Shown: in pieces, positions 1-64,000 of the stretch
How positions within the stretch are numbered: position 1 is the first letter of the stretch
Layout: every line of letters begins with the position of its first letter
Source: Eubacteriales bacterium
GTDB taxonomy: Bacteria; Bacillota; Clostridia; Oscillospirales; UMGS1783
Assembly (NCBI GenBank): GCA_045541395.1
Contig: JAZQIZ010000001.1
Span: 21,233 to 85,232 of the forward strand
Direction of reading: 5' to 3'
Length of the DNA stretch: 64,000 bases
The notes under the pieces: generated by a model
Told to the model about the DNA's origin: nothing
Seen by the model: the letters and a program-made list of their open reading frames with translations, nothing else
Database searches by the model: none
Translations under genes and position numbers: made by a program

Positions 1-707
1 ATCTTAAATCTGCTACATTAGAAACCTGCGGTACTGCCCGTCAGATCAAGGTTTCCAAGGAAAACACCATTATTGTAGACGGTGCAGGTGCTCCCGAAGC
101 AATTCAGGGCAGAATCGCTCAGATTAAAGCTGCTATTGAAGTAACCACCAGTGAGTTCGATAAGGAAAAGCTTCAGGAACGTCTTGCTAAGCTTTCCGGC
201 GGTGTTGCCGTAATTAAGGTTGGCGCTGCTACCGAAATTGAAATGAAGGAAAAGAAATTAAGAATAGAAGATGCTCTTGCTGCAACCAAGGCTGCAGTAG
301 AAGAGGGCATTGTTGCTGGTGGCGGTGTTGCTCTCTTACAGGCTATCCCTGCAGTAAGTGCAACCGTTGATAGCCTTAACGGCGATGAAAAAACCGGCGC
401 AAATATTGTTCTTAAAGCTCTTCGTGCTCCTCTTTATCAGATAGCTGCAAACGCTGGTCTTGAAGGTTCTGTAATAGTAGATAAAATTATTACCTCCAAA
501 AAGAAAAACTACGGTTTTGATGCTTATAAGGAACAGTTCTGCGATATGTTCAAGGCCGGTATTATAGACCCTGCTAAGGTAACCCGAAGCGCTCTTCAGA
601 ACGCTGCATCTGTTGCCGCTATGGTTCTTACTACCGAAACCTTAGTTGCCGATATCAAAGAACCTGTTGCTCCTGCAGCACCTGCTGATATGGGCGGTAT
701 GTATTAA
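1..707 (+). CDS. groL: Chaperonin GroEL, C-terminal ~235 aa (5' end outside window; first full codon at nt 3)
   Basis: Translation reads ...[26 protein letters not shown]...[11 protein letters not shown]...[21 protein letters not shown]... and ends in the Gly/Met-rich tail PADMGGMY. A hairpin terminator follows. Confidence 0.95.
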
Positions 708-722
708 TAAGCAAAAATTTAA

Positions 723-752
723 AAGGAATGGCCCTTGTGCCATTCCTTTTTG
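723..752 (+). terminator. Rho-independent terminator after groEL
   Basis: Stem aaggaatggc (723-732) pairs with gccattcctt (739-748); a T run follows. Confidence 0.85.
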
Positions 753-783
753 TGTGGTATAATCTCAAAAAAGGAGTGATATT

Positions 784-1464
784 ATGCTTAATTTCCTTGG
801 TACCGGCGGTGCCTTTGCCTTTGACTTGGGCAATAACAGCGCCTATTATAAAAAGGACGGGATGTTCCTTCTTATAGACTGTGGCGAAACCACAATGCAG
901 AAGCTCTATTTTAGTGATGTTTTAGATGACGTTCATACTGTCAATATTCTGATTACTCATACACATTCCGATCACGTTGGTTCTTTGGGTAGTTTTATAT
1001 TCCATTGTTCCGGCAAAAAGATCCCTAATATAAACATTATCTATCCTAATGTTCCTGTAATGAAGACTCTTTGTGAATTTTTCGGTACCGCAAGTCGTGT
1101 AACAAATTTTCTTACTCCCGAACAGGTTACCGATTTTCCGTTAAAGGCCTATAAGAATCTTCATGAAAAAATGGAGGCTTACGGCTACTTAATGGAGCTG
1201 GAAGGCAAGAAGATTTACTATTCGGGCGACAGTAAGTCTATCCATCAAGAACTTATAGACATGCTTGTAAATAATGAAATAGATTATTTCTATCAGGACC
1301 TTCGTGAAAAAGAAAACCTTTTCCATCTTTCCTTTGCCGAAATAGAAAAGCTTATCCCCAAGGAGTACAGAAGCAAAATAACCTGTATGCACTTTGATAA
1401 ATCTTCCGATATCCCTGTAATTGAAGCTATGGGCTACAAAACCGTAAAAATAATTCCCGACTGA
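784..1464 (+). CDS. MBL-fold metallo-hydrolase
   Basis: 226-aa ORF with HxHxDH motif (ITHTHSDHVGS). GGAG SD lies upstream of the ATG. Confidence 0.75.
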   Translation: MLNFLGTGGAFAFDLGNNSAYYKKDGMFLLIDCGETTMQKLYFSDVLDDVHTVNILITHTHSDHVGSLGSFIFHCSGKKIPNINIIYPNVPVMKTLCEFFGTASRVTNFLTPEQVTDFPLKAYKNLHEKMEAYGYLMELEGKKIYYSGDSKSIHQELIDMLVNNEIDYFYQDLREKENLFHLSFAEIEKLIPKEYRSKITCMHFDKSSDIPVIEAMGYKTVKIIPD

Positions 1465-1479
1465 TGTCGGGAATTTTCT
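1452..1479. terminator. Bidirectional hairpin terminator between convergent genes
   Basis: aattcccgac (1452-1461) pairs with gtcgggaatt (1466-1475). The loop contains the TGA stop; ttttc follows. Confidence 0.7.
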
Positions 1480-2070
1480 TTACCAGGAAAATCTCCTGTT
1501 CCATTCTATTTGCTCGGGGGTAAGCTCTTTAACTGTTTTGTTTACAATAAGCTCAGGGCAACTTTTTGTTTTAATTTGCTGTTCATTAACCTGCGCCCAG
1601 AAACTGCCGTCAATATCCCCGTTGTAAACAGTTTGGGGCAGGGAAACGGTGTTGAATAAGGAGCGTCTGCAAACAAGACCGTTATAGCCGTTTTTGCCCG
1701 TAGATTGTCCGTTAATTCTTACGTCCGGAAGCAATATCTGTTTTTTATCTGTAATATCATCAAGCTTTTCAAAAAAGTTAATGTCAACAGTATTTCCGTC
1801 CTCAATTATAAAAATGATCGGATCATTTTCAGATTTGGTATCAATGTATTCAATAGCTTTTGTTATGGCAATTCGTTTACCTGTATCGTAACCCATAGGC
1901 AAAAATTTAAAATTCTTAAATTGCTCAACAAAATTATTCAGGTAATTATTTGTGCTGTTATCGCAAACAACAACGTTTATCCCCTCAATATCTTTTAAAC
2001 AGGCAAACGTGTGTGATTGAGCGTAATTAATATCTTTAATTAAGTGAATAACAAAAATCTCATTTTGCAT
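1480..2070 (-). CDS. Hypothetical protein, 196 aa, weak GT-A (glycosyltransferase-2-like) pattern
   Basis: Clean ORF with SD (GGGAGAtgataatATG). VVVCDNSTNN and IIFIIEDGN resemble the nucleotide-sugar/DxD regions of GT-A folds. No confident family assignment. Confidence 0.4.
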   Translation of the reverse strand: MQNEIFVIHLIKDINYAQSHTFACLKDIEGINVVVCDNSTNNYLNNFVEQFKNFKFLPMGYDTGKRIAITKAIEYIDTKSENDPIIFIIEDGNTVDINFFEKLDDITDKKQILLPDVRINGQSTGKNGYNGLVCRRSLFNTVSLPQTVYNGDIDGSFWAQVNEQQIKTKSCPELIVNKTVKELTPEQIEWNRRFSW

Positions 2071-2188
2071 ATTATCATCTCCCGAATTTATTATATCACT
2101 TTTAAATAAAATTCACAATTACCTATAGAAAATTTAAAAAATATATAGTATAATTATCTTGCAATAAAAAAATTCGGAGGATTATACT

Positions 2189-2731
2189 ATGGCTAAATTT
2201 GTATGCAGTGTATGCGGTTACGTTCATGAAGGCGATTCTGCTCCTGAATTCTGCCCTCAGTGCAAGGTTCCCGCTTCTAAGTTTATTGAACAGAAGGAAG
2301 AAATGTCTTGGGCAGCTGAACACGTTGTAGGCGTTGCACAGGGCGTTAGCGAAGATATTATGGAAGATCTTCGCGCTAACTTTATGGGCGAATGCACCGA
2401 AGTTGGTATGTATCTTGCTATGGCAAGAGTTGCTCATAGAGAAGGCTATCCCGAAATAGGCCTTTATTGGGAAAAGGCAGCTTGGGAAGAAGCTGAACAT
2501 GCTGCAAAGTTCGCTGAACTCTTAGGCGAAGTTGTAACTGACTCCACCAAGAAGAACCTTGAAATGCGTGTTGAAGCTGAAAACGGCGCTACCGCCGGCA
2601 AAACTGATCTTGCTAAGCGCGCAAAGGCTGCAAACCTCGATGCTATCCATGATACCGTTCATGAAATGGCTCGTGACGAAGCTCGTCACGGCAAGGCTTT
2701 AGCAGGTCTTTTAAAGAGATACTTCGGCTAA
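2189..2731 (+). CDS. rbr: Reverse rubrerythrin (N-terminal rubredoxin-like CxxC..CxxC domain plus C-terminal diiron ferritin-like domain)
   Basis: N-terminus is [10 protein letters not shown]...FCPQCKV. Two ExxH diiron motifs follow ([18 protein letters not shown]). SD GGAGG upstream. Confidence 0.85.
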
Positions 2732-2742
2732 TAATACTAAAA

Positions 2743-2778
2743 TAAAAAGGGAATGGATTTTTCCATTCCCTTTTTTTA
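2743..2778. terminator. Bidirectional terminator
   Basis: aagggaatgga (2747-2757) pairs with tccattccctt (2762-2772). A runs lie upstream and a T7 run downstream. Confidence 0.85.
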
Positions 2779-3174
2779 TTATTTAGATTCATATGAGTAG
2801 TTTTTCTTGTCTTTATAAACAGTATTTCCTATTTTATATAGCTTAGTTCCTTGGATTTTTGCCATTGCGCGGGAAACTAATTCGGTTTCCTCGTCGGTAT
2901 TAGGCTTGGCAAGTAAATCTGCTGCCGCAACCCAGCAAAAAGAATCATCTTGCGCAAGTAATATATTTGCAGCCTCACATTTTTGTTCGGAAGTAAGAAA
3001 TTCACCGTGAATAACTTTGGTTAGGAAATGCCCTGCCTTTGAGCAGGTTATGGCGGAAACATAGTTACTCAGTCCGGAATTAAGAATATTTGCTTGCGCG
3101 ATTGCGTTGCCTGAGGAAATGGCGCTTACGTAATCGCTCCCTGTTTGTGGTAGTATTTTTGGAATTGCATGCAA
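2779..3174 (-). CDS. Hypothetical protein, 131 aa (uncertain gene)
   Basis: ORF with a TTG start and no recognisable SD. No motif recognised. Could be a gene remnant. Confidence 0.3.
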   Translation of the reverse strand: MHAIPKILPQTGSDYVSAISSGNAIAQANILNSGLSNYVSAITCSKAGHFLTKVIHGEFLTSEQKCEAANILLAQDDSFCWVAAADLLAKPNTDEETELVSRAMAKIQGTKLYKIGNTVYKDKKNYSYESK

Positions 3175-3288
3175 ATAACAGAAATCAAACTGCTGTAATT
3201 ATCATACAATGATCATAAGGTAAACTATTCCGTTTGTCAAATGGTAGACAAAAACTTTGGGATGTGATATATTATTATAGGTGATGCT

Positions 3289-3855
3289 ATGAAAAAATAT
3301 CTTTTGTTTTATTTGATTGCCGCTTTGGGCGTAGTGATCTACTTCCTTGTTTCTATGAATGCTTCGCCATTTTTAAGGGCGGGAATCCTTGCTGCGGTAG
3401 GCATATTTGCATATATTGGCTGTATTACAAGTAAGAATAAACAACATACTAAAATTGCTTTGGCAGTTTCCTTTGTGCTGTATCTACATCTTCTTGTTTC
3501 AATGTTGTTTTTAGATAGTTATTTTGGCAGAACAACCGTTTCTCCTTCAGTAAACCTTATACCTTTTAAAACAATTAGTTCTTTCTTTTATGCAGATACT
3601 TATTCGTTTTTGGTAAACATAATCGGAAATCTTGTGGTGTTTATGCCTTTTGCGTTCTTTATGCCTCAGCTTTATAAACTTCAAAGAAAACCGTGGATCT
3701 TTATTTTAACAGTATTTGCAGTCGTTGCTGTTGCTGAAGTTATGCAGTATTTTATCGGTTGTGGTGCCTGCGATATAGATGATCTTATTTTAAACGTATT
3801 GGGCGCAATTATTGCCTTTTTTGTTTTTAAACCTATAATAAAAACGGGTGCATGA
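3289..3855 (+). CDS. VanZ-family membrane protein
   Basis: 188 aa with 5-6 hydrophobic segments. VanZ-like pattern: NLIPFKTI...NIIGNLVVFMPFAFF...DIDDLILNVLGA. Confidence 0.7.
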   Translation: MKKYLLFYLIAALGVVIYFLVSMNASPFLRAGILAAVGIFAYIGCITSKNKQHTKIALAVSFVLYLHLLVSMLFLDSYFGRTTVSPSVNLIPFKTISSFFYADTYSFLVNIIGNLVVFMPFAFFMPQLYKLQRKPWIFILTVFAVVAVAEVMQYFIGCGACDIDDLILNVLGAIIAFFVFKPIIKTGA

Positions 3856-3872
3856 TCGCACCCGTTTTTTTT
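3841..3872. terminator. Bidirectional terminator
   Basis: aaaacgggtgc (3841-3851) pairs with gcacccgtttt (3858-3868), followed by a T run. It overlaps both stop codons. Confidence 0.85.
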
Positions 3873-4689
3873 ATGTTGCGTTTCCGCCACCGTCAAGGAA
3901 TATAACGTTACCGGTCATAAACTTTGAGTTGTCACTTGCCAGATAAACAGTAATACCTACTATCTCCTCAGGGAAGCCAAATCTGCCTATAGGATGTCTT
4001 TCAAGCCACTTATCTGCATAATCGGGCTCCTTGTCGATACAGGCCTGTAAAAGGGGAGTATAGAAGGTACCGGGCATAATAATGTTAGAACGAACGCCTT
4101 TCTTGCACCAGTCAATAGCCGTAGCTTTTGTGAGCTGAACCATGCCTCCCTTACTTGCGCAGTATGCTGCAGAATTGGGAATTGCAACTGCGCCCGCGCC
4201 AGAGCCAATGTTAATAATACTGCCGTTGCCTTGCTTAAGCATTACTCTGCCTGCATATTTTGTACAAAGGAAGCAGGATTTCATATTTATATCTATAATT
4301 CTGTCAAATTCTTCGTCAGGGAAATCTTCCAGTGCGCAACGGTAAGTGGTACCTGCGTTGTTTACAAGCACGTCAATACGGCCAAAACGCTCAACAGTTG
4401 CGTTAACCATCGCCTGAACCTGCTCGCTAACGCTAACGTCGGCGCAGAAGTATTCAACGTCAAAATCCTTCAATTCTTCCTTGGTTTCCTGTAAAGGGCC
4501 TTCTTTTCTTGCTACCAGCATTACAGAAGCGCCTGCCATAGCAAGCCCTTTTGCCATTTCATGGCCAAGACCGGAGCTTGCGCCTGTAACAATAGCAACC
4601 TTACCTGTAAGATCAAAAAGTTTCAGGGCAGGAGGTAAAGTTTCCTGCTGTGTGGTAATATCCAAATACTTAATTCTGCTGTCTGCCAT
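3871..4689 (-). CDS. SDR-family oxidoreductase (gluconate-5-dehydrogenase-like)
   Basis: TGASSGLG cofactor motif, NNAG, and catalytic YCASKGG. Confidence 0.85.
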   Translation of the reverse strand: MADSRIKYLDITTQQETLPPALKLFDLTGKVAIVTGASSGLGHEMAKGLAMAGASVMLVARKEGPLQETKEELKDFDVEYFCADVSVSEQVQAMVNATVERFGRIDVLVNNAGTTYRCALEDFPDEEFDRIIDINMKSCFLCTKYAGRVMLKQGNGSIINIGSGAGAVAIPNSAAYCASKGGMVQLTKATAIDWCKKGVRSNIIMPGTFYTPLLQACIDKEPDYADKWLERHPIGRFGFPEEIVGITVYLASDNSKFMTGNVIFLDGGGNAT

Positions 4690-5315
4690 TATGCGAAAAT
4701 CTCCTTAACCTTTTCTATAACTGCTTGGGCAAGCTTTGCGTGGTTCTCTTCATCCATATGCACGGCATCTGCCTTACCGGGAGCAGCTACCTGCTGTGCA
4801 TCAATAAAGTAACATCCGTACTGCATTGCAATGGAATTAAAGAAGAACGGGAACATTCTGCTTTCCTCATAGCAGCTTTCGTCAAGTACCCAAAGCGGGC
4901 CCATATCCTTTCTCTCGTAACCAATAACTATAGGTGAGATAACAAGAATGGGAACGTTATTCCCTAGTATCTCTCTTGTTTTGGCTATCAGCATACCAAC
5001 ACCCTGTGCAGACCCCCCTGCGCGGCCGCAAACGTTGACCTTAAGATCGTTTGTGCCAATGCTTATAATAACAAGGTCAAGAGGTGACTGGCTCTTTAAA
5101 CAGGGCTCCAGATATTTAAGACCGTTTGCGCCGGGAGTTAAAACGTCGTCAAACGCGGAAGTCCTGCCGTTTAATCCTTCTTCAATTACTGTATATTCGG
5201 GGAAGGCTGCCTGTAAGCGCCCTGTCCACCTGATATCCTCAGAATATCTTTCGCCCTTGCCGCCAATAAAACCCCATGTATTAGAGTCGCCGAAACATAA
5301 AATTCTTTTTTTCAT
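4689..5315 (-). CDS. SGNH/GDSL hydrolase
   Basis: Block I CFGDSNTWG, block III GTND, C-terminal DAVH. Its stop overlaps the SDR start (TAATG), indicating translational coupling. Confidence 0.8.
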   Translation of the reverse strand: MKKRILCFGDSNTWGFIGGKGERYSEDIRWTGRLQAAFPEYTVIEEGLNGRTSAFDDVLTPGANGLKYLEPCLKSQSPLDLVIISIGTNDLKVNVCGRAGGSAQGVGMLIAKTREILGNNVPILVISPIVIGYERKDMGPLWVLDESCYEESRMFPFFFNSIAMQYGCYFIDAQQVAAPGKADAVHMDEENHAKLAQAVIEKVKEIFA

Positions 5316-5369
5316 ATTTGCCGTCCCTTCCGTAAATTATTGTTTTAAGTATATCACCTATTTTGAATA

Positions 5370-5397
5370 TTGACAATATCAAATTTTGTGCTATAAT
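5370..5397 (+). promoter_or_regulatory. SigmaA-type promoter of the csoR-ATPase operon
   Basis: TTGACA (5370-5375), 16-nt spacer, extended -10 TGcTATAAT (5389-5397). Confidence 0.7.
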
Positions 5398-5402
5398 AAA
5401 AA

Positions 5403-5421
5403 TATACCCTACGGGGGTATA
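5403..5421 (+). promoter_or_regulatory. CsoR-type operator (GC-cored pseudo-palindrome)
   Basis: tataccc-tac-gggggtata lies immediately downstream of the -10. It resembles the TACCC..GGGGGTA operator type bound by Cu-sensing CsoR in Bacillus (recalled from memory). Confidence 0.6.
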
Positions 5422-5437
5422 GTATATGGAGGTAATT

Positions 5438-5710
5438 ATGTGTAACGAATACTCTAAAAACATAGAAACCCGCTTATCCCGTATAGAGGGTCAAATTAAG
5501 GGCATAAAGCAAATGGCTGGTGAGGGCAGGGAGTGTGAGGATATTATAGTTCAGCTTTCCGCTGTAAACTCTGCTATTACAAATGTTGCCCGTCTTATTC
5601 TTGAACACCATATTGAACACTGTGTTGTAGACGGCATTAAGAATTCTGACGAGGCTAAAACTATCGAGAATTTAAAAACCGCTGTTTCTGCTTTTTCTAA
5701 AATGAAGTGA
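5438..5710 (+). CDS. csoR: CsoR/RcnR-family metal-sensing repressor
   Basis: RLSRIEGQIKGIKQM, with C(x24)H(x3)C ligand pattern (RECEDII...LEHHIEHC). GGAGG lies 5 nt before the ATG at 5438; the track start at 5426 lacks an SD. Confidence 0.85.
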   Translation: MCNEYSKNIETRLSRIEGQIKGIKQMAGEGRECEDIIVQLSAVNSAITNVARLILEHHIEHCVVDGIKNSDEAKTIENLKTAVSAFSKMK

Positions 5711-5717
5711 GGTAAAT

Positions 5718-7760
5718 ATGTCTGAACATAAAGAAGTCCAAAGCTGCTGCTGTGGTCATGATCATGACCATTGCGGCTGTGAGCACCAGCATCATGAACA
5801 TCACGACCATTGCGGCTGTGAGCACGAGCATCATGAACATCACGACCACTGCGGCTGCGAGCACGAGCATCATGAACATCACGACCATTGCGGCTGTCAT
5901 CACGAGCATCACGAACATACCTGCACTTGCGGCTGTCATCACGAGCATCATGACTATAAAACAATGTGTTTGCGCATAGGACTCAGTGTTCTCCTTTCTG
6001 TTTTAGGTCTGTTTTTAAACGGTTGGGTTTCAGTCGTTTCCTTTGCTGCCGCATATATTATTATAGGTTGCGATATATTAGCCGGCTCGGTAAAAGATAT
6101 ATTTAAATATCACGTGCTTGGCGAGAACCTGCTTATGACAGTAGCATCCTTAGGTGCTTTTGCTCTCGGGGAATACATAGAGGCCGTTGCAGTTATGCTT
6201 CTTTACCAGATTGGAGAGTTACTGCAAGACAGGGCGGTTGAAAAAAGCCGTAACGCCATAAGTGCTCTCAGTTCCATAAGAAGCGAGACCGTTAACCTCG
6301 AATGTGACGGTATCTTGAAGGTAGTAGACGTTCATTCTGTCAGAACAGGCGATATTTTTATTGTAAAAGCAGGCGAGCTTATTGCTCTTGACGGCAAAAT
6401 AATTTCCGGATCATGCGAGGTAGATACAAAAGCCTTAACAGGTGAAAGCCTTCCCGTATTTAAAGAGGCTGGTGATACGGTTTTAGGCGGATCCACCAAC
6501 CTGAACGGTCTTATCAGGGTTGAAGCTTCAAGTGAATACTTTGGTTCTACTGTTGCAAAAATATTGCGTCTTGTGGAGGAATCTGAATCTCGCAAATCTA
6601 ATGCTGAAAGCTTTATAAGAAAATTTGCCAAGATTTATACACCTGTTGTGTTTTTCGTTGCGGTATTTGTTGCGTTTGTTCTTCCTTTGATTTTTGGTAG
6701 ACCCTTTAGTGAGTATATTTACAGTGCTCTCGTATTTCTAACGGTTTCTTGCCCGTGCGCCCTTGTAATAAGCGTTCCTCTTACTTATTTTGCAGGTATA
6801 GGTGGTGCATCCAAGAAAGGCATTCTTGTAAAGGGCGCAAACTTTATAGATATGCTTGCTAAGGCTGATTCCTTTGTTTTTGATAAAACAGGCACCCTTA
6901 CCGAAGGAGAATTTTCCGTAACCGGCCTTTATCCCGAAGGTGTATCAGAAGAAGAACTTCTAAATATAATCTGCTCCGCTGAATCGGGCTCAAATCATCC
7001 TGTTGCTCTTGCTGTTTGTAAATACAACGGAAATAAAGAGAATGATATAATTGATATTAAGGAAATAGCGGGCAGGGGAGTAATTGCAAAAACTCAATAT
7101 GGTACCGTTATTGTAGGTAATTCAAAACTACTGGAAGATGAAGGAATTGGCTTGAAAACTTGCATTTTTGAGGGTAGTGTGCTTTATGTTGCGCTTGAAG
7201 GAAAATATATAGGCGCTGTTACTGTAAACGTTAAGGTCAAAGATGAGGCCAAGGAAACAATAAATAGGCTTAAGGTCTTGAATATTCAGAATATTTCAAT
7301 GCTTACAGGTGATAATGAATTGGCTGCCGCTTCGGTAGCAAAAGAACTTGGTATAATTAATTATAAAGCGGGCCTGCTTCCTCAGGATAAGGTCAGTGCT
7401 TATGAGCACTCCAAGGGAAAAATAACTGTATTTGTAGGTGACGGTATTAACGATGCACCTGTTCTTAACGTCGCAGACGTAGGTATTGCAATGGGTGGTA
7501 TCGGCAGTGACAGCGCAATTGAAGCCGCCGACGTGATAATTATGGACGATAATTTAAACCGAATAGCCGACGGTATTTCTGTTTGCCGCAAAACAAGGCG
7601 GATAGCCTTGCAGAATGTTATACTGGCTCTTGCTGTCAAAACAGCCGTTATGGTCCTCGGCCTCTTTGGCCTTATGTGGCTCTGGCTTTCAATTATTGCC
7701 GATGTTGGCGTTTGTATGGTTGCTGTTCTTAATTCGTTAAGAGCCTTGAAAACTAAATAG
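5718..7760 (+). CDS. Heavy-metal P1B-type ATPase, Zn/Cd/Pb (P1B-2)-like, with His/Cys-rich N-terminal tail
   Basis: DKTGTLT, TGES, GDGINDAP, TM6 SCPCALVIS, TM8 ADVG...LNSLR (the DxG type, not the MxxSS of CopA). The N-terminal ~75 aa consist of DHCGCEHEHHEHH repeats. Confidence 0.9.
   Translation: MSEHKEVQSCCCGHDHDHCGCEHQHHEHHDHCGCEHEHHEHHDHCGCEHEHHEHHDHCGCHHEHHEHTCTCGCHHEHHDYKTMCLRIGLSVLLSVLGLFLNGWVSVVSFAAAYIIIGCDILAGSVKDIFKYHVLGENLLMTVASLGAFALGEYIEAVAVMLLYQIGELLQDRAVEKSRNAISALSSIRSETVNLECDGILKVVDVHSVRTGDIFIVKAGELIALDGKIISGSCEVDTKALTGESLPVFKEAGDTVLGGSTNLNGLIRVEASSEYFGSTVAKILRLVEESESRKSNAESFIRKFAKIYTPVVFFVAVFVAFVLPLIFGRPFSEYIYSALVFLTVSCPCALVISVPLTYFAGIGGASKKGILVKGANFIDMLAKADSFVFDKTGTLTEGEFSVTGLYPEGVSEEELLNIICSAESGSNHPVALAVCKYNGNKENDIIDIKEIAGRGVIAKTQYGTVIVGNSKLLEDEGIGLKTCIFEGSVLYVALEGKYIGAVTVNVKVKDEAKETINRLKVLNIQNISMLTGDNELAAASVAKELGIINYKAGLLPQDKVSAYEHSKGKITVFVGDGINDAPVLNVADVGIAMGGIGSDSAIEAADVIIMDDNLNRIADGISVCRKTRRIALQNVILALAVKTAVMVLGLFGLMWLWLSIIADVGVCMVAVLNSLRALKTK
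5766..5954 (+). repeat. In-frame 39-bp tandem repeat (~4.8 copies) encoding DHCGCEH(E/Q)HHEHH
   Basis: Units start at 5766, 5805, 5844, 5883 and 5922 (partial). The first three differ by 1-3 nt. Confidence 0.95.
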
Positions 7761-7771
7761 TCACATCCTTT

Positions 7772-7817
7772 GGGAGGGTATTCGCTTTTAATTGCGTTTA
7801 TCCTCCTATTTTTTTTG
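7772..7817 (+). terminator. Putative terminator after the ATPase gene
   Basis: ggagggta (7773-7780) pairs with tatcctcc (7799-7806), with an inner cgc/gcg pair, followed by tatttttttt. Confidence 0.55.
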
Positions 7818-7847
7818 CTATATTAATGAAATTTTTTATCTAAAAAC

Positions 7848-7876
7848 TTGCTTTTTTCAAAAAAAATTGTTATTAT
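7848..7876 (+). promoter_or_regulatory. gdhA promoter
   Basis: TTGCTT, 17-nt spacer, TGtTATTAT. Confidence 0.55.
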
Positions 7877-7913
7877 ATAGTGTAAGTTATTAATTTAGTA
7901 AGGAGGCTTACTT

Positions 7914-9269
7914 ATGGCTATTACAAATGAGTATTTGAAAAAGGTTTATGCAGACGTTGTTAAGAGAGATCCTGATCAGGCTGAGTTTCATCAGACTGTA
8001 AAGGAAGTGTTCGAATCTATCGAACCTGTTATTGAAAAACGCCCTGATATCGTTAAGGCCGGCATCGTTGAACGTATGGTTGAGCCCGAACGTACTATCG
8101 TTTTCCGTGTTCCTTGGGTTGATGATAACGGCGTTGTTCAGGTAAACAGAGGCTTCAGAGTTCAGTTTAACTCTGCTATCGGTCCTTATAAGGGCGGTCT
8201 TCGTTTCCATCCCTCCGTTAACCTCTCTATTATGAAGTTCTTAGGCTTTGAACAGACTTTCAAGAACTCTCTTACAACCCTTCCTATGGGCGGTGCTAAG
8301 GGCGGTTCCGACTTTGATCCCAAAGGCAAGTCCGATAACGAAGTTACGCGCTTCTGCCAGAGCTTTATGACTGAGTTACATAAGCACATCGGCGCTAATA
8401 CCGACGTTCCTGCCGGTGATATCGGCGTAGGTGCCCGTGAGATCGGCTATCTCTTCGGCCAGTATAAGCGTCTTCAGAATTCCTTCGAAGGTATTCTTAC
8501 CGGTAAGGGCCTTTCTTACGGCGGCTCTCTTATCCGTCCTGAAGCTACAGGCTATGGCGCTGTTTATTACACCGTAGAAATGTTAAAGACTCTCGGCGAA
8601 GAGATCAAGGGTAAGACTTTTGCTATCTCCGGCTTCGGTAACGTTGCTTGGGGTACTGTTAAGAAGCTTACCGAGCTCGGCGGCAAGGTTGTAACCATCT
8701 CCGGTCCCGACGGCTATATTTATGATGAAGACGGTGTTTGCACCGAAGAAAAGATCAACTTTATGCTCGAAATGCGTGCTTCCTGCCGCGATAAGGTTCA
8801 GGATTATGCTGATAAGTTCGGCGTTCCCTTCTTCCCCGGTCAGAAGCCCTGGGGCGTTAAGGCTGACGTTATTATGCCTTGCGCTACTCAGAACGAAGTT
8901 GGTATGGCTGAAGCTGAAAAGATCGTTGCTAACGGCGTTAAGTATTACGTTGAAGTTTCCAATATGCCTACCACCAACGAAGCTATTGCTTACTTAAAGG
9001 AAAACGGCGTTGTTGTTGCTCCTTCCAAGGCTGTTAACGCAGGCGGCGTTGCTACCTCCGGCCTCGAAATGTCACAGAACTCTATGAGATATTCCTGGAC
9101 TGCCGAAGAAGTTGATGCTAAGCTCCATCAGATCATGAAGAACATCTATGAAGCTTCTTACAATGCAGCAAAGACTTATGGTCAGGAAGGCGATCTTGTT
9201 GCAGGCGCTAACATCGCAGGCTTTATAAAGGTTGCAGATGCTATGCTGGCTCACGGTATTGCATATTAA
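7914..9269 (+). CDS. gdhA: NADP-specific glutamate dehydrogenase
   Basis: 451 aa with GGLRFHPSVNLSIMKFLGFEQTFKNSLTTLPMGGAKGGSDFDPKG and GFGNVAWG. SD AAGGAGG. Confidence 0.95.
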   Translation: MAITNEYLKKVYADVVKRDPDQAEFHQTVKEVFESIEPVIEKRPDIVKAGIVERMVEPERTIVFRVPWVDDNGVVQVNRGFRVQFNSAIGPYKGGLRFHPSVNLSIMKFLGFEQTFKNSLTTLPMGGAKGGSDFDPKGKSDNEVTRFCQSFMTELHKHIGANTDVPAGDIGVGAREIGYLFGQYKRLQNSFEGILTGKGLSYGGSLIRPEATGYGAVYYTVEMLKTLGEEIKGKTFAISGFGNVAWGTVKKLTELGGKVVTISGPDGYIYDEDGVCTEEKINFMLEMRASCRDKVQDYADKFGVPFFPGQKPWGVKADVIMPCATQNEVGMAEAEKIVANGVKYYVEVSNMPTTNEAIAYLKENGVVVAPSKAVNAGGVATSGLEMSQNSMRYSWTAEEVDAKLHQIMKNIYEASYNAAKTYGQEGDLVAGANIAGFIKVADAMLAHGIAY

Positions 9270-9296
9270 TTATTAGTTTTATACATTTTGGTAATT

Positions 9297-9346
9297 AGTG
9301 TCGCTTATATTTATATAGGAAGATAATATGAGCGACACTTTTTTTA
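9297..9346 (+). terminator. gdhA terminator
   Basis: agtgtcgct (9297-9305) pairs with agcgacact (9331-9339), followed by T7. Confidence 0.8.
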
Positions 9347-9642
9347 TTCATAAATACTGTATATTTATTCATCAATATAGCGATAATGCAAATTTTACTG
9401 CAACTTTGCCTATAAAATGGCAGAATTGCACTTTAATGCTTGTGGTCAGTGTTTACTAAATAATCAAGGCTTACGGTATACCAAACAGACGTTTTGGTTA
9501 TATTTTCGCAAGAATAAGCAGAAAATAGCAAAAATTAAATAAATAATTTTATTATTTAGGTTAAATTGAACAAATTATATCAATAAAGGCGATTATTTTC
9601 TATGTATTTTTGTATAAAAATCATAAAAATTGATTTTGTATG

Positions 9643-9671
9643 TTGACATTTTGCGCCGTAAGGATTATAAT
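9643..9671 (+). promoter_or_regulatory. Consensus sigmaA promoter of the ABC transporter operon
   Basis: TTGACA (9643-9648), 17-nt spacer, TATAAT (9666-9671). Leaves a ~145-nt leader. Confidence 0.75.
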
Positions 9672-9820
9672 TAACACGTAATTCACAGGGTAACCGTTCT
9701 TTCACAAGAGAATATGTATGTGTTTTAATTTTCGGGCTTCCTACTTACCTCGAATTTTAAAACTGCTTTCTCGAAATCTCGGTTACTAAATAGAACTGAT
9801 ATTAACAGGAGGAAATTACA

Positions 9821-10897
9821 ATGAAAAAGGCATTAGCTATTTTACTTGCTCTCCTTATGGTTCTCGCAGTTGTTGCTGGTTGCGGCGCTAAGGAAGAACC
9901 CAAGGATGAACCCGCTACTGATGAACCCGCTGGCGAAGATGAACCCGCTGGTGAAGATGATGCAGCTGCTGGCAAGCAGATCGCTGTTTGCATGGGCTCT
10001 ATCAACCATCCCGTACACAGAATCGTTCAGATGGGCTTCGTTCTGAAGGCTGAAGAACTCGGTATGGAAGGCGTTATTTCCGGTCTTGATGAAGGTTCCA
10101 TCCAGGAACTTATCGCTAAGTGGGAATCCGCAGTTACCAACGGCGCTGAAGGCGTTCTCGTTTGGACTGGCGACGACTCTTGCTACGATATGATGAAGGG
10201 CATGAAGGAAATGGGCGTTTATACTACCGTTCCTCACTTCGTTCATAACTATGAAGACACCAAGGACTTCATCGACAAGAACATCTCCTGCCTCGCAGCT
10301 ACTTATGGTGCTGAAGCAGCTCAGTTCGTAGTTGATAAGCTTACTGAAAAGGGCATCACTGAAGGTACTATCGGTATCACCCAGAATGGTCCTAACGTAA
10401 CTGAAAACGCAGCTAACGACGGCTTCCGTTCCAAGATGGCTGAAATCGCTCCTAACTTCAAGCTCGCTGACACCGTTATGGAAGGTCCCGAAATTACTGA
10501 AGCTACCAACAAGGTTACTTCCGTTATCCAGGCTAACGAAGCTGATATCGTAGCTGGTTTTGGTACTACCGGTGGTTCTCCCCAGTCTTGGGCAGCTGCT
10601 ATGGAAAACACCAAGAAGACCGACCTCGTAGTTGTAGGTATGGACTATACTGAACTTAACGTTAACCTCGTTAAGGACGGCAAGATCTCTGCAGTAGTTT
10701 GCCAGCCCCTGTTCCCCGAAGCTCAGGATTGCGCTCAGGCTCTCTATGATCTGTTCAATGGCGAAGTATTCAACGGTTCCGCTGATACTTGGTTCACCGA
10801 ACTCCCCGCTCCTCTCGCTTATGTTGGCGGCGAAGGCGTTAACGACATCAATTCTTATCAGGCTATCATCGATCAGGTTGCTGAATACTTCGCATAA
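9821..10897 (+). CDS. Sugar ABC transporter substrate-binding lipoprotein (RbsB/PBP type I-like)
   Basis: Signal peptide with lipobox VVAGC, acidic Pro-rich linker (DEPAGE repeats), periplasmic-binding-protein fold pattern. SD AGGAGG. Confidence 0.85.
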   Translation: MKKALAILLALLMVLAVVAGCGAKEEPKDEPATDEPAGEDEPAGEDDAAAGKQIAVCMGSINHPVHRIVQMGFVLKAEELGMEGVISGLDEGSIQELIAKWESAVTNGAEGVLVWTGDDSCYDMMKGMKEMGVYTTVPHFVHNYEDTKDFIDKNISCLAATYGAEAAQFVVDKLTEKGITEGTIGITQNGPNVTENAANDGFRSKMAEIAPNFKLADTVMEGPEITEATNKVTSVIQANEADIVAGFGTTGGSPQSWAAAMENTKKTDLVVVGMDYTELNVNLVKDGKISAVVCQPLFPEAQDCAQALYDLFNGEVFNGSADTWFTELPAPLAYVGGEGVNDINSYQAIIDQVAEYFA

Positions 10898-10977
10898 TCG
10901 TAGTATTTAACTACTTGTTTGGTTGATTGTCACAATTAAATATTCGAAGTAATTCGAATTATTGAGTAAGTAGAAAC

Positions 10978-11050
10978 AACAGGGTCTTATGTTGTAGGCG
11001 CTTAGCCTCAAATGAGGCCCTGTTCGTTTATAAAAAACGGTTTTTTATTA
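10978..11050 (+). other. Intercistronic stem-loops between the binding-protein and ATPase genes
   Basis: aacagggtc (10978-10986) pairs with ggccctgtt (11016-11024). An A/T hairpin plus T run follow (11031-11050). Confidence 0.4.
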
Positions 11051-11155
11051 TTTAGGGTCTATTACATTTAATTCTATTATTAATTTGCAAACTATGTCCA
11101 TATTAAGGAATTAGAATATATATTAAAAATACTTAAAAGGATGTGATTAAGCATT

Positions 11156-12706
11156 ATGGGAGAGTATGCACTGGAAGTCAACAATATCACTAAGGTGTTC
11201 CCCGGCGTTATAGCTAACGATAACGTTAGCCTCAACGTTAAAAAGGGCGAGATCATGGGCCTTATCGGCGAAAACGGTGCCGGTAAATCCACGATATTGA
11301 AGATTATCAATGGTATCTATCCCGCAGGCAGCTATGAGGGTGAAATTAAGGTTAACGGCGAAGTTGTTCAGCCCAAATCCCCCCAGGATGCCGCTAAGTT
11401 AGGTATCGGTTTCGTTGCCCAGGAAGTAAGCGTTTTCAAGTTTCAGTCTGTTGCTGAAAACATTTACATGGGTGACCTCACTCTTGGCAAGAAGAGCATT
11501 TGGGTAAGCCAGGCAGCCCTCAGAAAGAGAGCAAAAGAGCTTATCGATGATCTTCAGCTTGACATTGATATTAACATGGATACCAGAAGAATGTCTATCG
11601 GTCAGCAGCAGATGCTGATGATCTGTAAGGCTCTTTCCTGCAATCCTAAGGTTCTTATCCTTGACGAGCCTACCACTTCTCTTTCCGAACGTGACGTTCA
11701 GAATCTTTTCCGCGTTGTTCGTCGTCTTAGAGACAACGGTACTGCTATTATCTTCGTAACTCATAAGATGGCAGAAATTATGGAACTTACCGACAGAGTT
11801 ACCGTTCTTCGTGACGGTAAGAGAATCACTGAATTCTCCAGAGAAGATTATGATCAGGACAAGATCATTGCTGCTATGATCGGTCGTGAAGTTACCAACC
11901 TCTATCCTAAGCGTGAAGGTATTGTATTCGGTGAAGAAGTTCTTTCTGTTCAGAACCTTACCGTTGACCATCCCTACCTCTTAGGCAGAAACCTCGTTGA
12001 AGATATTTCCTTCAGCGTAAGAGCAGGCGAAGTTTTAGGTTTCGCAGGCCTCGTAGGTGCCGGCAGAACCGAAACTCTTTCTGCTATTTACGGTATGTAT
12101 AAGATTAAGTCCGGTAAGATCTTTATTAACGGTAAAGAAACCAAGATCAAGAATCCTACCGACGCTAATAAAAAGGGTATCTCCATGGTTACTGAAGACA
12201 GAAAGAAATATGGTCTTCTTTTCTCCTGGAATATTCTCAGAAATATCACCATTACCAACCTTAATGCGCTCCGCATAGGTAAAACTCCCTTTATCAATGA
12301 AAAGAAGGAAGCAGAACGTGCTGAATACTATTTCAAGACAATGAGAGTTAAGGCTCCTAAGATGCGCGTACTCGTTGGTACTTTGTCCGGTGGTAACCAG
12401 CAGAAGGTTGTTATTGCTCGTTCCTTCAATACCGAACCTAAGATCCTTATCCTTGACGAACCTACCAAGGGTATCGACGTTGGTTCCAAGAACGAAATTT
12501 ATCAGCTTATTAATGAGTTTGCTGCTCAGGGTATTGCTGTAGTTATGATTTCTTCCGAACTCCCCGAACTTCTGAACATGTGCGATAGATTCGTAGTTAT
12601 GGCAGAAGGCAGAATCGTTGGTGAGCTTTCCAAGGAAGAAGCTAATGAAGTCAGCGTAATGAAGCTTGCTACTACTACCACCAAAAAAGTAGCAGCAGCT
12701 GAATAA
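11156..12706 (+). CDS. Sugar ABC transporter ATP-binding protein (duplicated ABC domains, RbsA/MglA-like)
   Basis: 516 aa. Walker A GENGAGKST, signatures MSIGQQQ and LSGGNQQK, two Walker B motifs (LILDEPT). Confidence 0.9.
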   Translation: MGEYALEVNNITKVFPGVIANDNVSLNVKKGEIMGLIGENGAGKSTILKIINGIYPAGSYEGEIKVNGEVVQPKSPQDAAKLGIGFVAQEVSVFKFQSVAENIYMGDLTLGKKSIWVSQAALRKRAKELIDDLQLDIDINMDTRRMSIGQQQMLMICKALSCNPKVLILDEPTTSLSERDVQNLFRVVRRLRDNGTAIIFVTHKMAEIMELTDRVTVLRDGKRITEFSREDYDQDKIIAAMIGREVTNLYPKREGIVFGEEVLSVQNLTVDHPYLLGRNLVEDISFSVRAGEVLGFAGLVGAGRTETLSAIYGMYKIKSGKIFINGKETKIKNPTDANKKGISMVTEDRKKYGLLFSWNILRNITITNLNALRIGKTPFINEKKEAERAEYYFKTMRVKAPKMRVLVGTLSGGNQQKVVIARSFNTEPKILILDEPTKGIDVGSKNEIYQLINEFAAQGIAVVMISSELPELLNMCDRFVVMAEGRIVGELSKEEANEVSVMKLATTTTKKVAAAE

Positions 12707-12719
12707 GGAGGTAAATTAA

Positions 12720-13742
12720 ATGGAAAATCAAGATATGAAATTAATGAAGCAGAAACGCTTCAAAATAGGTCTTATCAGAACATTGTTATCTCCTGAAATC
12801 GGTTCTCTTATGGTTGCTTTAGCTATTATTATTATAGTTGGCAGCGTAAATAAGAACTTCTTAACCGTCAGAAACCTTGTAACCCTCCTTAACAACGCTT
12901 CCTTCATCGGTATCGTTGCTATAGGCCAGGCTCTTATCATTATGTCCGGTGAAATGGACTTGTCTGTTGGTAACAACGGCGCTTTCGCAGGCGTTATCTT
13001 CGGTATGATGGCTGTTTGGTACAATGTTCCTTGGGGTATTGCTCTTGTTGTATCCATCCTCTTTGCTTGCGCAATTGGTTGGCTCAACGGTTTCCTTATG
13101 CTTAAAGTCGGCATTATGAAGTGGGTTGCAACCCTTGCAACTTCCAACCTCTGTGCTGGTCTTGCTCTGTATTTTGCATTAGGCGTACCTATCGGTTATC
13201 TGCCTAAGGCAATCCTTCGTTTCGGCAAAATCGGTATTCCTATCGAAGGTGCTCCCGATCTTACCATCATGGTATTCATCTTTGTAGCTCTTGTTATTAT
13301 TGCCGAACTTATTATTCGTTATTCTAAGTATGGTAGAATGATCCAGGCTTGCGGTATCAACTCCGAAGCTGCTTCTATGGCTGGTGTTAACGTTGTAAGA
13401 ACCAAGTGGATAACCCTTATCTTCGTTGCTCTTCTTTCTTATACTGGTACTCAGCTTTCCAACTTTAAGCACGGCGTTATCAATCCCGGTGGTCTTGCCG
13501 GCGTTGACTTTAAGACTGTTGCTTCCTGCTATATCGGCGGTATCGGTTTCGTTGGTTCCTCCGGCTCTCTGCTTGGCCTTTTCTTAGGCGTACTTCTTAT
13601 TCAGCTTATAGAAAATGCTACTTCCGCACTTGCGTGGGACGCAAACGTTCAGCTGTTCACAGTTGGTCTGCTTGTTATGTTCGTTCTTCTGCTTGACGTA
13701 TTCAAGAGACGCTTTATGGCTTCTCGTATAGACTTAGTATAA
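12720..13742 (+). CDS. ABC transporter permease (RbsC/BPD_transp_2 type)
   Basis: 340 aa, ~9 TM segments. SD AAGGAGG. Contiguous with the ATPase gene. Confidence 0.85.
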   Translation: MENQDMKLMKQKRFKIGLIRTLLSPEIGSLMVALAIIIIVGSVNKNFLTVRNLVTLLNNASFIGIVAIGQALIIMSGEMDLSVGNNGAFAGVIFGMMAVWYNVPWGIALVVSILFACAIGWLNGFLMLKVGIMKWVATLATSNLCAGLALYFALGVPIGYLPKAILRFGKIGIPIEGAPDLTIMVFIFVALVIIAELIIRYSKYGRMIQACGINSEAASMAGVNVVRTKWITLIFVALLSYTGTQLSNFKHGVINPGGLAGVDFKTVASCYIGGIGFVGSSGSLLGLFLGVLLIQLIENATSALAWDANVQLFTVGLLVMFVLLLDVFKRRFMASRIDLV

Positions 13743-13750
13743 GGAGGAGA

Positions 13751-14752
13751 ATGAAAATGCAAAACACTGAAATTAAAAAACAGTCTAATTTTATGGGCGC
13801 TTTCAAGAGAGTTCTTGCTTCCGATGAAGTATTTGCTCTTGTTCCCCTTATTATTCTTCTTATTGCAGTTGCACTTATTAACGAAAGCTTCCTTTCTGCT
13901 ACCAACCTTATAGCTATTGCTAACCTGGCTCCCTTCGTAGCTATCTGCTGCTTAGGTAACGCTCTGGTTATTATGACCGGTTCTTCCGACGTTTCTGTTG
14001 GTAAAACCTCCGGTCTTGCATGCGTTATGTTTGCTTGGGCTATTAAGATCTGTGGTCTGCCTTCCTGGGCTGCTGTAATCATTGGTATACTTACCGGTAC
14101 TTTAGTAGGCTTTGTTAACGGCTCCCTTATCTTCAACTTCAACCTGCCTCACTTCATCGTAACCTTAGGTATGTCCTATGTTATCGGTGCTCTGAGATTC
14201 CTTGTTGTTAACGCTTATCCCTTTACCGATCTTGGTAAAGACCTTGAGGCTTTTGCTTACTTCACGATCGGCGGCTTCAATATGTGGTTCTACATATGCG
14301 TGATCCTATACATTGTTGTTGCTATCCTGCTAGCAAAGACTACTATCGGTAGAAGAATCAAGGCTGTTGGCGATAACCCTGAAGTTGCTGCTCTTTCCGG
14401 TATCAACGTAAACAAGGTTAAGAAGACTGCATACGTACTTTGCGGTACCATCGTTGCTGTAGCCGGTATTCTTACCGCTATCCGTTACGACTATGGTAAC
14501 CCCTATACCGGCAACGGTTGGGAATTCAAGTGCATGGCAGCTTGCGCTATCGGCGGTGTTTCTCTTAACGGTGGTAGAGGTTCCGGTATCTGCATTCTTA
14601 TCGGCGTTTTAACCATGGTATTCTTGGATAACGCTATCGTAATGGCAGGTATCTCCTCTCATCTGCAGACAACCGCTATCGGTGCATTCCTTATGATCGC
14701 TGCTTCTCTTGACATGTTCCGTCAGAGAAAGAAGATCAAAGCTGAAGCTTAA
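13751..14752 (+). CDS. ABC transporter permease, second subunit
   Basis: 333 aa, paralogous to the previous permease. The ATG at 13757 has better SD spacing than 13751. Confidence 0.85.
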   Translation: MKMQNTEIKKQSNFMGAFKRVLASDEVFALVPLIILLIAVALINESFLSATNLIAIANLAPFVAICCLGNALVIMTGSSDVSVGKTSGLACVMFAWAIKICGLPSWAAVIIGILTGTLVGFVNGSLIFNFNLPHFIVTLGMSYVIGALRFLVVNAYPFTDLGKDLEAFAYFTIGGFNMWFYICVILYIVVAILLAKTTIGRRIKAVGDNPEVAALSGINVNKVKKTAYVLCGTIVAVAGILTAIRYDYGNPYTGNGWEFKCMAACAIGGVSLNGGRGSGICILIGVLTMVFLDNAIVMAGISSHLQTTAIGAFLMIAASLDMFRQRKKIKAEA

Positions 14753-14771
14753 TCACTTAATGCACATATTA

Positions 14772-14799
14772 AAAGGGCATCTTTTGATGCCCTTTTTTG
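14772..14799 (+). terminator. ABC operon terminator
   Basis: aaagggcatc (14772-14781) pairs with gatgcccttt (14786-14795), followed by a T run. Confidence 0.85.
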
Positions 14800-14816
14800 T
14801 TTTATATTTTATTAAA

Positions 14817-14848
14817 TAAAATACCGCTCAAAATTGAGCGGTATTTTT
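14817..14848. terminator. argS terminator (bidirectional hairpin)
   Basis: aaaataccgctca pairs with tgagcggtatttt, flanked by A and T runs. Confidence 0.8.
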
Positions 14849-14851
14849 AAT

Positions 14852-16528
14852 TTACATATATTCCGGGGCAGATATCTTAAGAAGCTCACAGCCGTTGTAA
14901 ATGGCCTGTTTTGTGGCTCGAACAAGGGCTATTCTGCTCTTCATAATTTTTTCTTCGGCATCTTTGATCCTGCAGTCTGTATAGAACTTATGGAACGCTG
15001 TTGCCAGATCCACAAGATATCTTGTAATAACAGAAGGATCATAGCTCTGCGCTGCGGTGATTATCTGTGAGGGCATACTTGCCAGCTTAGAAATAAGCGC
15101 CTTTTCAGAAGGCTCTGCAAGCAGAGTAAGATCAGCATTTTCTTCGTTAACGTCGGTAAGCACTTTTAAAATACTGCAAATCCTTGCGTGAGCATACTGA
15201 ATGTAATATACAGGGTTCTGTGAGTTTTCAGAAATAGCAAGGTCAAGGTCAAACTCAAGATGACTGTTAGGCTCTCTTAAATTAAAGAACAGCCTTGCTG
15301 CATCAATGGGTACTTCATCAAGTAAAGTCTCAAGAGTAATTGCTTTGCCGGAACGCTTTGAAAGCTTGTATGTCTCGCCGTTCTTAACAAGACGAACCAT
15401 CTGCATGATAATTATATCAAGTCTGTTTTCGTCAATACCTAAAGCCTTCAGCGCTGCCTTCATTCTCGCAATGTATCCGTGGTGGTCAGCACCAAGAATA
15501 TCAATAGCCGTATCATAGTTTCTTATCATCAGCTTATTGTAATGGTAAGCAATATCGGGAACAAAGTAGGTGGGAATACCGTTATCTCTTACAAGAACAC
15601 GGTCCTTTTCATCGCCAAGCTCTGTGGCTTTAAACCATAACGCACCATCTTTCTCGTAAGTATAGCCGCTGGCGATCATTTTATCAATTATCTCTTTAAC
15701 TGCGCCGTTGTTATGAAGTGTGCTTTCGTTAAACCAATTATCATAGTTAATGCGGTACTTCTCAAGGTCAGTCTTAAGCTTTGTAATATTAATGGGAAGC
15801 GCAAAATCACAAAGAGCCTGTCTGCGTTCTTCCCTGGGGGCATTAACGTATTTATCGCCGTGTATAGCCTCAAAATTCTTTGCATGATCAATTATGTCCT
15901 GGCCTAAATATGCATCTTCGGGAATCTCAACAGAAGGATCAAATATCTGAAGATATCTGACTTCAAGTGAAGTTTTGAACTTTTCGATCTGATTACCTGC
16001 GTCGTTAATGTAAAATTCTCTGTCAACCTCATAGCCCGCCCAGTCAAGACAGCTTGCCAGACAGTCACCTAAAGCGCCGCCTCGGGCGTTGCCTATATGC
16101 ATAGGACCTGTAGGATTAGCAGAAACAAATTCTACAAGCACACGCTTGTTTTTGCCGTAATCGGTCCTGCCGTAATCTTTACCGCTTTCTAAGATCGATG
16201 CAACTGTAAAAGCGTAATATTCTTTGCCTAAAAAGAAGTTTATAAAACCTGGACCGGCAATTTCCGCTTTTTCAAAGTAAGACCCCTCAAAACACATATT
16301 TTCAACAACTGTTTGAGCGATCTTTACGGGAGCCATACGGAATGCTCTTGCGCCAACCATGGCAAAGTTAACCGAAAGGTCGCCAAACTCAGTGTTTTTA
16401 GGAGTTTCAACTACGAATTCGGGCAGGGGAGCGTCGCAAAGTTCTCCCTTTTCTATTGCGGCTTTTGCCGCGTTTATAACAATATTACGTACCTGCTGTT
16501 CAATTACATATAGAGGATTTGATGCCAT
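14852..16528 (-). CDS. argS: Arginine--tRNA ligase
   Basis: 558 aa. HIGN class-I signature (SANPTGPMHIGNARG) and the C-terminal anticodon-binding domain pattern. SD AAGGAGG. Confidence 0.95.
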   Translation of the reverse strand: MASNPLYVIEQQVRNIVINAAKAAIEKGELCDAPLPEFVVETPKNTEFGDLSVNFAMVGARAFRMAPVKIAQTVVENMCFEGSYFEKAEIAGPGFINFFLGKEYYAFTVASILESGKDYGRTDYGKNKRVLVEFVSANPTGPMHIGNARGGALGDCLASCLDWAGYEVDREFYINDAGNQIEKFKTSLEVRYLQIFDPSVEIPEDAYLGQDIIDHAKNFEAIHGDKYVNAPREERRQALCDFALPINITKLKTDLEKYRINYDNWFNESTLHNNGAVKEIIDKMIASGYTYEKDGALWFKATELGDEKDRVLVRDNGIPTYFVPDIAYHYNKLMIRNYDTAIDILGADHHGYIARMKAALKALGIDENRLDIIIMQMVRLVKNGETYKLSKRSGKAITLETLLDEVPIDAARLFFNLREPNSHLEFDLDLAISENSQNPVYYIQYAHARICSILKVLTDVNEENADLTLLAEPSEKALISKLASMPSQIITAAQSYDPSVITRYLVDLATAFHKFYTDCRIKDAEEKIMKSRIALVRATKQAIYNGCELLKISAPEYM

Positions 16529-16955
16529 TATTTTTTACCTCCTTGATTTTTAAGTAAAATGAGTTTCTGCTTGCCAATGTATGGTTCATTTCTATTGTAT
16601 ATGAAACCTTAAGCTCACCGTTAAGAGAAATCGTATTATCTATTTTTGATGTGTTTATTCCCATTACTACTTGGCCGTAACCCGTATCGTAATGATTAAG
16701 ATGTCTTTTACCTTTTTCCAGTAAAAGCTGTGAGCTTCTGCTACCGCTTCGGGTGATTATAACTCTGTCATTGTCTGCGCTGATGCGGGTATGCGTATCT
16801 TCCATCCCGGTTTCAATGGTTTCGTCATAATCAATAATGTATTCGTTGTTTATTCTTTGCAAGGTCCCGTTTGTAATAAGCTCTATTTTATCCTTATCGT
16901 CACCAATCTCTTGCGTACCGATTATGGAAAGCATTATATCCTTAGCACCGTTCAT
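16500..16955 (-). CDS. DUF1934 (YwiB-like) beta-barrel protein
   Basis: Pattern IELITNGTL...YIIDYDE...RVIITRSG...EKGKRHLNHYDTGYG, plus the conserved position directly upstream of argS as in Bacillus ywiB-argS. Confidence 0.7.
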   Translation of the reverse strand: MNGAKDIMLSIIGTQEIGDDKDKIELITNGTLQRINNEYIIDYDETIETGMEDTHTRISADNDRVIITRSGSRSSQLLLEKGKRHLNHYDTGYGQVVMGINTSKIDNTISLNGELKVSYTIEMNHTLASRNSFYLKIKEVKNNGIKSSICN

Positions 16956-17758
16956 AAAAGATCCACCCTTTCTACGTTTCCGTCTATGGCCTTATTAAGA
17001 AAAACAGAGCCAACCTGTGCAAAGTTTTCAACCGAGTCGGTAACGTAATATTTTGTTATACCGGGTGTGTCATCCGAAAGCATATTCCGTTTTTCAAGCT
17101 TGGCTTTTGCTAGGAGAGCCGCTTCCTTTCCGGAATCTATAAGCTGCGCTTTAGGTAAAAGCTTCTGAATGCAACCGCGTATAAGGGGATAGTGAGTGCA
17201 ACCTAAAATAACCGTATCTACTTCCTCTTTGATTTTTGAAATATACTGCTTGGCAATAAGTGTAGTCACCGTATTGTCGGCATCAATATAACCGTTTTCA
17301 ACCAAAGGCACAAACATAGGACAGGCGATGCCCGTTACCGAAAGATCCGGGTCTATGTCGTGCAAGCGGTTAACATAAGAACGACTCTTAATAGTGGACG
17401 GAGTTCCAAGTACTGCAATTTTTTTATTTTTGGTGGTCATTGCCGCCGCATATGCCGTACAGTCGACAACCCCTATAATAGGAGGATCGTCTTTTACATC
17501 AATATGAGGCAGTGCAACGGAAGAAACCGTTCCACAGGCAATTACAATAAGCTTTACGTCCTTCGACTTTAAAAAAGCAATATCCTGTTCTGCATATTTA
17601 ATTATGGTTTGTGGAGATCTTGTTCCGTAGGGAACTCTTCCTGTATCGCCTAAATAAATTATATCCTCATTGGGCATTATGGCCTGCAATTGTTTAACGC
17701 AGGTTAGTCCGCCAAGCCCCGAATCAAAAACGCCTATGGGCCTTTTGTCCATATACAT
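16952..17758 (-). CDS. murI: Glutamate racemase
   Basis: GVFDSGLGGLT, IVIACGT and LGCTHYP motifs. ATGA overlap with the next gene. Confidence 0.9.
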   Translation of the reverse strand: MYMDKRPIGVFDSGLGGLTCVKQLQAIMPNEDIIYLGDTGRVPYGTRSPQTIIKYAEQDIAFLKSKDVKLIVIACGTVSSVALPHIDVKDDPPIIGVVDCTAYAAAMTTKNKKIAVLGTPSTIKSRSYVNRLHDIDPDLSVTGIACPMFVPLVENGYIDADNTVTTLIAKQYISKIKEEVDTVILGCTHYPLIRGCIQKLLPKAQLIDSGKEAALLAKAKLEKRNMLSDDTPGITKYYVTDSVENFAQVGSVFLNKAIDGNVERVDLL

Positions 17759-17893
17759 TCCTCACTTAATATTATGATATGTTTCACATTATATTAGTAT
17801 ATAATATTTGTTCTTTTTTTGCAATTAAAATTTGAATTATTCCGCAATAAAAAGGGAAAAATAACTAAAATACTTTTTGAAGGGAGCATTTTA

Positions 17894-18103
17894 ATGATAA
17901 AAGGTTTAAGCCGACAAGCAATAGTTCTTATTCCCGATAAAACCGACGTGTTCGATAAGGTAATTTTCCTTGTAAATCCTCAGTCTTCCGGAAAAAGAAT
18001 CTCGCAAGAGGAGATGTTGGAAGAGGCTTTGAGAATTATTGAGCGTAACACAAGCTATAATTTATCAAAAAAAAGAAGAACCAGTCAGTTTAAACGCGAT
18101 TGA
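17894..18103 (+). CDS. Small hypothetical protein (69 aa)
   Basis: GAAGGGAG SD precedes the ATG at 17894; the track start at 17819 has none. Basic C-terminus. Family not recognised. Confidence 0.4.
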   Translation: MIKGLSRQAIVLIPDKTDVFDKVIFLVNPQSSGKRISQEEMLEEALRIIERNTSYNLSKKRRTSQFKRD

Positions 18104-18164
18104 TATTTGATTTGTTCACAATTTTATGATATTATATATACATTATGTTTAATATGGTGGTTTA

Positions 18165-19127
18165 ATGGAAAATATTACGCCCTTGCCGCTTATTATGGCA
18201 CCACTTGCCGGCATTACCGACAGTGTGTTCAGGCGAATTGTAAAAAGCTTCGGCGCTGATGTGACTTATTCCGAAATGATCAGCTCCCGTGGTTTGTATT
18301 ACAAAGATAAAAAAACTAAAGAACTGTTGTATTTTGAAAAAGAGGAAACGCCCATTATCATTCAGCTTTTCGGTAATCAGCCGGATATAATGGCTTATGC
18401 TGCTGAGGAAATAGCTCAGTATAGGCCGCAGGGGCTGAATATCAATATGGGATGTCCAATGCCTAAAATTGTTAATAACGGCGACGGTTGCGCTCTTATG
18501 AAGAATATTTCCCTCGCTTCTAAGGTATGTTATGCTGTTGCAAAGGCTACGAACTTGCCTGTAAGTGTTAAATTCCGAAGCGGATGGGGAAGTGACAGTA
18601 TAAATGCTGTTGAATTTGCCCGGGCGATGGAGCAAAGCGGTGCTTCATCATTGACCGTCCACGGAAGAACAAGAGAACAACAATATTCCGGTAAGGCAGA
18701 TATCAGTATTACTGAAGCAGTTAAAAACGCCGTAAAAATTCCGGTTTACCACAGTGGCGATATTACTGATGTGGAAAGCGCAGCAAATATTGCAAGGTTG
18801 ACCGGTTGTGACGGACTGATGATAGGGCGCGGTGCCTTGGGAAATCCTTGGCTGTTTTCGCAGATCAAATCTGCTTACGAAGGCAAGGAGATTATTTTTC
18901 CTTCTCCCGACGAGAAAATAAAAATGGCTCTGCTGCATGCCAAAATGCTTTGTGACTACAAGGGTGAGCAGGGCGGTATAAGAGAAAGCCGCAAGTTTTC
19001 GGCCTGGTATGCAAAGGGGCTTAAAGGTTCTGCCCGGCTTAGAAATGACGTAACTAAAGCAGTAAGCTACGAACAGTTGGAAAGGCTGTTTTGTGAATAT
19101 TTAAATAACGTAAAGGACGGTGAATAA
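18165..19127 (+). CDS. dusB: tRNA dihydrouridine synthase B
   Basis: MAPLAGITD...INMGCP...VSVKFR..., the TIM-barrel Dus pattern. Confidence 0.9.
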   Translation: MENITPLPLIMAPLAGITDSVFRRIVKSFGADVTYSEMISSRGLYYKDKKTKELLYFEKEETPIIIQLFGNQPDIMAYAAEEIAQYRPQGLNINMGCPMPKIVNNGDGCALMKNISLASKVCYAVAKATNLPVSVKFRSGWGSDSINAVEFARAMEQSGASSLTVHGRTREQQYSGKADISITEAVKNAVKIPVYHSGDITDVESAANIARLTGCDGLMIGRGALGNPWLFSQIKSAYEGKEIIFPSPDEKIKMALLHAKMLCDYKGEQGGIRESRKFSAWYAKGLKGSARLRNDVTKAVSYEQLERLFCEYLNNVKDGE

Positions 19128-19129
19128 CA

Positions 19130-19681
19130 GTGACCGATATGGAAATTATAAGAAGGGTCAGATCGGGCAAAACAAATGCCTATGAAGATCTTGTCCTGAA
19201 ATACGAAAAACGTATTTTCAACGCCGTAATGTCAATAGTAAAGAATGAACAGGATAGTCTTGATATTACCCAGAACGTGTTCATCAAGGCGTATATGCAT
19301 ATAGGTAACTTCAATGAAAACAGCCAATACTATACATATCTTTTCAAAATAGCGATCAATGAATGTAAGGATCATTTAAAAAAAGCTTTCAGGAATGACC
19401 TTTCACTTATAGATGAAGAGGGCAATCCTTTGGAGGTGGCAGACACTAAGGAAGACCCCGGCTCTTTAGCTGAGTTTCAGGAGCTTAAAATAGCTGTGAA
19501 TCAGTGTATTCTTGAGCTTCCGGAGGATTTAAGGGATGCCCTTGTGCTCAGAAGTATTTACGGTTTTACATATAATGAAATTGCCGTAAGCTTGAATATT
19601 GAGCCGGGTACGGTAAAATCCCGCATTAGCCGAGGAAGAGAAAAAGTAAGAAATTCTCTTGCGGAGCGGAACCTTTTATGA
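19130..19681 (+). CDS. ECF-type RNA polymerase sigma-70 factor
   Basis: 183 aa with region 2 (DITQNVFIKAY) and region 4 HTH (YNEIAVSLNIEPGTVKSRISRGR). Confidence 0.85.
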   Translation: MTDMEIIRRVRSGKTNAYEDLVLKYEKRIFNAVMSIVKNEQDSLDITQNVFIKAYMHIGNFNENSQYYTYLFKIAINECKDHLKKAFRNDLSLIDEEGNPLEVADTKEDPGSLAEFQELKIAVNQCILELPEDLRDALVLRSIYGFTYNEIAVSLNIEPGTVKSRISRGREKVRNSLAERNLL

Positions 19682-19713
19682 AACCAATCGTCTAAGAAGT
19701 AGGGAGTGTTATA

Positions 19714-20523
19714 ATGAAGACCTGTGATGAAATCAGAGAGCTTTTGGATGCTTATTGGGATTTTGAGCTGACCCGCCTTGAGCGTATGGAGGTGGAGGCT
19801 CATATTGAACAGTGCCCCGATTGCGCAAAGCTCTTAAAGGATTATGAAAAACTTTTTGAAAAAACCGAATATATTATGCCTCAGTCTGTTGCCGCAGGAG
19901 TGATGGAGCAAGTAAATAACGCAGAGGCTGGTGACCTGTTTAACGAGCCTGTGGATAAAGAAGCGGATTATGCTATGCGTAAAAGAATAAATAAGCGTGA
20001 AGGTATAAAAGCCTGGGGGCTTATTGCCGTTGTACTGCTTTTTGCCGTAGGCTATTATTTCCTTGAGGACTATATGACTTCGAAAACCGGAGTTGTTAAA
20101 GATGAGGCTGTAACAGAAGAGTCTGTTCAGGATAATGCGGAGGACGTTAATCAGAATCTGGGCGCTGCACCGGGTGAATCCACATTAGATAAGAACTCTT
20201 CAGTTTTGAACGTATTAAGAGAAAGCCTCAAGACTTCCGATTCGCTTACGGTTAAGTTTGGTAGCTCTAAGGTTGTTCTTTATGAACAATTTGATTTAGA
20301 CTACGTATCCGATTACATTGCCTCCAATCCCTGTGAGAAGGTTGAGGGAAGGGTAGATTATAAATCTATAGGAAACATAAAAACCAAGCCTGACAATAAA
20401 ATGAATATTCAGATTACCGACACCCATAGTATAGTCTTTACCTATAATGAGGAAATATATGAAATACAGTGTGAAAGAGAAGAACTTTTACACGTATTCC
20501 AAGGTGTTGGTATAAACGGTTAA
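19714..20523 (+). CDS. Anti-sigma factor (zf-HC2), single-pass membrane protein
   Basis: HIEQCPDC (Hx3Cx2C), TM segment AWGLIAVVLLFAVGYYFL, and an uncharacterised ~150-aa outer domain. Confidence 0.7.
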   Translation: MKTCDEIRELLDAYWDFELTRLERMEVEAHIEQCPDCAKLLKDYEKLFEKTEYIMPQSVAAGVMEQVNNAEAGDLFNEPVDKEADYAMRKRINKREGIKAWGLIAVVLLFAVGYYFLEDYMTSKTGVVKDEAVTEESVQDNAEDVNQNLGAAPGESTLDKNSSVLNVLRESLKTSDSLTVKFGSSKVVLYEQFDLDYVSDYIASNPCEKVEGRVDYKSIGNIKTKPDNKMNIQITDTHSIVFTYNEEIYEIQCEREELLHVFQGVGING

Positions 20524-20531
20524 TAATTAAG

Positions 20532-20560
20532 GGCGCGTGAAGTAATTCACGCGCCTTTTA
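20532..20560 (+). terminator. Terminator after the sigma/anti-sigma pair
   Basis: ggcgcgtgaa pairs with ttcacgcgcc, followed by tttt. Confidence 0.85.
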
Positions 20561-20641
20561 AAAAAATATTTGAATTTACACACGTATTATGATATAATAT
20601 TAAAATCAATTTTTATACCTATTTGAAAGGAGGATATTGTC

Positions 20642-22654
20642 GTGGAAGTACAAGAACTTAATAAGTTTGATCCGTTGCTGCTGTCATTAATTAAGTCCCG
20701 TGGCCCTCAGACTGAGCAAGATATATACGAATTCATAAACGGCAATCCGAATGTTTTTCATTCGCCCTCTTGTCTTTTAGGTATGGAAAAGGCCGTTCAA
20801 AGAACCCGTAAAGCAATTGAAAACCATGAAAATATTCTTATTATAGGTGATTCCGACAGTGATGGTATAACCGCAACTGCCGTTCTTTACGATTATTTAT
20901 TAAAAAAAGGCGCCAAGGTCAGTTTTCTTATACCTGATAACGGCACTAACAGCGATGCATTAAGCAATTCAAAGCTTAATGAGTATGCAAATAATGGTTT
21001 CAACCTTGTTATTACCGTGGATATGGGTATTTCTGTCGGTGATTTTATTGGTGATTTTGATAAATATAATCTTGATATTATTATTACTGATCACCATGAA
21101 ACCAAGGATTCACTGCCCTCAGTATATTCGGTAATTGATCCGAAAAGAAAGGATTCGTCCTACCCTTTCTCTGGGCTTTCGGGCGCAGGCGTTGCTCTTA
21201 AACTTTGTTGCGGTATAGAAGGCGACAGTTTCGGTGTACTCAATGAGTATTGTGACCTTGTTGCTATAGGGACTATAGCAGATGCAATGCCACTTTTAGA
21301 TGAAAACCGTAATATTGTTCGTATTGGTCTTAACAAAATAAATACAAAAATGAGGCCGGCAATAGGTGCGCTTCTAAAAACTGCAGGTTTTAATTCTGAA
21401 CGACAGGTCACGGCCTCGGTTTTAGGCTTTGTTGTTGCGCCACGTTTAAATGCAGCAGGAAGGATCAATAAGTCGGACCTTGCTATTGAGCTTTTGCTTA
21501 GTAATGATAATGAAAGAATTAAAGAATTATCAGCAATGTTCGCCGAAGCAAACCGTGAACGGCAACAAATAGAACTGGTAGCATTAAATGAAGCGGCTCA
21601 ACTCATTGAAAACGAAATAGATCTTGATAAAGATAGAATCATAATACTCAAGGTTAATGAGTGGCAACAGGGAATTGCGGGCATTGTTGCTTCCCGTATT
21701 GTTGACAGATACTCCTTGCCCTGTATAATAGTTTCCTTTGCAAACGGTGTGGGCCGCGGCTCTGCAAGAAGCGTTAAGGGATTTAATTTATTCAGTATTC
21801 TAGGCGAAAATAAACACCTTTTGATGGAATACGGCGGCCATGAATTGGCGGCGGGTATAACAGTAACACTGGATAAGTTTGATGAACTGAAACAAAACCT
21901 TCTTTTAAGGGCTGAGGAAATTTATGATATTAACGGTTATTCCATGGCAATCAAAGAAGAAGCTATTGTTGAGCAAGATAAATTAACAATGGAATTTGCC
22001 GGCTCCCTTACTGTTTTGGAACCGTTCGGTAATGAAAATCCTCAACCTATATTCCTCACAAAAGGCGTTTTGGTGGAGGACGTTATATCTCTTGCAAACG
22101 ACAGGCATCTTAAATTCACACTCCAAAAAAATGGCGTTCGTTATACCGCCCTTTATTTTGGAAGAACAATTAGAGAGATCAAGTGCACTGCAGGGGATAC
22201 TATAGATATCTATTTTGCAATGGATATTAATACTTTCAAGAAAAAGAAACAGCTTCAGTTGATTATTAAGAAGGCTGAGCTTTCGCCCGAATGTATAGTT
22301 CCGGGCTATAGTGAAGAATACGAACAGTATATCAGCGGCAACGTAAGCGTTCTGCCTGAAGCTGCAGTTCCCGATAAAGAGGATGTTATTTCGGTTTATA
22401 GGTATTTGACCCGTATAAACAATGAAAATTGGAGATCCTGCCTGTTGAACCCTTATATGATGTCCCGTCATATATCTCGAAATTTTAATACCGCTATGAA
22501 TTATGCCAAGCTTATGCTTTCTATTGAGATTCTTGTTCAGCTTAGGCTTGCCGAATTCGAAAAGCATGGAAGTTATATTTGCACTGCAGTCAAACGAACT
22601 CAGGGGAAAATAAATCTTTCAGAATCTGCTTTATATAAAAAGCTCCGAGGATAA
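20642..22654 (+). CDS. recJ: Single-stranded-DNA-specific exonuclease RecJ
   Basis: DHH-family motifs GDSDSDGITA, DMG, ITDHHE, and the DHHA1 region GGHELAAG. GTG start with AAGGAGG SD. Confidence 0.9.
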   Translation: MEVQELNKFDPLLLSLIKSRGPQTEQDIYEFINGNPNVFHSPSCLLGMEKAVQRTRKAIENHENILIIGDSDSDGITATAVLYDYLLKKGAKVSFLIPDNGTNSDALSNSKLNEYANNGFNLVITVDMGISVGDFIGDFDKYNLDIIITDHHETKDSLPSVYSVIDPKRKDSSYPFSGLSGAGVALKLCCGIEGDSFGVLNEYCDLVAIGTIADAMPLLDENRNIVRIGLNKINTKMRPAIGALLKTAGFNSERQVTASVLGFVVAPRLNAAGRINKSDLAIELLLSNDNERIKELSAMFAEANRERQQIELVALNEAAQLIENEIDLDKDRIIILKVNEWQQGIAGIVASRIVDRYSLPCIIVSFANGVGRGSARSVKGFNLFSILGENKHLLMEYGGHELAAGITVTLDKFDELKQNLLLRAEEIYDINGYSMAIKEEAIVEQDKLTMEFAGSLTVLEPFGNENPQPIFLTKGVLVEDVISLANDRHLKFTLQKNGVRYTALYFGRTIREIKCTAGDTIDIYFAMDINTFKKKKQLQLIIKKAELSPECIVPGYSEEYEQYISGNVSVLPEAAVPDKEDVISVYRYLTRINNENWRSCLLNPYMMSRHISRNFNTAMNYAKLMLSIEILVQLRLAEFEKHGSYICTAVKRTQGKINLSESALYKKLRG

Positions 22655-22659
22655 TTTTT

Positions 22660-24825
22660 ATGGATTATAAGCAAGACCTTATCAATGCGCTCAATGAGCG
22701 CACGGCACAATTTGATATAGATAAGATCATAAAGGCGTACGACCTGGCAAACAAATGCCATGAAGGTCAGATGCGCCTTTCGGGTGAGCCTTATATTTCT
22801 CACCCCGTTGAGGTTGCAAAAATACTTATCGGGATGGACTGTGATACAGATACGGTTGTTTCTGCTCTTTTACACGATACGCTGGAGGATACCGACCTGG
22901 CGCCGACAGTGATAAAAAAAGAATTCGGCGATAATACTCTTCTTATTGTTGAAGGCCTTTCAAAGCTGTCTAAACTCAATTTCACAACAAAAGAAGACGA
23001 GCAGGTAGAAAATCTTCGCAAAATGCTCCTTGCAATGGTTAAGGATATCCGCGTTATTCTTATTAAACTGGCAGACAGACTTCATAATATGAGAACCCTT
23101 TCAGCGAAATCCGAAAAACGTCAAAGAGAGATATCCTTTGAAACAATGCAGATATATGCTCCCTTGGCTGATCGCCTTGGTGTTCAGCGAGTAAAAGCAG
23201 AGCTTGAAGATATAAGCCTTTCTTATCTGGATCCGATCGGATATAAGGAAATAGAAAATAATATAGCAAGCCTTAAGGAAAAAGGTGAAACCCTCCTTGA
23301 GTCTATTAAGCAGAATATAAGCGAACGCCTCGGTGAGGATAAGATAAAATTTAATATAGATTACCGTGTAAAACAAATTTACAGTATCTATAATAAAATG
23401 TATACCCATAATCATGCTTTTGAGGAGATTTACGATCTTTACGCTTTGAGGGTAATTGTTGATACAATGCCCGAATGCTATTACGTTCTCGGCATTATCC
23501 ACGATATGTTTTCTCCCTTGCCCGGCAGATTTAAGGATTATATTTCAACTCCTAAACCGAATATGTACCAATCTCTGCATACTGTTGTTTTAAGTCGCAG
23601 CGGTATTCCTTTTGAGGTGCAAATACGTACATGGGATATGCATAAGGTTGCTGAATTCGGTATTGCGGCTCATTGGAAATATAAAGGTGGCGTAACCGGC
23701 GCCAGCGCAATAGACAGTAAACTTGAATGGATAAGAAACTTCCTTGAGGATCCCGGTGAAAGAGTAGATAATGAAGATCTTATGCAAGAATTAAAGGTAA
23801 ATCTTTTTGCAGATCAGGTTTTTGTTTTCACACCGCAGGGTGACGTTGTGAATCTTCCCGTGGGTTCAAATCCTATTGACTTTGCTTACAATATTCATAC
23901 AGCCGTTGGTAACCGTATGATCGGAGCCAAGGTAAACGGCAAAATTGTTGAACTGTCGTATCCTTTAAATAACGGCGACGTTGTTGAAGTGCTTACATCC
24001 AAAGAAGAGCGCGGCCCTTCACGTGACTGGATAAACATTGTTAAGAGTAACTCTGCCCGTTCAAAAATACGTCAGTATCTTAAACGTGAGCGCAGAGATG
24101 AGAATATTGTTAAGGGCAGGGCGGACCTTGAAAAAGAACTGCGCCGTAATAATATTCCCATAAGCGGCGAAATTTTTGAAAAGCTTATGCAAAAAGCAAT
24201 AGAGCGCTATATGGTAAAGGATCTTGATGATCTGTATGCTACTATCGGTTATGGCGGTTTGCTGCTTGTAAAAGTTATGCCTAAAATCAGAGAATGGTAC
24301 AAGGCATTTTCAGTCCCCGTTGTTAAGAAGATCGAAAATCTTGACGGCACTGTTCCTGCAAATCGCGCTTCAGGTGGCGTTATTGTTGAAGGTATTGATA
24401 ACTGTCTCGTTAAACTATCCCATTGCTGTAACCCGTTGCCGGGTGATGATATAATGGGATTTATTACCCGTGGTTACGGAGTTTCAGTTCATAAGTGTGA
24501 TTGTCCCAACGTTAAAGGCCTGATGGCTTCCAAGGATGCCAAGGAGCGTATAATAAACGTAAGCTGGGATTATTACGAATCTCATGTGTTTGCGGCAACC
24601 TTGTCTATTGTTGCAAAGGACAGGCTTGGTCTTGCTGCGGAAATCACTACCGCTCTTGCTAATCTTCACGTTATGATCCACCGTCTTTCCGCCAGGGAAA
24701 CTAAGGAACATACAAGTACAATTTGCGTAACAATAGATGTTAAGGATGTTGAACATCTTTCTGCAGTGACCGCAAGGTTAAAGCGTATAGAAGGTGTTTT
24801 AACTATTATCAGAGGTGAAATTTAA
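22660..24825 (+). CDS. relA: Bifunctional (p)ppGpp synthetase/hydrolase (RelA/SpoT, Rel)
   Basis: HD domain (HPVEVA...LHDTLEDT), synthetase domain (YQSLHT, EVQIRT), TGS and ACT regions. Confidence 0.95.
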   Translation: MDYKQDLINALNERTAQFDIDKIIKAYDLANKCHEGQMRLSGEPYISHPVEVAKILIGMDCDTDTVVSALLHDTLEDTDLAPTVIKKEFGDNTLLIVEGLSKLSKLNFTTKEDEQVENLRKMLLAMVKDIRVILIKLADRLHNMRTLSAKSEKRQREISFETMQIYAPLADRLGVQRVKAELEDISLSYLDPIGYKEIENNIASLKEKGETLLESIKQNISERLGEDKIKFNIDYRVKQIYSIYNKMYTHNHAFEEIYDLYALRVIVDTMPECYYVLGIIHDMFSPLPGRFKDYISTPKPNMYQSLHTVVLSRSGIPFEVQIRTWDMHKVAEFGIAAHWKYKGGVTGASAIDSKLEWIRNFLEDPGERVDNEDLMQELKVNLFADQVFVFTPQGDVVNLPVGSNPIDFAYNIHTAVGNRMIGAKVNGKIVELSYPLNNGDVVEVLTSKEERGPSRDWINIVKSNSARSKIRQYLKRERRDENIVKGRADLEKELRRNNIPISGEIFEKLMQKAIERYMVKDLDDLYATIGYGGLLLVKVMPKIREWYKAFSVPVVKKIENLDGTVPANRASGGVIVEGIDNCLVKLSHCCNPLPGDDIMGFITRGYGVSVHKCDCPNVKGLMASKDAKERIINVSWDYYESHVFAATLSIVAKDRLGLAAEITTALANLHVMIHRLSARETKEHTSTICVTIDVKDVEHLSAVTARLKRIEGVLTIIRGEI

Positions 24826-25467
24826 ATGATAGTATCACGTATTGTTGTTGGACCTTTAGGTACCAACTGCTATATAGTTAAAAATGAAAAAACAGGTAAA
24901 GGCTTTGTGGTAGACCCGGGTAGTGGTGCCGAAAGAATTCTTGAGGAGATCAAGAATCTTGATGTTAAAGTGGAATATATTTTTCTGACCCATGGCCATT
25001 TTGACCATTGCCTTTGTGTTAAGGATATCAGCGATGCTACAGGTGCAAAGCTTGTATTTAATAAGGCTGATTTGGAACTGTTTAAAAGCGGTGCAGGTTT
25101 AGTTCGCCATTTTTACCCGGACAGAGTAAAAAGTATGCTTGAGCATTATTATATGTCTCCTTATCGCCTTGTTACCGAAGGTGATACTGTAGATGCAGGC
25201 GGTCTGGAAGTTACATTTATGAATACCCCCGGCCATACCGGTGGAAGTATGTTTATTTTCTGTGAAGATATTGCCTTTACCGGTGATACTTTACTGTTAG
25301 GCACTGTCGGCAGAACCGATTTTGAAGAAAGTATGCCATTTGAAATGGACGACACTCTTCTGAAAATTAAAAATCTTAATAGGTCTTGTAAAGTTTATCC
25401 CGGTCACGGTGACCTTACAACCTTAGAAAAAGAAAAAGCAACTAATATGTTTTTATACAGGATCTGA
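24826..25467 (+). CDS. MBL-fold metallo-hydrolase (glyoxalase II-like)
   Basis: LTHGHFDH motif and TPGHTGGS. The start abuts the relA stop. Confidence 0.8.
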   Translation: MIVSRIVVGPLGTNCYIVKNEKTGKGFVVDPGSGAERILEEIKNLDVKVEYIFLTHGHFDHCLCVKDISDATGAKLVFNKADLELFKSGAGLVRHFYPDRVKSMLEHYYMSPYRLVTEGDTVDAGGLEVTFMNTPGHTGGSMFIFCEDIAFTGDTLLLGTVGRTDFEESMPFEMDDTLLKIKNLNRSCKVYPGHGDLTTLEKEKATNMFLYRI

Positions 25468-25469
25468 AA

Positions 25470-26894
25470 ATGAAGCTTATAATAGAAGGCCATAATAAAA
25501 AATACGATCTTCAAAGTATAGCAAGCGCTTTCTTTCCCGGGCAGTCCTTCTCTGATGGGCTGCCCATTATTGAAAGCAAAGTTTTGGGAGAAAACGGTGC
25601 GGCTGTCTGTATAACCTCAATAAAGGGAGAAAACCGCACCGTAACAAAAACTGTTCCTTTAAATAAGTCTAAGGATGATGGTGTGCGTATTGCAGTTAAA
25701 AGCGCCTTTTTTGAGGCTGCGGTGGAATATACCGGTATTGTTCCGCCTTGGGGTGAGTTTTCAGGTATTCGTCCTGTTAAGTATATGTCTTCCCTGGATA
25801 GCAATACAGAAAAAGCAAAGGAAGAATTTATAAGTTCGCTTTTGGTGTCCGAAGAAAAAGCCGGGCTTTGCGCTAAGGTTATTGGCTTAAGAGAAAATAT
25901 GCTGTTTGAACAGGGGAGAAATGACTTTTCTCTTTATATTTCAATTCCGTTTTGCCCGTCCCGTTGCTCTTATTGCTCGTTTATTTCCCAGGCAGGGGAG
26001 AAAATGCTCTCATTAAAGCCTCGCTATATTGAAATGCTCTGCGAGGAACTTAGCCTTGTTGGTGCACTGGCTAAGGAAGAGAGGCTTAGGCTTCATTCAA
26101 TTTATGTGGGCGGCGGAACTCCTGCCGTGCTTACTCCAAAGGAACTGGCTACGGTGTTCGAGGCGGTAAATAATAATTTTAATCTTTCTCTTCTCAAGGA
26201 ATATACAGTAGAAGCTGGGCGCCCCGATGTAATTACTAAGGAAAAATTACAGGTAATGAAGTCCTTTGGGGGAGACCGTATAAGTATTAACCCCCAAACC
26301 TTAAATAACAAAGTCCTTGAAGCTATAGGCCGAAAGCATACTGCAGAGCAATTTTACAATGCATATAATATAGCAGAGCAGGTAGGCTTTAAGTCGGTAA
26401 ATACCGACCTTATTGTGGGGCTTCCGGAAGATGACCTTACAAGTTTTAAAAATACTCTTGACTCAATAATATCCCTGACTCCCGAAAACATTACCGTTCA
26501 TTCCTTGTGCCTTAAAAAATCCTCTTGGCTCAGGGTGGATGATAATACGGGCTTTCTTAAAAATAAGGAGGCAATAGAAATGTCTGAATACGCCAACAGA
26601 ATACTGCTTGAGAAGGATTATCTGCCTTATTATATGTATAAGCAGAAAAATGCTGTTGGTAGCCTGGAAAATACAGGCTTTTGCAAAGAGGGCTTTGAAA
26701 GCTACTATAATATAATTATGATGGACGATATTCAGAACGTTATCGGTGCCGGCGCAGGAAGTACAAGTAAACTTTTTGACGGCGGCGATCCGCTAAGGGT
26801 ATATAACTGCAAATATCCTTTTGAGTATATTTCTCATGTTGAAAAATTTAATGAAAATATAAGACTTATAAAAGATTTTTACAAAAATCATTGA
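25470..26894 (+). CDS. hemZ: Radical SAM coproporphyrinogen-dehydrogenase-like protein (HemZ type)
   Basis: CPSRCSYCSF (Cx3Cx2C), YVGGGTP, and an N-terminal HemZ-style extension. Confidence 0.75.
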   Translation: MKLIIEGHNKKYDLQSIASAFFPGQSFSDGLPIIESKVLGENGAAVCITSIKGENRTVTKTVPLNKSKDDGVRIAVKSAFFEAAVEYTGIVPPWGEFSGIRPVKYMSSLDSNTEKAKEEFISSLLVSEEKAGLCAKVIGLRENMLFEQGRNDFSLYISIPFCPSRCSYCSFISQAGEKMLSLKPRYIEMLCEELSLVGALAKEERLRLHSIYVGGGTPAVLTPKELATVFEAVNNNFNLSLLKEYTVEAGRPDVITKEKLQVMKSFGGDRISINPQTLNNKVLEAIGRKHTAEQFYNAYNIAEQVGFKSVNTDLIVGLPEDDLTSFKNTLDSIISLTPENITVHSLCLKKSSWLRVDDNTGFLKNKEAIEMSEYANRILLEKDYLPYYMYKQKNAVGSLENTGFCKEGFESYYNIIMMDDIQNVIGAGAGSTSKLFDGGDPLRVYNCKYPFEYISHVEKFNENIRLIKDFYKNH

Positions 26895-26946
26895 TTATAG
26901 GTTTAATTTGCTATAAAATATAGTCATTCGAACGGAGGTATTTACT

Positions 26947-27357
26947 ATGGAATTCAATGAAATAGAAAGAAAAGTTAAGGAAGCTGCTGAGGTTGTTGTT
27001 GAAAAAGCAGAATCAGTTGCCAAAACCGTTGGCGAAAAGGCTACCAAATTAGTGGAAGAGGGAAGGCTTAAGGCAAAGGTAAATGAAATCTCTTCCGCTG
27101 TCAATAAAAAACTGCTCAGCTTAGGCAAGCTTGCTTATGAAAACAGGGAAGAGCTTGGCTCTTCAGAAGAAGCTGCACTGTTAGTCGAAGAGATTGATAT
27201 GTGCTACCGCGATATAGAGAAGCTTAAAAATGAAATTGCCAAGGTTAAAGGTCAGGTCTACTGTCATAACTGCGGAAAGTACAATTCTCCCGATAGCAAG
27301 TATTGTAATTACTGCGGCGAGATACTTGAAGAAGATCCCTTAATGTTGATAGACTAA
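26947..27357 (+). CDS. Coiled-coil protein with C-terminal zinc ribbon
   Basis: CHNCGKYNSPDSKYCNYCGE. SD GGAGG. Confidence 0.55.
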   Translation: MEFNEIERKVKEAAEVVVEKAESVAKTVGEKATKLVEEGRLKAKVNEISSAVNKKLLSLGKLAYENREELGSSEEAALLVEEIDMCYRDIEKLKNEIAKVKGQVYCHNCGKYNSPDSKYCNYCGEILEEDPLMLID

Positions 27358-27360
27358 AAT

Positions 27361-27393
27361 TTAAAGCCGAGGTCTTCGGCTTTAAATTTTTTT
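27361..27393 (+). terminator. Terminator
   Basis: ttaaagccga pairs with tcggctttaa, followed by T7. Confidence 0.85.
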
Positions 27394-27414
27394 GCAAAAA
27401 ACTGAAATTTGGTA

Positions 27415-27443
27415 TTGACAAATCAGACCTTATGTTGTAGAAT
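27415..27443 (+). promoter_or_regulatory. tRNA operon promoter P1
   Basis: TTGACA, 17-nt spacer, TAGAAT. Confidence 0.7.
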
Positions 27444-27506
27444 ATAAAAGCTGTTGGGAAATGGTAGCGAGTTTATAAAAAAACTTAAAAAATTATAAAA
27501 TAGGGG

Positions 27507-27535
27507 TTGACAAAAGTTGATCCTCGTAGTATAAT
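27507..27535 (+). promoter_or_regulatory. tRNA operon promoter P2
   Basis: TTGACA, 17-nt spacer, TATAAT, ~40 nt upstream of tRNA-Val. Confidence 0.75.
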
Positions 27536-27578
27536 GAATAAGCTGTCGGACCGATAGTAACGGTGAATTGGAAAACTT

Positions 27579-27654
27579 GGAAGCTTAGCTCAGCTGGGAG
27601 AGCATCTGCCTTACAAGCAGAGGGTCACAGGTTCGAGCCCTGTAGTTTCCACCA
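27579..27654 (+). tRNA. tRNA-Val(TAC)
   Basis: 76-nt cloverleaf. Acceptor GGAAGCT/AGTTTCC, anticodon loop CTTACAA, T loop GGTTCGAGCC, encoded CCA. Confidence 0.95.
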
Positions 27655-27659
27655 AGTAT

Positions 27660-27736
27660 GGCTCCGTAGTTCAGTTGGTTAGAACGCCGCCCTGTCACGG
27701 CGGAGGTCGAGGGTTCGAGTCCCTTCGGAGTCGCCA
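27660..27736 (+). tRNA. tRNA-Asp(GTC)
   Basis: 77 nt. Anticodon loop CTGTCAC, GGTTCGAGTCC, encoded CCA. Confidence 0.95.
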
Positions 27737-27768
27737 ATTCATCCTCAAAGCGGGGATGCAATGCCCAC

Positions 27769-27844
<76 letters not shown>

Positions 27845-27848
27845 ATCT

Positions 27849-27924
27849 GCGGAATTACCTCATCTGGTAGAGCGCCACCTTGCCAAGGTGGAGGTAGCGA
27901 GTTCGAGCCTCGTATTCCGCCCCA
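27849..27924 (+). tRNA. tRNA-Gly(GCC)
   Basis: 76 nt. Anticodon stem CCACC/GGTGG with loop TTGCCAA, AGTTCGAGCC, encoded CCA. Confidence 0.9.
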
Positions 27925-27957
27925 GCGCCCACGGTAAAACGTGAGCGCGTTTTATTC

Positions 27958-28032
27958 GGCGCCATAGCCAAGTGGTAAGGCAAAGGTCTGCAAAACCTCT
28001 ATGCCCCGGTTCAAATCCGGGTGGCGCCTCCA
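27958..28032 (+). tRNA. tRNA-Cys(GCA)
   Basis: 75 nt. Acceptor GGCGCCA/TGGCGCC, anticodon loop CTGCAAA, GGTTCAAATCC, encoded CCA. Confidence 0.95.
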
Positions 28033-28036
28033 GAAA

Positions 28037-28068
28037 AAAGTCCTGTTCGAAAGAACAGGACTTTTTTC
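28037..28068 (+). terminator. tRNA operon terminator
   Basis: agtcctgttc (28039-28048) pairs with gaacaggact (28053-28062), followed by T6. Confidence 0.9.
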
Positions 28069-28072
28069 AACT

Positions 28073-28236
28073 AAATCCACCCTAACGGGTGGGTGAAATA
28101 TTGCTTCGCAATGTGAAATTCTCGCTTCGCTCGAGTGAAATCGCTGCGGCGGTGGGTGGATTTAATTTCACATTTTGCGAAAGCAAAATATTTCATAATC
28201 CGAAGGATTATTTCATATCGCATAGCGATATTTCAT
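28073..28236. repeat. Divergent array of heptamer boxes (GTGAAAT x3, then ATTTCAY x4) interleaved with mini-hairpins
   Basis: Boxes at 28093, 28113 and 28135 in one orientation, and at 28165, 28190, 28210 and 28230 in the other. Hairpins at 28077-92, 28100-12, 28142-51, 28172-89, 28197-209 and 28217-29. See finding. Confidence 0.8.
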
Positions 28237-28254
28237 TACATACAACGCTCCGCA

Positions 28255-28283
28255 TTGATTTACTGCCTCTTTTATACTATAAT
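28255..28283 (+). promoter_or_regulatory. Probable tspO promoter
   Basis: TTGATT, 17-nt spacer, TATAAT. Confidence 0.55.
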
Positions 28284-28424
28284 ACGTGCAAGGTGGTGAT
28301 GTAATGTCCTTGCAAACTGTAGAAATCAATTCTGTTAAAATAACTTTCAATAACGTTTTTAGGTAGTTATAATTGGAGAATAAAAATTATTTCTTTTCAT
28401 AAACTGTACCGAGAGGTGTTTTTT

Positions 28425-28892
28425 ATGAAAATTCAATGGAAAAAACTAATAATCTGTATTCTGATTCCTTTAGCTGTTGGTGGTCTTTCTGCGTTTATTA
28501 CCAAAGATAATATGAAATTCTTTGATCAAATATCAAAACCGCCCCTAGCACCGCCGGGCTGGTTGTTTCCTGTAGCATGGAGCATTTTGTATATCCTTAT
28601 GGGTATAGCCTCATATATGGTTGTGATTTCAAATAATCCGTACCGTATTCGTACCGCTCTTACGGTTTACGGGCTGCAGCTCTTGTTTAATTTTATCTGG
28701 TCGCCCGTATTTTTTAATGCTAAGCTGTATCTTGGCGCATTCGCTATTCTATTATTGCTGCTTATTCTTATAATTTTTAACACTATACTCTTTTATAGAA
28801 TAAATAAGCTGTCAGGTTACCTCCTCATTCCTTATATTGTGTGGGTTACCTTTGCTGCTTACCTTAACTATGGCATTTATATATTAAATTAA
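28425..28892 (+). CDS. tspO: TspO/MBR family tryptophan-rich sensory protein
   Basis: Five TM segments. PPLAPPGWLFPVAWSILY and WSPVFF, the Trp-rich TspO pattern. The ATG at 28425 lies 8 nt after GAGAGG; the GTG at 28416 overlaps the SD. Confidence 0.8.
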   Translation: MKIQWKKLIICILIPLAVGGLSAFITKDNMKFFDQISKPPLAPPGWLFPVAWSILYILMGIASYMVVISNNPYRIRTALTVYGLQLLFNFIWSPVFFNAKLYLGAFAILLLLLILIIFNTILFYRINKLSGYLLIPYIVWVTFAAYLNYGIYILN

Positions 28893-28894
28893 AA

Positions 28895-28925
28895 TTAACA
28901 ACCGATTATTCGGTTGTTAATTTTG
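28895..28925 (+). terminator. tspO terminator
   Basis: ttaacaaccg pairs with cggttgttaa, followed by tttt. Confidence 0.8.
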
Positions 28926-28936
28926 TAAATAAAAGT

Positions 28937-28965
28937 TTGCAATATTTAAGATTTTATGTTATAAT
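28937..28965 (+). promoter_or_regulatory. Promoter of the HTH-glmM operon
   Basis: TTGCAA, 17-nt spacer, TATAAT. Confidence 0.7.
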
Positions 28966-28998
28966 GCGAATATAAAATTATCAAACTGTTTTCATTGG

Positions 28999-29013
28999 GC
29001 AACTTTAAGTTGC
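28999..29013. promoter_or_regulatory. Perfect 15-bp palindrome in the glmM leader (candidate operator)
   Basis: gcaactt-t-aagttgc. The half-site aagttg recurs at 29030-29035. Confidence 0.4.
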
Positions 29014-29097
29014 ATTAATATTCAATGTAAAGTTGATAGATAATGATTTTTCATTCAGATATAATAATACTATAATTGTTGAATCGGAGGTATTTAT

Positions 29098-30714
29098 ATG
29101 ACTATCGGTGAAAAAATACTTAAACTGCGTACATTAGCTAATATCTCTCAAGAGCAACTGGCGGAAAAAATATCAGTTTCCAGGCAGTCGGTTTCAAAAT
29201 GGGAAATGGATCAGGCTCTTCCTCAGATAGATAAGGTTCTGCTTTTATGTGAGCTTTTTAACCTTACTGCAGATGAACTGCTGCAGGATAAAATACCTCT
29301 TAAATCTGTTACAGAAGGAAGAAAGCCTAATAAGTACTTTGGTACTGACGGTTTTCGTGGTGAAGCCAACGTTAACCTTACCTCCGAACAGGCTTACAGA
29401 ATAGGGCGTTTTTTAGGTTGGTTCTATTCTTCCGAGCTTTCCGGCAGTAAAAAGGCAGGTTATAAGCCCCGCATTGTTGTCGGTAAAGACACAAGACGTT
29501 CCAGCTATAACCTTGAATATTCCATTGTTGCAGGAATAACTGCCTCAGGCGCTGATGCCTATATGCTCCACGTAACAACAACCCCCAGTGTTTCTTACGT
29601 TACAAGGCAGGATGAGTTTGACTGCGGAATTATGATAACCGCATCGCATAATCCTTTTTATGATAACGGTATTAAGGTAATAAACCGTTACGGTGAAAAG
29701 CTTGACGATAATACAACTGCGCTTATTGAGGCTTATATAGATAAAGATTATGCTACGCTTGGATTAAAAGGAGATATTCCTTTGGCAACAGGTGAGCGCA
29801 TTGGTTGTATTGTTGACTATGTTGCCGGCAGAAACCGCTACGTTGCATATTTGATCTCCCTTGCTTCTCATTCATATAAAAAGCTCCGTATTGGCCTCGA
29901 CTGTGCAAACGGTGCTTCCTGGACTATCGCCGGTGCAGTATTTGGCGCTTTAGGTGCCCAAACAGTTATTTTAGGTGCCGCCCCTGATGGTATTAATATT
30001 AATAACGGTTGTGGCTCTACCCATATGGAAAACCTTTGCCGCGCAGTTAAAGAACAGCATCTTGATATAGGTTTTGCCTTTGACGGGGATGCCGACCGTT
30101 GCATTGCTGTTGACGAAAACGGCAATGTGGTTGATGGAGATGCGATTCTTTATATTTTAGGCAAACGCCTGAAGGATAGGGGAATGCTTAACGGCAATAC
30201 TGTTGTTGCTACCGTAATGTCCAACAGTGGCCTTATTGCAAGCCTTGAAAAAATAGGCGTAAAATGTGAACAGACTACGGTCGGTGACCGTTTTGTATAT
30301 GAATGTATGCAGCAAAACGATTACTCCTTAGGCGGCGAACAGTCCGGCCATATTATCCTCAAAAAGTACGCTACAACAGGCGACGGCATATTAACAGCTA
30401 TTATGCTTGCGGAAGAACTGTGTGCTTCCAAACAGTCACTTTCAAAGCTTTGTGAACCTATTACGTTTTATCCTCAGCTTATGCTGAACGTAAGAGTAAA
30501 GGATAAGGCCGCGGTACTTAATGACAGTGAAGTAAAAAAGGCCTGCAATGAAGCAGAAAAGCTTATTAACGGTAAGGGCCGTGTTCTTTTGAGAAAAAGC
30601 GGTACCGAGCCTGTTATAAGGGTAATGGTTGAAAGCGAAACCGAAGAAAAATGCAAAGAGTATGCTCAGAGTATAGTAAATACAATTGTAGAAAGAGGGT
30701 ATGGCGTTGACTAA
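29098..30714 (+). CDS. glmM: Phosphoglucosamine mutase with N-terminal XRE-type helix-turn-helix domain (fusion protein)
   Basis: aa 1-63: IGEKILKLRTLANISQEQLAEKISVSRQSVSKWEMDQALPQIDKVLLLCELFNLTADELL (HTH_3-like). From aa ~79: KYFGTDGFRGEAN, active-site TASHNP, FDGDADR, GEQSGH. No internal start or stop between the domains. Confidence 0.9.
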   Translation: MTIGEKILKLRTLANISQEQLAEKISVSRQSVSKWEMDQALPQIDKVLLLCELFNLTADELLQDKIPLKSVTEGRKPNKYFGTDGFRGEANVNLTSEQAYRIGRFLGWFYSSELSGSKKAGYKPRIVVGKDTRRSSYNLEYSIVAGITASGADAYMLHVTTTPSVSYVTRQDEFDCGIMITASHNPFYDNGIKVINRYGEKLDDNTTALIEAYIDKDYATLGLKGDIPLATGERIGCIVDYVAGRNRYVAYLISLASHSYKKLRIGLDCANGASWTIAGAVFGALGAQTVILGAAPDGININNGCGSTHMENLCRAVKEQHLDIGFAFDGDADRCIAVDENGNVVDGDAILYILGKRLKDRGMLNGNTVVATVMSNSGLIASLEKIGVKCEQTTVGDRFVYECMQQNDYSLGGEQSGHIILKKYATTGDGILTAIMLAEELCASKQSLSKLCEPITFYPQLMLNVRVKDKAAVLNDSEVKKACNEAEKLINGKGRVLLRKSGTEPVIRVMVESETEEKCKEYAQSIVNTIVERGYGVD

Positions 30715-31369
30715 ACTAGTTAAGGTAAAAGATCTGTTTTGCTGTAATACACCTTGTCTGGAGCCCCTTTTTAATTCTTGTGAATATCCGTGGGAAATGC
30801 TCCCCAAAATAAAAGAATATATTAAAGAGCTGATTGCGAACGGACTTGAGGGATTTAAAGAAATCTCGGAAGGAGTATGGGTGGGGGAAAATGTTAAAAT
30901 TTATCCTACTGCAGTTATAGAAGCTCCCGCTATTATTGGCGCAGGTACGGAAATACGCCCCGGCGCTTTTATAAGAGGTAACGTTATTACCGGTGAAAAC
31001 TGTGTTTTAGGTAATTCCTCTGAATTTAAAAACTGTGTACTTTTAAACAAGGTTCAGGTGCCCCATTATAATTACGTAGGCGATTCCATACTGGGCAATC
31101 ATACTCATCTTGGCGCCGCGTCTGTTTGCTCAAACTTAAAAACCGACGGAAAGCCTGTTGTTATTCACGGTCAAACCGATTATCATACAGGACTCAGAAA
31201 GGTCGGCGCTATTCTGGGAGACGGTGCGGATGTGGGCTGTGCCTGTGTCTTAAATCCCGGAACTGTACTTGGAAAAAACACTTCCGTTTATCCCAATAAT
31301 GCTCTTCGCGGTGTTTTCGGAAGCGATTGTATTGTGAAATCACAGACCAATATTGTTAAAAGAATATAA
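30701..31369 (+). CDS. Left-handed beta-helix (hexapeptide-repeat) protein resembling the GlmU acetyltransferase domain only
   Basis: Hexapeptide repeats (IGAGTEIRPGAFIRGNVITGENCVLGNSSEFKNCVL...). No nucleotidyltransferase domain. The start is ATG 30701 or TTG 30707, overlapping the glmM stop. Confidence 0.65.
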   Translation: MALTKLVKVKDLFCCNTPCLEPLFNSCEYPWEMLPKIKEYIKELIANGLEGFKEISEGVWVGENVKIYPTAVIEAPAIIGAGTEIRPGAFIRGNVITGENCVLGNSSEFKNCVLLNKVQVPHYNYVGDSILGNHTHLGAASVCSNLKTDGKPVVIHGQTDYHTGLRKVGAILGDGADVGCACVLNPGTVLGKNTSVYPNNALRGVFGSDCIVKSQTNIVKRI

Positions 31370-31380
31370 GGAGGCTTAAT

Positions 31381-32091
31381 ATGAGATTTATAACCGTTAA
31401 AACCTATGAAGAATTAAGTGAAAAAACTGCAAATCTTATTGCCGAACAGGTAGTTTCCAAGCCGGATTCTGTGCTTGGACTTGCAACCGGCTCTTCTCCC
31501 ATAGGCGCTTATGATTATCTTGGGGTGCTTTGCTCTAAAGGTGACGTTGATTTTTCCGAAGTCACTACCGTTAATCTGGATGAATACGTTGGCCTTGACG
31601 GTAATAATGATCAAAGCTACCGTTATTTTATGAATACTAATCTATTTTCCAGGATCAATATAGATATAAATAAAACAAACGTACCTAACGGCTGCGCTGA
31701 GGATCTTGAAAAAGAAGGTAAGCGTTACGATGAGCTTATTGAATCCTTGGGCGGTATTGATATGCAGCTTCTCGGTATAGGTCTTGATGGTCATATTGGT
31801 TTTAACGAGCCCGATGAGTTTTTTACAAAGGAAACACATCCCGTTGAGCTGGACCCTTCAACAATAGAAGCCAACGCCCGTTTCTTTGAAAGGGAAGAGG
31901 ACGTGCCCCGCAAGGCAATAACAATGGGCATGGGTGCAATTATGAGTGCAAAAAAGGTGGTTCTTATAGCAAACGGTCCTAAAAAGAAGGATATTCTTAA
32001 TAAAGCTTTTTACGGCCCTATAACCCCTAAAATACCCGCCTCCATACTTCAGCTACATCCTGATGTAACTGTGATCTACAGCGAAAACTAA
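31381..32091 (+). CDS. nagB: Glucosamine-6-phosphate deaminase
   Basis: LGLATGSSP, LGIGLDGHIGFNEP, SILQLHPD. SD AAGGAGG. Confidence 0.9.
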   Translation: MRFITVKTYEELSEKTANLIAEQVVSKPDSVLGLATGSSPIGAYDYLGVLCSKGDVDFSEVTTVNLDEYVGLDGNNDQSYRYFMNTNLFSRINIDINKTNVPNGCAEDLEKEGKRYDELIESLGGIDMQLLGIGLDGHIGFNEPDEFFTKETHPVELDPSTIEANARFFEREEDVPRKAITMGMGAIMSAKKVVLIANGPKKKDILNKAFYGPITPKIPASILQLHPDVTVIYSEN

Positions 32092-32123
32092 AAAAAAGCC
32101 CCGAATATTCGGGGCTTATATTT

Positions 32124-33410
32124 TTATCTAACGGGAACAAGCTTTTCCTTGCCGCCCATATAGGGGCGAAGAGCAACAGGAATATTAACAGAGCCGTCAT
32201 CATTAAGGTTGTTTTCCAAAAATGCAATAAGCATTCTGGGAGGAGCAACAACGGTGTTGTTAAGAGTGTGAGCAAGATACTTGCCGTCCTTACCGTTAAC
32301 TCTTATTTTAAGTCTTCTTGCCTGTGCATCACCAAGGTTGGAGCAGCTGCCTATCTCAAAATATTTCTGCTGTCTGGGAGACCAAGCCTCAACGTCAACC
32401 GATTTAACCTTAAGGTCGGCCAGGTCACCGGAGCAGCATTCTAATGTTCTTACGGGAATATCCATAGAACGGAACAGATCAACAGTGTTCTGCCAAAGCT
32501 TATCATACCACATCATGCTGTCTTCAGGCTTGCATACAACTATCATTTCCTGCTTTTCAAACTGATGTATCCTGTATACGCCGCGTTCTTCAATACCGTG
32601 AGCACCTTTTTCCTTTCTGAAGCAGGGAGAATAGCTGGTAAGAGTGTGGGGAAGCTGTTCTTCAGGAATAATAGTATCTATAAATTTGCCGATCATAGAA
32701 TGTTCGCTGGTGCCTATAAGATAAAGGTCTTCTCCCTCTATTTTATACATCATAGCTTCCATTTCTGCAAAGCTCATAACACCGGTAACAACCTCGCTTC
32801 TGATCATAAAGGGAGGAATGCAGTAGGTAAAACCTCTATCGATCATAAAGTCACGGGCATAGGAAATAACTGCAGAATGAAGTCTTGCAATATCACCCAT
32901 AAGGTAGTAGAAGCCGTTGCCTGCAACCTTTCTTGCACTGTCAAGGTCAATGCCGTTAAAGCGCTCCATGATTTCGGTATGATATGGAATTTCAAATTCG
33001 GGGATAACAGGTTCGCCGTAACGCTGAACTTCAACGTTTTCGCTGTCATCTTTACCGATAGGTACGCTGGGATCGATTATCTGAGGAATAATAAGCATTA
33101 TTCTTTTAATTTTTTCTTCCAACTCAGCTTCCAGTACTTCAGCTTCCGCCAGCTCTTGGGATTGAGCAGTAACCTGCGCCTTAACAGCCTCAGCTTCTTC
33201 TTTTTGGCCCTTAGCCATCAGGCCGCCTATCTGCTTGGAAAGCTTATTGCGGGATGCGCGCAGTCCGTCTGCCTTCTGCTGAATTTCTCTGCGCTGTTTA
33301 TCAAGCTCAATTACTTCATCTACAAGAGGAAGCTTCTGATCCTGAAATTTGTTTTTAATGTTCTGTTTTACAATGTCGGGATTTTCTCTTAAAAATCTTA
33401 TGTCTAACAT
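32124..33410 (-). CDS. serS: Serine--tRNA ligase
   Basis: 428 aa. N-terminal coiled-coil tRNA-binding arm and class II motifs (FRKE..G, GTSE, RVHQF-like YRIHQFEKQE). Confidence 0.95.
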   Translation of the reverse strand: MLDIRFLRENPDIVKQNIKNKFQDQKLPLVDEVIELDKQRREIQQKADGLRASRNKLSKQIGGLMAKGQKEEAEAVKAQVTAQSQELAEAEVLEAELEEKIKRIMLIIPQIIDPSVPIGKDDSENVEVQRYGEPVIPEFEIPYHTEIMERFNGIDLDSARKVAGNGFYYLMGDIARLHSAVISYARDFMIDRGFTYCIPPFMIRSEVVTGVMSFAEMEAMMYKIEGEDLYLIGTSEHSMIGKFIDTIIPEEQLPHTLTSYSPCFRKEKGAHGIEERGVYRIHQFEKQEMIVVCKPEDSMMWYDKLWQNTVDLFRSMDIPVRTLECCSGDLADLKVKSVDVEAWSPRQQKYFEIGSCSNLGDAQARRLKIRVNGKDGKYLAHTLNNTVVAPPRMLIAFLENNLNDDGSVNIPVALRPYMGGKEKLVPVR

Positions 33411-33660
33411 TGCCCTTCTCCTTTATGTGTTTAATAATATTTAAATAAAAAAGGACCATTTCACCCCTGTGTTTGGGACGAAATGCTCCGCGTTGCCACC
33501 CAATTTGACAGTAAAACTGCCCGCTCTTAGTAATTTCAGGCTTACAAAACCTACGGCTCCGAAAGCGGAACGCCTGTTCTTTGTTATCGGCTTTCACCAA
33601 CCGCCGACTCTCTGCAAACTTAAAACAAACTTATTTTTCTTCAACGCCGTATTATATTGT
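33411..33660 (-). promoter_or_regulatory. T-box leader (tRNA-sensing riboswitch) of serS
   Basis: The minus strand shows AGAGAG and GGTGAAAG stem-I elements. The T-box sequence AATTGGGTGGCAACGCGG is the complement of 33486-33503. The terminator is GGAGCATTTCGTCCC/GGGGTGAAATGGTCC followed by T6 (33447-33489). Confidence 0.85.
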
Positions 33661-33664
33661 TAAT

Positions 33665-33693
33665 ATTATACCCTTAAATCTTATTTATTGCAA
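33665..33693 (-). promoter_or_regulatory. serS promoter
   Basis: Minus strand: TTGCAA (33688-33693), 17-nt spacer, TATAAT (33665-33670). Confidence 0.7.
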
Positions 33694-33709
33694 CAATTTT
33701 TTTAAAATT

Positions 33710-33735
33710 AATGCTCCCTATTATTAGGGAGCATT
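33710..33735 (-). terminator. serA terminator hairpin
   Basis: aatgctcccta pairs with tagggagcatt. The downstream T tract is only moderate. Confidence 0.6.
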
Positions 33736-33739
33736 ATAA

Positions 33740-34903
33740 TTAACCATTTACAACTCTTACTTTAATTACGCCGTCAATGGCATTAATATCGTCAACAACC
33801 TTTTCAGTAACAGAAGTAAGGGTATCTATCATAGTATACGCGTAAGCACCCTTGCTTTTATTAATAAGGTTTTCAATGTTAACGTTATCCTTACCCATAA
33901 GAGATGAGAACTGACCTAACATATTGGGTATGTTCTTGTGAATAATGCAGATTCTGTTGCCGCCGTTAAAGGGCATTTCAACGTTAGGTAGGTTCACTGA
34001 ATTAAGAATGTTACCGGTTCTTATGTAATTGGTAAGCTCGTGTACAGCCATAACAGCGCAGTTGTCTTCGCTTTCGGGGGTAGATGCACCAAGATGTGGA
34101 ATTGCAATGCAGTTTTCCATATCAATAGTGTCATCATCAGGGAAGTCTACAACATACTTTGCTACAGTGCCGTTGGCAATAGCATCTTTTAATGCGGCTG
34201 TATCTACAAGTCCGCCTCTTGCAAAGTTAAGAATACGAACGCCCTTCTTCATAGCCTCAAATGCTTCTGCATTCAAAAGTCCCTTTGTTGCGTCCATAAG
34301 GGGCAGGTGAAGGGTAATATAGTCGCAGTTAGCGTAAATATCACTTAATGACGTAGCCTTTTTTATGTGGCGGGAAAGTCTCCACGCTGCATCAACGGAA
34401 ATATAAGGGTCATAACCGTATACTTCCATACCTAAATGTCTTGCAGCGTCAGCTACCATTGCGCCAATAGCACCAAGACCTATAATACCAATAGACTTAC
34501 CGGAAATTTCAGGGCCAACAAATGAGCTCTTACCTTTTTCAACAGCTTTTGCAACGCCTTCTGTACCCTTAAGGCTCTTTGCCCATTCAATACCGCCAAT
34601 AACGTCTCTGGAGGAAAGCAGAAGGCCAAGCACAACAAGCTCCTTAACAGCGTTTGCGTTGGCGCCGGGAGTATTAAATACAACAATGCCTTCTTCAGAG
34701 CATCTGTCAACAGGGATATTATTAACACCGGCCCCTGCTCTTGCTATAGCTAAAAGGGAAGAGGGAAACTGTTCTTCGTGTAATGCTGCGCTACGAACCA
34801 AAACGCCATCATAATTTGTGGCAGTGTCGGAATAAGCAACGCCCTGTTTGTTCAGTTCGTCAAGACCTATTTTGGAGATCTTATTAAAAAGTTTAATATT
34901 CAT
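33740..34903 (-). CDS. serA: D-3-phosphoglycerate dehydrogenase (with C-terminal ACT domain)
   Basis: GIIGLGAIG NAD motif, the 2-hydroxyacid dehydrogenase pattern (ARGGLVD, HLGAST), and an ACT-like tail. Confidence 0.9.
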   Translation of the reverse strand: MNIKLFNKISKIGLDELNKQGVAYSDTATNYDGVLVRSAALHEEQFPSSLLAIARAGAGVNNIPVDRCSEEGIVVFNTPGANANAVKELVVLGLLLSSRDVIGGIEWAKSLKGTEGVAKAVEKGKSSFVGPEISGKSIGIIGLGAIGAMVADAARHLGMEVYGYDPYISVDAAWRLSRHIKKATSLSDIYANCDYITLHLPLMDATKGLLNAEAFEAMKKGVRILNFARGGLVDTAALKDAIANGTVAKYVVDFPDDDTIDMENCIAIPHLGASTPESEDNCAVMAVHELTNYIRTGNILNSVNLPNVEMPFNGGNRICIIHKNIPNMLGQFSSLMGKDNVNIENLINKSKGAYAYTMIDTLTSVTEKVVDDINAIDGVIKVRVVNG

Positions 34904-34909
34904 TGTTAT

Positions 34910-35992
34910 TTACCTGTTTTCTTTTTCAAATTTAGCCATAAAGTCAATAAGAGTATTAACACCCTTAAGATCCATAGCATTGTAAATGCTTGCTCTCATA
35001 CCGCCAACGCTTCTGTGGCCCTTAAGGTTAACAAGTCCTGCGTCAGTTGCCTGCTTAACAAAAGCAGCGTCAAGGTCAGCATTTCCTGTAATAAAGGGAA
35101 CGTTCATTATAGAACGGTCCTCTCCCTGTACGGTGGGTTTGAAGAGCTTGGAATTGTCAAGGTAGCCGTAAAGAGCATCTGCCTTTTCGTAATTGCGCTT
35201 AGCCATAGCCTCTAAGCCACCCATTCTTTCTACCCACTCAAGCATAAGCTTGCAAACGTAAATTGCAAAAGTGGGCGGAGTATTGTACATAGAGCCGTTT
35301 TCGGCGTGAATGTCATATTTGAACATAGTGGGAGTAAAGTCCATATTGTAACCTAAAAGATCTTCTCTAATAATTACAACAGTAAGACCTGCAGGTCCCA
35401 TATTTTTCTGAGCACCGGCAAAAATAAGGCCGTACTTGGAAACGTCAACGGGTTCGGAAAGGATGCAGGAAGAAAGATCTGCAACCAAAGGCACATTGCC
35501 TGTTTCGGGCAATGTTGCAAAGCGTGTGCCGTAAATAGTGTTGTTCTGGCAAATATAGAAATAGTCAGCATCCTTTGTAAAAGTTGCACTGTCAAGCTTG
35601 GGTATGTAGGAATAGGTTTTGTCTTCACTGGAGCCTACTACATTAACAGAACCGTATTTCTTAGCTTCAGCAATAGCCTTCTTGGCCCATGCGCCGGTCT
35701 GTACTGCGTCTATCTTTTTGCTGTTTCTCATAAGGTTGAGGGGAATCATAGCAAACTGAGAGGAGGCTCCGCCCTGCAAAAATAATACTTTATAATTTTC
35801 GGGAATCTGCATAAGCTTTCTGAGCAGATTTTCAGCATCAGCAATAATTTCGCCGTAAGCTTTAGATCGATGGCTCATCTCCATAACTGACATGCCTGAT
35901 GTGCCGTGGCAAAGCATTTCATCTGCACAGCGCTGAAGAACTTCTTCGGGCATAGCTGAGGGACCTGCACTAAAATTGTAAACTCTGTTCAT
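34910..35992 (-). CDS. serC: Phosphoserine aminotransferase
   Basis: YNFSAGPS, GGASSQF, and AGAQKNMGPAGLTVVI carrying the PLP lysine. Confidence 0.95.
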   Translation of the reverse strand: MNRVYNFSAGPSAMPEEVLQRCADEMLCHGTSGMSVMEMSHRSKAYGEIIADAENLLRKLMQIPENYKVLFLQGGASSQFAMIPLNLMRNSKKIDAVQTGAWAKKAIAEAKKYGSVNVVGSSEDKTYSYIPKLDSATFTKDADYFYICQNNTIYGTRFATLPETGNVPLVADLSSCILSEPVDVSKYGLIFAGAQKNMGPAGLTVVIIREDLLGYNMDFTPTMFKYDIHAENGSMYNTPPTFAIYVCKLMLEWVERMGGLEAMAKRNYEKADALYGYLDNSKLFKPTVQGEDRSIMNVPFITGNADLDAAFVKQATDAGLVNLKGHRSVGGMRASIYNAMDLKGVNTLIDFMAKFEKENR

Positions 35993-36052
35993 CGTGTTAC
36001 CTCCTGTAAATTTAAAAAAATATAGATTAAAAATAATTATATGATTTTTTTA

Positions 36053-36083
36053 TAAATTAGTCAAGTGAAAGTTGACTAATTTA
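36053..36083. promoter_or_regulatory. 12-bp-arm inverted repeat in the serC/chrA divergent region
   Basis: taaattagtcaa, 7-nt spacer (gtgaaag), ttgactaattta. The right arm supplies TTGACT for a TTGACT-17-TATATT promoter facing chrA. Confidence 0.45.
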
Positions 36084-36134
36084 GGATAATATCGTATATT
36101 ATTATATAGACTTAAATGTTAGTGAGGCTTTTTT

Positions 36135-36701
36135 ATGAAAAAACAGTCAAAATGGAAGGATTATTTAAGCTTGTTTTTAACCTTTATGAAAATAGGCGCC
36201 TTTACATTCGGCGGTGGCTATGCTATGATCTCCGTTATTCAGCGGGAAACTGTTGAAAACCATGGTTGGATAACCGATGACGATATTTTAGATATTATTG
36301 CTATAGCTGAATCCACTCCCGGTCCTATAGCCATAAACTCGGCAACATTCGTTGGATTTCAGGTAGCGGGTTTTTGGGGATCCTTTTTTGCTACCTTAGG
36401 AATGGTAATTCCGTCATTCGTAATAATTTCTGTGATTGCTTTATTTCTTAATCAATTCCAGGATTCTAAAATAGTTAAATATGCATTCAATGGTATTCGC
36501 GCCGGGGTACTTGCTTTAATATTAAAGGCCTTTCTGAACCTGTTAAAAAAGCAGACGAAGGAAGCCTTCGGGTATATAATAATGGCTTTGGCTTTTATAA
36601 GTGTTGTTGTATTTAAGGTCAATACAATTATTGTACTTATTTGTGCGGCTGTTGTAGGTATTGCCTGCTATTACATAGCCTTAAGGAGGAAAGAAAAATG
36701 A
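36135..36701 (+). CDS. chrA: Chromate transporter (ChrA family), half-size subunit 1
   Basis: FGGGYAMISVIQRE...ESTPGPIAINSATFVG. Confidence 0.8.
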   Translation: MKKQSKWKDYLSLFLTFMKIGAFTFGGGYAMISVIQRETVENHGWITDDDILDIIAIAESTPGPIAINSATFVGFQVAGFWGSFFATLGMVIPSFVIISVIALFLNQFQDSKIVKYAFNGIRAGVLALILKAFLNLLKKQTKEAFGYIIMALAFISVVVFKVNTIIVLICAAVVGIACYYIALRRKEK

Positions 36702-37270
36702 ATCTTTTCGAGCTTTTTTATACCTTCTTTAAAATAGGCCTTTTTACCTTTGGCGGCGGTTATGCTATGATACCGCTTATTACCGAACAGGTCACAGCTC
36801 ACGGTTGGATGGATATGGAGCAGCTGATAAATTTCATAGCTGTTTCTGAATCTACTCCCGGCCCTTTCGCACTCAATATCGCGACCTTTATCGGTACAGA
36901 GACCCAGGGTGTTTTAGGCGCATTATGTGCAACCCTTGGTGTTGCTTTGCCTTCCTTTATCATTATTCTTATAGTTGCAAAGTTTTACCTTGCATTTAAA
37001 AAATCAAAACCTATACAGGGAGCTATGTCGGGCCTTCGACCTGCGGCACTTGGAATGATAGCTTCTGCAGTCATCTCGGTTGGTGCTACTGTCTTTTTTC
37101 CTGAAGGTATAAGCTTAGGCGTGATAACAAGCTATTCATTTATTGTAAGTGCAGTTATTTTTGCACTAATGGCTTTCCTTGGATTGAAGAAAAAGATACA
37201 TCCTATTTTGCTCATTGGAATTTCCGCAGTTTTAGGCATCGTCAGCGGTTATTTAAGTGAAGTAATTTAA
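36698..37270 (+). CDS. chrA: Chromate transporter (ChrA family), half-size subunit 2
   Basis: FGGGYAMIPLITEQ...ESTPGPFALNIATFIG. The ATG at 36698 follows GGAGGA and overlaps the upstream stop (ATGA). Confidence 0.8.
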   Translation: MNLFELFYTFFKIGLFTFGGGYAMIPLITEQVTAHGWMDMEQLINFIAVSESTPGPFALNIATFIGTETQGVLGALCATLGVALPSFIIILIVAKFYLAFKKSKPIQGAMSGLRPAALGMIASAVISVGATVFFPEGISLGVITSYSFIVSAVIFALMAFLGLKKKIHPILLIGISAVLGIVSGYLSEVI

Positions 37271-37299
37271 AAAAAGCACTCCCTGCGGAGTGCTTTTTT
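37271..37299. terminator. Bidirectional terminator (chrA / spoIIE)
   Basis: agcactcc pairs with ggagtgct, flanked by A6 and T6. Confidence 0.85.
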
Positions 37300-39565
37300 A
37301 TGCGCTTTTCTTTAAATTGATCTTGGCTATAGCCACCGTCATATCATCATCGGCTTTCCCGTCAACCGTAGCATTTTCCATGATCCTCTCACATAAAGTA
37401 ATTGGGTTTTCGTTTGCATTTTCCTTGCAAAGATCAAGTATCTTTTTGGTTACGTCTACACCGTCACTAAGCATTATTATAATATCTCCGTCTCTCAGTT
37501 TGCAGTTTCTGTGTTCAGCTTTGCTGTCGCCAATAATTCCGGCAGGAAGGGATGCACAGAAAATTTCATAAGCCCTTCCTTTTCTTAGAATTAACGTGGG
37601 GGCTGCACCGAATTTATAAAAATCAGCCCGTCCGTTAAATAAATTAATACTTGCCATATCCAGCGTGGAAAAGGATTGGCCGTCGCCGCCCAAAAGCAAA
37701 GTAGAATTAACCAACGCACATGCCTTTTCTTCGCCAAATCCGTTTTGCAGTAAATTTTTTAGTATATTTAGTGTAAGGCTACTTAGCTTGTCAGCTTCAT
37801 TTCCGCTTCCCATACCGTCTGATAAGGCTAATATCTGATGATAGCTTTTTGATTTGAAGGTCGCAAAGCTGTCTCCGCATACCTTTTCACCATCCTTGTT
37901 TCTATTGGTCTGAGCAACCGTAAGGCTGTATTTCTCTTGCTGAATAAATTTCATTGAATAGAGGTTATCCTGATTAATGCATCCGTCACAAATAATGCTT
38001 CGGTCAAGTAACTTTGAAATATCCGTTGCGATACGGTGTTCAAAAATCTTTTTCTCAGACATAAAACTTATTTCAATATGCAGGGCATTTCTTTTATCAT
38101 AATAAACCGTAATATTTCTGTTGGGTATACCTAATGTGTCAAAGTATTCTCCAATGATCCTTTCGGAATTTTCATCAAATTTAGAAATTGCTGCGATTTC
38201 TTTACATATTTCATCTATAAACGATCCGATACTTTCATATTGAGCAGCCAATATTTTTCTGTTGTTTTCAACTGTGCCCATTTTTATAAGTTCATTTTTT
38301 CGTTCAATGCTTAGGGATTTAAAAGCCATTATAAGCTTATCTTTTTTTATGCAGTTAAAATAGTCCGGCATATCGGAATCCTTGTAATCAGCCGTTTTTT
38401 TAATTATATTTGCCGCTTTGTTAAAAACGTCTCTGGTAAAGGAGAAATTCTCCCCCCAACAGGAGGGACTGTTTTTGCAGGTTTTACAAAAATTGTCTTC
38501 AGTTTCCCGTACTTTAGCGTAAATATTCATAGCAGTTACCTCTTTAGGAAGCAGAGCATTTGAAATATCTTTGATCGATGCGGCAGAGTCGGTCAATTTA
38601 TCGATAATCATTTGCCGTATTTTACTTTCTTTGTTTTCTTGAGAAATAAATTTTTTCTGCAAAAGATCGGTCAATCTATTGGGGAGCAGAACGTATATTC
38701 CGCTTCCTACAGAAACTTCGGTTATTGCCCTTAAAGTGCCGATTTCATTGCTGAAATATAATGCAACCAAAGAGAAAATTCCCAAATATAAAATTCCTCT
38801 CAGATATTTTTTATCTTTGGGTATTAAGCTCAGCAGGATCGCACTCAAGCCGTAGCACGGAATAAGATAAGCGCTTTCCGGTGATCCGACAGTACAAGCT
38901 GCAGAAAAAGTCAAAGATGCTCCCAGTGCAAGAAATCCGTTTCGGTGTAGGGAAAACAGCAAAATCAAAGCAACCGAGATCACTTTACCTATGCTTAGAC
39001 CAACAATTGTAATGTTAGTAAAAGCAGTAAGCAGTGTTGCAAAAAACAAAAGCAGGTTTACAGTATCCTTCTCATCAGCGCCGTATAATCTTGACGGACT
39101 GAATATTATTTTTAAGGATCTGTCTGCAACCGCAGCAAATAGAAAACCTGCAATTACTCCGAATATACCGGTAATAAGGTCAAAATTCAGCATACCGTAT
39201 TGAATATAAAGGGTAGCATATAAAAATAGCAGCGAAATAAGTGCAGATATTGAGGGCGCAAGTACGAGTCTTTTCGAGGGCAGAAAATAATTAACGATCA
39301 TTTTCAGAGGTACAGTAAAAATCACTGCTCCTATATAAACGGGACTTGCGTTGGAAAATATATAAGCGCATATAACCCCTAAGTATACTGAAACAGTGAC
39401 CCACTTTGATTTTCTGTTGTTACAGCATATCCCTATTCCAAAGGGAGCGACCGAATAAGGTAGGGTAGCAAAAACACAAAGTATAGCCCCGGTCAGGGCA
39501 AATATAGCCTGTCCGATATTCTTTGCAAAGTCTTTTTTTAAAATTTGTTTGTTCAGCTCTTCCAT
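37298..39565 (-). CDS. spoIIE: Stage II sporulation protein E (membrane PP2C phosphatase)
   Basis: 755 aa. ~10 N-terminal TM segments, a central regulatory region, and a C-terminal PP2C domain (CGDS...SDGMGSG...SDGV...DDMT). Confidence 0.9.
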   Translation of the reverse strand: MEELNKQILKKDFAKNIGQAIFALTGAILCVFATLPYSVAPFGIGICCNNRKSKWVTVSVYLGVICAYIFSNASPVYIGAVIFTVPLKMIVNYFLPSKRLVLAPSISALISLLFLYATLYIQYGMLNFDLITGIFGVIAGFLFAAVADRSLKIIFSPSRLYGADEKDTVNLLLFFATLLTAFTNITIVGLSIGKVISVALILLFSLHRNGFLALGASLTFSAACTVGSPESAYLIPCYGLSAILLSLIPKDKKYLRGILYLGIFSLVALYFSNEIGTLRAITEVSVGSGIYVLLPNRLTDLLQKKFISQENKESKIRQMIIDKLTDSAASIKDISNALLPKEVTAMNIYAKVRETEDNFCKTCKNSPSCWGENFSFTRDVFNKAANIIKKTADYKDSDMPDYFNCIKKDKLIMAFKSLSIERKNELIKMGTVENNRKILAAQYESIGSFIDEICKEIAAISKFDENSERIIGEYFDTLGIPNRNITVYYDKRNALHIEISFMSEKKIFEHRIATDISKLLDRSIICDGCINQDNLYSMKFIQQEKYSLTVAQTNRNKDGEKVCGDSFATFKSKSYHQILALSDGMGSGNEADKLSSLTLNILKNLLQNGFGEEKACALVNSTLLLGGDGQSFSTLDMASINLFNGRADFYKFGAAPTLILRKGRAYEIFCASLPAGIIGDSKAEHRNCKLRDGDIIIMLSDGVDVTKKILDLCKENANENPITLCERIMENATVDGKADDDMTVAIAKINLKKSA

Positions 39566-39586
39566 TTTTACACCTCTTTGTGTATA

Positions 39587-39619
39587 ATTATATCAAGAAA
39601 ACACGTGCTATTTTGTCAA
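39587..39619 (-). promoter_or_regulatory. spoIIE promoter with a 21-nt spacer
   Basis: Minus strand: TTGACA (39614-39619), 21-nt spacer, TATAAT (39587-39592). The plus-strand TGTCAAA (39614-39620) matches 6/7 of the Spo0A box TGTCGAA. Confidence 0.6.
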
Positions 39620-39658
39620 ACCGTGTACGCGAAAATGTTTAAAAAAATAAATTTTTTA

Positions 39659-39687
39659 TTGACAATAGCCTTGTTAACTGTTATAAT
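39659..39687 (+). promoter_or_regulatory. infC-rpmI-rplT promoter
   Basis: TTGACA, 17-nt spacer, TATAAT. Confidence 0.75.
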
Positions 39688-39693
39688 ATTAGA

Positions 39694-39835
39694 GCACAAA
39701 GAAGCAGAGCGTTTGATTCCCGTTCTCACCGTGCGGCAAAAGGTCGGTACGGTCAATAGTCTACAGTGTAAAGCTGTGTTGTAATGCGGGGATTTTTGTG
39801 TCTTCGCCTTTTTTGTTGCAAAAATTTTTGGAGGT
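39694..39835 (+). promoter_or_regulatory. L20-leader-like attenuator upstream of infC
   Basis: ~140-nt structured leader ending in the hairpin gcgggga/tcttcgc (39786-39807) followed by cttttttg. The position and architecture match the Firmicute L20 autoregulatory leader. Not verified by a covariance model. Confidence 0.55.
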
Positions 39836-39843
39836 GTGTCCCA

Positions 39844-40362
39844 ATAAAAGCAAAAGAGCTGCTTATTAACGAAGAAATCCATGATAAAGAGGTACGAGTT
39901 ATTGATGCGGACGGCAGTCAGTTAGGTATTCTTTCTCCTAAAGATGCCCTTGCAAAGGCAAGCGCACAGGGGCTCGATCTTGTACGTATTGCTCCTCAGG
40001 CGGTTCCTCCCGTTTGCCGTATAATGGATTACGGCAAGTACTGCTTCGAACAGCAGAAGAAGGAAAAGGAACAGCGTAAGAACCAGAAAACTTTTGATGT
40101 AAAAGAGGTTCAGCTGTCCTGCAAAATTGAGGAAAATGATATTAAAACTAAAGCAAATAATGCAAAACGTTTCCTGAAAAACGGAGACAAGGTAAAAGTA
40201 GTAGTTCGTTTCCGCGGCAGAGAAATGGCTCATACCGAGATCGGTTATCAGTTGCTTGAAAGATTTGCAAGCCTCATTACCGAAGAAGGTATTGTTGAAA
40301 AGCCTGCAAAACTTGAAGGCAGAAACATGGTTATGTTTATGGCAGCAAAACCCGCAAAATAA
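39844..40362 (+). CDS. infC: Translation initiation factor IF-3 (probable AUA start)
   Basis: IKAKELLINEEIHDKEVRVIDADGSQLGI...PPVCRIMDYGKY... GGAGG (39830-39834) lies 9 nt before ATA 39844. The N-terminal length then matches Bacillus IF-3. The track start at 39784 lies inside the leader terminator. Confidence 0.85.
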   Translation: MKAKELLINEEIHDKEVRVIDADGSQLGILSPKDALAKASAQGLDLVRIAPQAVPPVCRIMDYGKYCFEQQKKEKEQRKNQKTFDVKEVQLSCKIEENDIKTKANNAKRFLKNGDKVKVVVRFRGREMAHTEIGYQLLERFASLITEEGIVEKPAKLEGRNMVMFMAAKPAK

Positions 40363-40416
40363 GGGAACACTAAAAATAAAAAATAAAATTTTTTCCATAG
40401 AGAGGAGATTAACAAA

Positions 40417-40614
40417 ATGCCTAAGCTTAAAACACATAGCGGTGCAAAGAAGAGATTCAATCTTACCAAAAACGGAAAGATCAAAAGAGCACATGCTTAC
40501 AAATCTCACATCCTGAACAAGAAGACCACCAAGCGTAAGAGAGGTCTGCGTAAGGCAGCTTATGCAGATAAGACCAATTGCTTTGCAATCAAGCAGCTGA
40601 TTCCTTATAAATAA
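40417..40614 (+). CDS. rpmI: 50S ribosomal protein L35
   Basis: [14 protein letters not shown]... Confidence 0.95.
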
Positions 40615-40651
40615 TCAGTAAGAAAATAGAAATTAACGGAGGATTATATAT

Positions 40652-41017
40652 ATGGCAAGAGTAAAAGGCGCTATGGCTACCCGTAAGCGCAGAAAGAAGA
40701 TAATGAAAGCCGCTAAGGGCTTTTACGGTGCTAAGAGCAAACAGTTCAGAACTGCCAATATGGCTGTTATGAGAGCAAATGCAAATGCATACATCGGCAG
40801 AAAGCATAAGAAGAGAGATTTCAGAAGACTCTGGATCACCCGTATCAGTGCTGCTGCAAAAATGTGCGGCATGAACTATTCTCAGTTAATGCACGGTCTT
40901 AAGTTAGCTAACGTTGACCTTAACCGTAAGATGCTTTCTGAAATTGCTATTGCAGATATGGAAAGCTTCAAGGCTTTAGCTGAAACCGCTAAGAAGGCAA
41001 TTGCTGAAGCTAAGTAA
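40652..41017 (+). CDS. rplT: 50S ribosomal protein L20
   Basis: [29 protein letters not shown]... Confidence 0.95.
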
Positions 41018-41073
41018 TTTAGTTTAAAATAAAAGTGCTTAACTTAAGTTGACCACTTTTTGTTATATAAAAG

Positions 41074-41106
41074 AAAGCAGACAAGAAATTTTTCCTGTCT
41101 GCTTTT
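41074..41106. terminator. Bidirectional terminator
   Basis: aaagcagaca pairs with tgtctgcttt. Confidence 0.7.
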
Positions 41107-41109
41107 AAG

Positions 41110-43302
41110 TTATTTTTCGGTTATCCAAAGAATATCGCTGCCCATATCACCCTTAATTGTCATATCAAAGCCTTCTTCCATAAGGACTTTGCCATTAACG
41201 GTTACGGGTTCAAATCTGCTGTCTTCAGAGGTAAGAATATAATCTCTATCCTCATAAAGACCTCTCAGCTTAATATTTTTGGTTTCGCCTTCGTTGTTAG
41301 TTGGTTTATACACAAACAGGCAGCCCTTAATTTCATTTTCGCTGTCCTTGTCTGCATACTGAATTCCGTCCCAGTTAATTCCGTCGGGGCGGGGAAGTAC
41401 GTGATAAAGATCGGCCTCTCTTACAAGGGGCTTAATTTTTTCGTTATACATAGTGCAGTATCTTGCGTATACGTCTCTGTCAATATCAACGGTCCAGCTG
41501 CTCAGCATAACAGCACCCATCATAATACTTCTCATACCGAAATCAGTGTCGCCTGTGCCGGTTCTGTAAATTGAGCCGTCTTTAAAAGTATCAATATTGC
41601 AGGGGCTCTGAAGCTGTGCGGCCGGAATACAGTAGGAGGAATCATAGAAAGTCATTCTAAGGCTGGTATAGTCAGCAGAGTCATCATTGTTTATAACAGA
41701 TGCTCTTGTAAGAGTTGCAAAGTCCTTCATTGCACCACCGGAACAGCAGCTTTCATAACGGAAACCGGGTACTGTTTCAATTAAGTGGTCTACAAGATCG
41801 TAAAATCCTGTAGCACACCAATATGTAACGTCATAACCGTTTGCATAGTGTCGGTTTGCTCTGTCGGAATAAATTGAAATAGGCTCAAAGTCACTTCTCC
41901 AGGTGGTTGCGCCACTGGATACAAAGAATTCCTTAAGCTCACTCTTTAAAAATTCAACACACTCTTCATTGCCAAGGTCGGCAGATTTGCCGGTGGTTAT
42001 CTGGGTAGGTCCAAACCATTCCTTTTTGCCGTGCCCTTCGTGACTTGTCAGGCCAAAGTCAATATCCTCGTAACTGTCGTGCAAAAGTACGTAAATTGCA
42101 AGAGTAAGGCCTTTTTCCTTGGCAAGGTCGGTAAAGTCTTTTATGGTTTCGCATCTGTAACTGCGTAAAACGTTCAGATATGCAGGCTCTCTTACTTCCC
42201 ATGCCCCCTCTAAGGTCTTCCATGTCCAGGTAATTGTTGGATCGGTAGGATCCTTTGCTTTTTCTGAGGACCACCAACCGTAATCCCACTTAATGGATTG
42301 CAACCCAAGTTCGGCAGCGTCAAGGCCTATTTGCATATCCATCTGAGTAAGGGGCTCCATTTCATTCTCTCTCATACTTTCGGGAGACTTGTAATTAAAG
42401 AACCATCTTTTAAATACATTACCGCCTTCGTCAACGTCTCCATCGTAAACGCCAAAATATGCAGTTGGGATAACAAAAGTGTCACCTTCGGGAATTTTAG
42501 TAGCAAAGGAGCCGTGTTCAGTAATATTTATGGCAAGCTCAACCTCGTTGTTGCCCTTGCCGTATGCTTCAATTTTAGCATCGGGCCATTCAAGGGCTGC
42601 GTAAACACCGCAGTTGGAGTTACTGTCAAGATACATCATAGGAATGTAGCCGTTGGTGTTCCATCCGTTTCCGGGGTTAGTATTTATTCTTACGTTGGTT
42701 TTCTCTTTAAGAACAGTTTTGTATATACCGGTGCCTTCGTAGTGTGTTCCGTTATATAATGTTGCGCCTTCAGCACATCCGCTTTCCTTTTTGAATGTCC
42801 AGGCGGTTGTTTCTTCCGGCATAGAAAGGTACGTGTTAAATAAATTAAGGCTTGTATAGCTTATGTCTTTACCGCTCAAATTCAAAAGTTTACCGGAAAT
42901 CTGAAAAGGCCCGTCACTTTCAGGTGTGTATTCGCATAAAAGATTATATTCAAAGCCCGCATCATCGTTAAAGATTAAAGTAAGCAGATTATCCTCTTCT
43001 ATTGCTTCTTTATATACCCAGTTAAATGACTGCGAAGCTTCTTCTATCTTGTAGCTGTACGGTAAAAACATCTGAGATGCCTCGGCAAACATATTCTTTT
43101 CGCCGGTAATCGTGCCAAGGTAGGTGAGGTAAGGAATATTATCCTTTAATGAAATTTCAAGAATGCTTCCACCGTTTACAAGGGCCCACTTCTCATCAGC
43201 GCGGAATTTTACTTTCTCGCTTTTTTTAATGGGACTCTCTGCGCAGGACACTAATGAAAATAATGTAATTAAAACGAGTAAAATACAAACAAACCTTTTC
43301 AT
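41110..43302 (-). CDS. Lipoprotein glycoside hydrolase, GH36-like (alpha-galactosidase superfamily)
   Basis: Lipobox LFSLVSC. IKWDYGWW resembles the KWD nucleophile block of GH36, and ESCCSGGAMKD resembles its CSGGGxRxD acid/base block. Assignment by eye only. Confidence 0.5.
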   Translation of the reverse strand: MKRFVCILLVLITLFSLVSCAESPIKKSEKVKFRADEKWALVNGGSILEISLKDNIPYLTYLGTITGEKNMFAEASQMFLPYSYKIEEASQSFNWVYKEAIEEDNLLTLIFNDDAGFEYNLLCEYTPESDGPFQISGKLLNLSGKDISYTSLNLFNTYLSMPEETTAWTFKKESGCAEGATLYNGTHYEGTGIYKTVLKEKTNVRINTNPGNGWNTNGYIPMMYLDSNSNCGVYAALEWPDAKIEAYGKGNNEVELAINITEHGSFATKIPEGDTFVIPTAYFGVYDGDVDEGGNVFKRWFFNYKSPESMRENEMEPLTQMDMQIGLDAAELGLQSIKWDYGWWSSEKAKDPTDPTITWTWKTLEGAWEVREPAYLNVLRSYRCETIKDFTDLAKEKGLTLAIYVLLHDSYEDIDFGLTSHEGHGKKEWFGPTQITTGKSADLGNEECVEFLKSELKEFFVSSGATTWRSDFEPISIYSDRANRHYANGYDVTYWCATGFYDLVDHLIETVPGFRYESCCSGGAMKDFATLTRASVINNDDSADYTSLRMTFYDSSYCIPAAQLQSPCNIDTFKDGSIYRTGTGDTDFGMRSIMMGAVMLSSWTVDIDRDVYARYCTMYNEKIKPLVREADLYHVLPRPDGINWDGIQYADKDSENEIKGCLFVYKPTNNEGETKNIKLRGLYEDRDYILTSEDSRFEPVTVNGKVLMEEGFDMTIKGDMGSDILWITEK

Positions 43303-43314
43303 TTTATTCTCCTT

Positions 43315-43725
43315 CTATGTTTTTGTAATGAATTTACTGTTGCAGTTGGGGCAGGTAAACTGTATTTTTCCTTTCCCCCTGGGAAGTCTGATATAGGTTT
43401 TGCAACCTTTGCACTTAACATATTTAACCGTCTTTCGGTTTAACCACATATTCTTATAAAGTCTGATCCGCTTTAAAAGCCTATCTTTGATCTTTGCGTA
43501 AATACATAGCTCCTTGTAACGGGCGTTTGTGTTTTTGGAAAAACATCTGAAAAGATTCCAGGTAAGAAGCGCTATTACAAAAGGGTACAAATACCATAAA
43601 AAATAAGCCCCGATCATCAGTACAAATGCAAGGATCAAAATGAATCTTGAAAGGGCGTCAGACCCGTATCGACCATACATAAATTTTTGAAATTTACGAA
43701 GTAAAAGGTTAAAGAAATTTTTCAT
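43315..43725 (-). CDS. Membrane protein with C-terminal zinc ribbon
   Basis: Two TM segments followed by CKGCKTYIRLPRGKGKIQFTCPNC. Confidence 0.5.
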   Translation of the reverse strand: MKNFFNLLLRKFQKFMYGRYGSDALSRFILILAFVLMIGAYFLWYLYPFVIALLTWNLFRCFSKNTNARYKELCIYAKIKDRLLKRIRLYKNMWLNRKTVKYVKCKGCKTYIRLPRGKGKIQFTCPNCNSKFITKT

Positions 43726-43737
43726 ATAATTACCTGC

Positions 43738-43764
43738 AAAAAAAGGCAGTGAAATCTGCCTTTA
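43738..43764 (-). terminator. Terminator after the AraC gene
   Basis: aaaggcag pairs with ctgccttt. The minus strand is followed by T7. Confidence 0.65.
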
Positions 43765-44580
43765 TTTTTTCTTGATTGTTTGAATGTACTGTTTAGGGGA
43801 TTTACCTACTTCTTTAGAAAAAACTCTGGAGAAATACAGGGGGTCGTTATAGCCGATAAACGTTGCTATATTGCTTACTGTAGTAAGACCTTCATCCATA
43901 AGCTCGCAGGCTTTCTGGATTCTGACGAAAGTAAGATATTCTGAGAAGGATCTTCCGAATTTCTCTTTAAAGCAACGGGAAACGTAATGGAAATTGTAAT
44001 CAAATCTCTTGCTTACGCTTTGTAATGACAGATTAGTGTCATTGTAATGAGTATCTACGTAATTTCTTATTGCATCCATGCTTGTTGCAACGTATTTTTG
44101 CGATTCATTTTTAGGCTGGCCCAGATTTGCCATAGTAAGGAGGATAAGAGATTCAGCCAGTAATTCGGCATTGTTGCCGTCCTGCATCTGATGGCACTGA
44201 TTCCAAATACCAATAAGCTCATCCTTCCCGGATATAACAGGGAAGTCCGGATCAATACCCGCCTTACCTAAAAGCTTAGTCCCTCTTCCTCCAAAGAAGG
44301 TTATGTAAATATACTGGAAATCTTCCATATTTGAAAGATAAAAAGATTTTGTTGGGAATGTAAAAAAGACGTCACCTTTCTTAATATGAAAACTGTTCTG
44401 AATCATATTAAGAGTTGCGCTGCCTGAAGTAACAACATAAAGACCAAAAGCCGAAAGTATTTTATATTCTGTACTTTCGGTAGGGCTGACTTCATTTATG
44501 AAGTTAATAATATTTAGTTTGTCGCCGGATTCGGACATCAAAGGCAATCCGCCTGTGAGTCCTAATCTGAATTCAGCCAT
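43762..44580 (-). CDS. AraC-family transcriptional regulator (cupin sensor plus HTH_18)
   Basis: The C-terminal double HTH ends in FIGYNDPLYFSRVFSKEVGKSPKQY. The ATG at 44580 has AAGGA 9 nt upstream; the TTG at 44622 has none. Confidence 0.85.
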   Translation of the reverse strand: MAEFRLGLTGGLPLMSESGDKLNIINFINEVSPTESTEYKILSAFGLYVVTSGSATLNMIQNSFHIKKGDVFFTFPTKSFYLSNMEDFQYIYITFFGGRGTKLLGKAGIDPDFPVISGKDELIGIWNQCHQMQDGNNAELLAESLILLTMANLGQPKNESQKYVATSMDAIRNYVDTHYNDTNLSLQSVSKRFDYNFHYVSRCFKEKFGRSFSEYLTFVRIQKACELMDEGLTTVSNIATFIGYNDPLYFSRVFSKEVGKSPKQYIQTIKKK

Positions 44581-44663
44581 TGGGCAACATCCTTTCTTGT
44601 AATTTATTATATAACAAACCAATACGGTTTTTCAACAGAAAAAGTAATTTATTTTATAAAATA

Positions 44664-44692
44664 TTGCAAAAATTTTTACATTGTCTTATAAT
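44664..44692 (+). promoter_or_regulatory. Promoter of the pseudouridine synthase gene
   Basis: TTGCAA, 17-nt spacer, TATAAT. It places the track start at 44681 upstream of the transcript start. Confidence 0.65.
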
Positions 44693-44725
44693 ATTGCTTG
44701 TAATCGCCAAAAAGTGAGGATTGAA

Positions 44726-45610
44726 ATGCAGAAAATATCTCTTACAATACCCTCTGACCTTTCGGGGAAAGACGTTAAAACCGTACTTATTAAAAATATG
44801 GGAGTATCTTCAAGTCTTGTTTCAAAAGTAAAACTCAGAGATAATGGCATTCTTTTAAACGGGAAAAGAGTTTTTACAAACGCGATTGTTTGCAAAGGAG
44901 ATTTTCTTGAGTTTGATATTTCAGATTCCGAGCCGGAATTTACAATTAAACAAATTGAATATCCCTTAGATATTGTTTTTGAGGATGATAACCTTATTGT
45001 AATAAATAAACCTGCGCCAATGGCTGTTTATGCTTCCGATAAGGTAGAAGGGCCCTGTACCCTTGCAAATGCACTTGCAGCTTATTATAAAACGGGAGAA
45101 TTTATTCTTCACGTTGTAAACAGGCTTGACAGAGGTACAACAGGCCTTATGATAGTTGCAAAAAACTCCTTCGCTCATGAGAAACTTATAAAAGATCTTC
45201 ATACCGAGAAATTCGTCAGGGAATACCTTGCCGTGGCAGTAGGGACACCCAACCCCACCGAAGGGAAAATAGAACTGCCTATAAGCCGTGAGCCTGATTC
45301 ACTAATTAAAAGAAGAATTGATGAAGAAGGTGCATATGCTTTAACTGAATATAAAACAGTAAGCCAAAACAAAAAATTCTCTCTTATTCGCCTTCGTCTT
45401 AAAACCGGACGTACCCATCAGATACGTCTCCACCTCTCAGCTATAGGGTGTCCTCTTGCAGGTGATTTCCTGTATGGCGCTGAAGATAAAGATCTTATTA
45501 GCCGACCGGCGTTACATTCTCACGAAATATGGTTTACTCATCCCGTAACCAAAGAAGAACTTCATTTCACTGCCCCATTACCTAAAGATATGAAATCTCT
45601 CATAAAATAA
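44726..45610 (+). CDS. RluA-family pseudouridine synthase (S4 domain plus catalytic domain)
   Basis: HVVNRLDRGTTGLMIVAKN (catalytic Asp), GRTHQIRLH. GAGGA SD before the ATG at 44726. Confidence 0.85.
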   Translation: MQKISLTIPSDLSGKDVKTVLIKNMGVSSSLVSKVKLRDNGILLNGKRVFTNAIVCKGDFLEFDISDSEPEFTIKQIEYPLDIVFEDDNLIVINKPAPMAVYASDKVEGPCTLANALAAYYKTGEFILHVVNRLDRGTTGLMIVAKNSFAHEKLIKDLHTEKFVREYLAVAVGTPNPTEGKIELPISREPDSLIKRRIDEEGAYALTEYKTVSQNKKFSLIRLRLKTGRTHQIRLHLSAIGCPLAGDFLYGAEDKDLISRPALHSHEIWFTHPVTKEELHFTAPLPKDMKSLIK

Positions 45611-45640
45611 AGGAACGACATTAGTCGTTCCTTTATTTGT
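45611..45640. terminator. Bidirectional terminator
   Basis: aggaacgac pairs with gtcgttcct, followed by a T run. It also closes the minus-strand CobW operon. Confidence 0.8.
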
Positions 45641-45758
45641 ATATAGCGCTCTTAAAATTGATATTAGTTGCAAAAACTTGTTCAATAGAATCCAGAACTT
45701 CTTTAATTGTAACAGTGTTGGGTTTGTTATTATGAAATAGTTTAATGATATTATCCAT
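45633..45758 (-). CDS. Candidate 41-aa micro-protein, translationally coupled to the upstream GTPase-like gene
   Basis: Hand translation gives MDNIIKLFHNNKPNTVTIKEVLDSIEQVFATNINFKSAIYK*. Its ATG overlaps the upstream TGA (TGATG). Its TAA stop (45633-45635) lies at the edge of the terminator hairpin. Below the 60-aa cutoff of the ORF track. Confidence 0.3.
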   Translation of the reverse strand: MDNIIKLFHNNKPNTVTIKEVLDSIEQVFATNINFKSAIYK

Positions 45759-46699
45759 CAGTCAAATGATGCAACCTCAGGTTCGGGCCTGTCTGCAGGT
45801 TCTATACTAATAGCTGTTAAAACAGGGCCTTTTGTTGCATAAACGGGGGTGTATTTCATTTCAACGGATGCGGTTATTTCCACCCAATCTCTTGTGTTTA
45901 ACTGATTTGCGTTTTCGCACATCAAAAGCAGGCCTGCATATGTAATATCGTCAACACAGCATGTCATAACGTGTCTTCCCACTACCACAGAATCAGGCGG
46001 TAATTTGGGGTTCTTGGCAACAATGCCTGTAAAACGAACCTTTTTCCCGTCGTAGGTATCGGGGCTTTCTGCAAGATCCCTGTAAAAATATGCGTAATCC
46101 CTGTCTGCAATTTCAATTATATCTGCATTAACATCAAAGGGTAGAGGGTCTTCTATAGTATCGTAGTCAACAGTGCCGTCAATATGCTCGTAAGCTATAT
46201 CACAGCCGCGGTTTGCGCCTCTTACTATTTTGTGTATGGGCATCATATCAAATTCAAATGGGGTGCGGTTAATAACAAGAAGTTCACAGCTTTTAAGCTT
46301 GTCATACATCAGGCTACGCATATTTGCGTTATAGTTTATAAAGGTAGTAAAATCTGCAAACATAAATTCCTGATATATTATCCAGTTTTTCGGCATTGCA
46401 CTATAAAGAATTTCTGAAAGCCACATTCCGTTGTATTCAATAATAGTGCGCTTTACGTTATGCTTCTTTTCAAAGTATGAAAGGGTTTTGGCTGTAAGCT
46501 TTTCAGGTTCATCAATAACTTCTACGAAAACGTTGGAGGCCGAAAATGTGCTTGGTTCATATTCCTCAATTCCTTCTTCGCAAAGAATAAGCAGGGTCCT
46601 CTGACCGTCATTAAAACGTTCGTCTTCTAAGGTCTCCTGAATAAACTTTGTTTTGCCTGCCTCTAAAAAGCCTGTAAATAAATAAACCGGTATTTCCAT
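45758..46699 (-). CDS. G3E/CobW-like P-loop domain fused to a DUF1980-like C-terminal domain
   Basis: N-terminus has Walker A TGFLEAGKT but no CxCC motif. C-terminus GKKVRFTGIV...VVVGRHVMTCCVDDITYAGLLL...RDWVEITASV resembles the MxCCxxD domain of DUF1980/TIGR03943 proteins (from memory). GGAG SD. Confidence 0.6.
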   Translation of the reverse strand: MEIPVYLFTGFLEAGKTKFIQETLEDERFNDGQRTLLILCEEGIEEYEPSTFSASNVFVEVIDEPEKLTAKTLSYFEKKHNVKRTIIEYNGMWLSEILYSAMPKNWIIYQEFMFADFTTFINYNANMRSLMYDKLKSCELLVINRTPFEFDMMPIHKIVRGANRGCDIAYEHIDGTVDYDTIEDPLPFDVNADIIEIADRDYAYFYRDLAESPDTYDGKKVRFTGIVAKNPKLPPDSVVVGRHVMTCCVDDITYAGLLLMCENANQLNTRDWVEITASVEMKYTPVYATKGPVLTAISIEPADRPEPEVASFD

Positions 46700-46701
46700 T
46701 G

Positions 46702-47742
46702 TTAAACTCCGAATAATTCCTTTATTGTTTCTTCTTTAATGTTGGCGCCGATAACGCAAATTCTGCCTGTAATATCTGCGCCGCCGTTTCTTACTTCCCA
46801 TTCCCCGGGAACGTAGTCAAAATGAAGCCAACCGTCATTTCCTTCAATAATGCCCTTTGCTCTTAATACAGAGCCGTATTCATCTTTATCAAGCTGTGAC
46901 AGAATTGCTTCAAGACCATCTTTAGTAAATTTCTTGGCAGTTTCAAATCCTACGCTTTGGAATATCTCATCAGCGTGGTGATGATGGTGATGCTCGTGGC
47001 CGCATTCGCATTCCTCATCATGGTGATGATGGTGCTCGTGGCCGCATTCACACTCCTCATCGTGGTGATGGTGATGATGTCCTCCGCAGCAAGGGCAAAT
47101 TTCTTCCTCTTCGTGCTCCTTCTGTAGCTTTTCAAGCTGGAAGGATAAGGTGTTCTGTCTTTCCATAGCCGCCTTTATAATCGTACCGTCAAGGGAATCC
47201 CAATCTGTTGTAACAATTACTGCCTGAGGGTTATGCGCCTTGATCAGATCAACAGCTTCTTTTATCTTTTCGGGCTTTGCATCTGAGGTGCGGCTTAAAA
47301 TAATTGCATTGGCGTGTTCTATTTGGTTATTAAAGAATTCGCCGAAATTCTTCATGTATATTTTGCATTTTTTAACGTCAACAATAGTAGTAAAGCTGTT
47401 AAGCTCAATATTATCGTCAACACCCTTTACTGCCGCAATAACGTCACTAAGCTTTCCAACGCCCGAAGGCTCTATAAGTATTCTGTCGGGGTTAAACTGT
47501 GTAAGCACCTGCTTCAATGCCTTTGAAAAATCACCAACAAGGCTACAGCAAATACAGCCCTGGCTCATTTCGGTTATCTCAATTCCGGCATCCTTCAAAA
47601 AGCCGCCGTCAATACCTATTTCTCCGAATTCATTTTCAATAAGCACAAGCTTTTCGCCTTTGTATGCTTCTTTAATAAGCTTTTTAATAAGGGTGGTTTT
47701 GCCTGCTCCTAAAAAACCTGAGAATATATCAATTTTAGTCAT
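46702..47742 (-). CDS. COG0523 (CobW/ZigA-type) metallochaperone GTPase with His-rich insert
   Basis: Walker A GFLGAGKTT, metal motif GCICCS, ENEFGE, and the insert CPCCGGHHHHHHDEECECGHEHHHHHDEECECGHEHHHHHH before the CobW_C-like domain. Confidence 0.85.
   Translation of the reverse strand: MTKIDIFSGFLGAGKTTLIKKLIKEAYKGEKLVLIENEFGEIGIDGGFLKDAGIEITEMSQGCICCSLVGDFSKALKQVLTQFNPDRILIEPSGVGKLSDVIAAVKGVDDNIELNSFTTIVDVKKCKIYMKNFGEFFNNQIEHANAIILSRTSDAKPEKIKEAVDLIKAHNPQAVIVTTDWDSLDGTIIKAAMERQNTLSFQLEKLQKEHEEEEICPCCGGHHHHHHDEECECGHEHHHHHDEECECGHEHHHHHHADEIFQSVGFETAKKFTKDGLEAILSQLDKDEYGSVLRAKGIIEGNDGWLHFDYVPGEWEVRNGGADITGRICVIGANIKEETIKELFGV
46972..47085 (-). repeat. In-frame 42-bp tandem repeat (~2.5 copies) encoding DEECECGHEHHHHH
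   Basis: Plus-strand units start at 46993 and 47035 (ctcgtggccgcattc...), with ~5 differences in 42 nt. Confidence 0.85.
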
Positions 47743-47886
47743 AAATACACTTCCTTTATTTTTTCTTATACTATTTTAATACTTAATTAGTTTTTTTTCA
47801 AGTGTAAGGGGAAAATGTTTAAATTCTATTGATTTTTTTGTTTTGCGGTAATATAATTCAACTGAAAAAATACAAAGGAGGCTATT

Positions 47887-48651
47887 ATGAATAAAAAGGT
47901 TTTACTTGTTTTGTGTGACGGTATGCGCCCCGATGCTTTGGAACAGCTCAAACATCCATTTTATCTTAAAATGAAGGAAGAGGGAAGCTTTTCCCTGGAT
48001 GCTCAAACTGTATTTCCGTCGGTTACCCTCCCATGCCATATGTCGTTATTCCATAGCGTTACCCCACAAAGACACGGCACAACCACAAATACATATATGC
48101 CGCAGGTTCGCCCTATTGACGGCCTATGCGAACAACTTAAAAAGTATGATAAAACCAGCGCTATGTTTTATAACTGGGAGGAGCTTAAGGACCTTACCCG
48201 CCCGGATTCTATGATACATACCTATTATGCCTCCGGCCATTTTTTAGGTTATGATAAGGCACAGCCTCTTTGCGTAAACAACTGCATTAGCTTCCTTAAA
48301 GAATTCACACCCGATTTTGCATTTTTGTATTTAGGTGAACCCGATGAAAAAGGCCATAATTTCGGCTGGATGGGCAAGGAGTATATGGATTCGCTTAATG
48401 CCTGTTGGGATCACATTAAAAAGGTTGCTGACGACTTAGGTGAGGATTATACAATAATCGTTACTGCAGACCACGGCGGACATGATCGCACACACGGATA
48501 CGATATTCCTGAGGATATGGTAATACCTGTGCTTGTAAGTATCCCCGGGCTTAATATGAAAGACCTTAATATAATGGATATTGCCCCTTCCGTATGCAAT
48601 CTTTTAAATATTCCCGCAAATAAGGAATGGGAAGGCAAGGCCTTTGTATGA
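47887..48651 (+). CDS. Alkaline-phosphatase-superfamily enzyme (type I phosphodiesterase / nucleotide pyrophosphatase-like)
   Basis: LVLCDGMRPD, TVFPSVTLPCHMS (nucleophile region), EPDEKGH, ADHGGHD. SD AAGGAGG. Confidence 0.7.
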   Translation: MNKKVLLVLCDGMRPDALEQLKHPFYLKMKEEGSFSLDAQTVFPSVTLPCHMSLFHSVTPQRHGTTTNTYMPQVRPIDGLCEQLKKYDKTSAMFYNWEELKDLTRPDSMIHTYYASGHFLGYDKAQPLCVNNCISFLKEFTPDFAFLYLGEPDEKGHNFGWMGKEYMDSLNACWDHIKKVADDLGEDYTIIVTADHGGHDRTHGYDIPEDMVIPVLVSIPGLNMKDLNIMDIAPSVCNLLNIPANKEWEGKAFV

Positions 48652-49838
48652 TAAACTATAAAAAATTAGGCTTTCTTTGTTGTCTTGTGTATTTCGTAAG
48701 TTATATAACCCGTATTAATTACGGCGCTGCAATAGCTGAAATAGTTGCTGATATGCAAATAACCAAGGAAATGGCAAGCTATGCTGTAACCGGAAGCTTT
48801 ATAACCTACGGTGTAGGGCAGATATTCAGCGGCATCTTAGGCGACAAATTTAAGCCAAGGCATTTAATTGTAGTTGGACTTTTGGGTACCGCTATTGTAA
48901 ATTTGTCGGTTGTATTCTTGCAAAGTATTGCTGCAATAACCGTAGTATGGTGTTTTAACGGCTTTTTCCAGGCCCTTATGTGGCCGCCCCTTGTTCGAAT
49001 TCAATCTGAAAATATGACTGAGGAACAGTATGCTGTTTCCATAAGAAATGTTTCTGCTGCATCCTCAGTTGCAACCATTGCTATCTATGTTATTGTTCCT
49101 CTTGCAATTTCAATTTCCGGCTGGCGCATAGCGTTTTTATTTGCCGCAGCCGCCGCTTTGGTCACAATCCTTATTTGGTATAAGGGCACTGCCAATATAA
49201 AAGAGGGAAGTGTTGCTTTGCAAAAGGATAACAGCCAAACTTCATCATTAAAGGGAAGCGGCATAATTTTATTCCTTTTGCCTATAATGATAGCCATTGT
49301 TTTGCAAGGCACTTTAAGAGACGGTATTACCACCTGGATGCCTTCTTATATTTCCGAGGTGTTCAATATGGGAACATCCGCTTCCATTCTTACAGGGGCA
49401 GTGTTACCGATATTCAGTATTTTCAGCGTAAGTATTGCAACCTCCCTTGAAAGGAAAATAGGCAATCCTGTAAAAACAGGTGCACTGCTTTTCGGTATAG
49501 GACTATTTGGCTGTGCGGTTATGATCCCTCTTTATAAGGTAAGCGTTTTCATTTGTATTTTTCTTATGGCTCTTATTACCGCCTGTATGCACGGTGTGAA
49601 TATAATGCTTATAGGCCGTATTCCTGCCTATTTCCAAAAATACGGCAAGGTTTCAACAATTTCGGGGATACTTAACTCCTGTACTTATATAGGTTCTGCC
49701 GCCTCAACTTATGGCTTTGCAGTGCTTTCCGATAATTTCGGTTGGAGTATCACTATATGCTGTTGGGCGGTTTTAGGGCTTTTGGGTACTTTACTTTGTA
49801 TTATTTGCATTAAGCACTGGAAAAAAATTTTTCAATAG
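48648..49838 (+). CDS. MFS transporter
   Basis: ~12 TM segments and the G-x-L-G-D-K-F-K-P-R loop motif. The ATG at 48648 overlaps the upstream stop (ATGA). Confidence 0.8.
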   Translation: MINYKKLGFLCCLVYFVSYITRINYGAAIAEIVADMQITKEMASYAVTGSFITYGVGQIFSGILGDKFKPRHLIVVGLLGTAIVNLSVVFLQSIAAITVVWCFNGFFQALMWPPLVRIQSENMTEEQYAVSIRNVSAASSVATIAIYVIVPLAISISGWRIAFLFAAAAALVTILIWYKGTANIKEGSVALQKDNSQTSSLKGSGIILFLLPIMIAIVLQGTLRDGITTWMPSYISEVFNMGTSASILTGAVLPIFSIFSVSIATSLERKIGNPVKTGALLFGIGLFGCAVMIPLYKVSVFICIFLMALITACMHGVNIMLIGRIPAYFQKYGKVSTISGILNSCTYIGSAASTYGFAVLSDNFGWSITICCWAVLGLLGTLLCIICIKHWKKIFQ

Positions 49839-49840
49839 AT

Positions 49841-49868
49841 AAAACGGCGCAACAGCGCCGTTTTTTAT
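49841..49868 (+). terminator. Terminator
   Basis: aaaacggcgc pairs with gcgccgtttt, followed by a T run. Confidence 0.85.
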
Positions 49869-49923
49869 TGATTTTTCTCTTTGAATATTATATTATATCT
49901 GTAATAAAATAAAGGATACTCTT

Positions 49924-50541
49924 ATGAAAACAGTTTATATTATTTTTTCGCATACTGCCTCTAATATGGGTCGGTTTATACGGTTTATTACTAAAAATGA
50001 ATATAACCACGTTTCTCTTTCGTTGAATAAAGCCTCCTATATGCTTTATTCCTTTGCCCGTCATTATGCTAAAGCACCTTTTTACGGCGGTTTTATAGAG
50101 GAATCGCCTTTGCGGTACAAAGGCGCCAAAATAAAAGTTTGTGAAATAGAAGTAACAGAAGAAAGCTATAATATTCTGAATAATGAAATAAACAGTGCCC
50201 TTAAACAAAAGGATAAATATATTTATAATTTAATTTCAGCCATATTCTTTCCCTTTAGAAAAAGAATTTATTTAAATTATTCGTATACCTGCCTTGAATT
50301 TGCAGTGGATACTTTATCTAAGGCTCAAATAAATTCAGTTGAAAATAAGTTTTATTCCGTTGCGGATTTTGAGGATATGTTTAAGGATTATGTAATTTAT
50401 GAGGGCGAATATACTCCTGATGATTCAATAGGCTGGGGAAACGATACATATAATATTAAGGCTTCGTTCGGTTTTCTTTTCAAATCAACTGCTATAAATA
50501 TTTTAAAGCTTTTAGGTCGTTGCTTTCAAAAAAAGCAATAA
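49924..50541 (+). CDS. Hypothetical protein, possibly a permuted papain-like (YiiX/NlpC-P60 superfamily) fold
   Basis: His precedes Cys (YNHVSLSL ... YSYTCLEFAV), as in circularly permuted NlpC/P60 enzymes. Weak, by eye. Confidence 0.35.
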   Translation: MKTVYIIFSHTASNMGRFIRFITKNEYNHVSLSLNKASYMLYSFARHYAKAPFYGGFIEESPLRYKGAKIKVCEIEVTEESYNILNNEINSALKQKDKYIYNLISAIFFPFRKRIYLNYSYTCLEFAVDTLSKAQINSVENKFYSVADFEDMFKDYVIYEGEYTPDDSIGWGNDTYNIKASFGFLFKSTAINILKLLGRCFQKKQ

Positions 50542-50559
50542 GCTTTTAGCTTATTGCTT
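50533..50559. terminator. Bidirectional terminator
   Basis: aagcaataagc pairs with gcttattgctt. It overlaps both stops. Confidence 0.7.
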
Positions 50560-51235
50560 ATAATATGTTTTTCAGTTCGTAAAGGTTTTTTATTTCATAA
50601 TCAATGGTAATATCCCTGTCACAAACATTTGCTTCAGGATTGAACCAGCATTTTTTAATACCTGCGTTTTGCGCACCTTGCATATCGGAAGAAAGCGAAT
50701 CGCCCACAAGAAGTATCTCGTCGGTATTTGTAATATTTGCAGTTTTGATGCAGTGATCAAAAAAACGTTTATCCGGCTTGTTTACTCCGATTTCCTGGGA
50801 AATAAATAAATAATCAAAATACTTATCCAGTCCTGAAACGGAAAGTCTGCTATGTTGAGTGGAGGATATGCCGTTAGTAACAACACAAAGGCAGTATTTA
50901 TCCTTTAAATATTCAAGAATATCTATACAGCCTTCCACCATAACGTGCTGTAGGCTAAGGTTATCGTTATACATAGTATTAAAAAGGGGAATATCTACCT
51001 CCTTTTTTAAAATGCTGAAAAAATCCTCGAACCTTTTAATTCTCAATTGCGGCAGAGTAACCTCTTTTTTTTCGAGCTTTTTCCAGTAACACATATTAAT
51101 TTTTGAGTATAACGGATATACGTTTTCTTCGCGTTTAACACCAAAATGGTCCAACGTTTTATTAAGCGCGGCCTCTGCGCATTTTTCAAAATCCAAAAGT
51201 GTGCCGTCTATATCAAGAAAAATATATTTATACAT
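50558..51235 (-). CDS. HAD-family hydrolase (YjjG-like nucleotidase subfamily IA)
   Basis: FLDIDGTLLDF, VVTNG, VGDSLSSD. Confidence 0.8.
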   Translation of the reverse strand: MYKYIFLDIDGTLLDFEKCAEAALNKTLDHFGVKREENVYPLYSKINMCYWKKLEKKEVTLPQLRIKRFEDFFSILKKEVDIPLFNTMYNDNLSLQHVMVEGCIDILEYLKDKYCLCVVTNGISSTQHSRLSVSGLDKYFDYLFISQEIGVNKPDKRFFDHCIKTANITNTDEILLVGDSLSSDMQGAQNAGIKKCWFNPEANVCDRDITIDYEIKNLYELKNIL

Positions 51236-51314
51236 TGTATTTTCCTCCCGTAAACAGTATAATATATTTAATTAATTATGTCAAAAACTAATTAAAAATA
51301 GAAAGGGAAAATTT

Positions 51315-52103
51315 ATGAAAGAAAGATTCTGTATTGATTTTAATCTTCATCGCTCTGCCGATAATTACAAGGAAAAGTTCGTCTTCTATAAAGAGGCGGG
51401 CTTTAACCGTATCTCTCTTGCAGGAAGCGGTTTTAAGGGTTTTATGGAGCCTGAACGTATAGTATGTTTTGCAAAAGATGCAAATGAAGCAGGCTTAAAG
51501 GTAGATAACTATCATCCTTATTTTGCAGATAACAAGTATCTGTGGTATAACTGTCCCGAAAGACAGGAAGTAATTAATAATAATCTTAAAGCCATTAAGG
51601 CTTGCGGTGAAGCCGGGATAGATTCTATTGTAATCCATCCAACCAGCGGCCCTAACAATCTGTTGGTTTCCGGTTTGGGTCTGGATGCTTTTGAGCAGTT
51701 TGTTGCTGCAGGTGAAAAATATAACGTGATTATTTGTATTGAAAATTTAAGAACCCACGTCCATATTGAATTTCTGTTCAATAATATTTCTTCTCCTTAT
51801 CTTGCTTTGGTGCATGATACCGGTCATGAATTTGCTTTCAATAAGGGCATGGAATTCCCTAAAAAGTACGGCAGGCTTGCATTTACCCATATTCATGATA
51901 ATGACGGTTTTGATGATCTTCATCATCTTCCGGGGGATAATGACCTGAATTTTGCAAGAGTTGCCGCTATGTATAAAGAAATAGGTTATGAAGGCCCTCT
52001 GCATCTTGAATCCGGTGTTAAAGATGAAAACTATAACGGTATGGATATGCCTTCTTTCTTAAAAGAAGCATATCAGCGCCTTGTTAATGTGTTCGGTGAA
52101 TAA
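51315..52103 (+). CDS. Sugar phosphate isomerase/epimerase (xylose-isomerase-like TIM barrel)
   Basis: IVIHP, ICIEN, HDTGH and HIHDNDG metal-ligand pattern. Confidence 0.65.
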   Translation: MKERFCIDFNLHRSADNYKEKFVFYKEAGFNRISLAGSGFKGFMEPERIVCFAKDANEAGLKVDNYHPYFADNKYLWYNCPERQEVINNNLKAIKACGEAGIDSIVIHPTSGPNNLLVSGLGLDAFEQFVAAGEKYNVIICIENLRTHVHIEFLFNNISSPYLALVHDTGHEFAFNKGMEFPKKYGRLAFTHIHDNDGFDDLHHLPGDNDLNFARVAAMYKEIGYEGPLHLESGVKDENYNGMDMPSFLKEAYQRLVNVFGE

Positions 52104-52570
52104 TGATAAATACAACACTTTGCTATATAGAACAAGAAAATAAATACCTTATGCTTCACCGTATAAAAAAAGAAAACGATCTTAATAAAGATAAATGGAT
52201 CGGCATCGGCGGTAAGTTCGAAGATAAAGAAAGCCCTGAGGATTGCCTTCTGCGAGAAGTTAAAGAGGAAACAGGTCTTACTTTAAATTCTTTTGCTTAC
52301 AAAGGGATAGTTACCTTTGTTTCCGATAAGTATCCAACAGAATATATGCATCTTTTTAAGTCTGATTCTTTTGTCGGCACATTAAAGGAATGTGATGAAG
52401 GAGTGTTGGAATGGGTTGAAAAAGAATTTATTCTCAGCCTTCCTCTTTGGGAAGGAGACAAAATCTTTTTAAAGCTTTTAGATGAAAACGTTCCTTTCTT
52501 TTCCTTAAAGCTTGAATATTGCGGTGATAGGCTGCAAAGTGCCGTTCTAAACGGAGAAAGGATTAAATAA
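52103..52570 (+). CDS. NUDIX hydrolase (MutT-like)
   Basis: Nudix box GIGGKFEDKESPEDCLLREVKEETGL. Confidence 0.85.
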   Translation: MINTTLCYIEQENKYLMLHRIKKENDLNKDKWIGIGGKFEDKESPEDCLLREVKEETGLTLNSFAYKGIVTFVSDKYPTEYMHLFKSDSFVGTLKECDEGVLEWVEKEFILSLPLWEGDKIFLKLLDENVPFFSLKLEYCGDRLQSAVLNGERIK

Positions 52571-52571
52571 T

Positions 52572-53117
52572 ATGAAAATTATGATTGCATCAGATATTCA
52601 CGGATCAGCTTTTTACTGCCGGCAGCTGTTGGATGCTATGGAAAAGGAAAATCCCGATAAACTTCTGCTTTTGGGTGATATTCTTTATCACGGTCCACGA
52701 AATGACCTTCCGGAAGAATACGGCCCTAAAACCGTAATTCAAATGCTCAATAGTATAAAAGAGAAAATAATCTGTGTTCGCGGCAATTGTGATACCGAAG
52801 TGGATCAGATGGTCCTTGAGTTTCCCATTATGGCAGATTACAGTATTCTGTTCTTTGATTCTCATATGGTTTACGCTACTCACGGACATCATTACAATGA
52901 AGCAAATCCTCCTCATCTCAATAAGGGCGACGTTCTTTTGAACGGACATACCCACGTTTCAAATTGTACCGTTCATCCGAATTTTGTGTATATGAATCCC
53001 GGGTCTGTTTCCATTCCTAAAATGGGTACGAAGCACAGTTATATGATCTATGAAGACAGTACTTTTACCTGGAAAGATTTGCAGGGCGAACCCTATAATA
53101 AATATTCATTTAAATAA
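52572..53117 (+). CDS. YfcE-family metallophosphoesterase
   Basis: ASDIHGS, GDILYHG, GNCD, GHTH. Confidence 0.85.
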   Translation: MKIMIASDIHGSAFYCRQLLDAMEKENPDKLLLLGDILYHGPRNDLPEEYGPKTVIQMLNSIKEKIICVRGNCDTEVDQMVLEFPIMADYSILFFDSHMVYATHGHHYNEANPPHLNKGDVLLNGHTHVSNCTVHPNFVYMNPGSVSIPKMGTKHSYMIYEDSTFTWKDLQGEPYNKYSFK

Positions 53118-53156
53118 AAAAAGCGGCAGTCATTTGACTGCCGCATATATTTTTAT
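53118..53156. terminator. Bidirectional terminator
   Basis: gcggcagt pairs with actgccgc, flanked by A7 and T-rich tracts. Confidence 0.8.
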
Positions 53157-54761
53157 TTAGGCCTTTTTCTTGGATATCTTACCAATAATAAAGAGAACCA
53201 GAACCATAACAACTATCATAATAGGAAGGGCAATAAGCCAGTTCTGTACGAAAGCCGCTAAAATGTAACCAACAGCGGAAACGCCTGCAACTAACAGTGC
53301 GTAAGGAAGCTGAGTGGAAACGTGGTTCAAGTGGTTGCACTGAGCACCGGTAGACGCCATAATCGTGGTGTCGGAAATAGGTGAGCAGTGGTCGCCGCAA
53401 ACTGCGCCTGCAAGGCAAGCGGATACTGCAATAACAAGAAGTTCGCCTTCAAAGCCTGCATTAACAACAATAGGAATAAGAATACCGAAGGTACCCCAAG
53501 ATGTGCCGGTTGCAAAGGAAAGGCCAATAGCAATGAGGAATATAACTGCAGGTAAGAACAGCTTAAGTGTTTCTGCATTTGCAAGTAAGCTTTCAACAAA
53601 TACGTCAGCACCGAGCAAGCCGGTCATTGTGCAAAGAGTCCATGCGAAGGTAAGAATAAGAATGGCGGGAACCATAGACTTAAAGCCTTCGGGAATAGCT
53701 TCCATACACTGCTTAAAGGTAAGTATTCTGCGGCACATATAGTAAATTATCACAAATATGAGGGCAAGAATAGAACCTAAAGGCAAACCTAAAGTAGCAT
53801 CGCAATCACCAAACGCGGTAATAAGATCAACACCGCCAAAGAATCCGCCGGTGTAAAGCATACCAACAACGCAAAGAACAATAAGAACAACTATGGGGAG
53901 AATAAGGTCAATAACTTTACCCTTGGGGTTGCTTTCTTCAACTTCTGCATTAGCATAAGGTCTGTCGGGAGTAGTGTAAATATCGCCGTTTTCAGCATTG
54001 TCTTCGTGCTTCTTCATGGGGCCGAAGTCAACCTTCATAACAGCAATAGCTATCATCATTACAATAGTAAGTAAAGAGTAGAAGTTATAAGGAATAGCCT
54101 TAATGAAAAGCTCAATACCGTTGTAGCCTTCAACAACACCTGCTACAGCAGCAGCCCAGGAAGAAACGGGGGCTATCATACAAACAGGAGCAGCGGTAGC
54201 GTCAATTATGTAAGCAAGCTTTGCGCGGGAAACCTTCTGCTTATCGGTTACAGGACGCATAACAGAACCTACTGTAAGGCAGTTAAAATAGTCGTCAACA
54301 AAGATAAGGCAGCCTAAAGCGGTGGTAGCGAGCATAGCGCCGGTACGGGAGTTGATCTTCTTAGCAGCCCAGTTACCGTATGCAGCGGAACCGCCTGCAC
54401 GGTTAATAAGAATAACAATAGCGCCTAAGGTTACAAGGAAAACAAGAATACCAACGTTACCTGCATCGGCAAGAGAACCTATAAAGCCGGTGTTTACAAG
54501 GCCGTAATAGGTGTTTTCCAGATTAAAGTTGCCGTAGAAAAGAGCGCCTGCCAAAATACCAACGAACAGGGAAGAATAAACTTCCTTGGTGATAAGAGCA
54601 AGAGCAATGGCGATTACAGGGGGTAAAAGAGCCCAACCTGTTGCATACAGATCGCTCTGGTAATCTTCGCTGCCGAAATCAGCTGCGCTTGCAGCTACAA
54701 CACACAGAGAAGCAACAACCAATACAACCATAAGTATGCGGAAAAACTTCTGCTTTGTCAT
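53157..54761 (-). CDS. NhaC-family Na+/H+ antiporter-type transporter (probable lysine-related transporter, given the L-box)
   Basis: 534 aa, ~12 TM segments, NhaC C-terminal pattern. Preceded by a lysine riboswitch. Confidence 0.8.
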   Translation of the reverse strand: MTKQKFFRILMVVLVVASLCVVAASAADFGSEDYQSDLYATGWALLPPVIAIALALITKEVYSSLFVGILAGALFYGNFNLENTYYGLVNTGFIGSLADAGNVGILVFLVTLGAIVILINRAGGSAAYGNWAAKKINSRTGAMLATTALGCLIFVDDYFNCLTVGSVMRPVTDKQKVSRAKLAYIIDATAAPVCMIAPVSSWAAAVAGVVEGYNGIELFIKAIPYNFYSLLTIVMMIAIAVMKVDFGPMKKHEDNAENGDIYTTPDRPYANAEVEESNPKGKVIDLILPIVVLIVLCVVGMLYTGGFFGGVDLITAFGDCDATLGLPLGSILALIFVIIYYMCRRILTFKQCMEAIPEGFKSMVPAILILTFAWTLCTMTGLLGADVFVESLLANAETLKLFLPAVIFLIAIGLSFATGTSWGTFGILIPIVVNAGFEGELLVIAVSACLAGAVCGDHCSPISDTTIMASTGAQCNHLNHVSTQLPYALLVAGVSAVGYILAAFVQNWLIALPIMIVVMVLVLFIIGKISKKKA

Positions 54762-54773
54762 ATTAATCCTCCT

Positions 54774-54992
54774 AAAATAAAATTCGTGAGATGTTATGGA
54801 TACACCTCACGAATATATATCATGATAGCTCTCCACATAAATGTGACAGTATACTGCATATTCTGCAATATCCCAGCGGTAAAAATAACAGGCTTTAAAT
54901 TACCGCTTCGGCAAATACTCCTTTCATATGCCACAATGCCCGTATATAAGACATATTACTTATAGTATCCGCGCCTCTACCCATAGTTCATC
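54774..54992 (-). promoter_or_regulatory. Lysine riboswitch (L-box) with intrinsic terminator
   Basis: The minus strand reads GGGTAGAGGCGCGGAT...AAGTA...GAAAGGAG...TTGCCGAAGCGG...CCGCTGGG...ACTGTCAC...TGGAGAGCTATC. The terminator follows: TTCGTGAGGTG/CATCTCACGAA plus TTTTATTTT. Confidence 0.85.
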
Positions 54993-55015
54993 TCAGAACT
55001 TATAATATTTAGTTT

Positions 55016-55044
55016 ATAATAACTTAATTTAAGTGAAAAAGCAA
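55016..55044 (-). promoter_or_regulatory. Probable promoter of the L-box-nhaC unit
   Basis: Minus strand: TTGCTT (55039-55044), 17-nt spacer, TATTAT (55016-55021). The -35 and spacer lie inside the 53-bp repeat. Confidence 0.5.
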
Positions 55045-55070
55045 TAGATTTATTAATTTTTTTTGAATTT
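55018..55070. repeat. 53-bp direct repeat, copy A
   Basis: aataacttaatttaagtgaaaaagcaatagatttattaattttttttgaattt, identical to 57594-57646. Confidence 0.95.
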
Positions 55071-55086
55071 ATTCGCCTTTTTTCGC

Positions 55087-55119
55087 AAAAAAAGAGGCTG
55101 TATTATTTGATACAGCCTC
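55087..55119 (-). terminator. GH31 gene terminator
   Basis: gaggctgtat pairs with atacagcctc. The minus strand is followed by T7. Confidence 0.85.
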
Positions 55120-55132
55120 CGCAAAGTAAAGG

Positions 55133-57517
55133 TTATATAATATTAATTTTTATAGGCTCTCCGGTGCTGTCGGGAATTATTCTCAGCCCGTCGTCTTCCA
55201 ATGCTGCTGCGCCGCCGCTTATTCCGTCTATTTTACTTATGCCGTAAATCGTTGCTGTCCAGTTTTTGTTTTCGGAGTCTATGTTAATAGTAAGTACATT
55301 TTCATTCATATTGACAGCTAAATTAGCCACAAGGTTTTGTTCCTTGTTGTATACTTGAATTTCCTTACTCATTCCGTTTTCAAATCCGAAAAGCTCGTAG
55401 GTTATACCGTCAACATAATTATATTCGGTGGTTGAATCTATGGCGCCTTTAGCTATAACAGATCCGGGTTTTATCAGCATCGGTAAATTTATATAATCGT
55501 AGGTTCTTTCATACCAATGCCCGCCTGCAAAGCTTTCTTTATCTATATAATTTATCCAGTTACCGCCTTCGGGAACGTAGAAATCTACACTGCCATCCTC
55601 GCTGAATACGGGGGCAACAAGAATGCTGTCCCCCAGCATATATTGTCTGTCAAGGCACAAGCAGTTTCGGTCGTTTGGAAATTCCAACATCATCGCTCTC
55701 ATTACTGGGTGTCCAAACTTTGCTGCTTCTACGGATTGGGAATATAAATAAGGCATTAGTGTGTTTTTCTGCTTTGTGAAATATTTAAGTACGTCACAGC
55801 TTTCCTCGTCAAATTCCCAGGGAACACGCCTGCTGCAGCTGGCGTGCAGTCGCCCGTGGGTGCAAAGGTGCCCGAATGCAACCCAGCGTTTGTATAGATC
55901 CGCTGTAGGTCTGGAAGCAAATCCGCTTATATCCTGCGCCCAAAAGCTAAACCCCGATTGGCAAAGTGATAATCCGCCTCTGAGCATCTGCGCCATGGAT
56001 GTGTATGCGCCGTGGTCATCGCCGCCCCAGGGCAGGGGGAATTTCTGCGATCCTACGGTACCGCTACGTTCAAGTAAGCAAGCTTCGCCCTTTTCTTTCT
56101 TAAGCATATTGTAAAGACATTCAATATATAAATAAGGATAAACGTTATGCATTGCTTCTGGGTCCGAGCCGTCATAGTAGGTAACGTCGGTGGGAATATG
56201 CTCTGCAAAATCCGCTACTATGGCGTCAACCCCTAAACGTATAACCGTTGCAACTTGCTCAGCGTACCATTTTGAAGCTTCTGGGTTTGTGAAATCCACA
56301 ACTGCCATACCCGGCATCCAGTGGTCGGTCTGCCAAACACTTTTTCCGTCCTTGGTCTTTAAGAAATATCCCTTTTCCTTTCCTTCCTCAAACAAATCGG
56401 AAAGTTGGCTTACATAAGGGTTAAGCCAAACACAGGTGCGGATACCCTGCTTATGAATCCAATCCATGAGCTCTTTGGGATCGTAAAACGGCTCTGACCA
56501 TTTATCAAACTGCACTGCGGTAAAAGGCTCCATCCAGTCCGCATCAAAATGGAAAACCGAAAAGGGAATATCGTGCTCTTTCATACGGGTAATGGTCGCC
56601 TTTGCAAGGTCGTTGCCTACGTCTACGTTCCAGCAAGATGATAACCATAATCCGAAGGACCAGGAGGGCGGAACCTGTGAGCGACCGGTCATTGCCGTAT
56701 ATTTTGTCAGTACATCAAGGGGCTTTGGTCCGCCTATTACCATATATTCAAAGGTTTCCGCTTCTATACAGAAGGTTACATGCTCCACATCCATATGGCC
56801 TATGTCAAATTCAAGATATCTGCTGTCATTAACAAAAATGCCGTAGCCCTTACTGGAAAGGTAGAAAGGAATATTAGTATATGTTTCATCGGTAACCGTA
56901 ATGTTATCGCGGTTCCACATTTCAACTGTCTGTCCGTTTCTTACCAAAGGACCGAATCTTTCTCCAAGGCCGTATATGTACTCGCCAATTCCCAAATCAA
57001 GCATTTCCCGCAAATATCTGCCGTAAAAATGTGTATTTGGCTCGCGGTGGCGGGTGGTGGTCATACGGTCGGAATCTAAATTAATATCGGTTATATATGA
57101 TCCGCCGCCGTGACTTCCCGTAAGCAGTTTTCCGTCAAAGTAAAAATCAAACCCGAATTCATTCTTCTTTTGAATAACCACCCGCATTTTTCCGTTTATT
57201 ATTGTAAGGGCGTTTTCGTTATCCTCAACATCCAGTGGCAGATCTTCGCGCTCGGTTTTATATGGCGCGCCCTTTATATCACCACCCAAAAAATGAGAAA
57301 GCTTAACCGCAATAACATCCTTTGAAGGCGCGCTGAAAGTATATGTTAAGGTTACGGGAAAAAGATGCTCACTGTTCTTTTTAAGGTTAAAGGTAATAGC
57401 CTGTACTTCTACCGACTCAGGCTTTATCTTATAGCGGAGCATCTCTTTAGCTTCGTATATCTTTGCTCCGGTGGCATAGCCCCATTGCTGTTCGGAAAAA
57501 CGCTTCATTTTTGTCAA
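55133..57517 (-). CDS. Glycoside hydrolase family 31 (alpha-xylosidase/alpha-glucosidase, YicI-like)
   Basis: 794 aa. VDAIVADFAEHIP resembles the KTDFGE nucleophile block. PLPWGGDD, WLNPY. SD AGGAG. Confidence 0.85.
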   Translation of the reverse strand: MTKMKRFSEQQWGYATGAKIYEAKEMLRYKIKPESVEVQAITFNLKKNSEHLFPVTLTYTFSAPSKDVIAVKLSHFLGGDIKGAPYKTEREDLPLDVEDNENALTIINGKMRVVIQKKNEFGFDFYFDGKLLTGSHGGGSYITDINLDSDRMTTTRHREPNTHFYGRYLREMLDLGIGEYIYGLGERFGPLVRNGQTVEMWNRDNITVTDETYTNIPFYLSSKGYGIFVNDSRYLEFDIGHMDVEHVTFCIEAETFEYMVIGGPKPLDVLTKYTAMTGRSQVPPSWSFGLWLSSCWNVDVGNDLAKATITRMKEHDIPFSVFHFDADWMEPFTAVQFDKWSEPFYDPKELMDWIHKQGIRTCVWLNPYVSQLSDLFEEGKEKGYFLKTKDGKSVWQTDHWMPGMAVVDFTNPEASKWYAEQVATVIRLGVDAIVADFAEHIPTDVTYYDGSDPEAMHNVYPYLYIECLYNMLKKEKGEACLLERSGTVGSQKFPLPWGGDDHGAYTSMAQMLRGGLSLCQSGFSFWAQDISGFASRPTADLYKRWVAFGHLCTHGRLHASCSRRVPWEFDEESCDVLKYFTKQKNTLMPYLYSQSVEAAKFGHPVMRAMMLEFPNDRNCLCLDRQYMLGDSILVAPVFSEDGSVDFYVPEGGNWINYIDKESFAGGHWYERTYDYINLPMLIKPGSVIAKGAIDSTTEYNYVDGITYELFGFENGMSKEIQVYNKEQNLVANLAVNMNENVLTINIDSENKNWTATIYGISKIDGISGGAAALEDDGLRIIPDSTGEPIKINII

Positions 57518-57593
57518 CTCCTAAAATTAATACTTTTTCATAAATACAATTATAGCATACTTATTTTTTAATTCTATAAACATTTTCAGTTAC

Positions 57594-57646
57594 AATAACT
57601 TAATTTAAGTGAAAAAGCAATAGATTTATTAATTTTTTTTGAATTT
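57594..57646. repeat. 53-bp direct repeat, copy B (contains the ygiQ 3' end)
   Basis: Identical to 55018-55070. Nucleotides 57629-57646 encode KFKKN-stop of the radical SAM gene. Confidence 0.95.
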
Positions 57647-59470
57647 TAGCCTTGGATTTTGCCCTTTTTTGGCGGTTTTTGTGCCTTGTATCAGGCAACC
57701 CTTGCCGTTACCGATCAAATCGGTTCTGCCTGCCTTTATAAGCGCCTCTTTTACGGTCTCATAATTCTCAGGCTTATAGTACTGCAAAAGTGCCCTTTGC
57801 ATATTCTTTTCTTTTGGGGTCTTTGGTACGTACACCGACTTCATTGTTCTCGGGTCAACCTCCGTATAGTACATAACCGTAGAAAGGGTAGAAGGAGTTG
57901 GGTAAAAATCCTGAACCTGCTCTGGCTTATGCCCTGTGTTTTTAAGGTAAACCGCCAGATCAACGGCGTCTTGTAACGTACTGCCGGGGTGTGAGGACAT
58001 AAGATACGGAACCACAAACTGCTTAAGTCCAAGCTCATCATTTACCTGCTTATATTTTCTTAAAAATTCAAGGTAGACCTTATGCGGCGGCTTTCCCATC
58101 ACCTTCAGCACGTTATCGGAAATATGCTCAGGAGCAAGCTTTAGTTGACCGCTTATATGGTGTTTTGCAAGCTCCCTTATGAATCTGTTGTTTTTGTCAC
58201 ATAACAGATAATCAAATCTTATGCCTGAACGAACAAATACCTTTTTTACCTTCGGTAGCTCTCTCAGTTTCTTTAACAGAGCAGTGTAATCCGAATGGTC
58301 AGCAATTAAGTTTTTGCAGGGGGTGGGGAACAAACACTGTCGGTTTAAGCAAACGCCATCTTTAAGCTGCTTTTTACAGGCAGGCTGCCTGAAATTAGCG
58401 GTTGGACCGCCAACGTCGTTAATATAACCCTTAAAATCTTTATCTTTAGTAAGTTCAATTGCTTCATTTATAATTGATTCATGGCTTCGCGCCTGGATTA
58501 TTCTGCCTTGATGAAAATTTAGTGAACAGAATGAGCAACCGCCAAAACAGCCACGGGCGCTTTGAATGGAGAATTTAATTTCCTTAATAGCATCTACTCC
58601 CCCGAGTTTTTTGTAAGAAGAATGGATATCGCGCATATAAGGCAAGGAATAAACTCTGTCCATCTCCTCGGAGGAAAGAGGCTTTGCAGGCGGGTTTTGC
58701 ACCACGTAAAAATCCTCATAAGGTTCAACAAGCCTTTTTGCTGTAAACGGATCGGTATTTTTATTCTGTACCATAAAGCTTTCGGCATATTTAAGTTTAT
58801 TGTCTAATAATTCATTGTAAGAGGGAAGCAGTTGATAATCATAAATACTTTCTTTTTCCTTTGTTTTGTATACCGTTCCGTCTATAAATGTTATATCTTT
58901 GATCTCAAGTCCGCTGTCAAGAGCTTGGGCTACCTCCACAATGCTCTTTTCGCCCATTCCGTATAAAAGCAGATCAGCCTGAGAATCAAGAAGCACAGAA
59001 CGCTTCAGTTTATCTGACCAATAATCATAATGGGCAAGTCTTCTTAGGCTGGCCTCAATTCCGCCTATTATAATAGGGCTGTCCTTATAAACCTGCTTTA
59101 TAAGGTTGCAATAAACAATAGTTGCCCTGTCCGGACGTTTGCCGATTTTTCCGCCGGGAGTGTATGCATCAAGGCTTCTTTTCTTTTTTGCGGCAGTGTA
59201 ATGGTTGACCATAGAATCCATATTCCCTGCGCTAACCAGGAAACCGAGCCTTGGTTTGCCAAATAGGGTAATGCTGTTTTTGTCTTTCCAGTCAGGCTGA
59301 GAAATAATTCCCACCTTGTAGCCGAAAGATTCAAGGACTCTGCTTATAATTGCAGTGCCGAAAGAAGGATGATCCACATAAGCATCACCTGTAATATAGG
59401 CAAAATCAACCTCTTCCCAGCCTAAGCTTTTCATTTCATTGTAGGATATAGGCAGAAACCTCTTTGACAT
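57629..59470 (-). CDS. ygiQ: YgiQ-family (UPF0313) radical SAM protein
   Basis: 613 aa. The N-terminal domain pattern is [14 protein letters not shown], and the cluster motif is CFGGCSFCS. Confidence 0.9.
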
Positions 59471-59543
59471 GATAGCAACTCCTATGTTTTTTCTTAATTA
59501 TATATGTTTTACACAAAAAAAGCAATTCGTAAATCATTATTCC

Positions 59544-59572
59544 TTGCATTTATACTCTATAAAGAGTATAAT
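59544..59572 (+). promoter_or_regulatory. Citrate synthase promoter with embedded inverted repeat
   Basis: TTGCAT, 17-nt spacer, TATAAT. The IR tatactct-ataa-agagtata (59551-59570) overlaps the -10. Confidence 0.65.
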
Positions 59573-59595
59573 ACTTTCTAAAGGAGTTGAGTTTC

Positions 59596-60933
59596 TTGAA
59601 TGATTTTGTAAAAGATTTTAACAGTAATATTCGCAATGAATATACAATAAAGGATCCCTATTATGCCGAAAACGTTAAAAGCGGCCTTCGTAATTCTGAC
59701 GGTACAGGTGTTCTTGCCGGCGTTACCCGCATAGGCTCTGTTCAGGGTTATTATATGGAAGACGGCGTTCGTCTTCCTATGAAGGGTAAGCTTTACTATC
59801 GCGGCATTAACTTAGAGGATATTGTTGAACAGCATATGGAAAGCGATACGTATGGCTTTGAGGAAGTCGCATATCTTCTGCTGTTCGGTAAACTGCCTAC
59901 ACAGGAGCAGTTTGATGCTTTTTGTGAGATGCTTTCCAAGACAAGAAATTTCCCCTCTAATTTCACTGAGGACGTTATTTTGAAATCCCCCAGCAATAAC
60001 ATTATGAACAAGGTCGCTCGCGGAGTTATGGCTTTGTATTCTTACGATGAATCTCCGGAGGACGATTCTGTTGAAAACCTTATTCGTCAGTCTATTGAGC
60101 TTATTGGAAAGTTCCCTGTAATCGTTGCAAACTCTTACAGAGCAAAGCGCCATTATTTTGATGGGAAATCACTTTATTTGCATAACCCCAAAGAAAATAT
60201 CTCTATTTCCGAAAATCTTCTCCGTATGCTCAGAACCAATAAGACCTATACAAAAGAAGAAGCCAAATTGCTGGATCTTTTGCTTATGGTATGTGCTGAG
60301 CACGGCGGTGGTGATCCCACTGCCTTTACCTGCCGCGCAATAACCTCAGCAGGCGCCGATACTTACAGTGCCATTGCCGGTGCTATCGGTTCCCTTAAAG
60401 GCGAGAAGCAGGGGGGCATAATGATAAAAGTAATTGAAATGCTTGAAGATATAAAGGCTAACGTTGAAAACCCCAAGAATGATGAGCTTATGTCTGAATA
60501 TATTGGAAAGCTTTTAAGAGGCGAAGCTTTTGACGGCAGCGGTATTATTTACGGTATAGGACATACTGTTTATACACTTTCCGATCCCCGTTCTGAACTG
60601 CTTAAAAAGTACGCCCGCAAAATGGCGGAGGAGAAGGGACTTTTAGATGATTTTCGTATTTTAGAGAAAGTCGAGGTAGTTGGTATTCCCAGTATTATGG
60701 CTTACAACAAGAGTCTTATTCCTCTTTGTGCAACCGTAGATATGTATGCAGGTTTTATTTGCAAAATGCTTGAGATCCCTTCTGAACTTTACGCACCGTT
60801 GTTTGCCGTTTCCAGAATTGCGGGCTGGTGTGCTCACAGGATCGAAGAGGTTGTTTCCGGCGGCAAAGTTATGCGCCCTGCATACCGTGCGGCCGTGGCT
60901 AAAATGCCCTACACCTTAATGGAGGACAGATAA
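59596..60933 (+). CDS. Citrate synthase
   Basis: GIGHTVYTLSDPR and the C-terminal AGWCAHRIEE pattern. The TTG at 59596 (9 nt after GGAG) is preferred over the TTG at 59587, which abuts the SD. Confidence 0.85.
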   Translation: MNDFVKDFNSNIRNEYTIKDPYYAENVKSGLRNSDGTGVLAGVTRIGSVQGYYMEDGVRLPMKGKLYYRGINLEDIVEQHMESDTYGFEEVAYLLLFGKLPTQEQFDAFCEMLSKTRNFPSNFTEDVILKSPSNNIMNKVARGVMALYSYDESPEDDSVENLIRQSIELIGKFPVIVANSYRAKRHYFDGKSLYLHNPKENISISENLLRMLRTNKTYTKEEAKLLDLLLMVCAEHGGGDPTAFTCRAITSAGADTYSAIAGAIGSLKGEKQGGIMIKVIEMLEDIKANVENPKNDELMSEYIGKLLRGEAFDGSGIIYGIGHTVYTLSDPRSELLKKYARKMAEEKGLLDDFRILEKVEVVGIPSIMAYNKSLIPLCATVDMYAGFICKMLEIPSELYAPLFAVSRIAGWCAHRIEEVVSGGKVMRPAYRAAVAKMPYTLMEDR

Positions 60934-60936
60934 AGA

Positions 60937-60964
60937 ATAACAGCCTGTGCTTAACAGGCTGTTA
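60937..60964 (+). terminator. Hairpin after citrate synthase
   Basis: taacagcctgt pairs with acaggctgtta. The T tract is weak. Confidence 0.5.
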
Positions 60965-60983
60965 ATTATGAGGTTATTTTATA

Positions 60984-62321
60984 ATGAAAAAAATATTATT
61001 GGTATTTTGTGTTGTAGTTTTAATTCTTGGTCTTTCTGTGAACGCCCTTGCCGGTAATGATACAGACGGTGTTGCTTTTGTTACTATTACGAACTGTGAT
61101 ACAGGAAAAAGCATTTCTGAAGACGAGCTTTCTCAGTTTTTGTATCATGATCAGGGGGACGGCAGATTCACCTTAACCAGTATCCGCGGCGGTTATTACG
61201 TGGATTTTACCCAGGGCGGGCTTAAAGAAAGCTGGTATGAAATTGTTTACACTGTAAAGGAACTTGAAAATAACAGAGTTCAGATCGTAATGGAGGACGG
61301 TTCATTGCTTGCGGACAGCGGGAAGAAAAAATCCTGCGCAGAATCACTTGAATTGTATGCGGCAGATTCTACGGCGCTTGAAACCGGTTGGTATATAACA
61401 GAGGATATTGGGCCTGTAAAAATTCTTCCTTTAGGTGATTCGCTTACGTTTGGTACCAATCCTGATGATACCGAAAACGATCCTGTAGGCTATAGGGAAA
61501 AGCTTTCCGGGTACCTTCTGGATTATTTCAATATGCTTTGCTTTGTGGGACCGCAGAACACTCCAACTCTGCTTACGGATAAATTTTTACTCCGTCATGC
61601 AGGTTATCCCGGTTACGTTATAGAAGATGTTTACGGTGATGATCTTCATCCGGGTATAAATACCTTGGTTCCTGAAATTATGGAGGAATACACCCCCGAT
61701 ATCGTTGTTCTTATGATAGGAACCAACGATTGCACAATGCTTGCCGGAAGTCTTGATATGGATTCCGATATGGCCGCCTTGGCAGATCGTTGGAAGGCTC
61801 TCATAAAACAGATAGACGAAAAACTTCCCGACGACGGTATGGTAATTTGTTGTTCAATCCCCCCTCTTTTAGGCGGCAGGGATGAGCTTCTGAACGAAAA
61901 GATAAAATCAGGCGTTGAAGCGCTTAAAGAGGAAGAAATAAAAGTTTCTTTTGCCGACGTTTATTCTTTATTTGAAAACAATGATGATTATTTAAGCTCT
62001 GACGGCGCTCATTTAAGCAATAAAGGTTACAGTGCAGTTGCGGAGTATTTGTGCAAATTTATTGCTTTGGAATACGGCCGAAACGGTGTTAAGGGTGAGG
62101 GTATGGAGGTGACCTTTGAAGAGGTTGAGCCTCCCGAGGAAAGTAAGGTTGAAGAATCTAAAGTTGAGGAAAAACCCAGTGAGCCGGAATCTACCGTAGA
62201 GCCTGAGACTCAGCCTGTGCCTGAAGGCAAAGAACAGATATTCTTTATTTTAGTCGGCGTAATTGCCTTAATGGTTATAGCAATAATAATTTTACTTATT
62301 CTTAAAAGAAAAAGCAAATAA
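60984..62321 (+). CDS. Cell-surface SGNH/GDSL hydrolase (signal peptide, C-terminal membrane anchor)
   Basis: ILPLGDSLTFG, GTNDC, DGAHLS. Acidic PE-rich linker followed by a TM segment. Confidence 0.7.
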   Translation: MKKILLVFCVVVLILGLSVNALAGNDTDGVAFVTITNCDTGKSISEDELSQFLYHDQGDGRFTLTSIRGGYYVDFTQGGLKESWYEIVYTVKELENNRVQIVMEDGSLLADSGKKKSCAESLELYAADSTALETGWYITEDIGPVKILPLGDSLTFGTNPDDTENDPVGYREKLSGYLLDYFNMLCFVGPQNTPTLLTDKFLLRHAGYPGYVIEDVYGDDLHPGINTLVPEIMEEYTPDIVVLMIGTNDCTMLAGSLDMDSDMAALADRWKALIKQIDEKLPDDGMVICCSIPPLLGGRDELLNEKIKSGVEALKEEEIKVSFADVYSLFENNDDYLSSDGAHLSNKGYSAVAEYLCKFIALEYGRNGVKGEGMEVTFEEVEPPEESKVEESKVEEKPSEPESTVEPETQPVPEGKEQIFFILVGVIALMVIAIIILLILKRKSK

Positions 62322-62351
62322 AAAAATCCTGCTTATACAGCAGGATTTTTT
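62321..62351. terminator. Bidirectional terminator
   Basis: aaatcctgct pairs with agcaggattt, flanked by A and T runs. Confidence 0.85.
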
Positions 62352-62352
62352 A

Positions 62353-62592
62353 TTACTTATACAGTTCTTCTTTGCATGCAGGGCAAATGAATTTTTCCTT
62401 GAATCTTGTGAGACCTTCACGTTCATCGCAGAATACGCAACCAACCTGATATTTTCTTAAAACAATGCCTTCATCAGAAACGAAAACTTCTAAAGAATCC
62501 TTTACTCTGATATCCATGACTCTTCTGAGTTCCATAGGAAGAACTATTCTGCCGAGTTCGTCAATCTGTCTAACTATACCTGTTGCTTTCAT
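62353..62592 (-). CDS. abrB: AbrB-family transition-state regulator (SpoVT/AbrB N-domain plus Cys4 tail)
   Basis: MKATGIVRQIDELGRIVLPMELRRVMDI... The C-terminus is CVFCDEREGLTRFKEKFICPAC. Confidence 0.9.
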   Translation of the reverse strand: MKATGIVRQIDELGRIVLPMELRRVMDIRVKDSLEVFVSDEGIVLRKYQVGCVFCDEREGLTRFKEKFICPACKEELYK

Positions 62593-62619
62593 GATTTTTT
62601 CCCCCTTAATTTTTTCTTT

Positions 62620-62684
62620 AGTGTATCATTTTTCTAATAATTTTGTCAATATTTTTTGTCATTTTTTTGTCATAATTTTGTGAA
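62620..62684 (-). promoter_or_regulatory. abrB promoter region with phased TGACAAA-type boxes
   Basis: Minus strand: TTGACA (62644-62649), 18-nt spacer, TGaTACACT. TGTCA/TGTGA cores on the plus strand lie at 62644, 62657, 62668 and 62679 (11-13 bp phasing). Confidence 0.5.
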
Positions 62685-62755
62685 TTTTTTGCAACTTTTT
62701 TAGGCTATACTGTATTGTTTGGCTAATAATGTAAAACATTGCTGAATTATGGGTT

Positions 62756-64000
62756 TCAATGGCGTTTAGCCGGTAACTCAAACCAAAAAACACTGCCGAC
62801 TCCCAATGCGCTGTCTACACCGTATCTTGCGTTATGTCCATCTAAAATGCTTTTTACGATAGATAACCCAAGGCCGGTACCAACCTGTGAACGTTTATGG
62901 GTTTTATCGATTTTATAGTATCTGTTCCAGATAGATGCAAGTTTATCGCCGGGAATACCTTGGCCATTATCGCTTACTTTAAATCTGCATACACCGTCTG
63001 ATTCCGTAAGGTATACTTTTATAAGCTTAATATCTCCGGTGTAATTAATTGCATTGTTGATAAGGTTATAAATCACCTGTGATAGTTTCACCTTATCGCC
63101 ATTAACAAAAATATCGGGCTGTATGTTAACTTCTATCGTAATACCTTCCTGTTCTCTAAGCTTGTTGTAACGCTCCATTATCTCATTGAGTAGAATTGAG
63201 ATATTTATATCTTCTTTTAGCAGTACCATTTCTCCCGAAGTGTATTTGGAAAGATCAAGCATGTCGTTAACAAGATCGGTAAGTCGTTTGGATTCATCAA
63301 TTATTATCTGAAGATTTTCATCATTTACTTCATCCGGCATATCCTGCATCATCTGTCCGTAGCCTGTAATAAGGGTGAGGGGAGTGCGCAGGTCATGAGA
63401 AAGATTGGCAAGAAGCTCCCTTCTGTAATCGTCAACCTTAGAAAGCTCGTTGGCTGCATAACGCAGATTTTGAGAAAGCTCATTTATCTCACGGTATCCG
63501 TCGGCAGTAAAATCCGCATCGTAATTTCCCGTAGCCAAAAGCTTTGCACTGACATTAAGCTTGGCTATAGGCTTTGAAAGCTTTTTTGAAAGCCCAAAGG
63601 CTAGTATAAGGGAAAGAAATATCAAAAGAATGGTAACAAGAACCAGAATCTCGCTGACAGTCTCAACCGTTGCGCTTACCGGTGTTATGGCTGCATTAAG
63701 CATAACTACGTAATCGTTGCCCTCATTTGAAAAGGTTTTAACGTAAACAAGGCTGTCAAACATCCCTGGGTCTGCTTTAGGTACTTCACCCTTAAAGAAA
63801 CTGTCGCTGTAATGGCTTTTAAAAGCATCAAGTGTAAAGGTGTTCAGGTATTCTCCGCCGTTATTCTTTGCGTTTTCATAAAATGTTGCTCTTTGGTCGG
63901 GTGGAATGTTATGTAGGATGCAACCCATAAGCAAGTCCTCATCGGCAACAAGCGTACCGTCTGCCTTGTAAAGCAGAATACACATTTCACCGTCCTGAGC
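62756..64000 (-). CDS. Sensor histidine kinase (N-terminus outside window)
   Basis: HAMP region, HisKA box SHDLRTPL, HATPase N/G boxes (NLINNAINYT, GTGLGLSIVK). The frame stays open upstream of the first Met to the window edge. Confidence 0.85.
   Translation of the reverse strand, partial: AQDGEMCILLYKADGTLVADEDLLMGCILHNIPPDQRATFYENAKNNGGEYLNTFTLDAFKSHYSDSFFKGEVPKADPGMFDSLVYVKTFSNEGNDYVVMLNAAITPVSATVETVSEILVLVTILLIFLSLILAFGLSKKLSKPIAKLNVSAKLLATGNYDADFTADGYREINELSQNLRYAANELSKVDDYRRELLANLSHDLRTPLTLITGYGQMMQDMPDEVNDENLQIIIDESKRLTDLVNDMLDLSKYTSGEMVLLKEDINISILLNEIMERYNKLREQEGITIEVNIQPDIFVNGDKVKLSQVIYNLINNAINYTGDIKLIKVYLTESDGVCRFKVSDNGQGIPGDKLASIWNRYYKIDKTHKRSQVGTGLGLSIVKSILDGHNARYGVDSALGVGSVFWFELPAKRH

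What the first reader, a model, noticed from the sequence alone, without database searches (positions are those of the whole stretch)
28073..28236. Divergent array of ATTTCAY heptamers interleaved with covarying mini-hairpins downstream of the tRNA operon
A 164-bp element lies between the tRNA-operon terminator (ends 28068) and the tspO promoter (-35 at 28255). It is built from one heptamer in two orientations. GTGAAAT occurs at 28093, 28113 and 28135. Its complement ATTTCAC/ATTTCAT occurs at 28165, 28190, 28210 and 28230. Spacings are 20, 22, 30, 25, 20 and 20 bp, and 20 bp is about two helical turns. Each interval holds a short self-complementary segment whose stem sequence differs every time while the pairing is kept: ccaccc-taac-gggtgg (28077-92), attgc-ttc-gcaat (28100-12), a degenerate ctcgcttcgctcgag (28121-35), cgc-tgcg-gcg (28142-51), attttgc-gaaa-gcaaaat (28172-89), aatcc-gaa-ggatt (28197-209) and atcgc-ata-gcgat (28217-29). 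Read on the strand where the box is ATTTCAY, most hairpin cores are GCGAAGC, GCGAAAGC or CCGAAGG. These belong to the GAA/GNRA-loop class known to form unusually stable DNA and RNA mini-hairpins. Two arms of the same unit (box plus mini-hairpin) therefore diverge from a centre near 28142-28164. In addition, aaatccaccc (28073-82) is the exact reverse complement of gggtggattt (28154-63), which offers a long-range pairing alternative to the local ccaccc/gggtgg hairpin. The 71-aa ORF predicted here (28089..28304) is just this repeat read in one frame and has no SD. The element is not a CRISPR array, not a terminator (no U tract) and not an IS end that I recognise. Candidate roles are a REP/BIME-like element for a Y1 (RAYT/IS200-type) enzyme, an iteron-like protein-binding array phased on one helix face, or a multi-hairpin ncRNA.
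Basis: partly seen in the sequence, partly recalled or inferred. Interest (0 to 1): 0.72.

Follow-up and report, generated by a model that had tools for sequence, protein, structure and literature searches.

The report
Mirror-image double Gut-1 hairpin repeat
The 164-bp element is two inverted copies of the catalogued but unexplained 'Gut-1' motif, forming one copy of a dispersed hairpin-array repeat of gut Clostridia that sits just behind tRNA-gene terminators and often in front of a small four-helix-bundle protein gene.

Summary
Window 28068-28238 holds two matches to Rfam RF01706 (Gut-1 RNA), head-to-head: + strand 28068-28146 (76 bits) and - strand 28160-28238 (54 bits).

The pair is the rule, not an oddity. 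About 100 distinct related loci from gut and rumen Oscillospirales MAGs and metagenomes share one module. In order it holds a stable-RNA gene 3' end (tRNA, RNase P RNA, 23S-5S-tRNA), a symmetric terminator, arm A, a centre, arm B and an outward promoter. A PF05635/TIGR02436 four-helix-bundle gene often follows.

Stems covary strongly (91.6% paired against 48% when shuffled). Loops and mismatches are strand-specific and mirrored. On the strand reading ATTTCAY, which runs outward in both arms, loops are cGNAg or GNRA and mismatches are purine-purine (72 against 2). Wobble pairs are about 0.7% of stem positions.

Near-identical copies lie in different contexts and break assemblies, so the family is mobile or recombining.

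My best reading (about 0.4) is a REPIN/MITE-like non-coding repeat whose arms act as single-stranded, probably ssDNA, recognition sites. The window copy lacks the adjacent four-helix-bundle gene. RNA readings remain open.

The motif itself is already known. Its architecture, context and probable strand are new.

The parts
27579..28032 (+). tRNA operon Val-Asp-Phe-Gly-Cys. Its 3' CCA end abuts the module.
   Evidence: ARAGORN and Rfam tRNA hits. Consensus promoters lie at 27415-27443 and 27507-27535.
28033..28068 (.). hp0, a symmetric (bidirectional) intrinsic terminator: G-A6, a 9-bp core stem (16 bp counting the A/T runs), T6-C. It is part of the repeated unit.
   Evidence: Perfect 16-nt inverted repeat (I3). 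An A-run lies 5' of hp0 in 50 of 55 family members. hp0 is identical in L024 copies a and b although their upstream DNA differs.
28068..28146 (+). Arm A. It matches Rfam Gut-1 (RF01706) on the + strand. Boxes are CTAAAT plus 3 x GTGAAAT. Hairpins are at 28077-92, 28100-12 and 28121-35.
   Evidence: cmscan 76.4 bits against a gathering score of 50, E = 7e-16.
28142..28164 (.). Centre. It holds a fourth hairpin (cgc-tgcg-gcg) and GGGTGGATTT. The latter is complementary to the start of arm A (28073-82).
   Evidence: I4. The same arrangement is seen, with covariation, in other loci.
28160..28238 (-). Arm B. It matches Rfam Gut-1 on the - strand. On the + strand it reads ATTTCAC plus 3 x ATTTCAT, with hairpins at 28172-89 (GAAA loop), 28197-209 (GAA) and 28217-29 (ATA).
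   Evidence: cmscan 53.8 bits against a gathering score of 50, E = 4e-10.
28207..28236 (-). Inward-facing promoter-like site made of two boxes: ATGAAA, 18 nt, then TG-n-AATAAT.
   Evidence: Promoter scan. TGnAATAAT lies at the same place in arm B in 51 of 82 family members, against 11 of 82 in arm A. Function is untested.
28255..28283 (+). Outward promoter (TTGATT-17-TATAAT) in front of tspO.
   Evidence: The related sequence CTTTTATGCTATAAT follows the orthologous element in L120. TATAAT occurs within 80 nt downstream in 17 family members on the + strand and 1 on the - strand.
28425..28892 (+). tspO (PF03073), the downstream gene. It is not part of the repeat.
   Evidence: ORF list and homologue search with precomputed Pfam domains.

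Best explanation
What it is. The element is one complete copy of a mirror-symmetric, non-coding repeat of about 170-190 bp, found in gut Oscillospirales. Each arm is an instance of the Rfam 'Gut-1 RNA' motif. The repeated unit has a fixed order:
1. its own symmetric terminator (hp0);
2. arm A: 4 boxes and 3-4 short hairpins, closed by a start/centre complement;
3. arm B: 4-5 boxes and 3 longer hairpins;
4. usually an outward-facing promoter.

How the family behaves. It acts like a REPIN/MITE-type dispersed element. Near-identical copies lie in unrelated contexts. Some genomes carry many copies. Larger relatives use the arrays as their two ends.

Where it lodges. It sits by preference directly behind the 3' end of stable-RNA genes, in one orientation. 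In one large clade it lies directly in front of a PF05635 four-helix-bundle gene.

Proposed mechanism (inferred). The arms work in single-stranded form, more likely as ssDNA than as RNA. The active strand is the one that reads ATTTCAY, which runs 5'->3' outward in both arms. The variable hairpins fold. They hold 4-5 unpaired heptamers at a fixed short distance for a sequence-specific protein that mobilises or recombines the module.

The window copy. It has no adjacent PF05635 gene. Its local side effect is to separate the tRNA operon from the tspO promoter.

Shown: identity, architecture, covariation, strand asymmetry, context, and copy behaviour in relatives. Inferred: the ssDNA state, the binding protein and mobility of this particular copy.
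For: Identity. Two Gut-1 hits lie head-to-head in the window.

The pair recurs. It appears in more than 25 MAG loci and upstream of 56-59 of 65 PF05635 loci.

Hairpins are under constraint.
- 91.6% of cells pair against 47.8% in shuffles.
- There are about 2930 Watson-Crick pairs against about 95 non-Watson-Crick in 98 distinct composites.

Strand asymmetry is mirrored between the arms.
- Loops are TTC/TGC/TTGC in arm A and GAA/GCA/GCAA/GTAA in arm B.
- Purine-purine mismatches number 72 on the ATTTCAY strand against 2 on the other (p = 3e-19).
- The loop-closing pair is C-G in 50 of 65 units.

Arguments for ssDNA.
- 60% of loops are triloops, mostly cGNAg.
- Wobble pairs are only about 0.7% of stem positions.
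- d(GCGNAGC) and d(GCGNNAGC) are the extraordinarily stable DNA mini-hairpins, and their RNA versions are much weaker (PMC13037366; PMC3201870).
- Natural examples are ssDNA signals: the G4 origin, RSF1010 ssiA and N4 promoters.

Mobility or dispersal.
- L024 copies a and b differ at 2 of about 210 bases from the hp0 A-run onward, yet follow different upstream DNA.
- L244 and L246 are 98% identical from 3 nt before hp0, but one follows a protein gene and the other tRNA-Arg.
- Modules 91-98% identical follow tRNA-Asn, tRNA-Cys or neither.
- Five contigs of one k141 assembly stop 139-141 nt into the repeat.
- L042, L057 and L075 carry the arrays as the two ends of 400-650-bp elements.

Variable box spacing of 16-28 bp is tolerated. 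This fits hairpin-bridged single-stranded boxes, not helical phasing on duplex DNA.
Against: - No enzyme was found. Among 143 ORFs flanking arrays, only PF05635 is enriched, and no transposase, integrase or Y1 family has two or more members.
- No target-site duplication is visible at the junctions examined.
- Only one copy lies in this 64-kb window. The rest of the source genome could not be read.
- GNRA loops and tandem G.A pairs are equally good RNA motifs. The G.T asymmetry is not significant (14 against 7).
- A conserved extended -10-like sequence in arm B, together with the conserved bidirectional terminator, would fit an RNA product.
- The strong bias for stable-RNA genes and the PF05635 link are not explained by a plain MITE model.
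- The four-helix-bundle proteins are not basic (pI 6.3-8.5).
Confidence: 0.4

Rival explanations
1. The element works as structured RNA, but on the strand opposite to Rfam's annotation. A transcript would start at the extended -10-like box in arm B (TRTG-n-AATAAT, - strand). It would cross the centre and arm A as AUUUCAC-hairpin units and end at hp0, which terminates in both directions. That gives an sRNA of about 165 nt (roughly 28200 to 28034, - strand). Its unpaired heptamers between hairpins would bind a multimeric protein. The neighbouring Avd-like four-helix-bundle protein is the obvious candidate.
For: - TGnAATAAT lies at a fixed position in arm B in 51 of 82 composites, against 11 of 82 in arm A. 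The window site was flagged by the promoter scan.
- hp0 has an A-run making it bidirectional in 50 of 55 composites.
- The structurally favoured strand of arm A is the - strand.
- GNRA loops and tandem G.A pairs are classic RNA motifs.
- PF05635 genes are preceded by the composite in 56-59 of 65 loci. The same box-hairpin architecture with different boxes sits upstream of a PF05635 gene in Akkermansia.
- A PF05635 homologue has a solved structure, 2RLD, with 5 chains. PF05635 resembles DGR Avd (PMC10053308).
Against: - It does not explain why arm B is optimised on the + strand.
- Wobble pairs are about 0.7% of stem positions, which is very low for an RNA.
- Triloops dominate, whereas stable RNA hairpins usually carry tetraloops.
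- The promoter-like sequence is simply a box followed by the conserved AAT foot of a hairpin.
- The four-helix-bundle proteins are near-neutral.
- No PF05635 gene lies within the 64-kb window.
- No expression data are available.
Confidence: 0.25
2. The element is a bidirectional fail-safe terminator or insulator. Polymerases that read through hp0, or that arrive from downstream, meet an arm in which each stable hairpin is followed by AUUAUUUCAC. That is a U-rich tract carrying a TTNTTT-type pause motif. The array therefore shields the highly transcribed stable-RNA unit and the next promoter from each other.
For: - The element sits between a terminator and an outward promoter in nearly all loci.
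- It follows highly transcribed genes: tRNA, RNase P RNA and the end of an rRNA operon.
- On the favoured strand each hairpin is followed by a T-rich box.
- The two arms would serve the two directions of transcription.
- Terminator-like calls fall on the - strand at hairpin 1.
Against: - The scan finds no terminator-like site in arm B on the + strand.
- The U tracts are short, only 3 consecutive U.
- Strict conservation of the full heptamer, and of alternative heptamers in other lineages (ATATCAC, GATATAAC), points to sequence-specific recognition, not mere U-richness.
- It does not explain multicopy spread or the larger variants.
- In each direction the 'active' arm is met second.
Confidence: 0.13
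3. The element is a double-stranded DNA operator or iteron-like array. A DNA-binding protein would recognise the 7-bp boxes in duplex DNA upstream of the outward promoter and regulate tspO here, or the four-helix-bundle gene elsewhere.
For: - Arm B lies roughly 20 to 100 bp upstream of the outward promoter.
- Boxes are direct repeats within an arm and inverted between arms.
Against: - Duplex binding gives no reason for every spacer to be a hairpin with compensatory changes.
- It gives no reason for strand-specific loops and mismatches.
- Spacing varies from 16 to 28 bp, so boxes fall on different helix faces.
- The downstream genes differ from locus to locus.
Confidence: 0.07
4. The Rfam reading is taken at face value. 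Two convergent Gut-1 sRNA genes would be expressed in the GUGAAAU sense, one from each strand.
For: - Both arms reach the curated Rfam threshold in that orientation.
- Weinberg et al. 2010 rated the motif a certain RNA on covariation grounds (PMC2864571).
Against: - Arm A starts 0-4 nt after the T-run of a strong terminator, so there is no room for a promoter.
- In that sense the loops are UNC and the mismatches are pyrimidine-pyrimidine. Purine-purine mismatches are 72 against 2 in favour of the other strand.
- The 2010 paper gives no expression data and no context.
Confidence: 0.05
5. The 71-aa ORF 28089..28304, or the 50-aa ORF on the - strand, encodes a protein.
For: Open frames exist.
Against: - Among relatives, spacer lengths differ by numbers that are not multiples of three, so no frame is kept.
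- The conservation pattern is boxes plus paired stems, not codons.
- There is no ribosome-binding site.
Confidence: 0.01

Closest known systems
Gut-1 RNA motif (Rfam RF01706; Weinberg et al. 2010, PMC2864571)
   Same: Each arm matches the model over its full length and above the gathering score. The matched pattern is four (G)UGAAAU boxes and three covarying hairpins. Relatives come from gut and rumen metagenomes, as in the original description.
   Different: The published motif is a single array with no context and no function. Here it is half of a mirror-image composite that carries a terminator and a promoter and is tied to stable-RNA genes and a PF05635 gene. The strand-specific signals favour the strand opposite to the Rfam annotation.
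REP / BIME / REPIN elements with their RAYT (Y1 HUH) enzymes
   Same: Both are extragenic, multicopy and built of hairpins flanked by a short conserved single-stranded motif. Both occur as inverted doublets that lie after terminators. Both are thought to act as ssDNA.
   Different: - The motif is ATTTCAY, not GT[AG]G.
- Three to four units in direct order form each arm, instead of alternating units.
- Every hairpin has a different stem.
- No Y1 gene was seen in the flanks.
- The host is Firmicutes rather than Proteobacteria.
Pneumococcal BOX elements and other bacterial MITEs (RUP, Correia, ERIC). This comparison rests on my own knowledge.
   Same: They are modular non-coding intergenic repeats with a variable number of internal modules and complementary ends. 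They can carry promoters or terminators and break short-read assemblies.
   Different: - No sequence similarity is known to me.
- No target-site duplication or parent IS was found.
- The hairpins covary rather than being copies of one sequence.
- This family has a strong preference for the 3' flank of stable-RNA genes.
Natural DNA mini-hairpin signals: G4/St-1/alpha3 complementary-strand origins, RSF1010 ssiA/ssiB and phage N4 hairpin promoters (review PMC13037366)
   Same: They share cGNAg and cGNNAg hairpin cores, including CCGAAGG as in ssiA. These act in ssDNA as entry sites for primases or polymerases. As I recall, ssiA and ssiB lie on opposite strands of oriV.
   Different: Those are single hairpins in replicons. 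This element is an array of 6-7 hairpins with heptamer linkers, chromosomal and multicopy. No primase or replication gene is linked to it.
PF05635 / TIGR02436 ORFs inside 23S rRNA intervening sequences and CPR rRNA insertions (PMC11270868); DGR Avd (PMC10053308)
   Same: The same protein family is again found attached to stable-RNA genes and next to inverted-repeat, hairpin-rich non-coding DNA.
   Different: Here the gene lies downstream of a terminated tRNA, RNase P RNA or rRNA unit rather than inside the rRNA. No reverse transcriptase is adjacent. The window copy has no such gene at all.
Integron attC sites
   Same: Structure is conserved while sequence is not. The site is an imperfect dyad with 7-nt conserved boxes, acts as folded ssDNA, has a fixed orientation next to cassettes, and was first seen as a dispersed repeat. 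Tandem arrangements of module, genes and module occur (L244, L246, L262).
   Different: - The RYYYAAC/GTTRRRY core sites are absent at the right end.
- There are many local hairpins rather than one long stem with extrahelical bases.
- No IntI-type integrase was found nearby.

Membership tests
Rfam RF01706 Gut-1 RNA | Covariance-model score at or above the curated gathering score (50 bits) over the full model | tested here: met
   76.4 bits (+ strand, 28068-28146) and 53.8 bits (- strand, 28160-28238), both covering model positions 1-77
Rfam RF01706 Gut-1 RNA | Four UGAAAU boxes separated by three covarying hairpins | tested here: met
   Alignment to the model. Covariation is 91.6% paired against 47.8% shuffled
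Rfam RF01706 Gut-1 RNA | Functions as an RNA transcribed in the annotated (GUGAAAU) sense | tested here: inconclusive
   No expression data are available. Indirect evidence is against it. There is no promoter room after the terminator. Loops and mismatches favour the opposite strand, 72 against 2
REP/BIME/REPIN | Extragenic palindromic units present in many copies per genome | tested here: inconclusive
   Related MAGs carry many copies (JAZTZP01: at least 8 contigs). The window has one locus in 64 kb. The rest of the source genome was not readable
REP/BIME/REPIN | Conserved GT[AG]G tetranucleotide at the 5' foot of the hairpin, and the same stem sequence in all copies | tested here: not met
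   The flanking motif is ATTTCAY. Of 1176 spacers, 959 are distinct
REP/BIME/REPIN | Inverted doublet arrangement | tested here: met
   Arms A and B are inverted in the window and in about 100 related composites
REP/BIME/REPIN | Cognate RAYT (Y1 HUH) gene, typically flanked by the repeats | tested here: inconclusive
   No Y1_Tnp family appears among the 25 commonest Pfam families of 143 flanking ORFs. Whole genomes were not searchable
MITE (non-autonomous DNA transposon) | Terminal inverted repeats | tested here: met
   The arms are mirror images. In L042, L057 and L075 they bound 400-650-bp elements
MITE (non-autonomous DNA transposon) | Target-site duplication and a related autonomous IS with a transposase | tested here: not met
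   No duplication at the junctions of L024 a/b, or of L244/L246 compared with L247. No transposase is enriched
Plasmid-type iterons | Direct repeats at a constant helical phase next to a rep gene | tested here: not met
   Spacing is 16-28 bp and variable. No rep gene is nearby
Integron attC | RYYYAAC ... GTTRRRY core sites and an IntI integrase nearby | tested here: not met
   Only the left junction TTTCAAC resembles a core site, and the right end is ATTTCACT. No integrase is enriched
Intrinsic terminator array | GC-rich hairpin followed by a run of at least 5 T in 8 | tested here: not met
   The scan finds no such site in arm B on the + strand. It finds only hairpin 1 on the - strand. By direct reading hp0 itself is a perfect hairpin with T6
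CRISPR array / type III antitoxin RNA repeats | Identical direct repeats with unique non-palindromic spacers (CRISPR), or identical tandem units next to a toxin gene (type III) | tested here: not met
   The repeats are 7 nt, the spacers are palindromes and the arms are inverted. No cas or toxin gene is adjacent

The most novel reading that the evidence does not exclude
The double Gut-1 composite would be the cis site of a previously unrecognised kind of mobile cassette that homes to the 3' flank of stable-RNA genes. Its arms would be recognised as folded ssDNA, in an attC-like or REPIN-like way. The Avd-like PF05635 four-helix-bundle protein is also found inside rRNA intervening sequences. It would be the element's own targeting or mobilisation factor. 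On this reading Rfam's 'sRNA' label and strand for Gut-1 are wrong. The window copy would be a gene-less derivative.
Probability: 0.15. Interest if true: 0.8.

Novelty: new member of a known kind. Interest (0 to 1): 0.55.

Why it matters
Gut-1 has been in Rfam since 2010 with one sentence of description and no function. This window and its relatives show four things:
- The motif is half of a mirror-image module.
- It has a fixed place in genomes, behind the terminators of tRNA, RNase P RNA and rRNA units and in front of a promoter.
- It is tightly linked to an uncharacterised protein family (PF05635/TIGR02436) already known for living inside rRNA genes and for resembling the DGR factor Avd.
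- Its structural signals point to the opposite strand, and perhaps to DNA rather than RNA.

That turns an orphan motif into testable hypotheses about a repeat family common in human and ruminant gut Clostridia. It also matters practically, because these repeats break metagenome assemblies next to tRNA genes.

Tried and rejected
- **Source genome.** Exact look-ups of window proteins failed, so copies could not be counted genome-wide.
- **Empty-site search through tspO relatives.** L120 (72% TspO identity) carries the element. L241-L243 have a different synteny and no element, so they are uninformative.
- **Window against L120 as evidence of in-situ selection.** The elements are 73% identical with a compensatory change. 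The same stems recur in L262 and L324, so this may only reflect a shared subfamily.
- **Viral pattern scan.** By position and context the hits look mostly like chance. Only L224 was confirmed as a real module. One 'unverified bacteriophage' record also carries the module.
- **Hand-drawn structure on a gapped MAFFT alignment.** It was misregistered and gave meaningless counts. I replaced it with gapless units.
- **First G.T against A.C count (0 against 9).** This was an artefact of a strict stem rule. The relaxed recount gives 14 against 7, which is not significant.
- **Other libraries.** PADLOC and PHROGs give nothing for the four-helix-bundle protein.
- **Not attempted.** I did not build my own covariance model. 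No predicted structure of the four-helix-bundle protein was made.
- **Considered and rejected.** CRISPR, type III antitoxin repeats, attC, phased A-tract bending (the 25-bp period of arm B is out of phase) and sigma-70 promoters at the centre.
Full report
**1. What is in the window**

The region reads as follows. The tRNA-Cys gene ends at 28032 with an encoded CCA. A perfect hairpin follows at 28033-28068, G-A6-GTCCTGTTC-GAAA-GAACAGGAC-T6-C, which reads as a terminator in both directions.

Next comes CAAC-CTAAAT. After that there are three hairpins, each followed by GTGAAAT, then a fourth small hairpin and GGGTGGATTT. The second half reads ATTTCAC followed by three hairpins, each followed by ATTTCAT.

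Seven ATTTCAY matches lie within 144 bp. The whole 64-kb window has 49, against 31 +/- 6 in shuffles.

**2. It is a catalogued motif, present twice**

A scan against Rfam gives two matches to RF01706 (Gut-1 RNA) that span the full model and reach the gathering score of 50:
- + strand, 28068-28146, 76.4 bits;
- - strand, 28160-28238, 53.8 bits.

No other Gut-1 match lies in the window.

The only paper in the library that mentions the motif is Weinberg et al. 2010 (PMC2864571). It lists 43 representatives. It says only that the motif is found in human-gut environmental sequence and in no sequenced organism.

**3. The pair is the unit**

A pattern scan of one genome per species returned 119 loci. 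By record title about 70 are Clostridia, Oscillospirales or Christensenellales MAGs from human, ruminant and bird guts.

In more than 25 of them a + array is followed about 28 bp later by a - array. An alignment of 27 oriented composites (A1) gives this consensus, with stem-forming segments in brackets:

CAAC-GAAAT-[AAATCCC..GGGATTT]-GTGAAAT-[hairpin]-GTGAAAT-[hairpin]-GTGAAAT-[gcc-tgc-ggc]-gtgaGTGGATTT-ATTTC-ATTTCAC-[hairpin]-ATTTCAC-[hairpin]-ATTTCAC-[hairpin]-ATTTCACT

The arms differ in a consistent way. Arm A has short spacers, with box periods of about 25, 18 and 20 bp. Arm B has long spacers, with a period of about 25 bp.

The start of arm A (GAAATAAATCC) is the reverse complement of the centre (GGATTTATTTC). 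When hairpin 1 changes, the centre changes with it:
- CCACCC with GGGTGG in the window, L033 and L088;
- TTGCCC with GGGCAA in L072 and L263;
- TCGTTCC with GGAACGA in L120 and L261.

The mean complementary run is 5.66, against 3.48 +/- 0.09 when partners are permuted.

Rfam's model detects arm A everywhere but arm B only near threshold. That probably explains why the motif was described as a single array.

**4. The hairpins are under selection, on a particular strand**

I took 65 distinct units of identical length, so the alignment has no gaps (A4).
- The 7-bp stem is paired in 91.6% of cells. The shuffled value is 47.8 +/- 2.0%, and 0 of 500 shuffles reach the observed value.
- There are 196 cells with changes on both sides, against 63 in shuffles.
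- Slid controls give 31-41% paired.
- All four Watson-Crick pair types occur at six of the seven stem positions; the loop-closing pair has three.
- The loop-closing pair is C-G in 50 of 65 units.

In 98 distinct oriented composites the + strand gives these counts:

| Arm | Watson-Crick | pur.pur | pyr.pyr | G.T | A.C |
|---|---|---|---|---|---|
| A | 1349 | 1 | 18 | 1 | 4 |
| B | 1580 | 54 | 1 | 10 | 6 |

Read on the strand where the box is ATTTCAY, purine-purine mismatches number 72 against 2 on the other strand (p = 3e-19). Many of them are tandem G.A. G.T wobbles are 14 against 7, which is not significant.

The loops are mirrored in the same way:
- arm A, + strand: TTC 58, TTGC 34, TGC 30;
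- arm B, + strand: GAA 60, GCAA 24, GCA 23, GTAA 13, GTTA 13.

Sixty per cent of loops are triloops. The favoured strand therefore runs 5'->3' outward from the centre in both arms, and it carries cGNAg and GNRA-type loops. This is opposite to the Rfam annotation of each arm.

**5. DNA or RNA?**

The loop set is that of the 'extraordinarily stable' DNA mini-hairpins d(GCGNAGC) and d(GCGNNAGC). Their RNA versions are much less stable: the Tm of r(GCGAAAGC) is 39 C (PMC13037366). The C-G closing pair matters for d(GNA) loops (PMC3201870).

Known natural occurrences are ssDNA signals: the G4-type origins, RSF1010 ssiA (which contains CCGAAGG) and N4 hairpin promoters.

Triloop dominance and the near-absence of wobble pairs (about 0.7% of stem positions) make me lean to ssDNA, at roughly 55:45. 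GNRA loops and tandem G.A pairs are equally good RNA motifs, so this remains an inference.

**6. Genomic context**

ARAGORN places a tRNA gene of the same orientation 31-47 nt upstream of arm A in about 20 of 30 oriented composites. Many identities are represented.

Reading the flanks adds three tRNA 3' fragments, in L032, L045 and L002. Rfam adds an RNase P RNA ending 17 nt before the element in L098. It also adds a 23S-5S-tRNA operon end in L317.

Among 55 distinct oriented composites with adequate flanks:
- 45 are preceded by CCA plus an A-run;
- 50 have the A-run that makes hp0 symmetric;
- TATAAT lies within 80 nt downstream in 17 cases on the + strand and 1 on the - strand.

The module is therefore stable-RNA 3' end, bidirectional terminator, arm A, arm B, outward promoter.

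**7. A linked protein family**

In nine loci of the first set, a 115-119-aa gene starts 14-52 nt after arm B. It matches PF05635 (23S_rRNA_IVP, 87 bits) and TIGR02436 'four helix bundle protein' (98 bits). It has a solved homologue, 2RLD, with five chains.

I searched metagenomes with this protein and obtained 80 loci at 74-95% identity. Of the 65 with at least 300 nt upstream, 59 have arm A, 56 have arm B, and 43 have a + strand tRNA within 450 nt.

The gene that follows the four-helix-bundle gene varies: a MazG-like reading (by eye), a P-loop 'DNA topology modulation' kinase, or a protein that reads like an ADP-ribosylglycohydrolase.

In Akkermansia (L003), a mirrored box-hairpin array with different boxes (TTATATC / GATATAAC) lies about 140 nt upstream of a 48%-identical PF05635 gene.

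PF05635 is uncharacterised. It is known from ORFs inside 23S rRNA intervening sequences and CPR rRNA insertions (PMC11270868), and it resembles DGR Avd (PMC10053308).

The window has no such gene (tblastn). The proteins are near-neutral, with pI 6.3-8.5.

A Pfam census of 143 ORFs flanking arrays shows PF05635 as the only specifically enriched family. No transposase, integrase or Y1 family has two or more members.

**8. Mobility**

- L024 holds two copies 2.7 kb apart. They differ at 2 positions from the hp0 A-run onward. One follows tRNA-Asn and the other a protein gene.
- L244 and L246 share a 98%-identical module starting 3 nt before hp0, after a 525-aa ORF and after tRNA-Arg respectively.
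- L316, L318, L319 and L320 share 91-98%-identical modules from 4-5 nt (some pairs 28 nt) before hp0, behind tRNA-Cys, tRNA-Asn or neither.
- L244 and L246 carry a second hp0 plus arm A after the cargo gene, at a point where L247 has an ordinary terminator.
- In one MAG assembled with k = 141, five contigs stop 139-141 nt after the outer boundary of a related repeat.
- L042, L057 and L075 show 400-650-bp elements whose two ends are the arrays. The genes between separate arrays in L042 and L057 are housekeeping genes.
- I saw no target-site duplication.

Some left boundaries fall 19-28 nt inside the tRNA 3' part. Exchange by recombination between the conserved tRNA 3' segments is therefore possible.

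**9. The window copy**

It is complete, with both arms, the centre and hp0. It lies between the tRNA operon and the tspO promoter (TTGATT-17-TATAAT).

The nearest relative found, L120 (TspO 72% identical), has the element in front of tspO but behind a membrane-protein gene. The elements are 73% identical. Hairpin 1 and the centre change together, and one stem shows a compensatory change, ATCGC/GCGAT to ATGGC/GCCAT. The same stems recur in L262 and L324. I therefore read this as a shared subfamily rather than as proof of selection in place.

**10. Mechanism**

I rank the explanations as follows.
1. A REPIN/MITE-like dispersed repeat whose arms are single-stranded recognition sites, probably ssDNA: 0.40.
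2. An RNA on the ATTTCAY strand: 0.25. For example, an RNA of about 165 nt could start at the conserved TRTG-n-AATAAT in arm B (51 of 82 composites; window site). It would end at hp0 and might bind the four-helix-bundle protein.
3. A bidirectional fail-safe terminator or insulator: 0.13.
4. A duplex operator array: 0.07.
5. The Rfam reading as annotated: 0.05.
6. Protein-coding: 0.01.

The hairpin-bridged display of unpaired heptamers explains why box spacing can vary from 16 to 28 bp. None of the models yet explains both the stable-RNA preference and the PF05635 link.

**11. Verdict**

The element belongs to a family already in Rfam, so it is a new member of a known kind. Its real architecture, its context and its likely strand were not described in the literature I could search, and its function remains open.

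Noticed in passing
L033 (about 60 nt after arm B), L084, L102:1775-1840, L244:1660-1730, L262:2835-2890: A recurrent motif of about 60 nt, ...GAGAGTTCGAATTCAT..CAAAA..AAAAYATCTTTTTT. It has a T-arm-like core and a T-run. It lies next to composites in several unrelated MAGs and has no Rfam match at gathering score. It may be an unannotated small RNA or a tRNA remnant.
   Followed up: no
L003:5850-6030 and L003:3200-3350 (Akkermansia MAG); L120:1-66: The same architecture occurs with other heptamers. L003 has TTATATC / GATATAAC, mirrored, upstream of a PF05635 gene. L120 has ATATCAC / ATATAAC at a contig end, followed by the same CTTTTATGCTATAAT promoter. This suggests the boxes co-evolve with a partner.
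   Followed up: partly
window 29098-30714 (+): The 538-aa ORF reads like a phosphoglucosamine mutase with an N-terminal XRE-type helix-turn-helix. Pfam on its syntenic L120 counterpart lists HTH_3 plus PGM_PMM I-IV. This is an unusual fusion, conserved with the downstream hexapeptide-repeat and glucosamine-isomerase genes.
   Followed up: no
window 54818-54987 (-) and 33471-33653 (-): A lysine riboswitch (104 bits) and a T-box leader (97 bits, just above the gathering score of 93) are found by Rfam.
   Followed up: no
window 27415-27443 and 27507-27535 (+): Two tandem near-consensus sigma-70 promoters (TTGACA-17-TAGAAT and TTGACA-17-TATAAT) lie in front of the five-tRNA operon.
   Followed up: no
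window 28284-28424 (+): An untranslated stretch of about 140 nt lies between the tspO promoter and the start codon. It has a small hairpin (TGCAAGG..CCTTGCA, 28287-28314) and no Rfam match.
   Followed up: no
L075:1780-1960: The 650-bp array-ended element contains its own tandem repeat of about 30 nt (..TATCGCTACTTTCTTCTGCGT..).
   Followed up: no
L246:2345-2662, L262:2339-2836, L290:2387-3850: The gene after the four-helix-bundle gene differs between loci and often overlaps its stop codon. It is MazG-like, a P-loop 'DNA topology modulation' kinase, or a 128-aa ORF plus a protein that reads like an ADP-ribosylglycohydrolase. The arrangement looks cassette-like.
   Followed up: partly
L045:640-660, L002 (upstream of 1753, - strand), L032:790-805: tRNA 3' fragments (T-arm, acceptor strand and CCA, without a 5' half) directly precede hp0. 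This is the pattern expected where an island has integrated into the tRNA gene and displaced its old 3' end.
   Followed up: partly
L247:3192-4340: An ORF that reads like an IS30-family transposase (by eye, not scanned) lies about 500 bp downstream of a module. It is probably incidental.
   Followed up: no
L324 (MT835590.1, 'unverified bacteriophage', human faeces) and L224 (IMG/VR contig): Complete modules (terminator, double Gut-1, four-helix-bundle gene) occur in two records labelled viral. L224 also has two tRNA genes upstream. It was not resolved whether these are truly phage, prophage or misbinned chromosome.
   Followed up: partly

Follow-up and report, generated by a model that had tools for sequence, protein, structure and literature searches.

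The gene described here is a single open reading frame of 538 amino acids with an ATG start, in which a helix-turn-helix (HTH) domain is joined to a phosphoglucosamine mutase (GlmM). It lies on the forward strand of what we call the window, which is the whole stretch of DNA that was analysed (64,000 nucleotides, 64 kb). The sequence GGAGG at positions 29085–29089 is its ribosome binding site, and the gene upstream is tspO (ORF 28416–28892, TspO_MBR in Pfam). A protein in a public collection, P0001, is 100% identical to the fusion protein of the window. The genes, their parts and the terminators are the following:

28891..28924, no strand: hairpin that terminates tspO and bounds the regulatory region on its 5' side
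29098..30714, + strand: HTH-GlmM fusion ORF, 538 aa, stop codon within the coordinates (Pfam and NCBIfam)
29098..29286, + strand: XRE/Cro-C1 HTH domain, aa 1–63 (Pfam HTH_3)
29287..29328, + strand: linker, aa 64–77, variable in sequence and length
29329..30711, + strand: complete phosphoglucosamine mutase, aa 78–538 (TIGR01455, PDB 7ojr, Foldseek 3pdk_A)
30701..31369, + strand: stand-alone LbH acyltransferase (Pfam Hexapep), with a 14-nt overlap with the glmM stop
31381..32091, + strand: nagB, glucosamine-6-phosphate deaminase, the last gene of the operon (TIGR00502, 262.8 bits for a cut-off of 236.9)
32096..32117, no strand: bidirectional terminator between nagB and the convergent serS (sequence scan)

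Architecture and distribution of the fusion

The original prediction had described three parts, an HTH, a linker and an apparently intact mutase, joined in frame and not as two neighbouring genes. The domain positions in Pfam and NCBIfam bear out this architecture and all the profiles that had been expected are matched: HTH_3 (PF01381) at aa 8–61, with E 2.1e-14 and 53.7 bits for a cut-off of 23, and PGM_PMM_I to IV at aa 79–528, each above its cut-off. HTH_19 and HTH_31 are likewise above their cut-offs on the N-terminus. At the junction there is neither a stop codon nor an ATG, GTG or TTG; residue 78 is an Asn, while ordinary GlmMs have their initiator Met at the equivalent position.

In the AF2 model the HTH has five helices (3–13, 18–24, 29–36, 44–53 and 58–62) with pLDDT 79–89. 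The solved structures nearest to it are ImmR (7t8i) and P22 C2. Around the predicted recognition helix the sequence, VSRQSVSKWEMDQALPQI, shows almost no variation, and the domain appears to have no dimerisation module of its own. Among 80 species the mean pairwise identity of the HTH is 74.5%, compared with 76.6% for the enzyme: judged by these values, both are under the same purifying selection. The linker has a mean pairwise identity of 24% in the same species and pLDDT 67–71, and the NKYFGTDG motif begins anywhere from aa 74 to 78, depending on the species.

The mutase part passes the glmM equivalog TIGR01455 at aa 81–530 (508.5 bits for a cut-off of 447.55). It has the motifs TASHNP (with S183, codon 29644–29646), FDGDADR and GEQSGH, whose residues do not vary among 145 aligned GlmMs, the protein of the window included; the invariant positions are S183, H184, D329, D331, D333, R334, E414, H418, R499 and S501. 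Domain 4 likewise keeps its phosphate-binding loop, R-x-SGTEP. In the PDB the mutase part is matched by B. subtilis GlmM 7ojr with E 1.8e-127, and Foldseek gives 3pdk_A and 6gyz_A with TM 0.96 and rmsd 1.9–2.0 Å, that is the four-domain alpha-D-phosphohexomutase fold. The AF2 model used (pLDDT 94.2) is a monomer built on the 145-sequence alignment; a run with 19 close sequences gave pLDDT 62 and was discarded. With all its catalytic motifs kept, the mutase is intact as had been supposed, and the GlmM of the fusion is predicted to be catalytically competent.

The 80 best loci, each from the genome of a different species, all carry the fusion without interruption (tblastn alignments contiguous from query position 1 to 535–538), which excludes a frameshift, a stop or a misassembly that would split the ORF. 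At least 562 matching stretches were found. The carriers are MAGs of gut and rumen Clostridia (Acutalibacteraceae, Oscillospiraceae), and the fusion is a marker of this large clade of Clostridia from animal guts, most of which is uncultured. Among the best 150 representatives at 50% identity there is no fusion; we explain this by a non-fusion sequence standing for the fusion clade at that level, and not by a rarity of fusions, as hundreds were matched. Some GlmM representatives of odd length (TraG+GlmM, GlmM+helicase, YebC+GlmM, GlmM+SIS) seem to be isolated chimeras and were not considered further. A full-text search of the literature found no paper describing HTH-GlmM, in agreement with the initial impression that this architecture had not been characterised.

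Palindromes at the promoter and gene order

The region between the tspO terminator and the fusion gene contains three copies of a palindrome and two promoter-like sites:

28925..28940, no strand: O3, distal copy GTAAATAAAAGTTTGC, 73.5 bp upstream of O1, overlapping the -35 of P1 in the window
28937..28965, + strand: P1, promoter-like site TTGCAA-17-TATAAT with TG extension, kept in a minority of species
28999..29013, no strand: O1, perfect palindrome GCAACTTTAAGTTGC (GCAAC-N5-GTTGC), centre about -65 from the P2 start site
29022..29036, no strand: O2, degenerate copy TCAATGTAAAGTTGA, abutting the -35 of P2, centre about -43
29037..29065, + strand: P2 promoter, -35 TAGATA, 17 nt, -10 TATAAT, conserved across species

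O1 is perfect in the upstream regions of 66 of 79 species and has one mismatch in 12 (at most one mismatch in 78 of 79). The 64-kb window has no second perfect GCAAC-N5-GTTGC site; if one mismatch is allowed, it has 3 sites for 1.42 expected, which is statistically unremarkable. The 846,592 bases of the loci contain 69 perfect sites and 68 of them are found just upstream of the fusion gene, so that we rejected a common genomic repeat as the origin of the motif. The second copy, O2, lies 22–23 bp downstream of O1: the score profile peaks at +22 (49 loci) or +23 (20 loci), and at least 7 of 10 matches are present in 53 of 79 loci. A strict pattern detects O3 in 32 of 79 loci, upstream of O1 at distances clustered in 71.5–75.5 bp (24 loci) and 82.5–84.5 bp (6 loci). 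At least 7 of 10 matches to O3 occur in 44 of 78 loci, compared with 1–4 of 77–79 in three control windows. The spacing from O3 to O1 corresponds to 7 or 8 helical turns (7 in the window), that from O1 to O2 to two turns.

A promoter-like site whose -35 starts at O1+34 to +41 is present in 60 of 79 loci and has a TG extension in 42 of these 60. In most species P2 scores 9–12 of 12 consensus matches; in the window its -35 is weak. Where an UP element would lie there is an A-tract, flanked by the sites. O1, O2 and the -35/-10 elements keep a constant spacing, whereas the ATG lies 66 to 272 nt from O1, depending on the locus, which indicates that the sites are positioned relative to the promoter. 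Deviations from the palindrome are all one-sided, without compensatory change, and this favours a protein-binding DNA site over an RNA hairpin. O1 had been flagged by a scan as an RNA hairpin or terminator, a candidate that we rejected since its arms are invariant and the deviations one-sided. Rfam gave no glmS ribozyme or other riboswitch upstream of the fusion. The palindrome is absent upstream of the nearest non-fusion glmMs (58–60% identity), a control of two distinct contexts only, as three of its four loci share one context.

In the window the operon is as described in the original prediction: glmM, the overlapping LbH gene and nagB, followed by the terminator. The LbH protein matches the C-terminal half of TIGR03992 (Arch_glmU) with 144 bits and the C-terminal domain of ST0452 (2ggo/5z09) with E 2e-20; by these matches it is probably an amino-sugar-1-phosphate N-acetyltransferase. 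LbH is found directly 3' of the fusion in 56 of the 73 informative loci and nagB downstream in 34. The order is glmM-LbH-nagB in 23 of the loci, glmM-LbH in 33, glmM-nagB in 11, and 6 have neither gene. No other regulator gene is conserved beside the fusion. The fusion clade seems to have a different organisation of UDP-GlcNAc synthesis, in which the operon also contains nagB and a stand-alone GlcN-1-P acetyltransferase-like gene. The amino-sugar operon had been suggested as the target of control; the comparative data support autoregulation at the promoter of the fusion, but the three-gene arrangement holds in 23 of 73 loci. As this arrangement is common and not universal, the conserved target would be the fusion's own promoter and not the amino-sugar operon as such.

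Probable autoregulation and other readings

We consider it likely that HTH-GlmM is bifunctional, an enzyme and a direct regulator of its own gene, probably a repressor. Autoregulation had been no more than guessed; in its favour we now find the palindrome and its two phased copies at the fusion promoter of about 80 species, the absence of the palindrome upstream of the two nearest non-fusion glmMs, and the conservation of the HTH at the level of the enzyme. In the proposed mechanism the XRE-type HTH would hang on a flexible tether of 11–15 residues at the N-terminus of GlmM. The body of the enzyme would pair two HTH domains, since GlmM enzymes are dimers, as found in the solved structures (PMC8573169). 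This pair would recognise the 15-bp palindrome GCAAC-N5-GTTGC: binding is suggested by the co-occurrence of HTH and palindrome. O2 would be placed against the -35 hexamer, O1 two helical turns upstream and O3 seven or eight turns further. HTH-GlmM would then control its own transcription, together with that of the LbH acetyltransferase and nagB where they are co-transcribed.

For the sign of the regulation and its dependence on substrate or on the phospho-enzyme state we infer as follows. Negative autoregulation is favoured, because the promoter is near consensus, the sites flank the A-tract at the UP position and their phasing suggests cooperative binding or looping. The flexible, unconserved linker makes allosteric coupling between active site and HTH less likely. 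It is a tentative idea, rather doubtful, that occupancy of the active site (GlcN-6-P, GlcN-1,6-bisP), phospho-Ser183 or capture of the dimer by CdaA alters how the HTH engages O1, O2 and O3. If true, a large clade of gut Clostridia would have a protein-based counterpart of glmS-ribozyme feedback, with the flux of cell-wall precursors, and possibly c-di-AMP signalling, wired straight to transcription.

HTH-GlmM might instead activate its own promoter: the dimer at O2 would contact region 4 of sigma, while O1 and O3 would help to load it. The centres near -43 and -65 are the classical class II and class I positions, the -35 of P2 in the window is the weak TAGATA, and the nearest solved HTH is that of ImmR, which activates its own promoter. 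The geometry is also similar to that of OR2 and PRM in phage lambda, where cI contacts region 4 of sigma. However the near-consensus P2 of most species, with its frequent TG extension, should work unaided. Positive feedback on a housekeeping enzyme would have no obvious homeostatic logic, and the known enzyme-regulator fusions, BirA, NadR, PutA and RbkR (PMC5397151), are repressors. Activation is in our opinion unlikely.

We find it quite improbable that GlmM serves here chiefly as a sensor or a dimerisation scaffold, as in NagC/ROK or NrtR, with a second, ordinary glmM in charge of housekeeping. The equivalog cut-off is passed, every invariant catalytic, metal-, sugar- and phosphate-binding residue of the 145 GlmMs is kept, domain 1 of the mutase is 88% conserved and the gene is coupled to the next enzyme of the pathway in most species. 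No second glmM was found within the 64-kb window.

The HTH could also be a module for protein interaction, which would tether GlmM to a partner in cell-wall or c-di-AMP metabolism and leave the palindromes to another regulator. RodZ is a precedent: its XRE-type HTH binds MreB. GlmM, for its part, is an interaction hub that binds CdaA (PMC8573169, PMC6368335). Against this, Pfam matches the fusion to HTH_3, HTH_19 and HTH_31 and not to the RodZ-type HTH_25, and the HTH is followed by GlmM and not by a transmembrane segment. The recognition-helix stretch hardly varies and the near-invariant palindrome accompanies it in 78 of 79 species. The palindrome is missing at the non-fusion promoters (two contexts), and the fusion has no conserved regulator gene as a neighbour to which it could belong. 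We regard this explanation as very improbable.

An error of sequencing or assembly that joined two adjacent genes can be practically dismissed, with the junction unbroken in the independent assemblies of 80 species and in each of the 120 best database matches, and N78 invariant in 19 aligned fusions where ordinary GlmMs carry the start codon. We found no evidence in favour of such an artefact.

Comparison with known systems

GlmM catalyses an essential, near-universal step in the synthesis of peptidoglycan precursors and in Firmicutes it is a regulatory hub for c-di-AMP. If, as in the autoregulatory reading that we prefer, it also acts as a transcription factor, the few enzymes that directly regulate genes would gain a member in which both the enzyme and the class of DNA-binding domain are new. 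The comparative data make the idea testable: they supply a defined 15-bp candidate operator, a promoter with three phased sites and hundreds of natural variants.

The GlmMs of Firmicutes (B. subtilis 7ojr, B. anthracis 3pdk, S. aureus 6gyz) have 45–46% identity with the fusion, a TM-score of 0.96 and the same catalytic motifs. Unlike HTH-GlmM, canonical GlmMs start at M(G)KYFGTDG and have no N-terminal extension. Their known regulatory role is the inhibition of the c-di-AMP cyclase CdaA by protein-protein contact, not DNA binding. The usual neighbours of glmM in Firmicutes are cdaA-cdaR, whereas the fusion gene is linked to the LbH acetyltransferase and nagB.

The HTH shares fold and sequence family with ImmR of ICEBs1 (7t8i), P22 C2, lambda cI and the 434 repressor. 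The operators of these phage and ICE proteins, like the candidate sites O1–O3, are palindromic, about 15 bp long and built on CAA...TTG cores, and they occur as multiple phased sites beside the -35. These repressors have a dedicated C-terminal domain for dimerisation and signal input; here a housekeeping enzyme of 460 aa would serve instead. The GlcN-6-P node is likewise controlled by the glmS ribozyme, NagC/Mlc (ROK) and NagR (GntR). NagC has a degenerate kinase fold, while in HTH-GlmM the enzyme is intact, and the candidate operator motif of the fusion does not seem to resemble the dre site of NagR or the NagC site.

The closest parallel is found in BirA, NadR, PutA and the archaeal RbkR, which also have an active enzyme and a DNA-binding domain in one polypeptide (PMC5397151). 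Their operators are at promoters of their own pathway; the candidate operators of HTH-GlmM, O1–O3, are at its own promoter. Enzyme-regulators tend toward few targets, and regulators with a single target have been discussed (PMC8249747); in the 64-kb window and 847 kb of flanks the candidate sites of HTH-GlmM are likewise found only at its own promoter. Co-repressors are known for BirA (biotinyl-AMP) and RbkR (CTP/FMN), none for HTH-GlmM. HTH-GlmM differs from them in its enzyme, an alpha-D-phosphohexomutase for cell-wall precursors, and in its type of DNA-binding domain, a five-helix XRE/Cro-C1 fold; the tether between the two parts is short and unconserved, and there is no homology to any of the four. 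On the sequence evidence the best reading is that HTH-GlmM belongs with these enzyme-regulators by function and not by homology.

The HTH-GlmM gene and its distribution

The original prediction described an ORF of 538 aa in which an XRE-type helix-turn-helix (HTH) is followed by an apparently intact phosphoglucosamine mutase (GlmM). Every detail of this description has been borne out.

29085-29089: ribosome-binding site GGAGG of the fusion ORF
29098-30714, + strand: HTH-GlmM fusion ORF, 538 aa, a single uninterrupted reading frame

In Pfam, HTH_3 is found at aa 8-61 (E 2.1e-14), HTH_19 and HTH_31 are likewise above their cut-offs, and the four phosphohexomutase domains occupy aa 79-217, 248-342, 346-453 and 462-528. 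The NCBIfam equivalog of glmM, TIGR01455, covers aa 81-530 with 508.5 bits (cut-off 447.55). Residue 78 is Asn, at the position of the initiator Met of ordinary GlmMs (NKYFGTDG vs M(G)KYFGTDG). Near the junction neither a stop nor an ATG, GTG or TTG is present. The fusion is also contiguous from residue 1 in 80/80 best loci, each from a different species (tblastn), up to residues 535-538 where the contig permits, so that we are not dealing with two adjacent genes, as had been argued.

The enzyme retains its four functional loops. Invariant in 145 aligned GlmMs are S183 of the phosphoserine loop, D329, D331 and D333 of the metal loop, E414 and H418 of the sugar loop, and R499 and S501 of the phosphate loop in domain 4. 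Pairs of sequences from 80 species share on average 74.5% identity in the HTH (aa 1-63) and 76.6% in the GlmM part, but 24% in the linker (aa 64-77), whose length is variable too. Judged from sequence, both halves are under selection. Hardly any variation is seen in the segment VSRQSVSKWEMDQALPQI around the predicted recognition helix. An AlphaFold2 model based on the alignment of 145 GlmMs is confident, with a pLDDT of 94.2 and a pTM of 0.86; pLDDT values are 79-89 in a five-helix XRE domain, lower in the linker (67-71) and 92-99 in the GlmM body. The modelled body superposes on the GlmMs of B. anthracis and S. aureus with TM 0.96 and rmsd ~2 A. A structure search with the model found no solved chain covering both parts; among solved HTHs, those of ImmR (ICEBs1) and of the P22 C2 repressor come closest. 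By all that could be tested in sequence and model, the protein is a bona fide GlmM joined to a bona fide XRE HTH.

The gene is real and widespread. The best 120 matches in a collection of 5.8 billion proteins are all 535-561 aa long, have the same set of HTH and PGM domains and are 76-82% identical to the protein in the window. An alignment of the first 125 residues was also used to search one genome of each GTDB species. Relatives are encoded by at least 562 stretches, and the best 80, each from its own assembly, all cover residues 1-125. The distribution which was to be mapped is thus mainly that of uncultured gut Clostridia: among the matches listed almost all carriers belong to this group, found in the guts of ruminants, other animals and humans, and are labelled Acutalibacteraceae, Oscillospiraceae, Ructibacterium, Congzhengia, Ca. 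Fimenecus, Faecousia or 'Ruminococcus sp.' The clade is compact in sequence space. Among representatives at 50% identity the top-scoring sequences are ordinary GlmMs, 450-462 aa long, 58-60% identical and aligned from residue 78 of the query. We scanned eight over-long GlmM representatives with Pfam: none has an HTH and four look like one-off chimeras. In the latter (P0125, P0135, P0142 and P0177) GlmM is joined to an unrelated TraG, helicase C-terminus, YebC or SIS domain, probably by chimeric contigs or read-through gene calls. Such cases show that a lone unusual fusion in a database carries little weight as long as it is not seen again in other species. The window itself looks like any chromosomal region of a spore-forming Firmicute, with recJ, relA/spoT, serS and spoIIE and a GC content of 40%. 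Automated annotation names the fusion simply phosphoglucosamine mutase, and full-text searches of the literature gave no published description of the architecture.

Palindromes and promoters upstream of the fusion

We have analysed the 300 nt upstream of the gene in 79 sequences, the window and 78 species loci, which are not all fully independent, since L065 (JAZNOA01, Acutalibacteraceae) and L067 (JAZQBM01, Ca. Fimenecus) have identical upstream regions in different assemblies, both representatives of GTDB 'species'.

28925-28940: O3, distal third copy of the palindrome, GTAAATAAAAGTTTGC
28937-28965: P1, second promoter-like site, its -35 overlapped by O3 in the window
28999-29013: O1, perfect GCAAC-N5-GTTGC, the only perfect copy in the 64-kb window
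29022-29036: O2, degenerate second copy, directly abutting the -35 hexamer of P2
29037-29065, + strand: P2, promoter-like site TAGATA-17-TATAAT

The O1 palindrome is perfect in 66/79 sequences, has one mismatch in 12 and two in one. In 846,592 bases of fetched loci there are 69 perfect sites, 68 of them just upstream of the fusion gene (one is the O3 copy in L060); the remaining one is at position 339 of L061. The consensus anchored on O1 is ttt-GCAACy...rGTTGC-nAAAAnt-tCAAn(N5)aGTTGn-TTGnnn-(17 nt)-TGnTATnAT. O2 has at least 7/10 matches in 53/79 loci; its distance downstream from O1 is 22 bp in 49 loci and 23 bp in 20. A promoter-like site with its -35 where P2 has it is present in 60/79 loci, and 42 of these have an extended -10. 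If transcription starts about 7 nt past the -10 of P2, O2 would lie at about -50 to -36 and O1 at about -72 to -58. O1 is between 66 and 272 nt away from the start codon, depending on the locus, whereas O1, O2 and promoter keep a fixed spacing: these elements are positioned with respect to the promoter rather than to the coding sequence.

O3, with the pattern G[CT]AA[ACT]-N5/6-[AGT]TT[GA]C, is present in 32/79 loci. The centres of O3 and O1 are 71.5-75.5 bp apart in 24 loci and 82.5-84.5 bp in six, which corresponds to seven or eight helical turns. With a looser score (at least 7/10 matches) a site is found in this zone in 44/78 loci, vs 1-4 of 77-79 in three control zones.

All deviations of O1 are one-sided and none is compensatory, a pattern typical of a protein-binding DNA site, which argues against an RNA hairpin; a terminator scan marks O1 as a weak hairpin because of its symmetry alone. 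Rfam gives no riboswitch or glmS ribozyme at the fusion locus. Upstream of the nearest non-fusion glmM genes no O1-type motif within two mismatches was found in two contexts (four loci, three of which share one context).

The operon and its surroundings

30701-31369, + strand: LbH, stand-alone acetyltransferase-like gene with a left-handed beta-helix, 222 aa, overlapping the glmM stop by 14 nt
31381-32091, + strand: nagB (glucosamine-6-phosphate deaminase), 11 nt past LbH and followed by a terminator

An amino-sugar operon had been proposed as the regulated unit. The three genes stand in the window as described, but all three are found in only 23 of the 73 informative species loci. The order glmM-LbH occurs in 33 (LbH follows the fusion in 56 overall), glmM-nagB in 11, and neither gene follows in six, such as L001. 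What stays the same from species to species is the fusion and the promoter in front of it rather than an operon of three genes. The similarity of LbH to archaeal-type GlmU is confined to the acetyltransferase half, the C-terminal domain in S. tokodaii ST0452. This match and the position of LbH behind the fusion in most loci suggest a split GlmU in this clade. LbH would plausibly be an independent GlcN-1-P N-acetyltransferase which uses the product of GlmM. The operon looks otherwise biosynthetic, with nagB placed in it. If NagB worked in the aminating direction, NagB, GlmM and LbH might carry out three consecutive steps from fructose-6-P to GlcNAc-1-P, bypassing GlmS.

Several other elements are found nearby.

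27579-28029: cluster of five tRNAs
28068-28146 (+) and 28160-28238 (-): Gut-1 orphan RNA motifs (RF01706), in opposite orientation 13 nt apart, between the tRNAs and tspO; 76.4 and 53.8 bits against a gathering score of 50
28416-28892, + strand: TspO/MBR family membrane protein (Pfam E 7e-46), immediately upstream of the regulatory region
28891-28924: tspO terminator, 15-bp stem
33471-33600 (-): T-box leader upstream of serS, 43.9 bits, partial at the edge of the searched range; an ordinary feature

The nearest non-fusion relative, P0121 (58% identity; L082, 1584-3942), has a different linkage: its glmM is just downstream of a SIS-domain gene and others, possibly glmS fragments.

A proposed model of autoregulation

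The protein unites an intact enzyme and a conserved XRE HTH in one chain, and the promoter of its gene bears three copies, in phase, of a palindrome which is all but absent elsewhere in 64 kb and about 850 kb of flanks. We infer from sequence that the HTH would bind O1, O2 and O3. An isolated XRE domain of 63 aa lacks a dimerisation module. GlmMs dimerise via domain 1, to which the HTH is tethered. With GlmM a dimer in solved structures (PMC8573169), one dimer would expose two HTHs, each on a tether of 11-15 residues, an arrangement which would suit a palindrome of 15 bp. O1 and O2 are two turns apart and O3 and O1 seven or eight, so that all sites would lie on one face of the DNA; this phasing suggests cooperative binding or looping.

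Given binding, negative autoregulation is somewhat the likelier outcome, because in most species P2 is near consensus, an A-tract at the position of an UP element lies between O1 and O2, O2 touches the -35, O3 overlaps the -35 of P1 in the window and known enzyme-regulator fusions are repressors. Activation of its own promoter, as by cI or ImmR, would also be compatible with these positions. Use of the XRE domain for protein binding, as in RodZ, is a formal rival which fits neither the Pfam profile nor the architecture, and the candidate operators at its own promoter argue against it. Plain concentration-dependent feedback is the default. Coupling of binding to the substrate or to the phospho-enzyme state is attractive but unsupported, and the unconserved, flexible linker mildly disfavours tight allostery.

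By its function HTH-GlmM belongs with BirA, NadR, PutA and the archaeal RbkR, enzymes with their own DNA-binding domain (PMC5397151). It shares no homology with any of these and differs from them in the enzyme, in the class of DNA-binding domain and in the operator.

Follow-up and report, generated by a model that had tools for sequence, protein, structure and literature searches.

A COG0523 protein and a CxCC-less G3E paralogue fused to a DUF1980-like domain form an obligate gene pair in Oscillospirales: a possible bipartite metallochaperone

Two adjacent genes on the minus strand of the 64-kb stretch of DNA analyzed here (the window) form an obligate module, in which a COG0523 protein and putative metallochaperone (gene 1) is followed by a G3E paralogue without the CxCC metal motif, fused to a DUF1980-like domain (gene 2). 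The core of an earlier note on this DNA, which had read the locus as a tandem G3E operon of this composition, is thus supported. Clostridia of the gut and rumen very commonly carry the pair, which is uncharacterized and a variant of the known COG0523/G3E chaperones. COG0523 proteins are the least understood of the nucleotide-dependent metallochaperones: few of their clients are known, and the question of a monomeric or dimeric active form is unsettled. We propose, with about even confidence, that the pair is a bipartite cytosolic metallochaperone or metal buffer working as a complex, Zn(II) being the most likely metal.

Results

Organization and Regulation of the Locus

The coordinates and minus-strand orientation of both open reading frames, the 2-nt gap between the gene 1 stop codon and the gene 2 ATG, and the 144-bp divergent region upstream of gene 1 (47743..47886) are all as the earlier note described them (Table 1).

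Table 1. Features of the gene 1–gene 2 locus (positions in the window).
Feature	Coordinates	Strand	Description or basis
Gene 1	46702..47742	-	ORF, 346 aa; canonical COG0523 G3E GTPase, putative metallochaperone
Gene 1 Walker A / G1, GFLGAGKTT, residues 9–17	47692..47718	-	Sequence; invariant in family
Gene 1 CxCC high-affinity metal site, C63-I-C-C66	47545..47556	-	Sequence
Gene 1 His/Cys/Glu-rich insert, 46 aa, about residues 211–257	46972..47112	-	G-domain/CTD linker
Gene 1 CTD RxKG, R294-A-K-G297, "arginine finger"	46852..46863	-	Sequence, family alignment
Gene 2	45758..46699	-	ORF, 313 aa
Gene 2 N-terminal G3E-like NTPase domain, residues 1–185	46145..46699	-	Profile, Foldseek
Gene 2 DUF1980_C domain, residues 186–313	45761..46144	-	PF21537, TIGR03943, AlphaFold2, Foldseek
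Gene 2 M245-T-C247-C248-V-D-D251 motif	45947..45967	-	Alignment, secondary-structure prediction
Promoter-like site, two-gene operon	47773..47801	-	TTGAAA, 17-nt spacer, TAAAAT
Terminator hairpin	45609..45634	-	AAAGGAACGAC-TAAT-GTCGTTCCTTT then AUUUUAU

The promoter-like site, of the sigma-70 type, lies about 30 nt 5' of the gene 1 ATG and agrees with the consensus in 10 of 12 positions; it is a candidate promoter by this match, which does not in itself prove function. The terminator hairpin, common to gene 2 and the convergent pseudouridine synthase gene, has a folding energy of −20.7 kcal/mol (z = −7.35), and none of 200 shuffled sequences folded equally well. The locus is best explained as an independent operon of two genes, bounded by a promoter and a terminator of its own.

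In agreement with the earlier note, no Zur-like palindrome was found, either in the window or in 66 related upstream regions. No Zur box with at most four mismatches was found near the pair in the window and 1.17 Mb of related loci, the scan motif being the Firmicute 9-1-9 palindrome AAATCGTAATNATTACGATTT, which is of the Bacillus type and may not be the one used in Oscillospirales. The only elements enriched upstream of gene 1 in the k-mer analysis across 66 related loci were TTGACA, TGnTATAAT, and the ribosome-binding site, and neither this analysis nor the palindrome scans, both covering 67 upstream regions, yielded a shared palindrome or operator before the pair. The Rfam scan of positions 43000..51000 for riboswitches and RNA leaders gave only sub-threshold matches, judged to be due to chance, and no NiCo or cobalamin riboswitch at the pair. 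As Zur box, shared operator, and riboswitch are all missing, zinc-responsive regulation is unsupported for this family; the promoter looks constitutive, and we infer that the pair is expressed constitutively.

Gene 1

Gene 1 proved to be the canonical, His-rich COG0523 protein that it had been taken for, with significant matches to the Pfam domains cobW (PF02492; E = 2.6e-37, 128.6 bits at a cut-off of 20.7) and CobW_C (8.2e-9) and to YjiA (2.3e-19), and with the Walker A, metal-binding, and RxKG motifs and the insert listed in Table 1. The motif defining COG0523, N(G/S)C-phi-CC, is situated between G2 and G3 (PMC11672702); in the window it reads S-Q-G-C-I-C-C (GCICCS), and CxCC is kept in all 68 members of the gene 1 family. 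Arg294, Lys296, and Gly297 of the RxKG motif, whose arginine-finger function has been demonstrated for ZigA and MigC (PMC13001444), are likewise invariant in 68 out of 68 members. The densest 40-aa stretch contains 12–26 histidines in every family member, CxC motifs occur in 59 of the 68 inserts, and this His/Cys/acidic insert is most likely a metal reservoir.

The G4 position has the form S-(R/H)-T-x in place of the canonical guanine-specificity motif (N/T)KxD: the lysine is replaced by arginine or histidine in all 68 members, and the aspartate is present in 32. The variant G4 is a trait of the gene 1 subfamily, which does not exclude membership in the COG0523 superfamily. The scores of gene 1 are below the equivalog cut-offs for CobW (90.2 vs. 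332 bits), ZigA (73.2 vs. 600 bits), YjiA/PRK11537 (84.8 vs. 361 bits), and the CobW-related selenoprotein (87.6 vs. 180 bits). Judged by its sequence, gene 1 is a full COG0523 member with every hallmark present, outside all named equivalogs, and putatively a metallochaperone.

N-Terminal Domain of Gene 2

As a single sequence, gene 2 matches Pfam cobW weakly (19.7 bits, just under the 20.7-bit cut-off), while its homologue from Vescimonas passes this cut-off with 35.5 bits. The assignment of gene 2 as a G3E paralogue, made in the earlier note, is supported by the match of the family profile to YjiA (E = 5e-4, residues 3–181) and by the Foldseek search with the N-terminal domain, which returned YjiA (4e-6) and also HypB and UreG.

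Walker A, as previously noted, is retained, with the P-loop of gene 2 at residue 10, and is present in 96 of the 101 full-length representatives at 50% identity; ExxG, the Walker B Glu, and the switch II Gly are also kept, and these nucleotide-binding motifs are invariant or nearly so across the family down to 31% identity. The CxCC motif is indeed absent: its loop corresponds to a seven-residue deletion relative to YjiA, and none of the 101 representatives has it. However, the segment "LILCEEG," suggested in its place, is not its counterpart, since "CEEG" aligns with "NEFG" of gene 1, that is, with the ExxG motif. The equivalent of the metal ligand E37 is missing as well, and G4 has the form N-R-x-x, without the aspartate. 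No match to CobW_C or RxKG was found in gene 2, whose C-terminal half is DUF1980_C. Lacking both CxCC and CobW_C, gene 2 is thus a G3E paralogue rather than a COG0523 member in the strict sense. The term "degenerate," applied to it in the earlier note, is misleading given the conserved nucleotide-binding motifs. This pattern points to selection on gene 2 as an NTP-binding protein, apparently an ancient G-domain paralogue in which the requirements for nucleotide binding and probably hydrolysis have been retained.

C-Terminal Domain of Gene 2

The C-terminal part of gene 2 was correctly recognized as DUF1980-like: residues 181–306 match PF21537 (DUF1980_C; 5.4e-23, 81.6 bits at a cut-off of 25.9) and TIGR03943 (94.9 bits at a cut-off of 88.8), in the latter case covering only positions 95–218 of the 221 in the profile. 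No match to PF09323, the N-terminal transmembrane domain with two to three helices, was found in gene 2, and its maximum 19-aa hydropathy is 1.27 vs. 1.6–2.5 for the transmembrane segments of classical DUF1980 proteins. This agrees with the earlier description of a soluble CC-motif domain fused to a GTPase-like module, and gene 2 is predicted to be cytosolic, given the absence of a transmembrane segment and the position of the P-loop.

The domain is predicted to fold as a helix followed by a five-stranded OB-fold (AlphaFold2, pLDDT 94.1). Foldseek against PDB returned generic OB-folds only (TM-score 0.4–0.5, identity 9–20%), the closest of them nucleic-acid-binding, and no sequence match to a solved structure was found. 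The M-x-C-C-x-x-D motif, common to gene 2 and classical DUF1980 proteins according to the alignment, is predicted to occupy the end of strand beta2 and the beta2–beta3 loop, on the usual ligand-binding face of OB-folds. Its M, C, C, and D are invariant among 74 gene 2 homologues, and CCxxD is found in 85 of the 101 full-length representatives. The best explanation for these similarities is that the domain derives from the DUF1980 subunit (ScfB/YcgQ) that accompanies ArsP_1-type permeases.

Conservation of the Pair

In the 76 genome loci that could be tested, gene 2 is always immediately preceded by gene 1, most of the gaps being between −11 and +32 nt; conversely, in the search from gene 1, gene 2 adjoins it in all 61 testable metagenome loci. 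The co-occurrence that the earlier note proposed to check thus holds from either gene. The gene order is swapped in three of the 61 loci; these had appeared to be exceptions to the pairing and were rejected as such, since the pair is present. At 32–39% identity, the pair is kept in five out of six loci. Gene 1 and gene 2 therefore form an obligate module, from which one lineage (L090–L092) deviates, as no gene 1 occurs there within 8 kb of gene 2. The gene 2 family yields at least 8000 clusters when grouped at 90% identity and 311 when grouped at 50% (E ≤ 1e-30), and the pair occurs in at least 591 species, mostly Oscillospirales.

The neighbors in the window are those named in the earlier note, a divergent gene of the Phosphodiest family (alkaline-phosphatase, AP, superfamily; 47887..48651) across the 144 bp, and an MFS transporter gene. 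A phmmer search (E ≤ 1e-5) of 80 related genome loci detected neither of the two. All-against-all clustering identified no conserved neighbor besides gene 1, the remaining clusters being antisense artifacts and an ABC ATPase in 20 of the 80 loci; the annotated Vescimonas locus and other related loci have unrelated neighbors. In the same clustering, genes for hydrogenase, urease, CODH, cobalamin, or Ni/Co transport were not conserved near the pair, and a search for ArsP_1 permeases was negative for the window and for the 80 related loci of about 17 kb.

Homologues of gene 1 and gene 2 are mostly unnamed in databases or called "hypothetical protein" or "GTP-binding protein." The literature searched contained no description of the pair, as the earlier note had presumed, no mention of PF21537 or DUF1980_C, and no biochemical study of DUF1980/TIGR03943/COG3689/YcgQ.

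Classical DUF1980 Systems

At the classical DUF1980 loci examined, an adjacent gene for an ArsP_1 permease (PF03773, formerly DUF318) is always present, and the OB domain is predicted to be extracytoplasmic by the positive-inside-rule analysis, both in line with the earlier note. Classical DUF1980 proteins also have a cytoplasmic CxC..H loop, resembling the CxCGH-rich insert of gene 1; one of them has a weak tRNA_anti-like match. In the permeases there is a P-x-C-(E/D)-C motif of a kind that fits thiophilic metals.

In Bacilli, these systems are linked to COG0523 and Zur. A cluster in Pseudalkalibacillus consists of COG0523, FolE2-remnant, permease, and TIGR03943 genes with four Zur boxes at two mismatches, and in Priestia pBM400, a Zur box precedes permease 1; in the scan, the classical loci with boxes at two mismatches were L096 and L082. 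One classical locus of Priestia is situated inside a copper and heavy-metal island. In Bacillus anthracis, the ArsP_1 permease gene BAS1632 and yciC are arranged divergently, and their shared region is bound by purified Zur in EMSA (PMC6336718). Bacillus subtilis ycgQR has been reported to be controlled by an ECF sigma factor, not Zur, and a virulence phenotype in group A Streptococcus (GAS) has been reported for ScfAB (PMC5584981).

A direct connection to G3E proteins is seen in Clostridium butyricum, where the permease is a fusion of a cobW domain without CxCC and ArsP_1, adjoining a TIGR03943 protein. The G3E module aligns with residues 1–185 of gene 2 with the hhalign probability of 97.7%; we rejected a specifically closer relationship to gene 2 than to gene 1, as the module is equidistant from both (68.3 vs. 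64.8 bits). Such fusions are confined to eight protein clusters and thus lend support as a narrow case without amounting to a general rule.

Discussion

In the proposed bipartite chaperone or buffer, a thiophilic divalent metal would pass between the CxCC and His-rich sites of gene 1 and the Cys-Cys site of gene 2 under the control of the nucleotide state, and the OB-fold of gene 2 would be the module that docks on, or hands the metal over to, a client or membrane partner. The proposal draws on the domain architecture, the motif conservation in both proteins, the obligate pairing, and the links of classical DUF1980 systems to G3E proteins and Zur; that the two proteins form a complex, which way the metal moves, and which metal it is are inferred. 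Gene 2 would have traded the whole metal site of the G-domain, together with CobW_C/RxKG, for the M-x-C-C-x-x-D OB-fold domain. Zn(II) seems the most likely metal because of the analogy with Bacilli and the general preference for Zn(II) reported for COG0523 proteins with CxCC. Against the proposal count the lack of a Zur box, shared operator, or riboswitch, the Priestia locus in the heavy-metal island, the ECF control reported for ycgQR, and the lineage without a nearby gene 1. With its predicted place outside the cytoplasm, the classical OB domain may also have a role that does not extend to the cytosolic gene 2. A further counterpoint is that docking of the YjiA CTD appears to block G-domain dimerization of the HypB/UreG style, and COG0523 proteins may act as monomers (PMC11672702).

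A broader proposal, which we regard as possible rather than probable, is that the pair represents a new heteromeric class of G3E metallochaperones, with a complete COG0523 subunit in obligate coupling to a paralogue that has no metal site and whose Cys-Cys OB-fold domain came into the cytosol from the portion of ScfB/YcgQ outside the cytoplasm; by extension, ScfAB/YcgQR would be a system of thiophilic-metal (zinc) acquisition handing the metal to COG0523 proteins. Either way, the pair is a natural two-subunit system, with the metal site, the arginine finger, and a predicted additional metal-binding OB-fold split between paralogues, which makes questions of mechanism, such as who activates whom and by what route the metal moves, directly testable. 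The fusion in gene 2 serves as a Rosetta stone tying the DUF1980/ArsP_1 "two-component permease" (ScfAB) to G3E chaperones and, taken together with the Zur boxes and the B. anthracis EMSA data, suggests zinc acquisition as a testable function of ScfAB.

The same two-subunit chaperone could handle Ni(II), Co(II), or another thiophilic metal for a Ni/Co enzyme of these anaerobes, which we consider somewhat unlikely. The His-rich insert of gene 1 would be just as suitable for Ni(II) or Co(II), and its dense His and acidic residues resemble the His stretches of the nickel chaperone HypB (discussed in PMC2770081); the lack of a Zur box, the constitutive-looking promoter, and the classical locus within the heavy-metal island are also consistent with this metal assignment. 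However, genes of nickel and cobalt metabolism are not conserved nearby, the corresponding riboswitches are absent, gene 1 scores far under the CobW equivalog cut-off, and Zur is the sole regulatory evidence for classical DUF1980 systems. Moreover, HDHCGCEH repeats like those of gene 1 are found in the same window on an ATPase that we take, by its signatures, to be of the Zn/Cd type.

Alternatively, gene 2 might be a soluble, NTP-driven counterpart of ScfB that associates with a permease, of the ArsP_1 type or another, whose gene lies elsewhere in the genome, the pair being the cytoplasmic part of an uptake or efflux system. The usual partnership of DUF1980_C with ArsP_1 permeases, the C. butyricum fusion, and the thiophilic-metal motif of the permeases argue for this arrangement, but the absence of an ArsP_1 gene from the window and the related loci, the predicted location of the classical OB domain outside the membrane vs. 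the cytosolic gene 2, and the restriction of the G3E–permease fusion to eight clusters make it unlikely.

Still less does the evidence favor gene 2 being a decaying or dead pseudo-GTPase acting as a passive scaffold, or its OB-fold binding tRNA or ssDNA instead of metal, both of which we rate as very improbable. The former could explain the loss of CxCC, RxKG, and the G4 aspartate and the sub-threshold cobW score, but the conservation of the nucleotide-binding motifs across the deep family argues against decay. The latter would fit the nearest solved folds and the tRNA_anti-like match of a classical protein, but the structural matches are generic, the homologous classical domain is predicted to be extracytoplasmic, and conservation falls on M, C, C, and D rather than on the aromatic and basic residues typical of nucleic-acid binding. 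Finally, the suggestion of the earlier note that the divergent AP-superfamily enzyme is a metallation client of the pair relies on its adjacency in the window and the use of Zn by Phosphodiest/AP enzymes, but with AP and MFS genes missing from 80 out of 80 related loci and gene 1 the sole conserved neighbor, it is unsupported, and we give it hardly any credence.

Compared with known systems, gene 1 shares the G3E P-loop, N-S-G-C-I-C-C, the variable linker, and CobW_C/RxKG with COG0523 proteins such as YjiA, ZigA, MigC, ZagA/YciC, CobW, and ZNG1, and, like MigC, has no Zur box. It differs from them in its non-canonical G4 and the constantly adjacent CxCC-less paralogue, and we know of no characterized COG0523 protein with an obligate partner of this kind. 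The C-terminal 128 residues of gene 2 are homologous to DUF1980_C of ScfB, YcgQ, and SMU.747, the common core comprising the D-x-D-Y helix, Y-x-G-K, R-x-x-M-x-C-C-x-x-D, W-V, and a proline; unlike these proteins, gene 2 lacks the membrane-spanning N-terminal domain, carries a fused P-loop NTPase, and is predicted to be cytosolic. Their partners are the ArsP_1 permeases ScfA, YcgR, and SMU.746, respectively, whereas gene 2 has no adjacent permease.

HypB and UreG are G3E nickel insertases, functioning as nucleotide-dependent dimers with accessory proteins that bind metal, such as HypA, SlyD, and UreE. They have the same fold as both G-domains of the pair according to Foldseek, many HypB proteins have a His-rich reservoir, as does gene 1, and the pair follows the same logic of a GTPase plus a separate metal-binding module. 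However, HypB and UreG are homodimers, whereas gene 1 and gene 2 would form a paralogous hetero-pair; their accessory module is a separate protein, whereas here the OB-fold is fused to one of the subunits; and the pair is not linked to hydrogenase or urease genes. In the C. butyricum fusion, the G3E domain resides on the permease and not on the OB domain, a canonical COG0523 gene is not adjacent, and the distribution is very narrow, but the theme is that of gene 2, namely the physical union of a G3E domain lacking CxCC with the DUF1980/permease system.

Operon organization and distribution

Gene 1, encoding a His-rich COG0523 G3E GTPase, and gene 2, encoding its CxCC-less paralogue fused to a DUF1980_C domain, were both recovered on the minus strand at exactly the coordinates of the earlier note (see the table of features). 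The gene 1 stop codon, preceded by a GGA-rich stretch within the 3′ end of the gene, is separated by two nucleotides from the gene 2 ATG, and 144 bp lie between gene 1 and its divergent neighbour. Given this 2-nt gap, the promoter-like site, and the hairpin closing the unit against a convergent gene for an RluA-type pseudouridine synthase, the pair is a compact two-gene operon.

Features of the operon, its surroundings, and related loci
Feature	Sequence	Coordinates	Strand	Details
Gene 1	window	46702..47742	-	346 aa; ORF, sequence reading
Gene 2	window	45758..46699	-	313 aa; ORF, sequence reading
Promoter-like site	window	47801..47773	-	TTGAAA, 17 nt, TAAAAT; consensus match
Strong hairpin, then U-run	window	45634..45609	-	-20.7 kcal/mol, z = -7.35
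Phosphodiest/AP-superfamily gene and MFS transporter gene	window	47887..49838	+	254 aa (AP-superfamily); 25-nt overlap
ORF downstream of the MFS gene	window	49924..50541	+	205 aa
CsoR/RcnR-family metal-sensing repressor, directly followed by P1B-type ATPase	window	5426..7760	+	repressor PF02583, 5e-26; ATPase 680 aa
Swapped-order pair (gene 2 first)	L161; L164; L175	2520..4538; 2477..4712; 133..2000
WYL-domain protein and D12-class DNA methyltransferase upstream of gene 2 homologue P0222	L090, L091, L092	5934..8933
CxCC-less cobW–ArsP_1 fusion, annotated “permease”	L083; L093 (Clostridium butyricum megaplasmids)	3904..5517; 1904..3517		537 aa
COG0523, apparent FolE2 remnant, ArsP_1 permease, TIGR03943, NAD(P)-binding protein	L096 (Pseudalkalibacillus hwajinpoensis plasmid)	2565..6477
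Two tandem permease + TIGR03943 pairs	L082 (Priestia megaterium pBM400)	4271..8641

The full-length gene 2 fusion is abundant, being matched by at least 8000 clusters at 90% identity, of which the best 120 are all full-length, and by 311 clusters at 50% identity with E ≤ 1e-30, the lowest identity being about 31%. The fusion occurs in at least 591 species-level genomes, mostly gut and rumen Oscillospirales (Acutalibacteraceae, Oscillospiraceae, Ruminococcaceae). Carriers that can be cultivated include Vescimonas fastidiosa and Subdoligranulum variabile.

The pairing described in the earlier note is borne out by co-occurrence across genomes: of 80 genome loci, 76 have a gene 1 orthologue immediately upstream of gene 2 on the same strand, with gaps mostly from −11 to +32 nt, and the remaining four are truncated within 600 bp. 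The arrangement is kept in five out of six tested loci of divergent gene 2 members (32–39% identity). The reverse test took gene 1 of metagenome contigs as its starting point and found gene 2 adjacent in all 61 testable loci, downstream in 58 and immediately upstream in three. This swapped-order sub-lineage carries the motifs F-T-C-C-A-A-D and F-N-R-V-D, the latter retaining the Asp of the G4 guanine-specificity motif; TrkA/TrkH potassium-uptake genes come after its pair. One lineage (L090–L092) has no gene 1 within 8 kb of gene 2, and there the gene 2 motif is M-T-C-N, as opposed to M-T-C-C elsewhere. Gene 1 is the more conserved partner, with a median identity to the window protein of 62.9% vs. 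55.7% for gene 2.

Gene 1 is a canonical COG0523 protein

The gene 1 product matches the Pfam domains cobW (2.6e-37) and CobW_C (8.2e-9), and its closest solved relative is Escherichia coli YjiA (2.3e-19). Its scores against the equivalogs CobW, ZigA, YjiA, and CobW-related selenoprotein stay far under their curated cut-offs, which places it outside all these named subfamilies. A review and a 2026 preprint from the Giedroc laboratory (PMC11672702, PMC13001444) define COG0523, and the self-activating mechanism of its GTPase, by an N(G/S)CφCC motif and an RxKG “arginine finger.” Both are retained here: all 68 orthologues taken from related loci have CxCC, and RxKG of the C-terminal domain (CTD) is invariant in them (68/68). 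All of them also carry the His/Cys/acidic insert, whose densest 40 residues contain 12–26 His and which includes CxC in 59 out of 68. The G4 motif reads S-(R/H)-T-x instead of the expected (N/T)KxD; its Lys is found in none of the 68 proteins and the guanine-specifying Asp in only 32.

Two further ORFs over gene 1, at 46950..47135 (−) and 47240..47779 (+), were rejected as artefacts of its His-codon CAT/CAC runs. Such ORFs can be long and arise in alternative reading frames as well as antisense to the gene (one translation reads ITIITTM), and in the window and related loci they mimic “conserved neighbours” in all-against-all clustering.

Gene 2 combines a G3E domain without a metal site with a predicted cytosolic OB-fold

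The N-terminal 185 residues of gene 2 form a true G3E domain according to profile and model comparison. The single-sequence Pfam cobW score is marginal, the family profile (residues 3–181) matches, at E = 5e-4, the entire YjiA G-domain, and the AlphaFold2 model (pLDDT 91.3) resembles YjiA, HypB, and UreG. The earlier note had placed “CEEG” at the CxCC position; in the alignments it instead lies opposite “NEFG” of gene 1, i.e., in the ExxG motif, and seven residues, those of the CxCC loop, are cleanly deleted. Since, moreover, the position of the YjiA metal ligand E37 is occupied by a hydrophobic residue, gene 2 has, as judged from the alignment, lost the whole G-domain metal site, together with the CobW_C/RxKG domain. 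The nucleotide motifs persist: Walker A, ExxG, Walker B Glu, and switch II Gly do not vary in 74 homologues. Of 101 full-length representatives (50% identity), 96 keep Walker A, 85 keep CCxxD, and none has CxCC. The G4 motif is N-R-x-x, devoid of Asp; the non-canonical G4 motifs of the two proteins would predict relaxed base specificity. Gene 2 is thereby a conserved, probably nucleotide-binding protein, as opposed to a decaying copy.

The resemblance of its C-terminus to DUF1980, proposed from the sequence, was confirmed by profile searches: the C-terminal 128 residues match PF21537 (DUF1980_C) at 5.4e-23, and the TIGR03943 score is 94.9 against the curated cut-off of 88.8 bits, with coverage limited to the C-terminal part of the profile. 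Modelled alone (pLDDT 94.1), the domain starts with a helix and continues as a five-stranded barrel, similar to the OB-folds of AspRS/AsnRS N-terminal domains, RPA32, CST subunits, and OBodies (E about 5e-4, TM-score 0.4–0.5). In the predicted secondary structure M245 ends strand β2, and C247, C248, and D251 belong to the β2–β3 loop, which we infer to sit on the usual ligand-binding face of the OB-fold. Hydropathy analysis found no hydrophobic segment in gene 2, and hence the predicted protein must be cytosolic.

Classical DUF1980 systems are linked to G3E proteins and zinc

The classical, biochemically uncharacterised DUF1980 proteins ScfB/YcgQ/SMU.747 (TIGR03943) partner the ArsP_1 permeases ScfA/YcgR/SMU.746; ScfAB-type systems are needed for group A streptococcal soft-tissue infection (PMC5584981, PMC12173739). 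We found four links from these systems to G3E proteins and zinc.

First, in two complete genomes of C. butyricum a CxCC-less cobW domain (residues 7–179, E = 1e-14) is fused to ArsP_1, and a TIGR03943 gene follows. This G-domain matches the gene 2 N-domain with an hhalign probability of 97.7% and is equally distant from both genes of the pair; the fusion is narrowly distributed (eight clusters). In draft assemblies its G3E part has an entry of its own or is given as a partial protein (about 204–238 aa). Second, the Pseudalkalibacillus cluster includes a canonical COG0523 protein (GCICC, NKMD, LRGKG) and is punctuated by four Bacillus-type Zur boxes with two mismatches each; its unannotated stretch, whose translation resembles C-terminal FolE2, is probably a pseudogene. 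Third, the first pBM400 pair is preceded, at a distance of 157 nt, by a Zur box with two mismatches. Both pairs belong to a copper/heavy-metal island, between CopC/YcnI genes and HMA2 and P-type ATPase genes; the second DUF1980 protein has H-C in place of the C-C of the others and carries a HDHNCDCGCGHSHE loop. Fourth, in B. anthracis the genes for the ArsP_1 permease BAS1632 and yciC are divergent, and their common Zur-box region is bound by purified Zur (PMC6336718).

Hydropathy and the positive-inside rule predict for classical DUF1980 proteins a cytoplasmic N-terminus, three TM helices, a cytoplasmic K/R-rich TM2–TM3 loop bearing CxC..H motifs, and an acidic OB domain outside the cell, in agreement with the extracytoplasmic location assumed previously. 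The OB domain of gene 2, in contrast, is predicted to be cytosolic. The loop motif resembles both the CxCGH-rich insert of gene 1 and the N-terminus of a P-type ATPase encoded in the window.

Neighbouring genes and regulation

Clustering of all neighbours in the related loci revealed no conserved neighbour besides gene 1. The adjacent AP-superfamily enzyme, suggested in the earlier note as a metallation client, and the MFS transporter are absent from all 80 related loci, and hence this suggestion lacks comparative support. Judged by conservation, neither gene is related to the G3E pair; the two probably make up a separate operon for organophosphate uptake or hydrolysis, the transporter showing weak PgtP/UhpC/GlpT-like similarity. 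The ORF downstream of them has no Pfam match at E ≤ 0.001.

No credible Rfam family match was found at the locus, and the only elements enriched upstream of gene 1 in 67 loci are TTGACA, TGnTATAAT, and the RBS. The Firmicute Zur box is absent across 1.17 Mb of related sequence, in line with the failure to see a Zur-box-like palindrome at first reading. From this we infer that the pair is probably expressed constitutively.

Discussion

The best-supported interpretation is that the two proteins would be the subunits of a cytosolic metallochaperone or metal buffer. Gene 1 would supply the arginine finger, the CxCC site of high affinity, and, with its insert, a large reservoir. Gene 2 would add another G-domain that binds nucleotide, and an OB-fold with a Cys-Cys pair, which may accept, donate, or present the metal. 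The analogy with HypB and UreG makes heterodimerisation through the G-domains attractive; the CTD of YjiA seems to block this dimer mode (PMC11672702).

The metal is most likely Zn(II), given the analogy with the Zur-linked classical systems and the Zn preference of non-CobW COG0523 proteins reported in the title of PMC7895991. Ni or Co is possible, and the missing Zur box weakens the case for zinc in the gene 1/gene 2 family.

The architecture is already in databases under generic annotation, in RefSeq as “CobW family GTP-binding protein” and “GTP-binding protein.” The pairing had been considered uncharacterised, and our search of a literature library likewise found no mention of the fusion, the pairing, or the domain. 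We regard the pair as a variant COG0523 system, in which the paralogue is obligate and equipped differently; it also provides a lead toward the function of ScfAB/YcgQR.

Elsewhere in the window, the P1B-type ATPase encoded next to the CsoR/RcnR-family repressor has repeated HDHCGCEHEHHEHH units in place of an N-terminal HMA domain, and these repeats resemble the CxCGH-rich insert of gene 1. It carries CPC in TM6 and ADVG...NSLR near the C-terminus, which we take to suggest a Zn/Cd-type pump.
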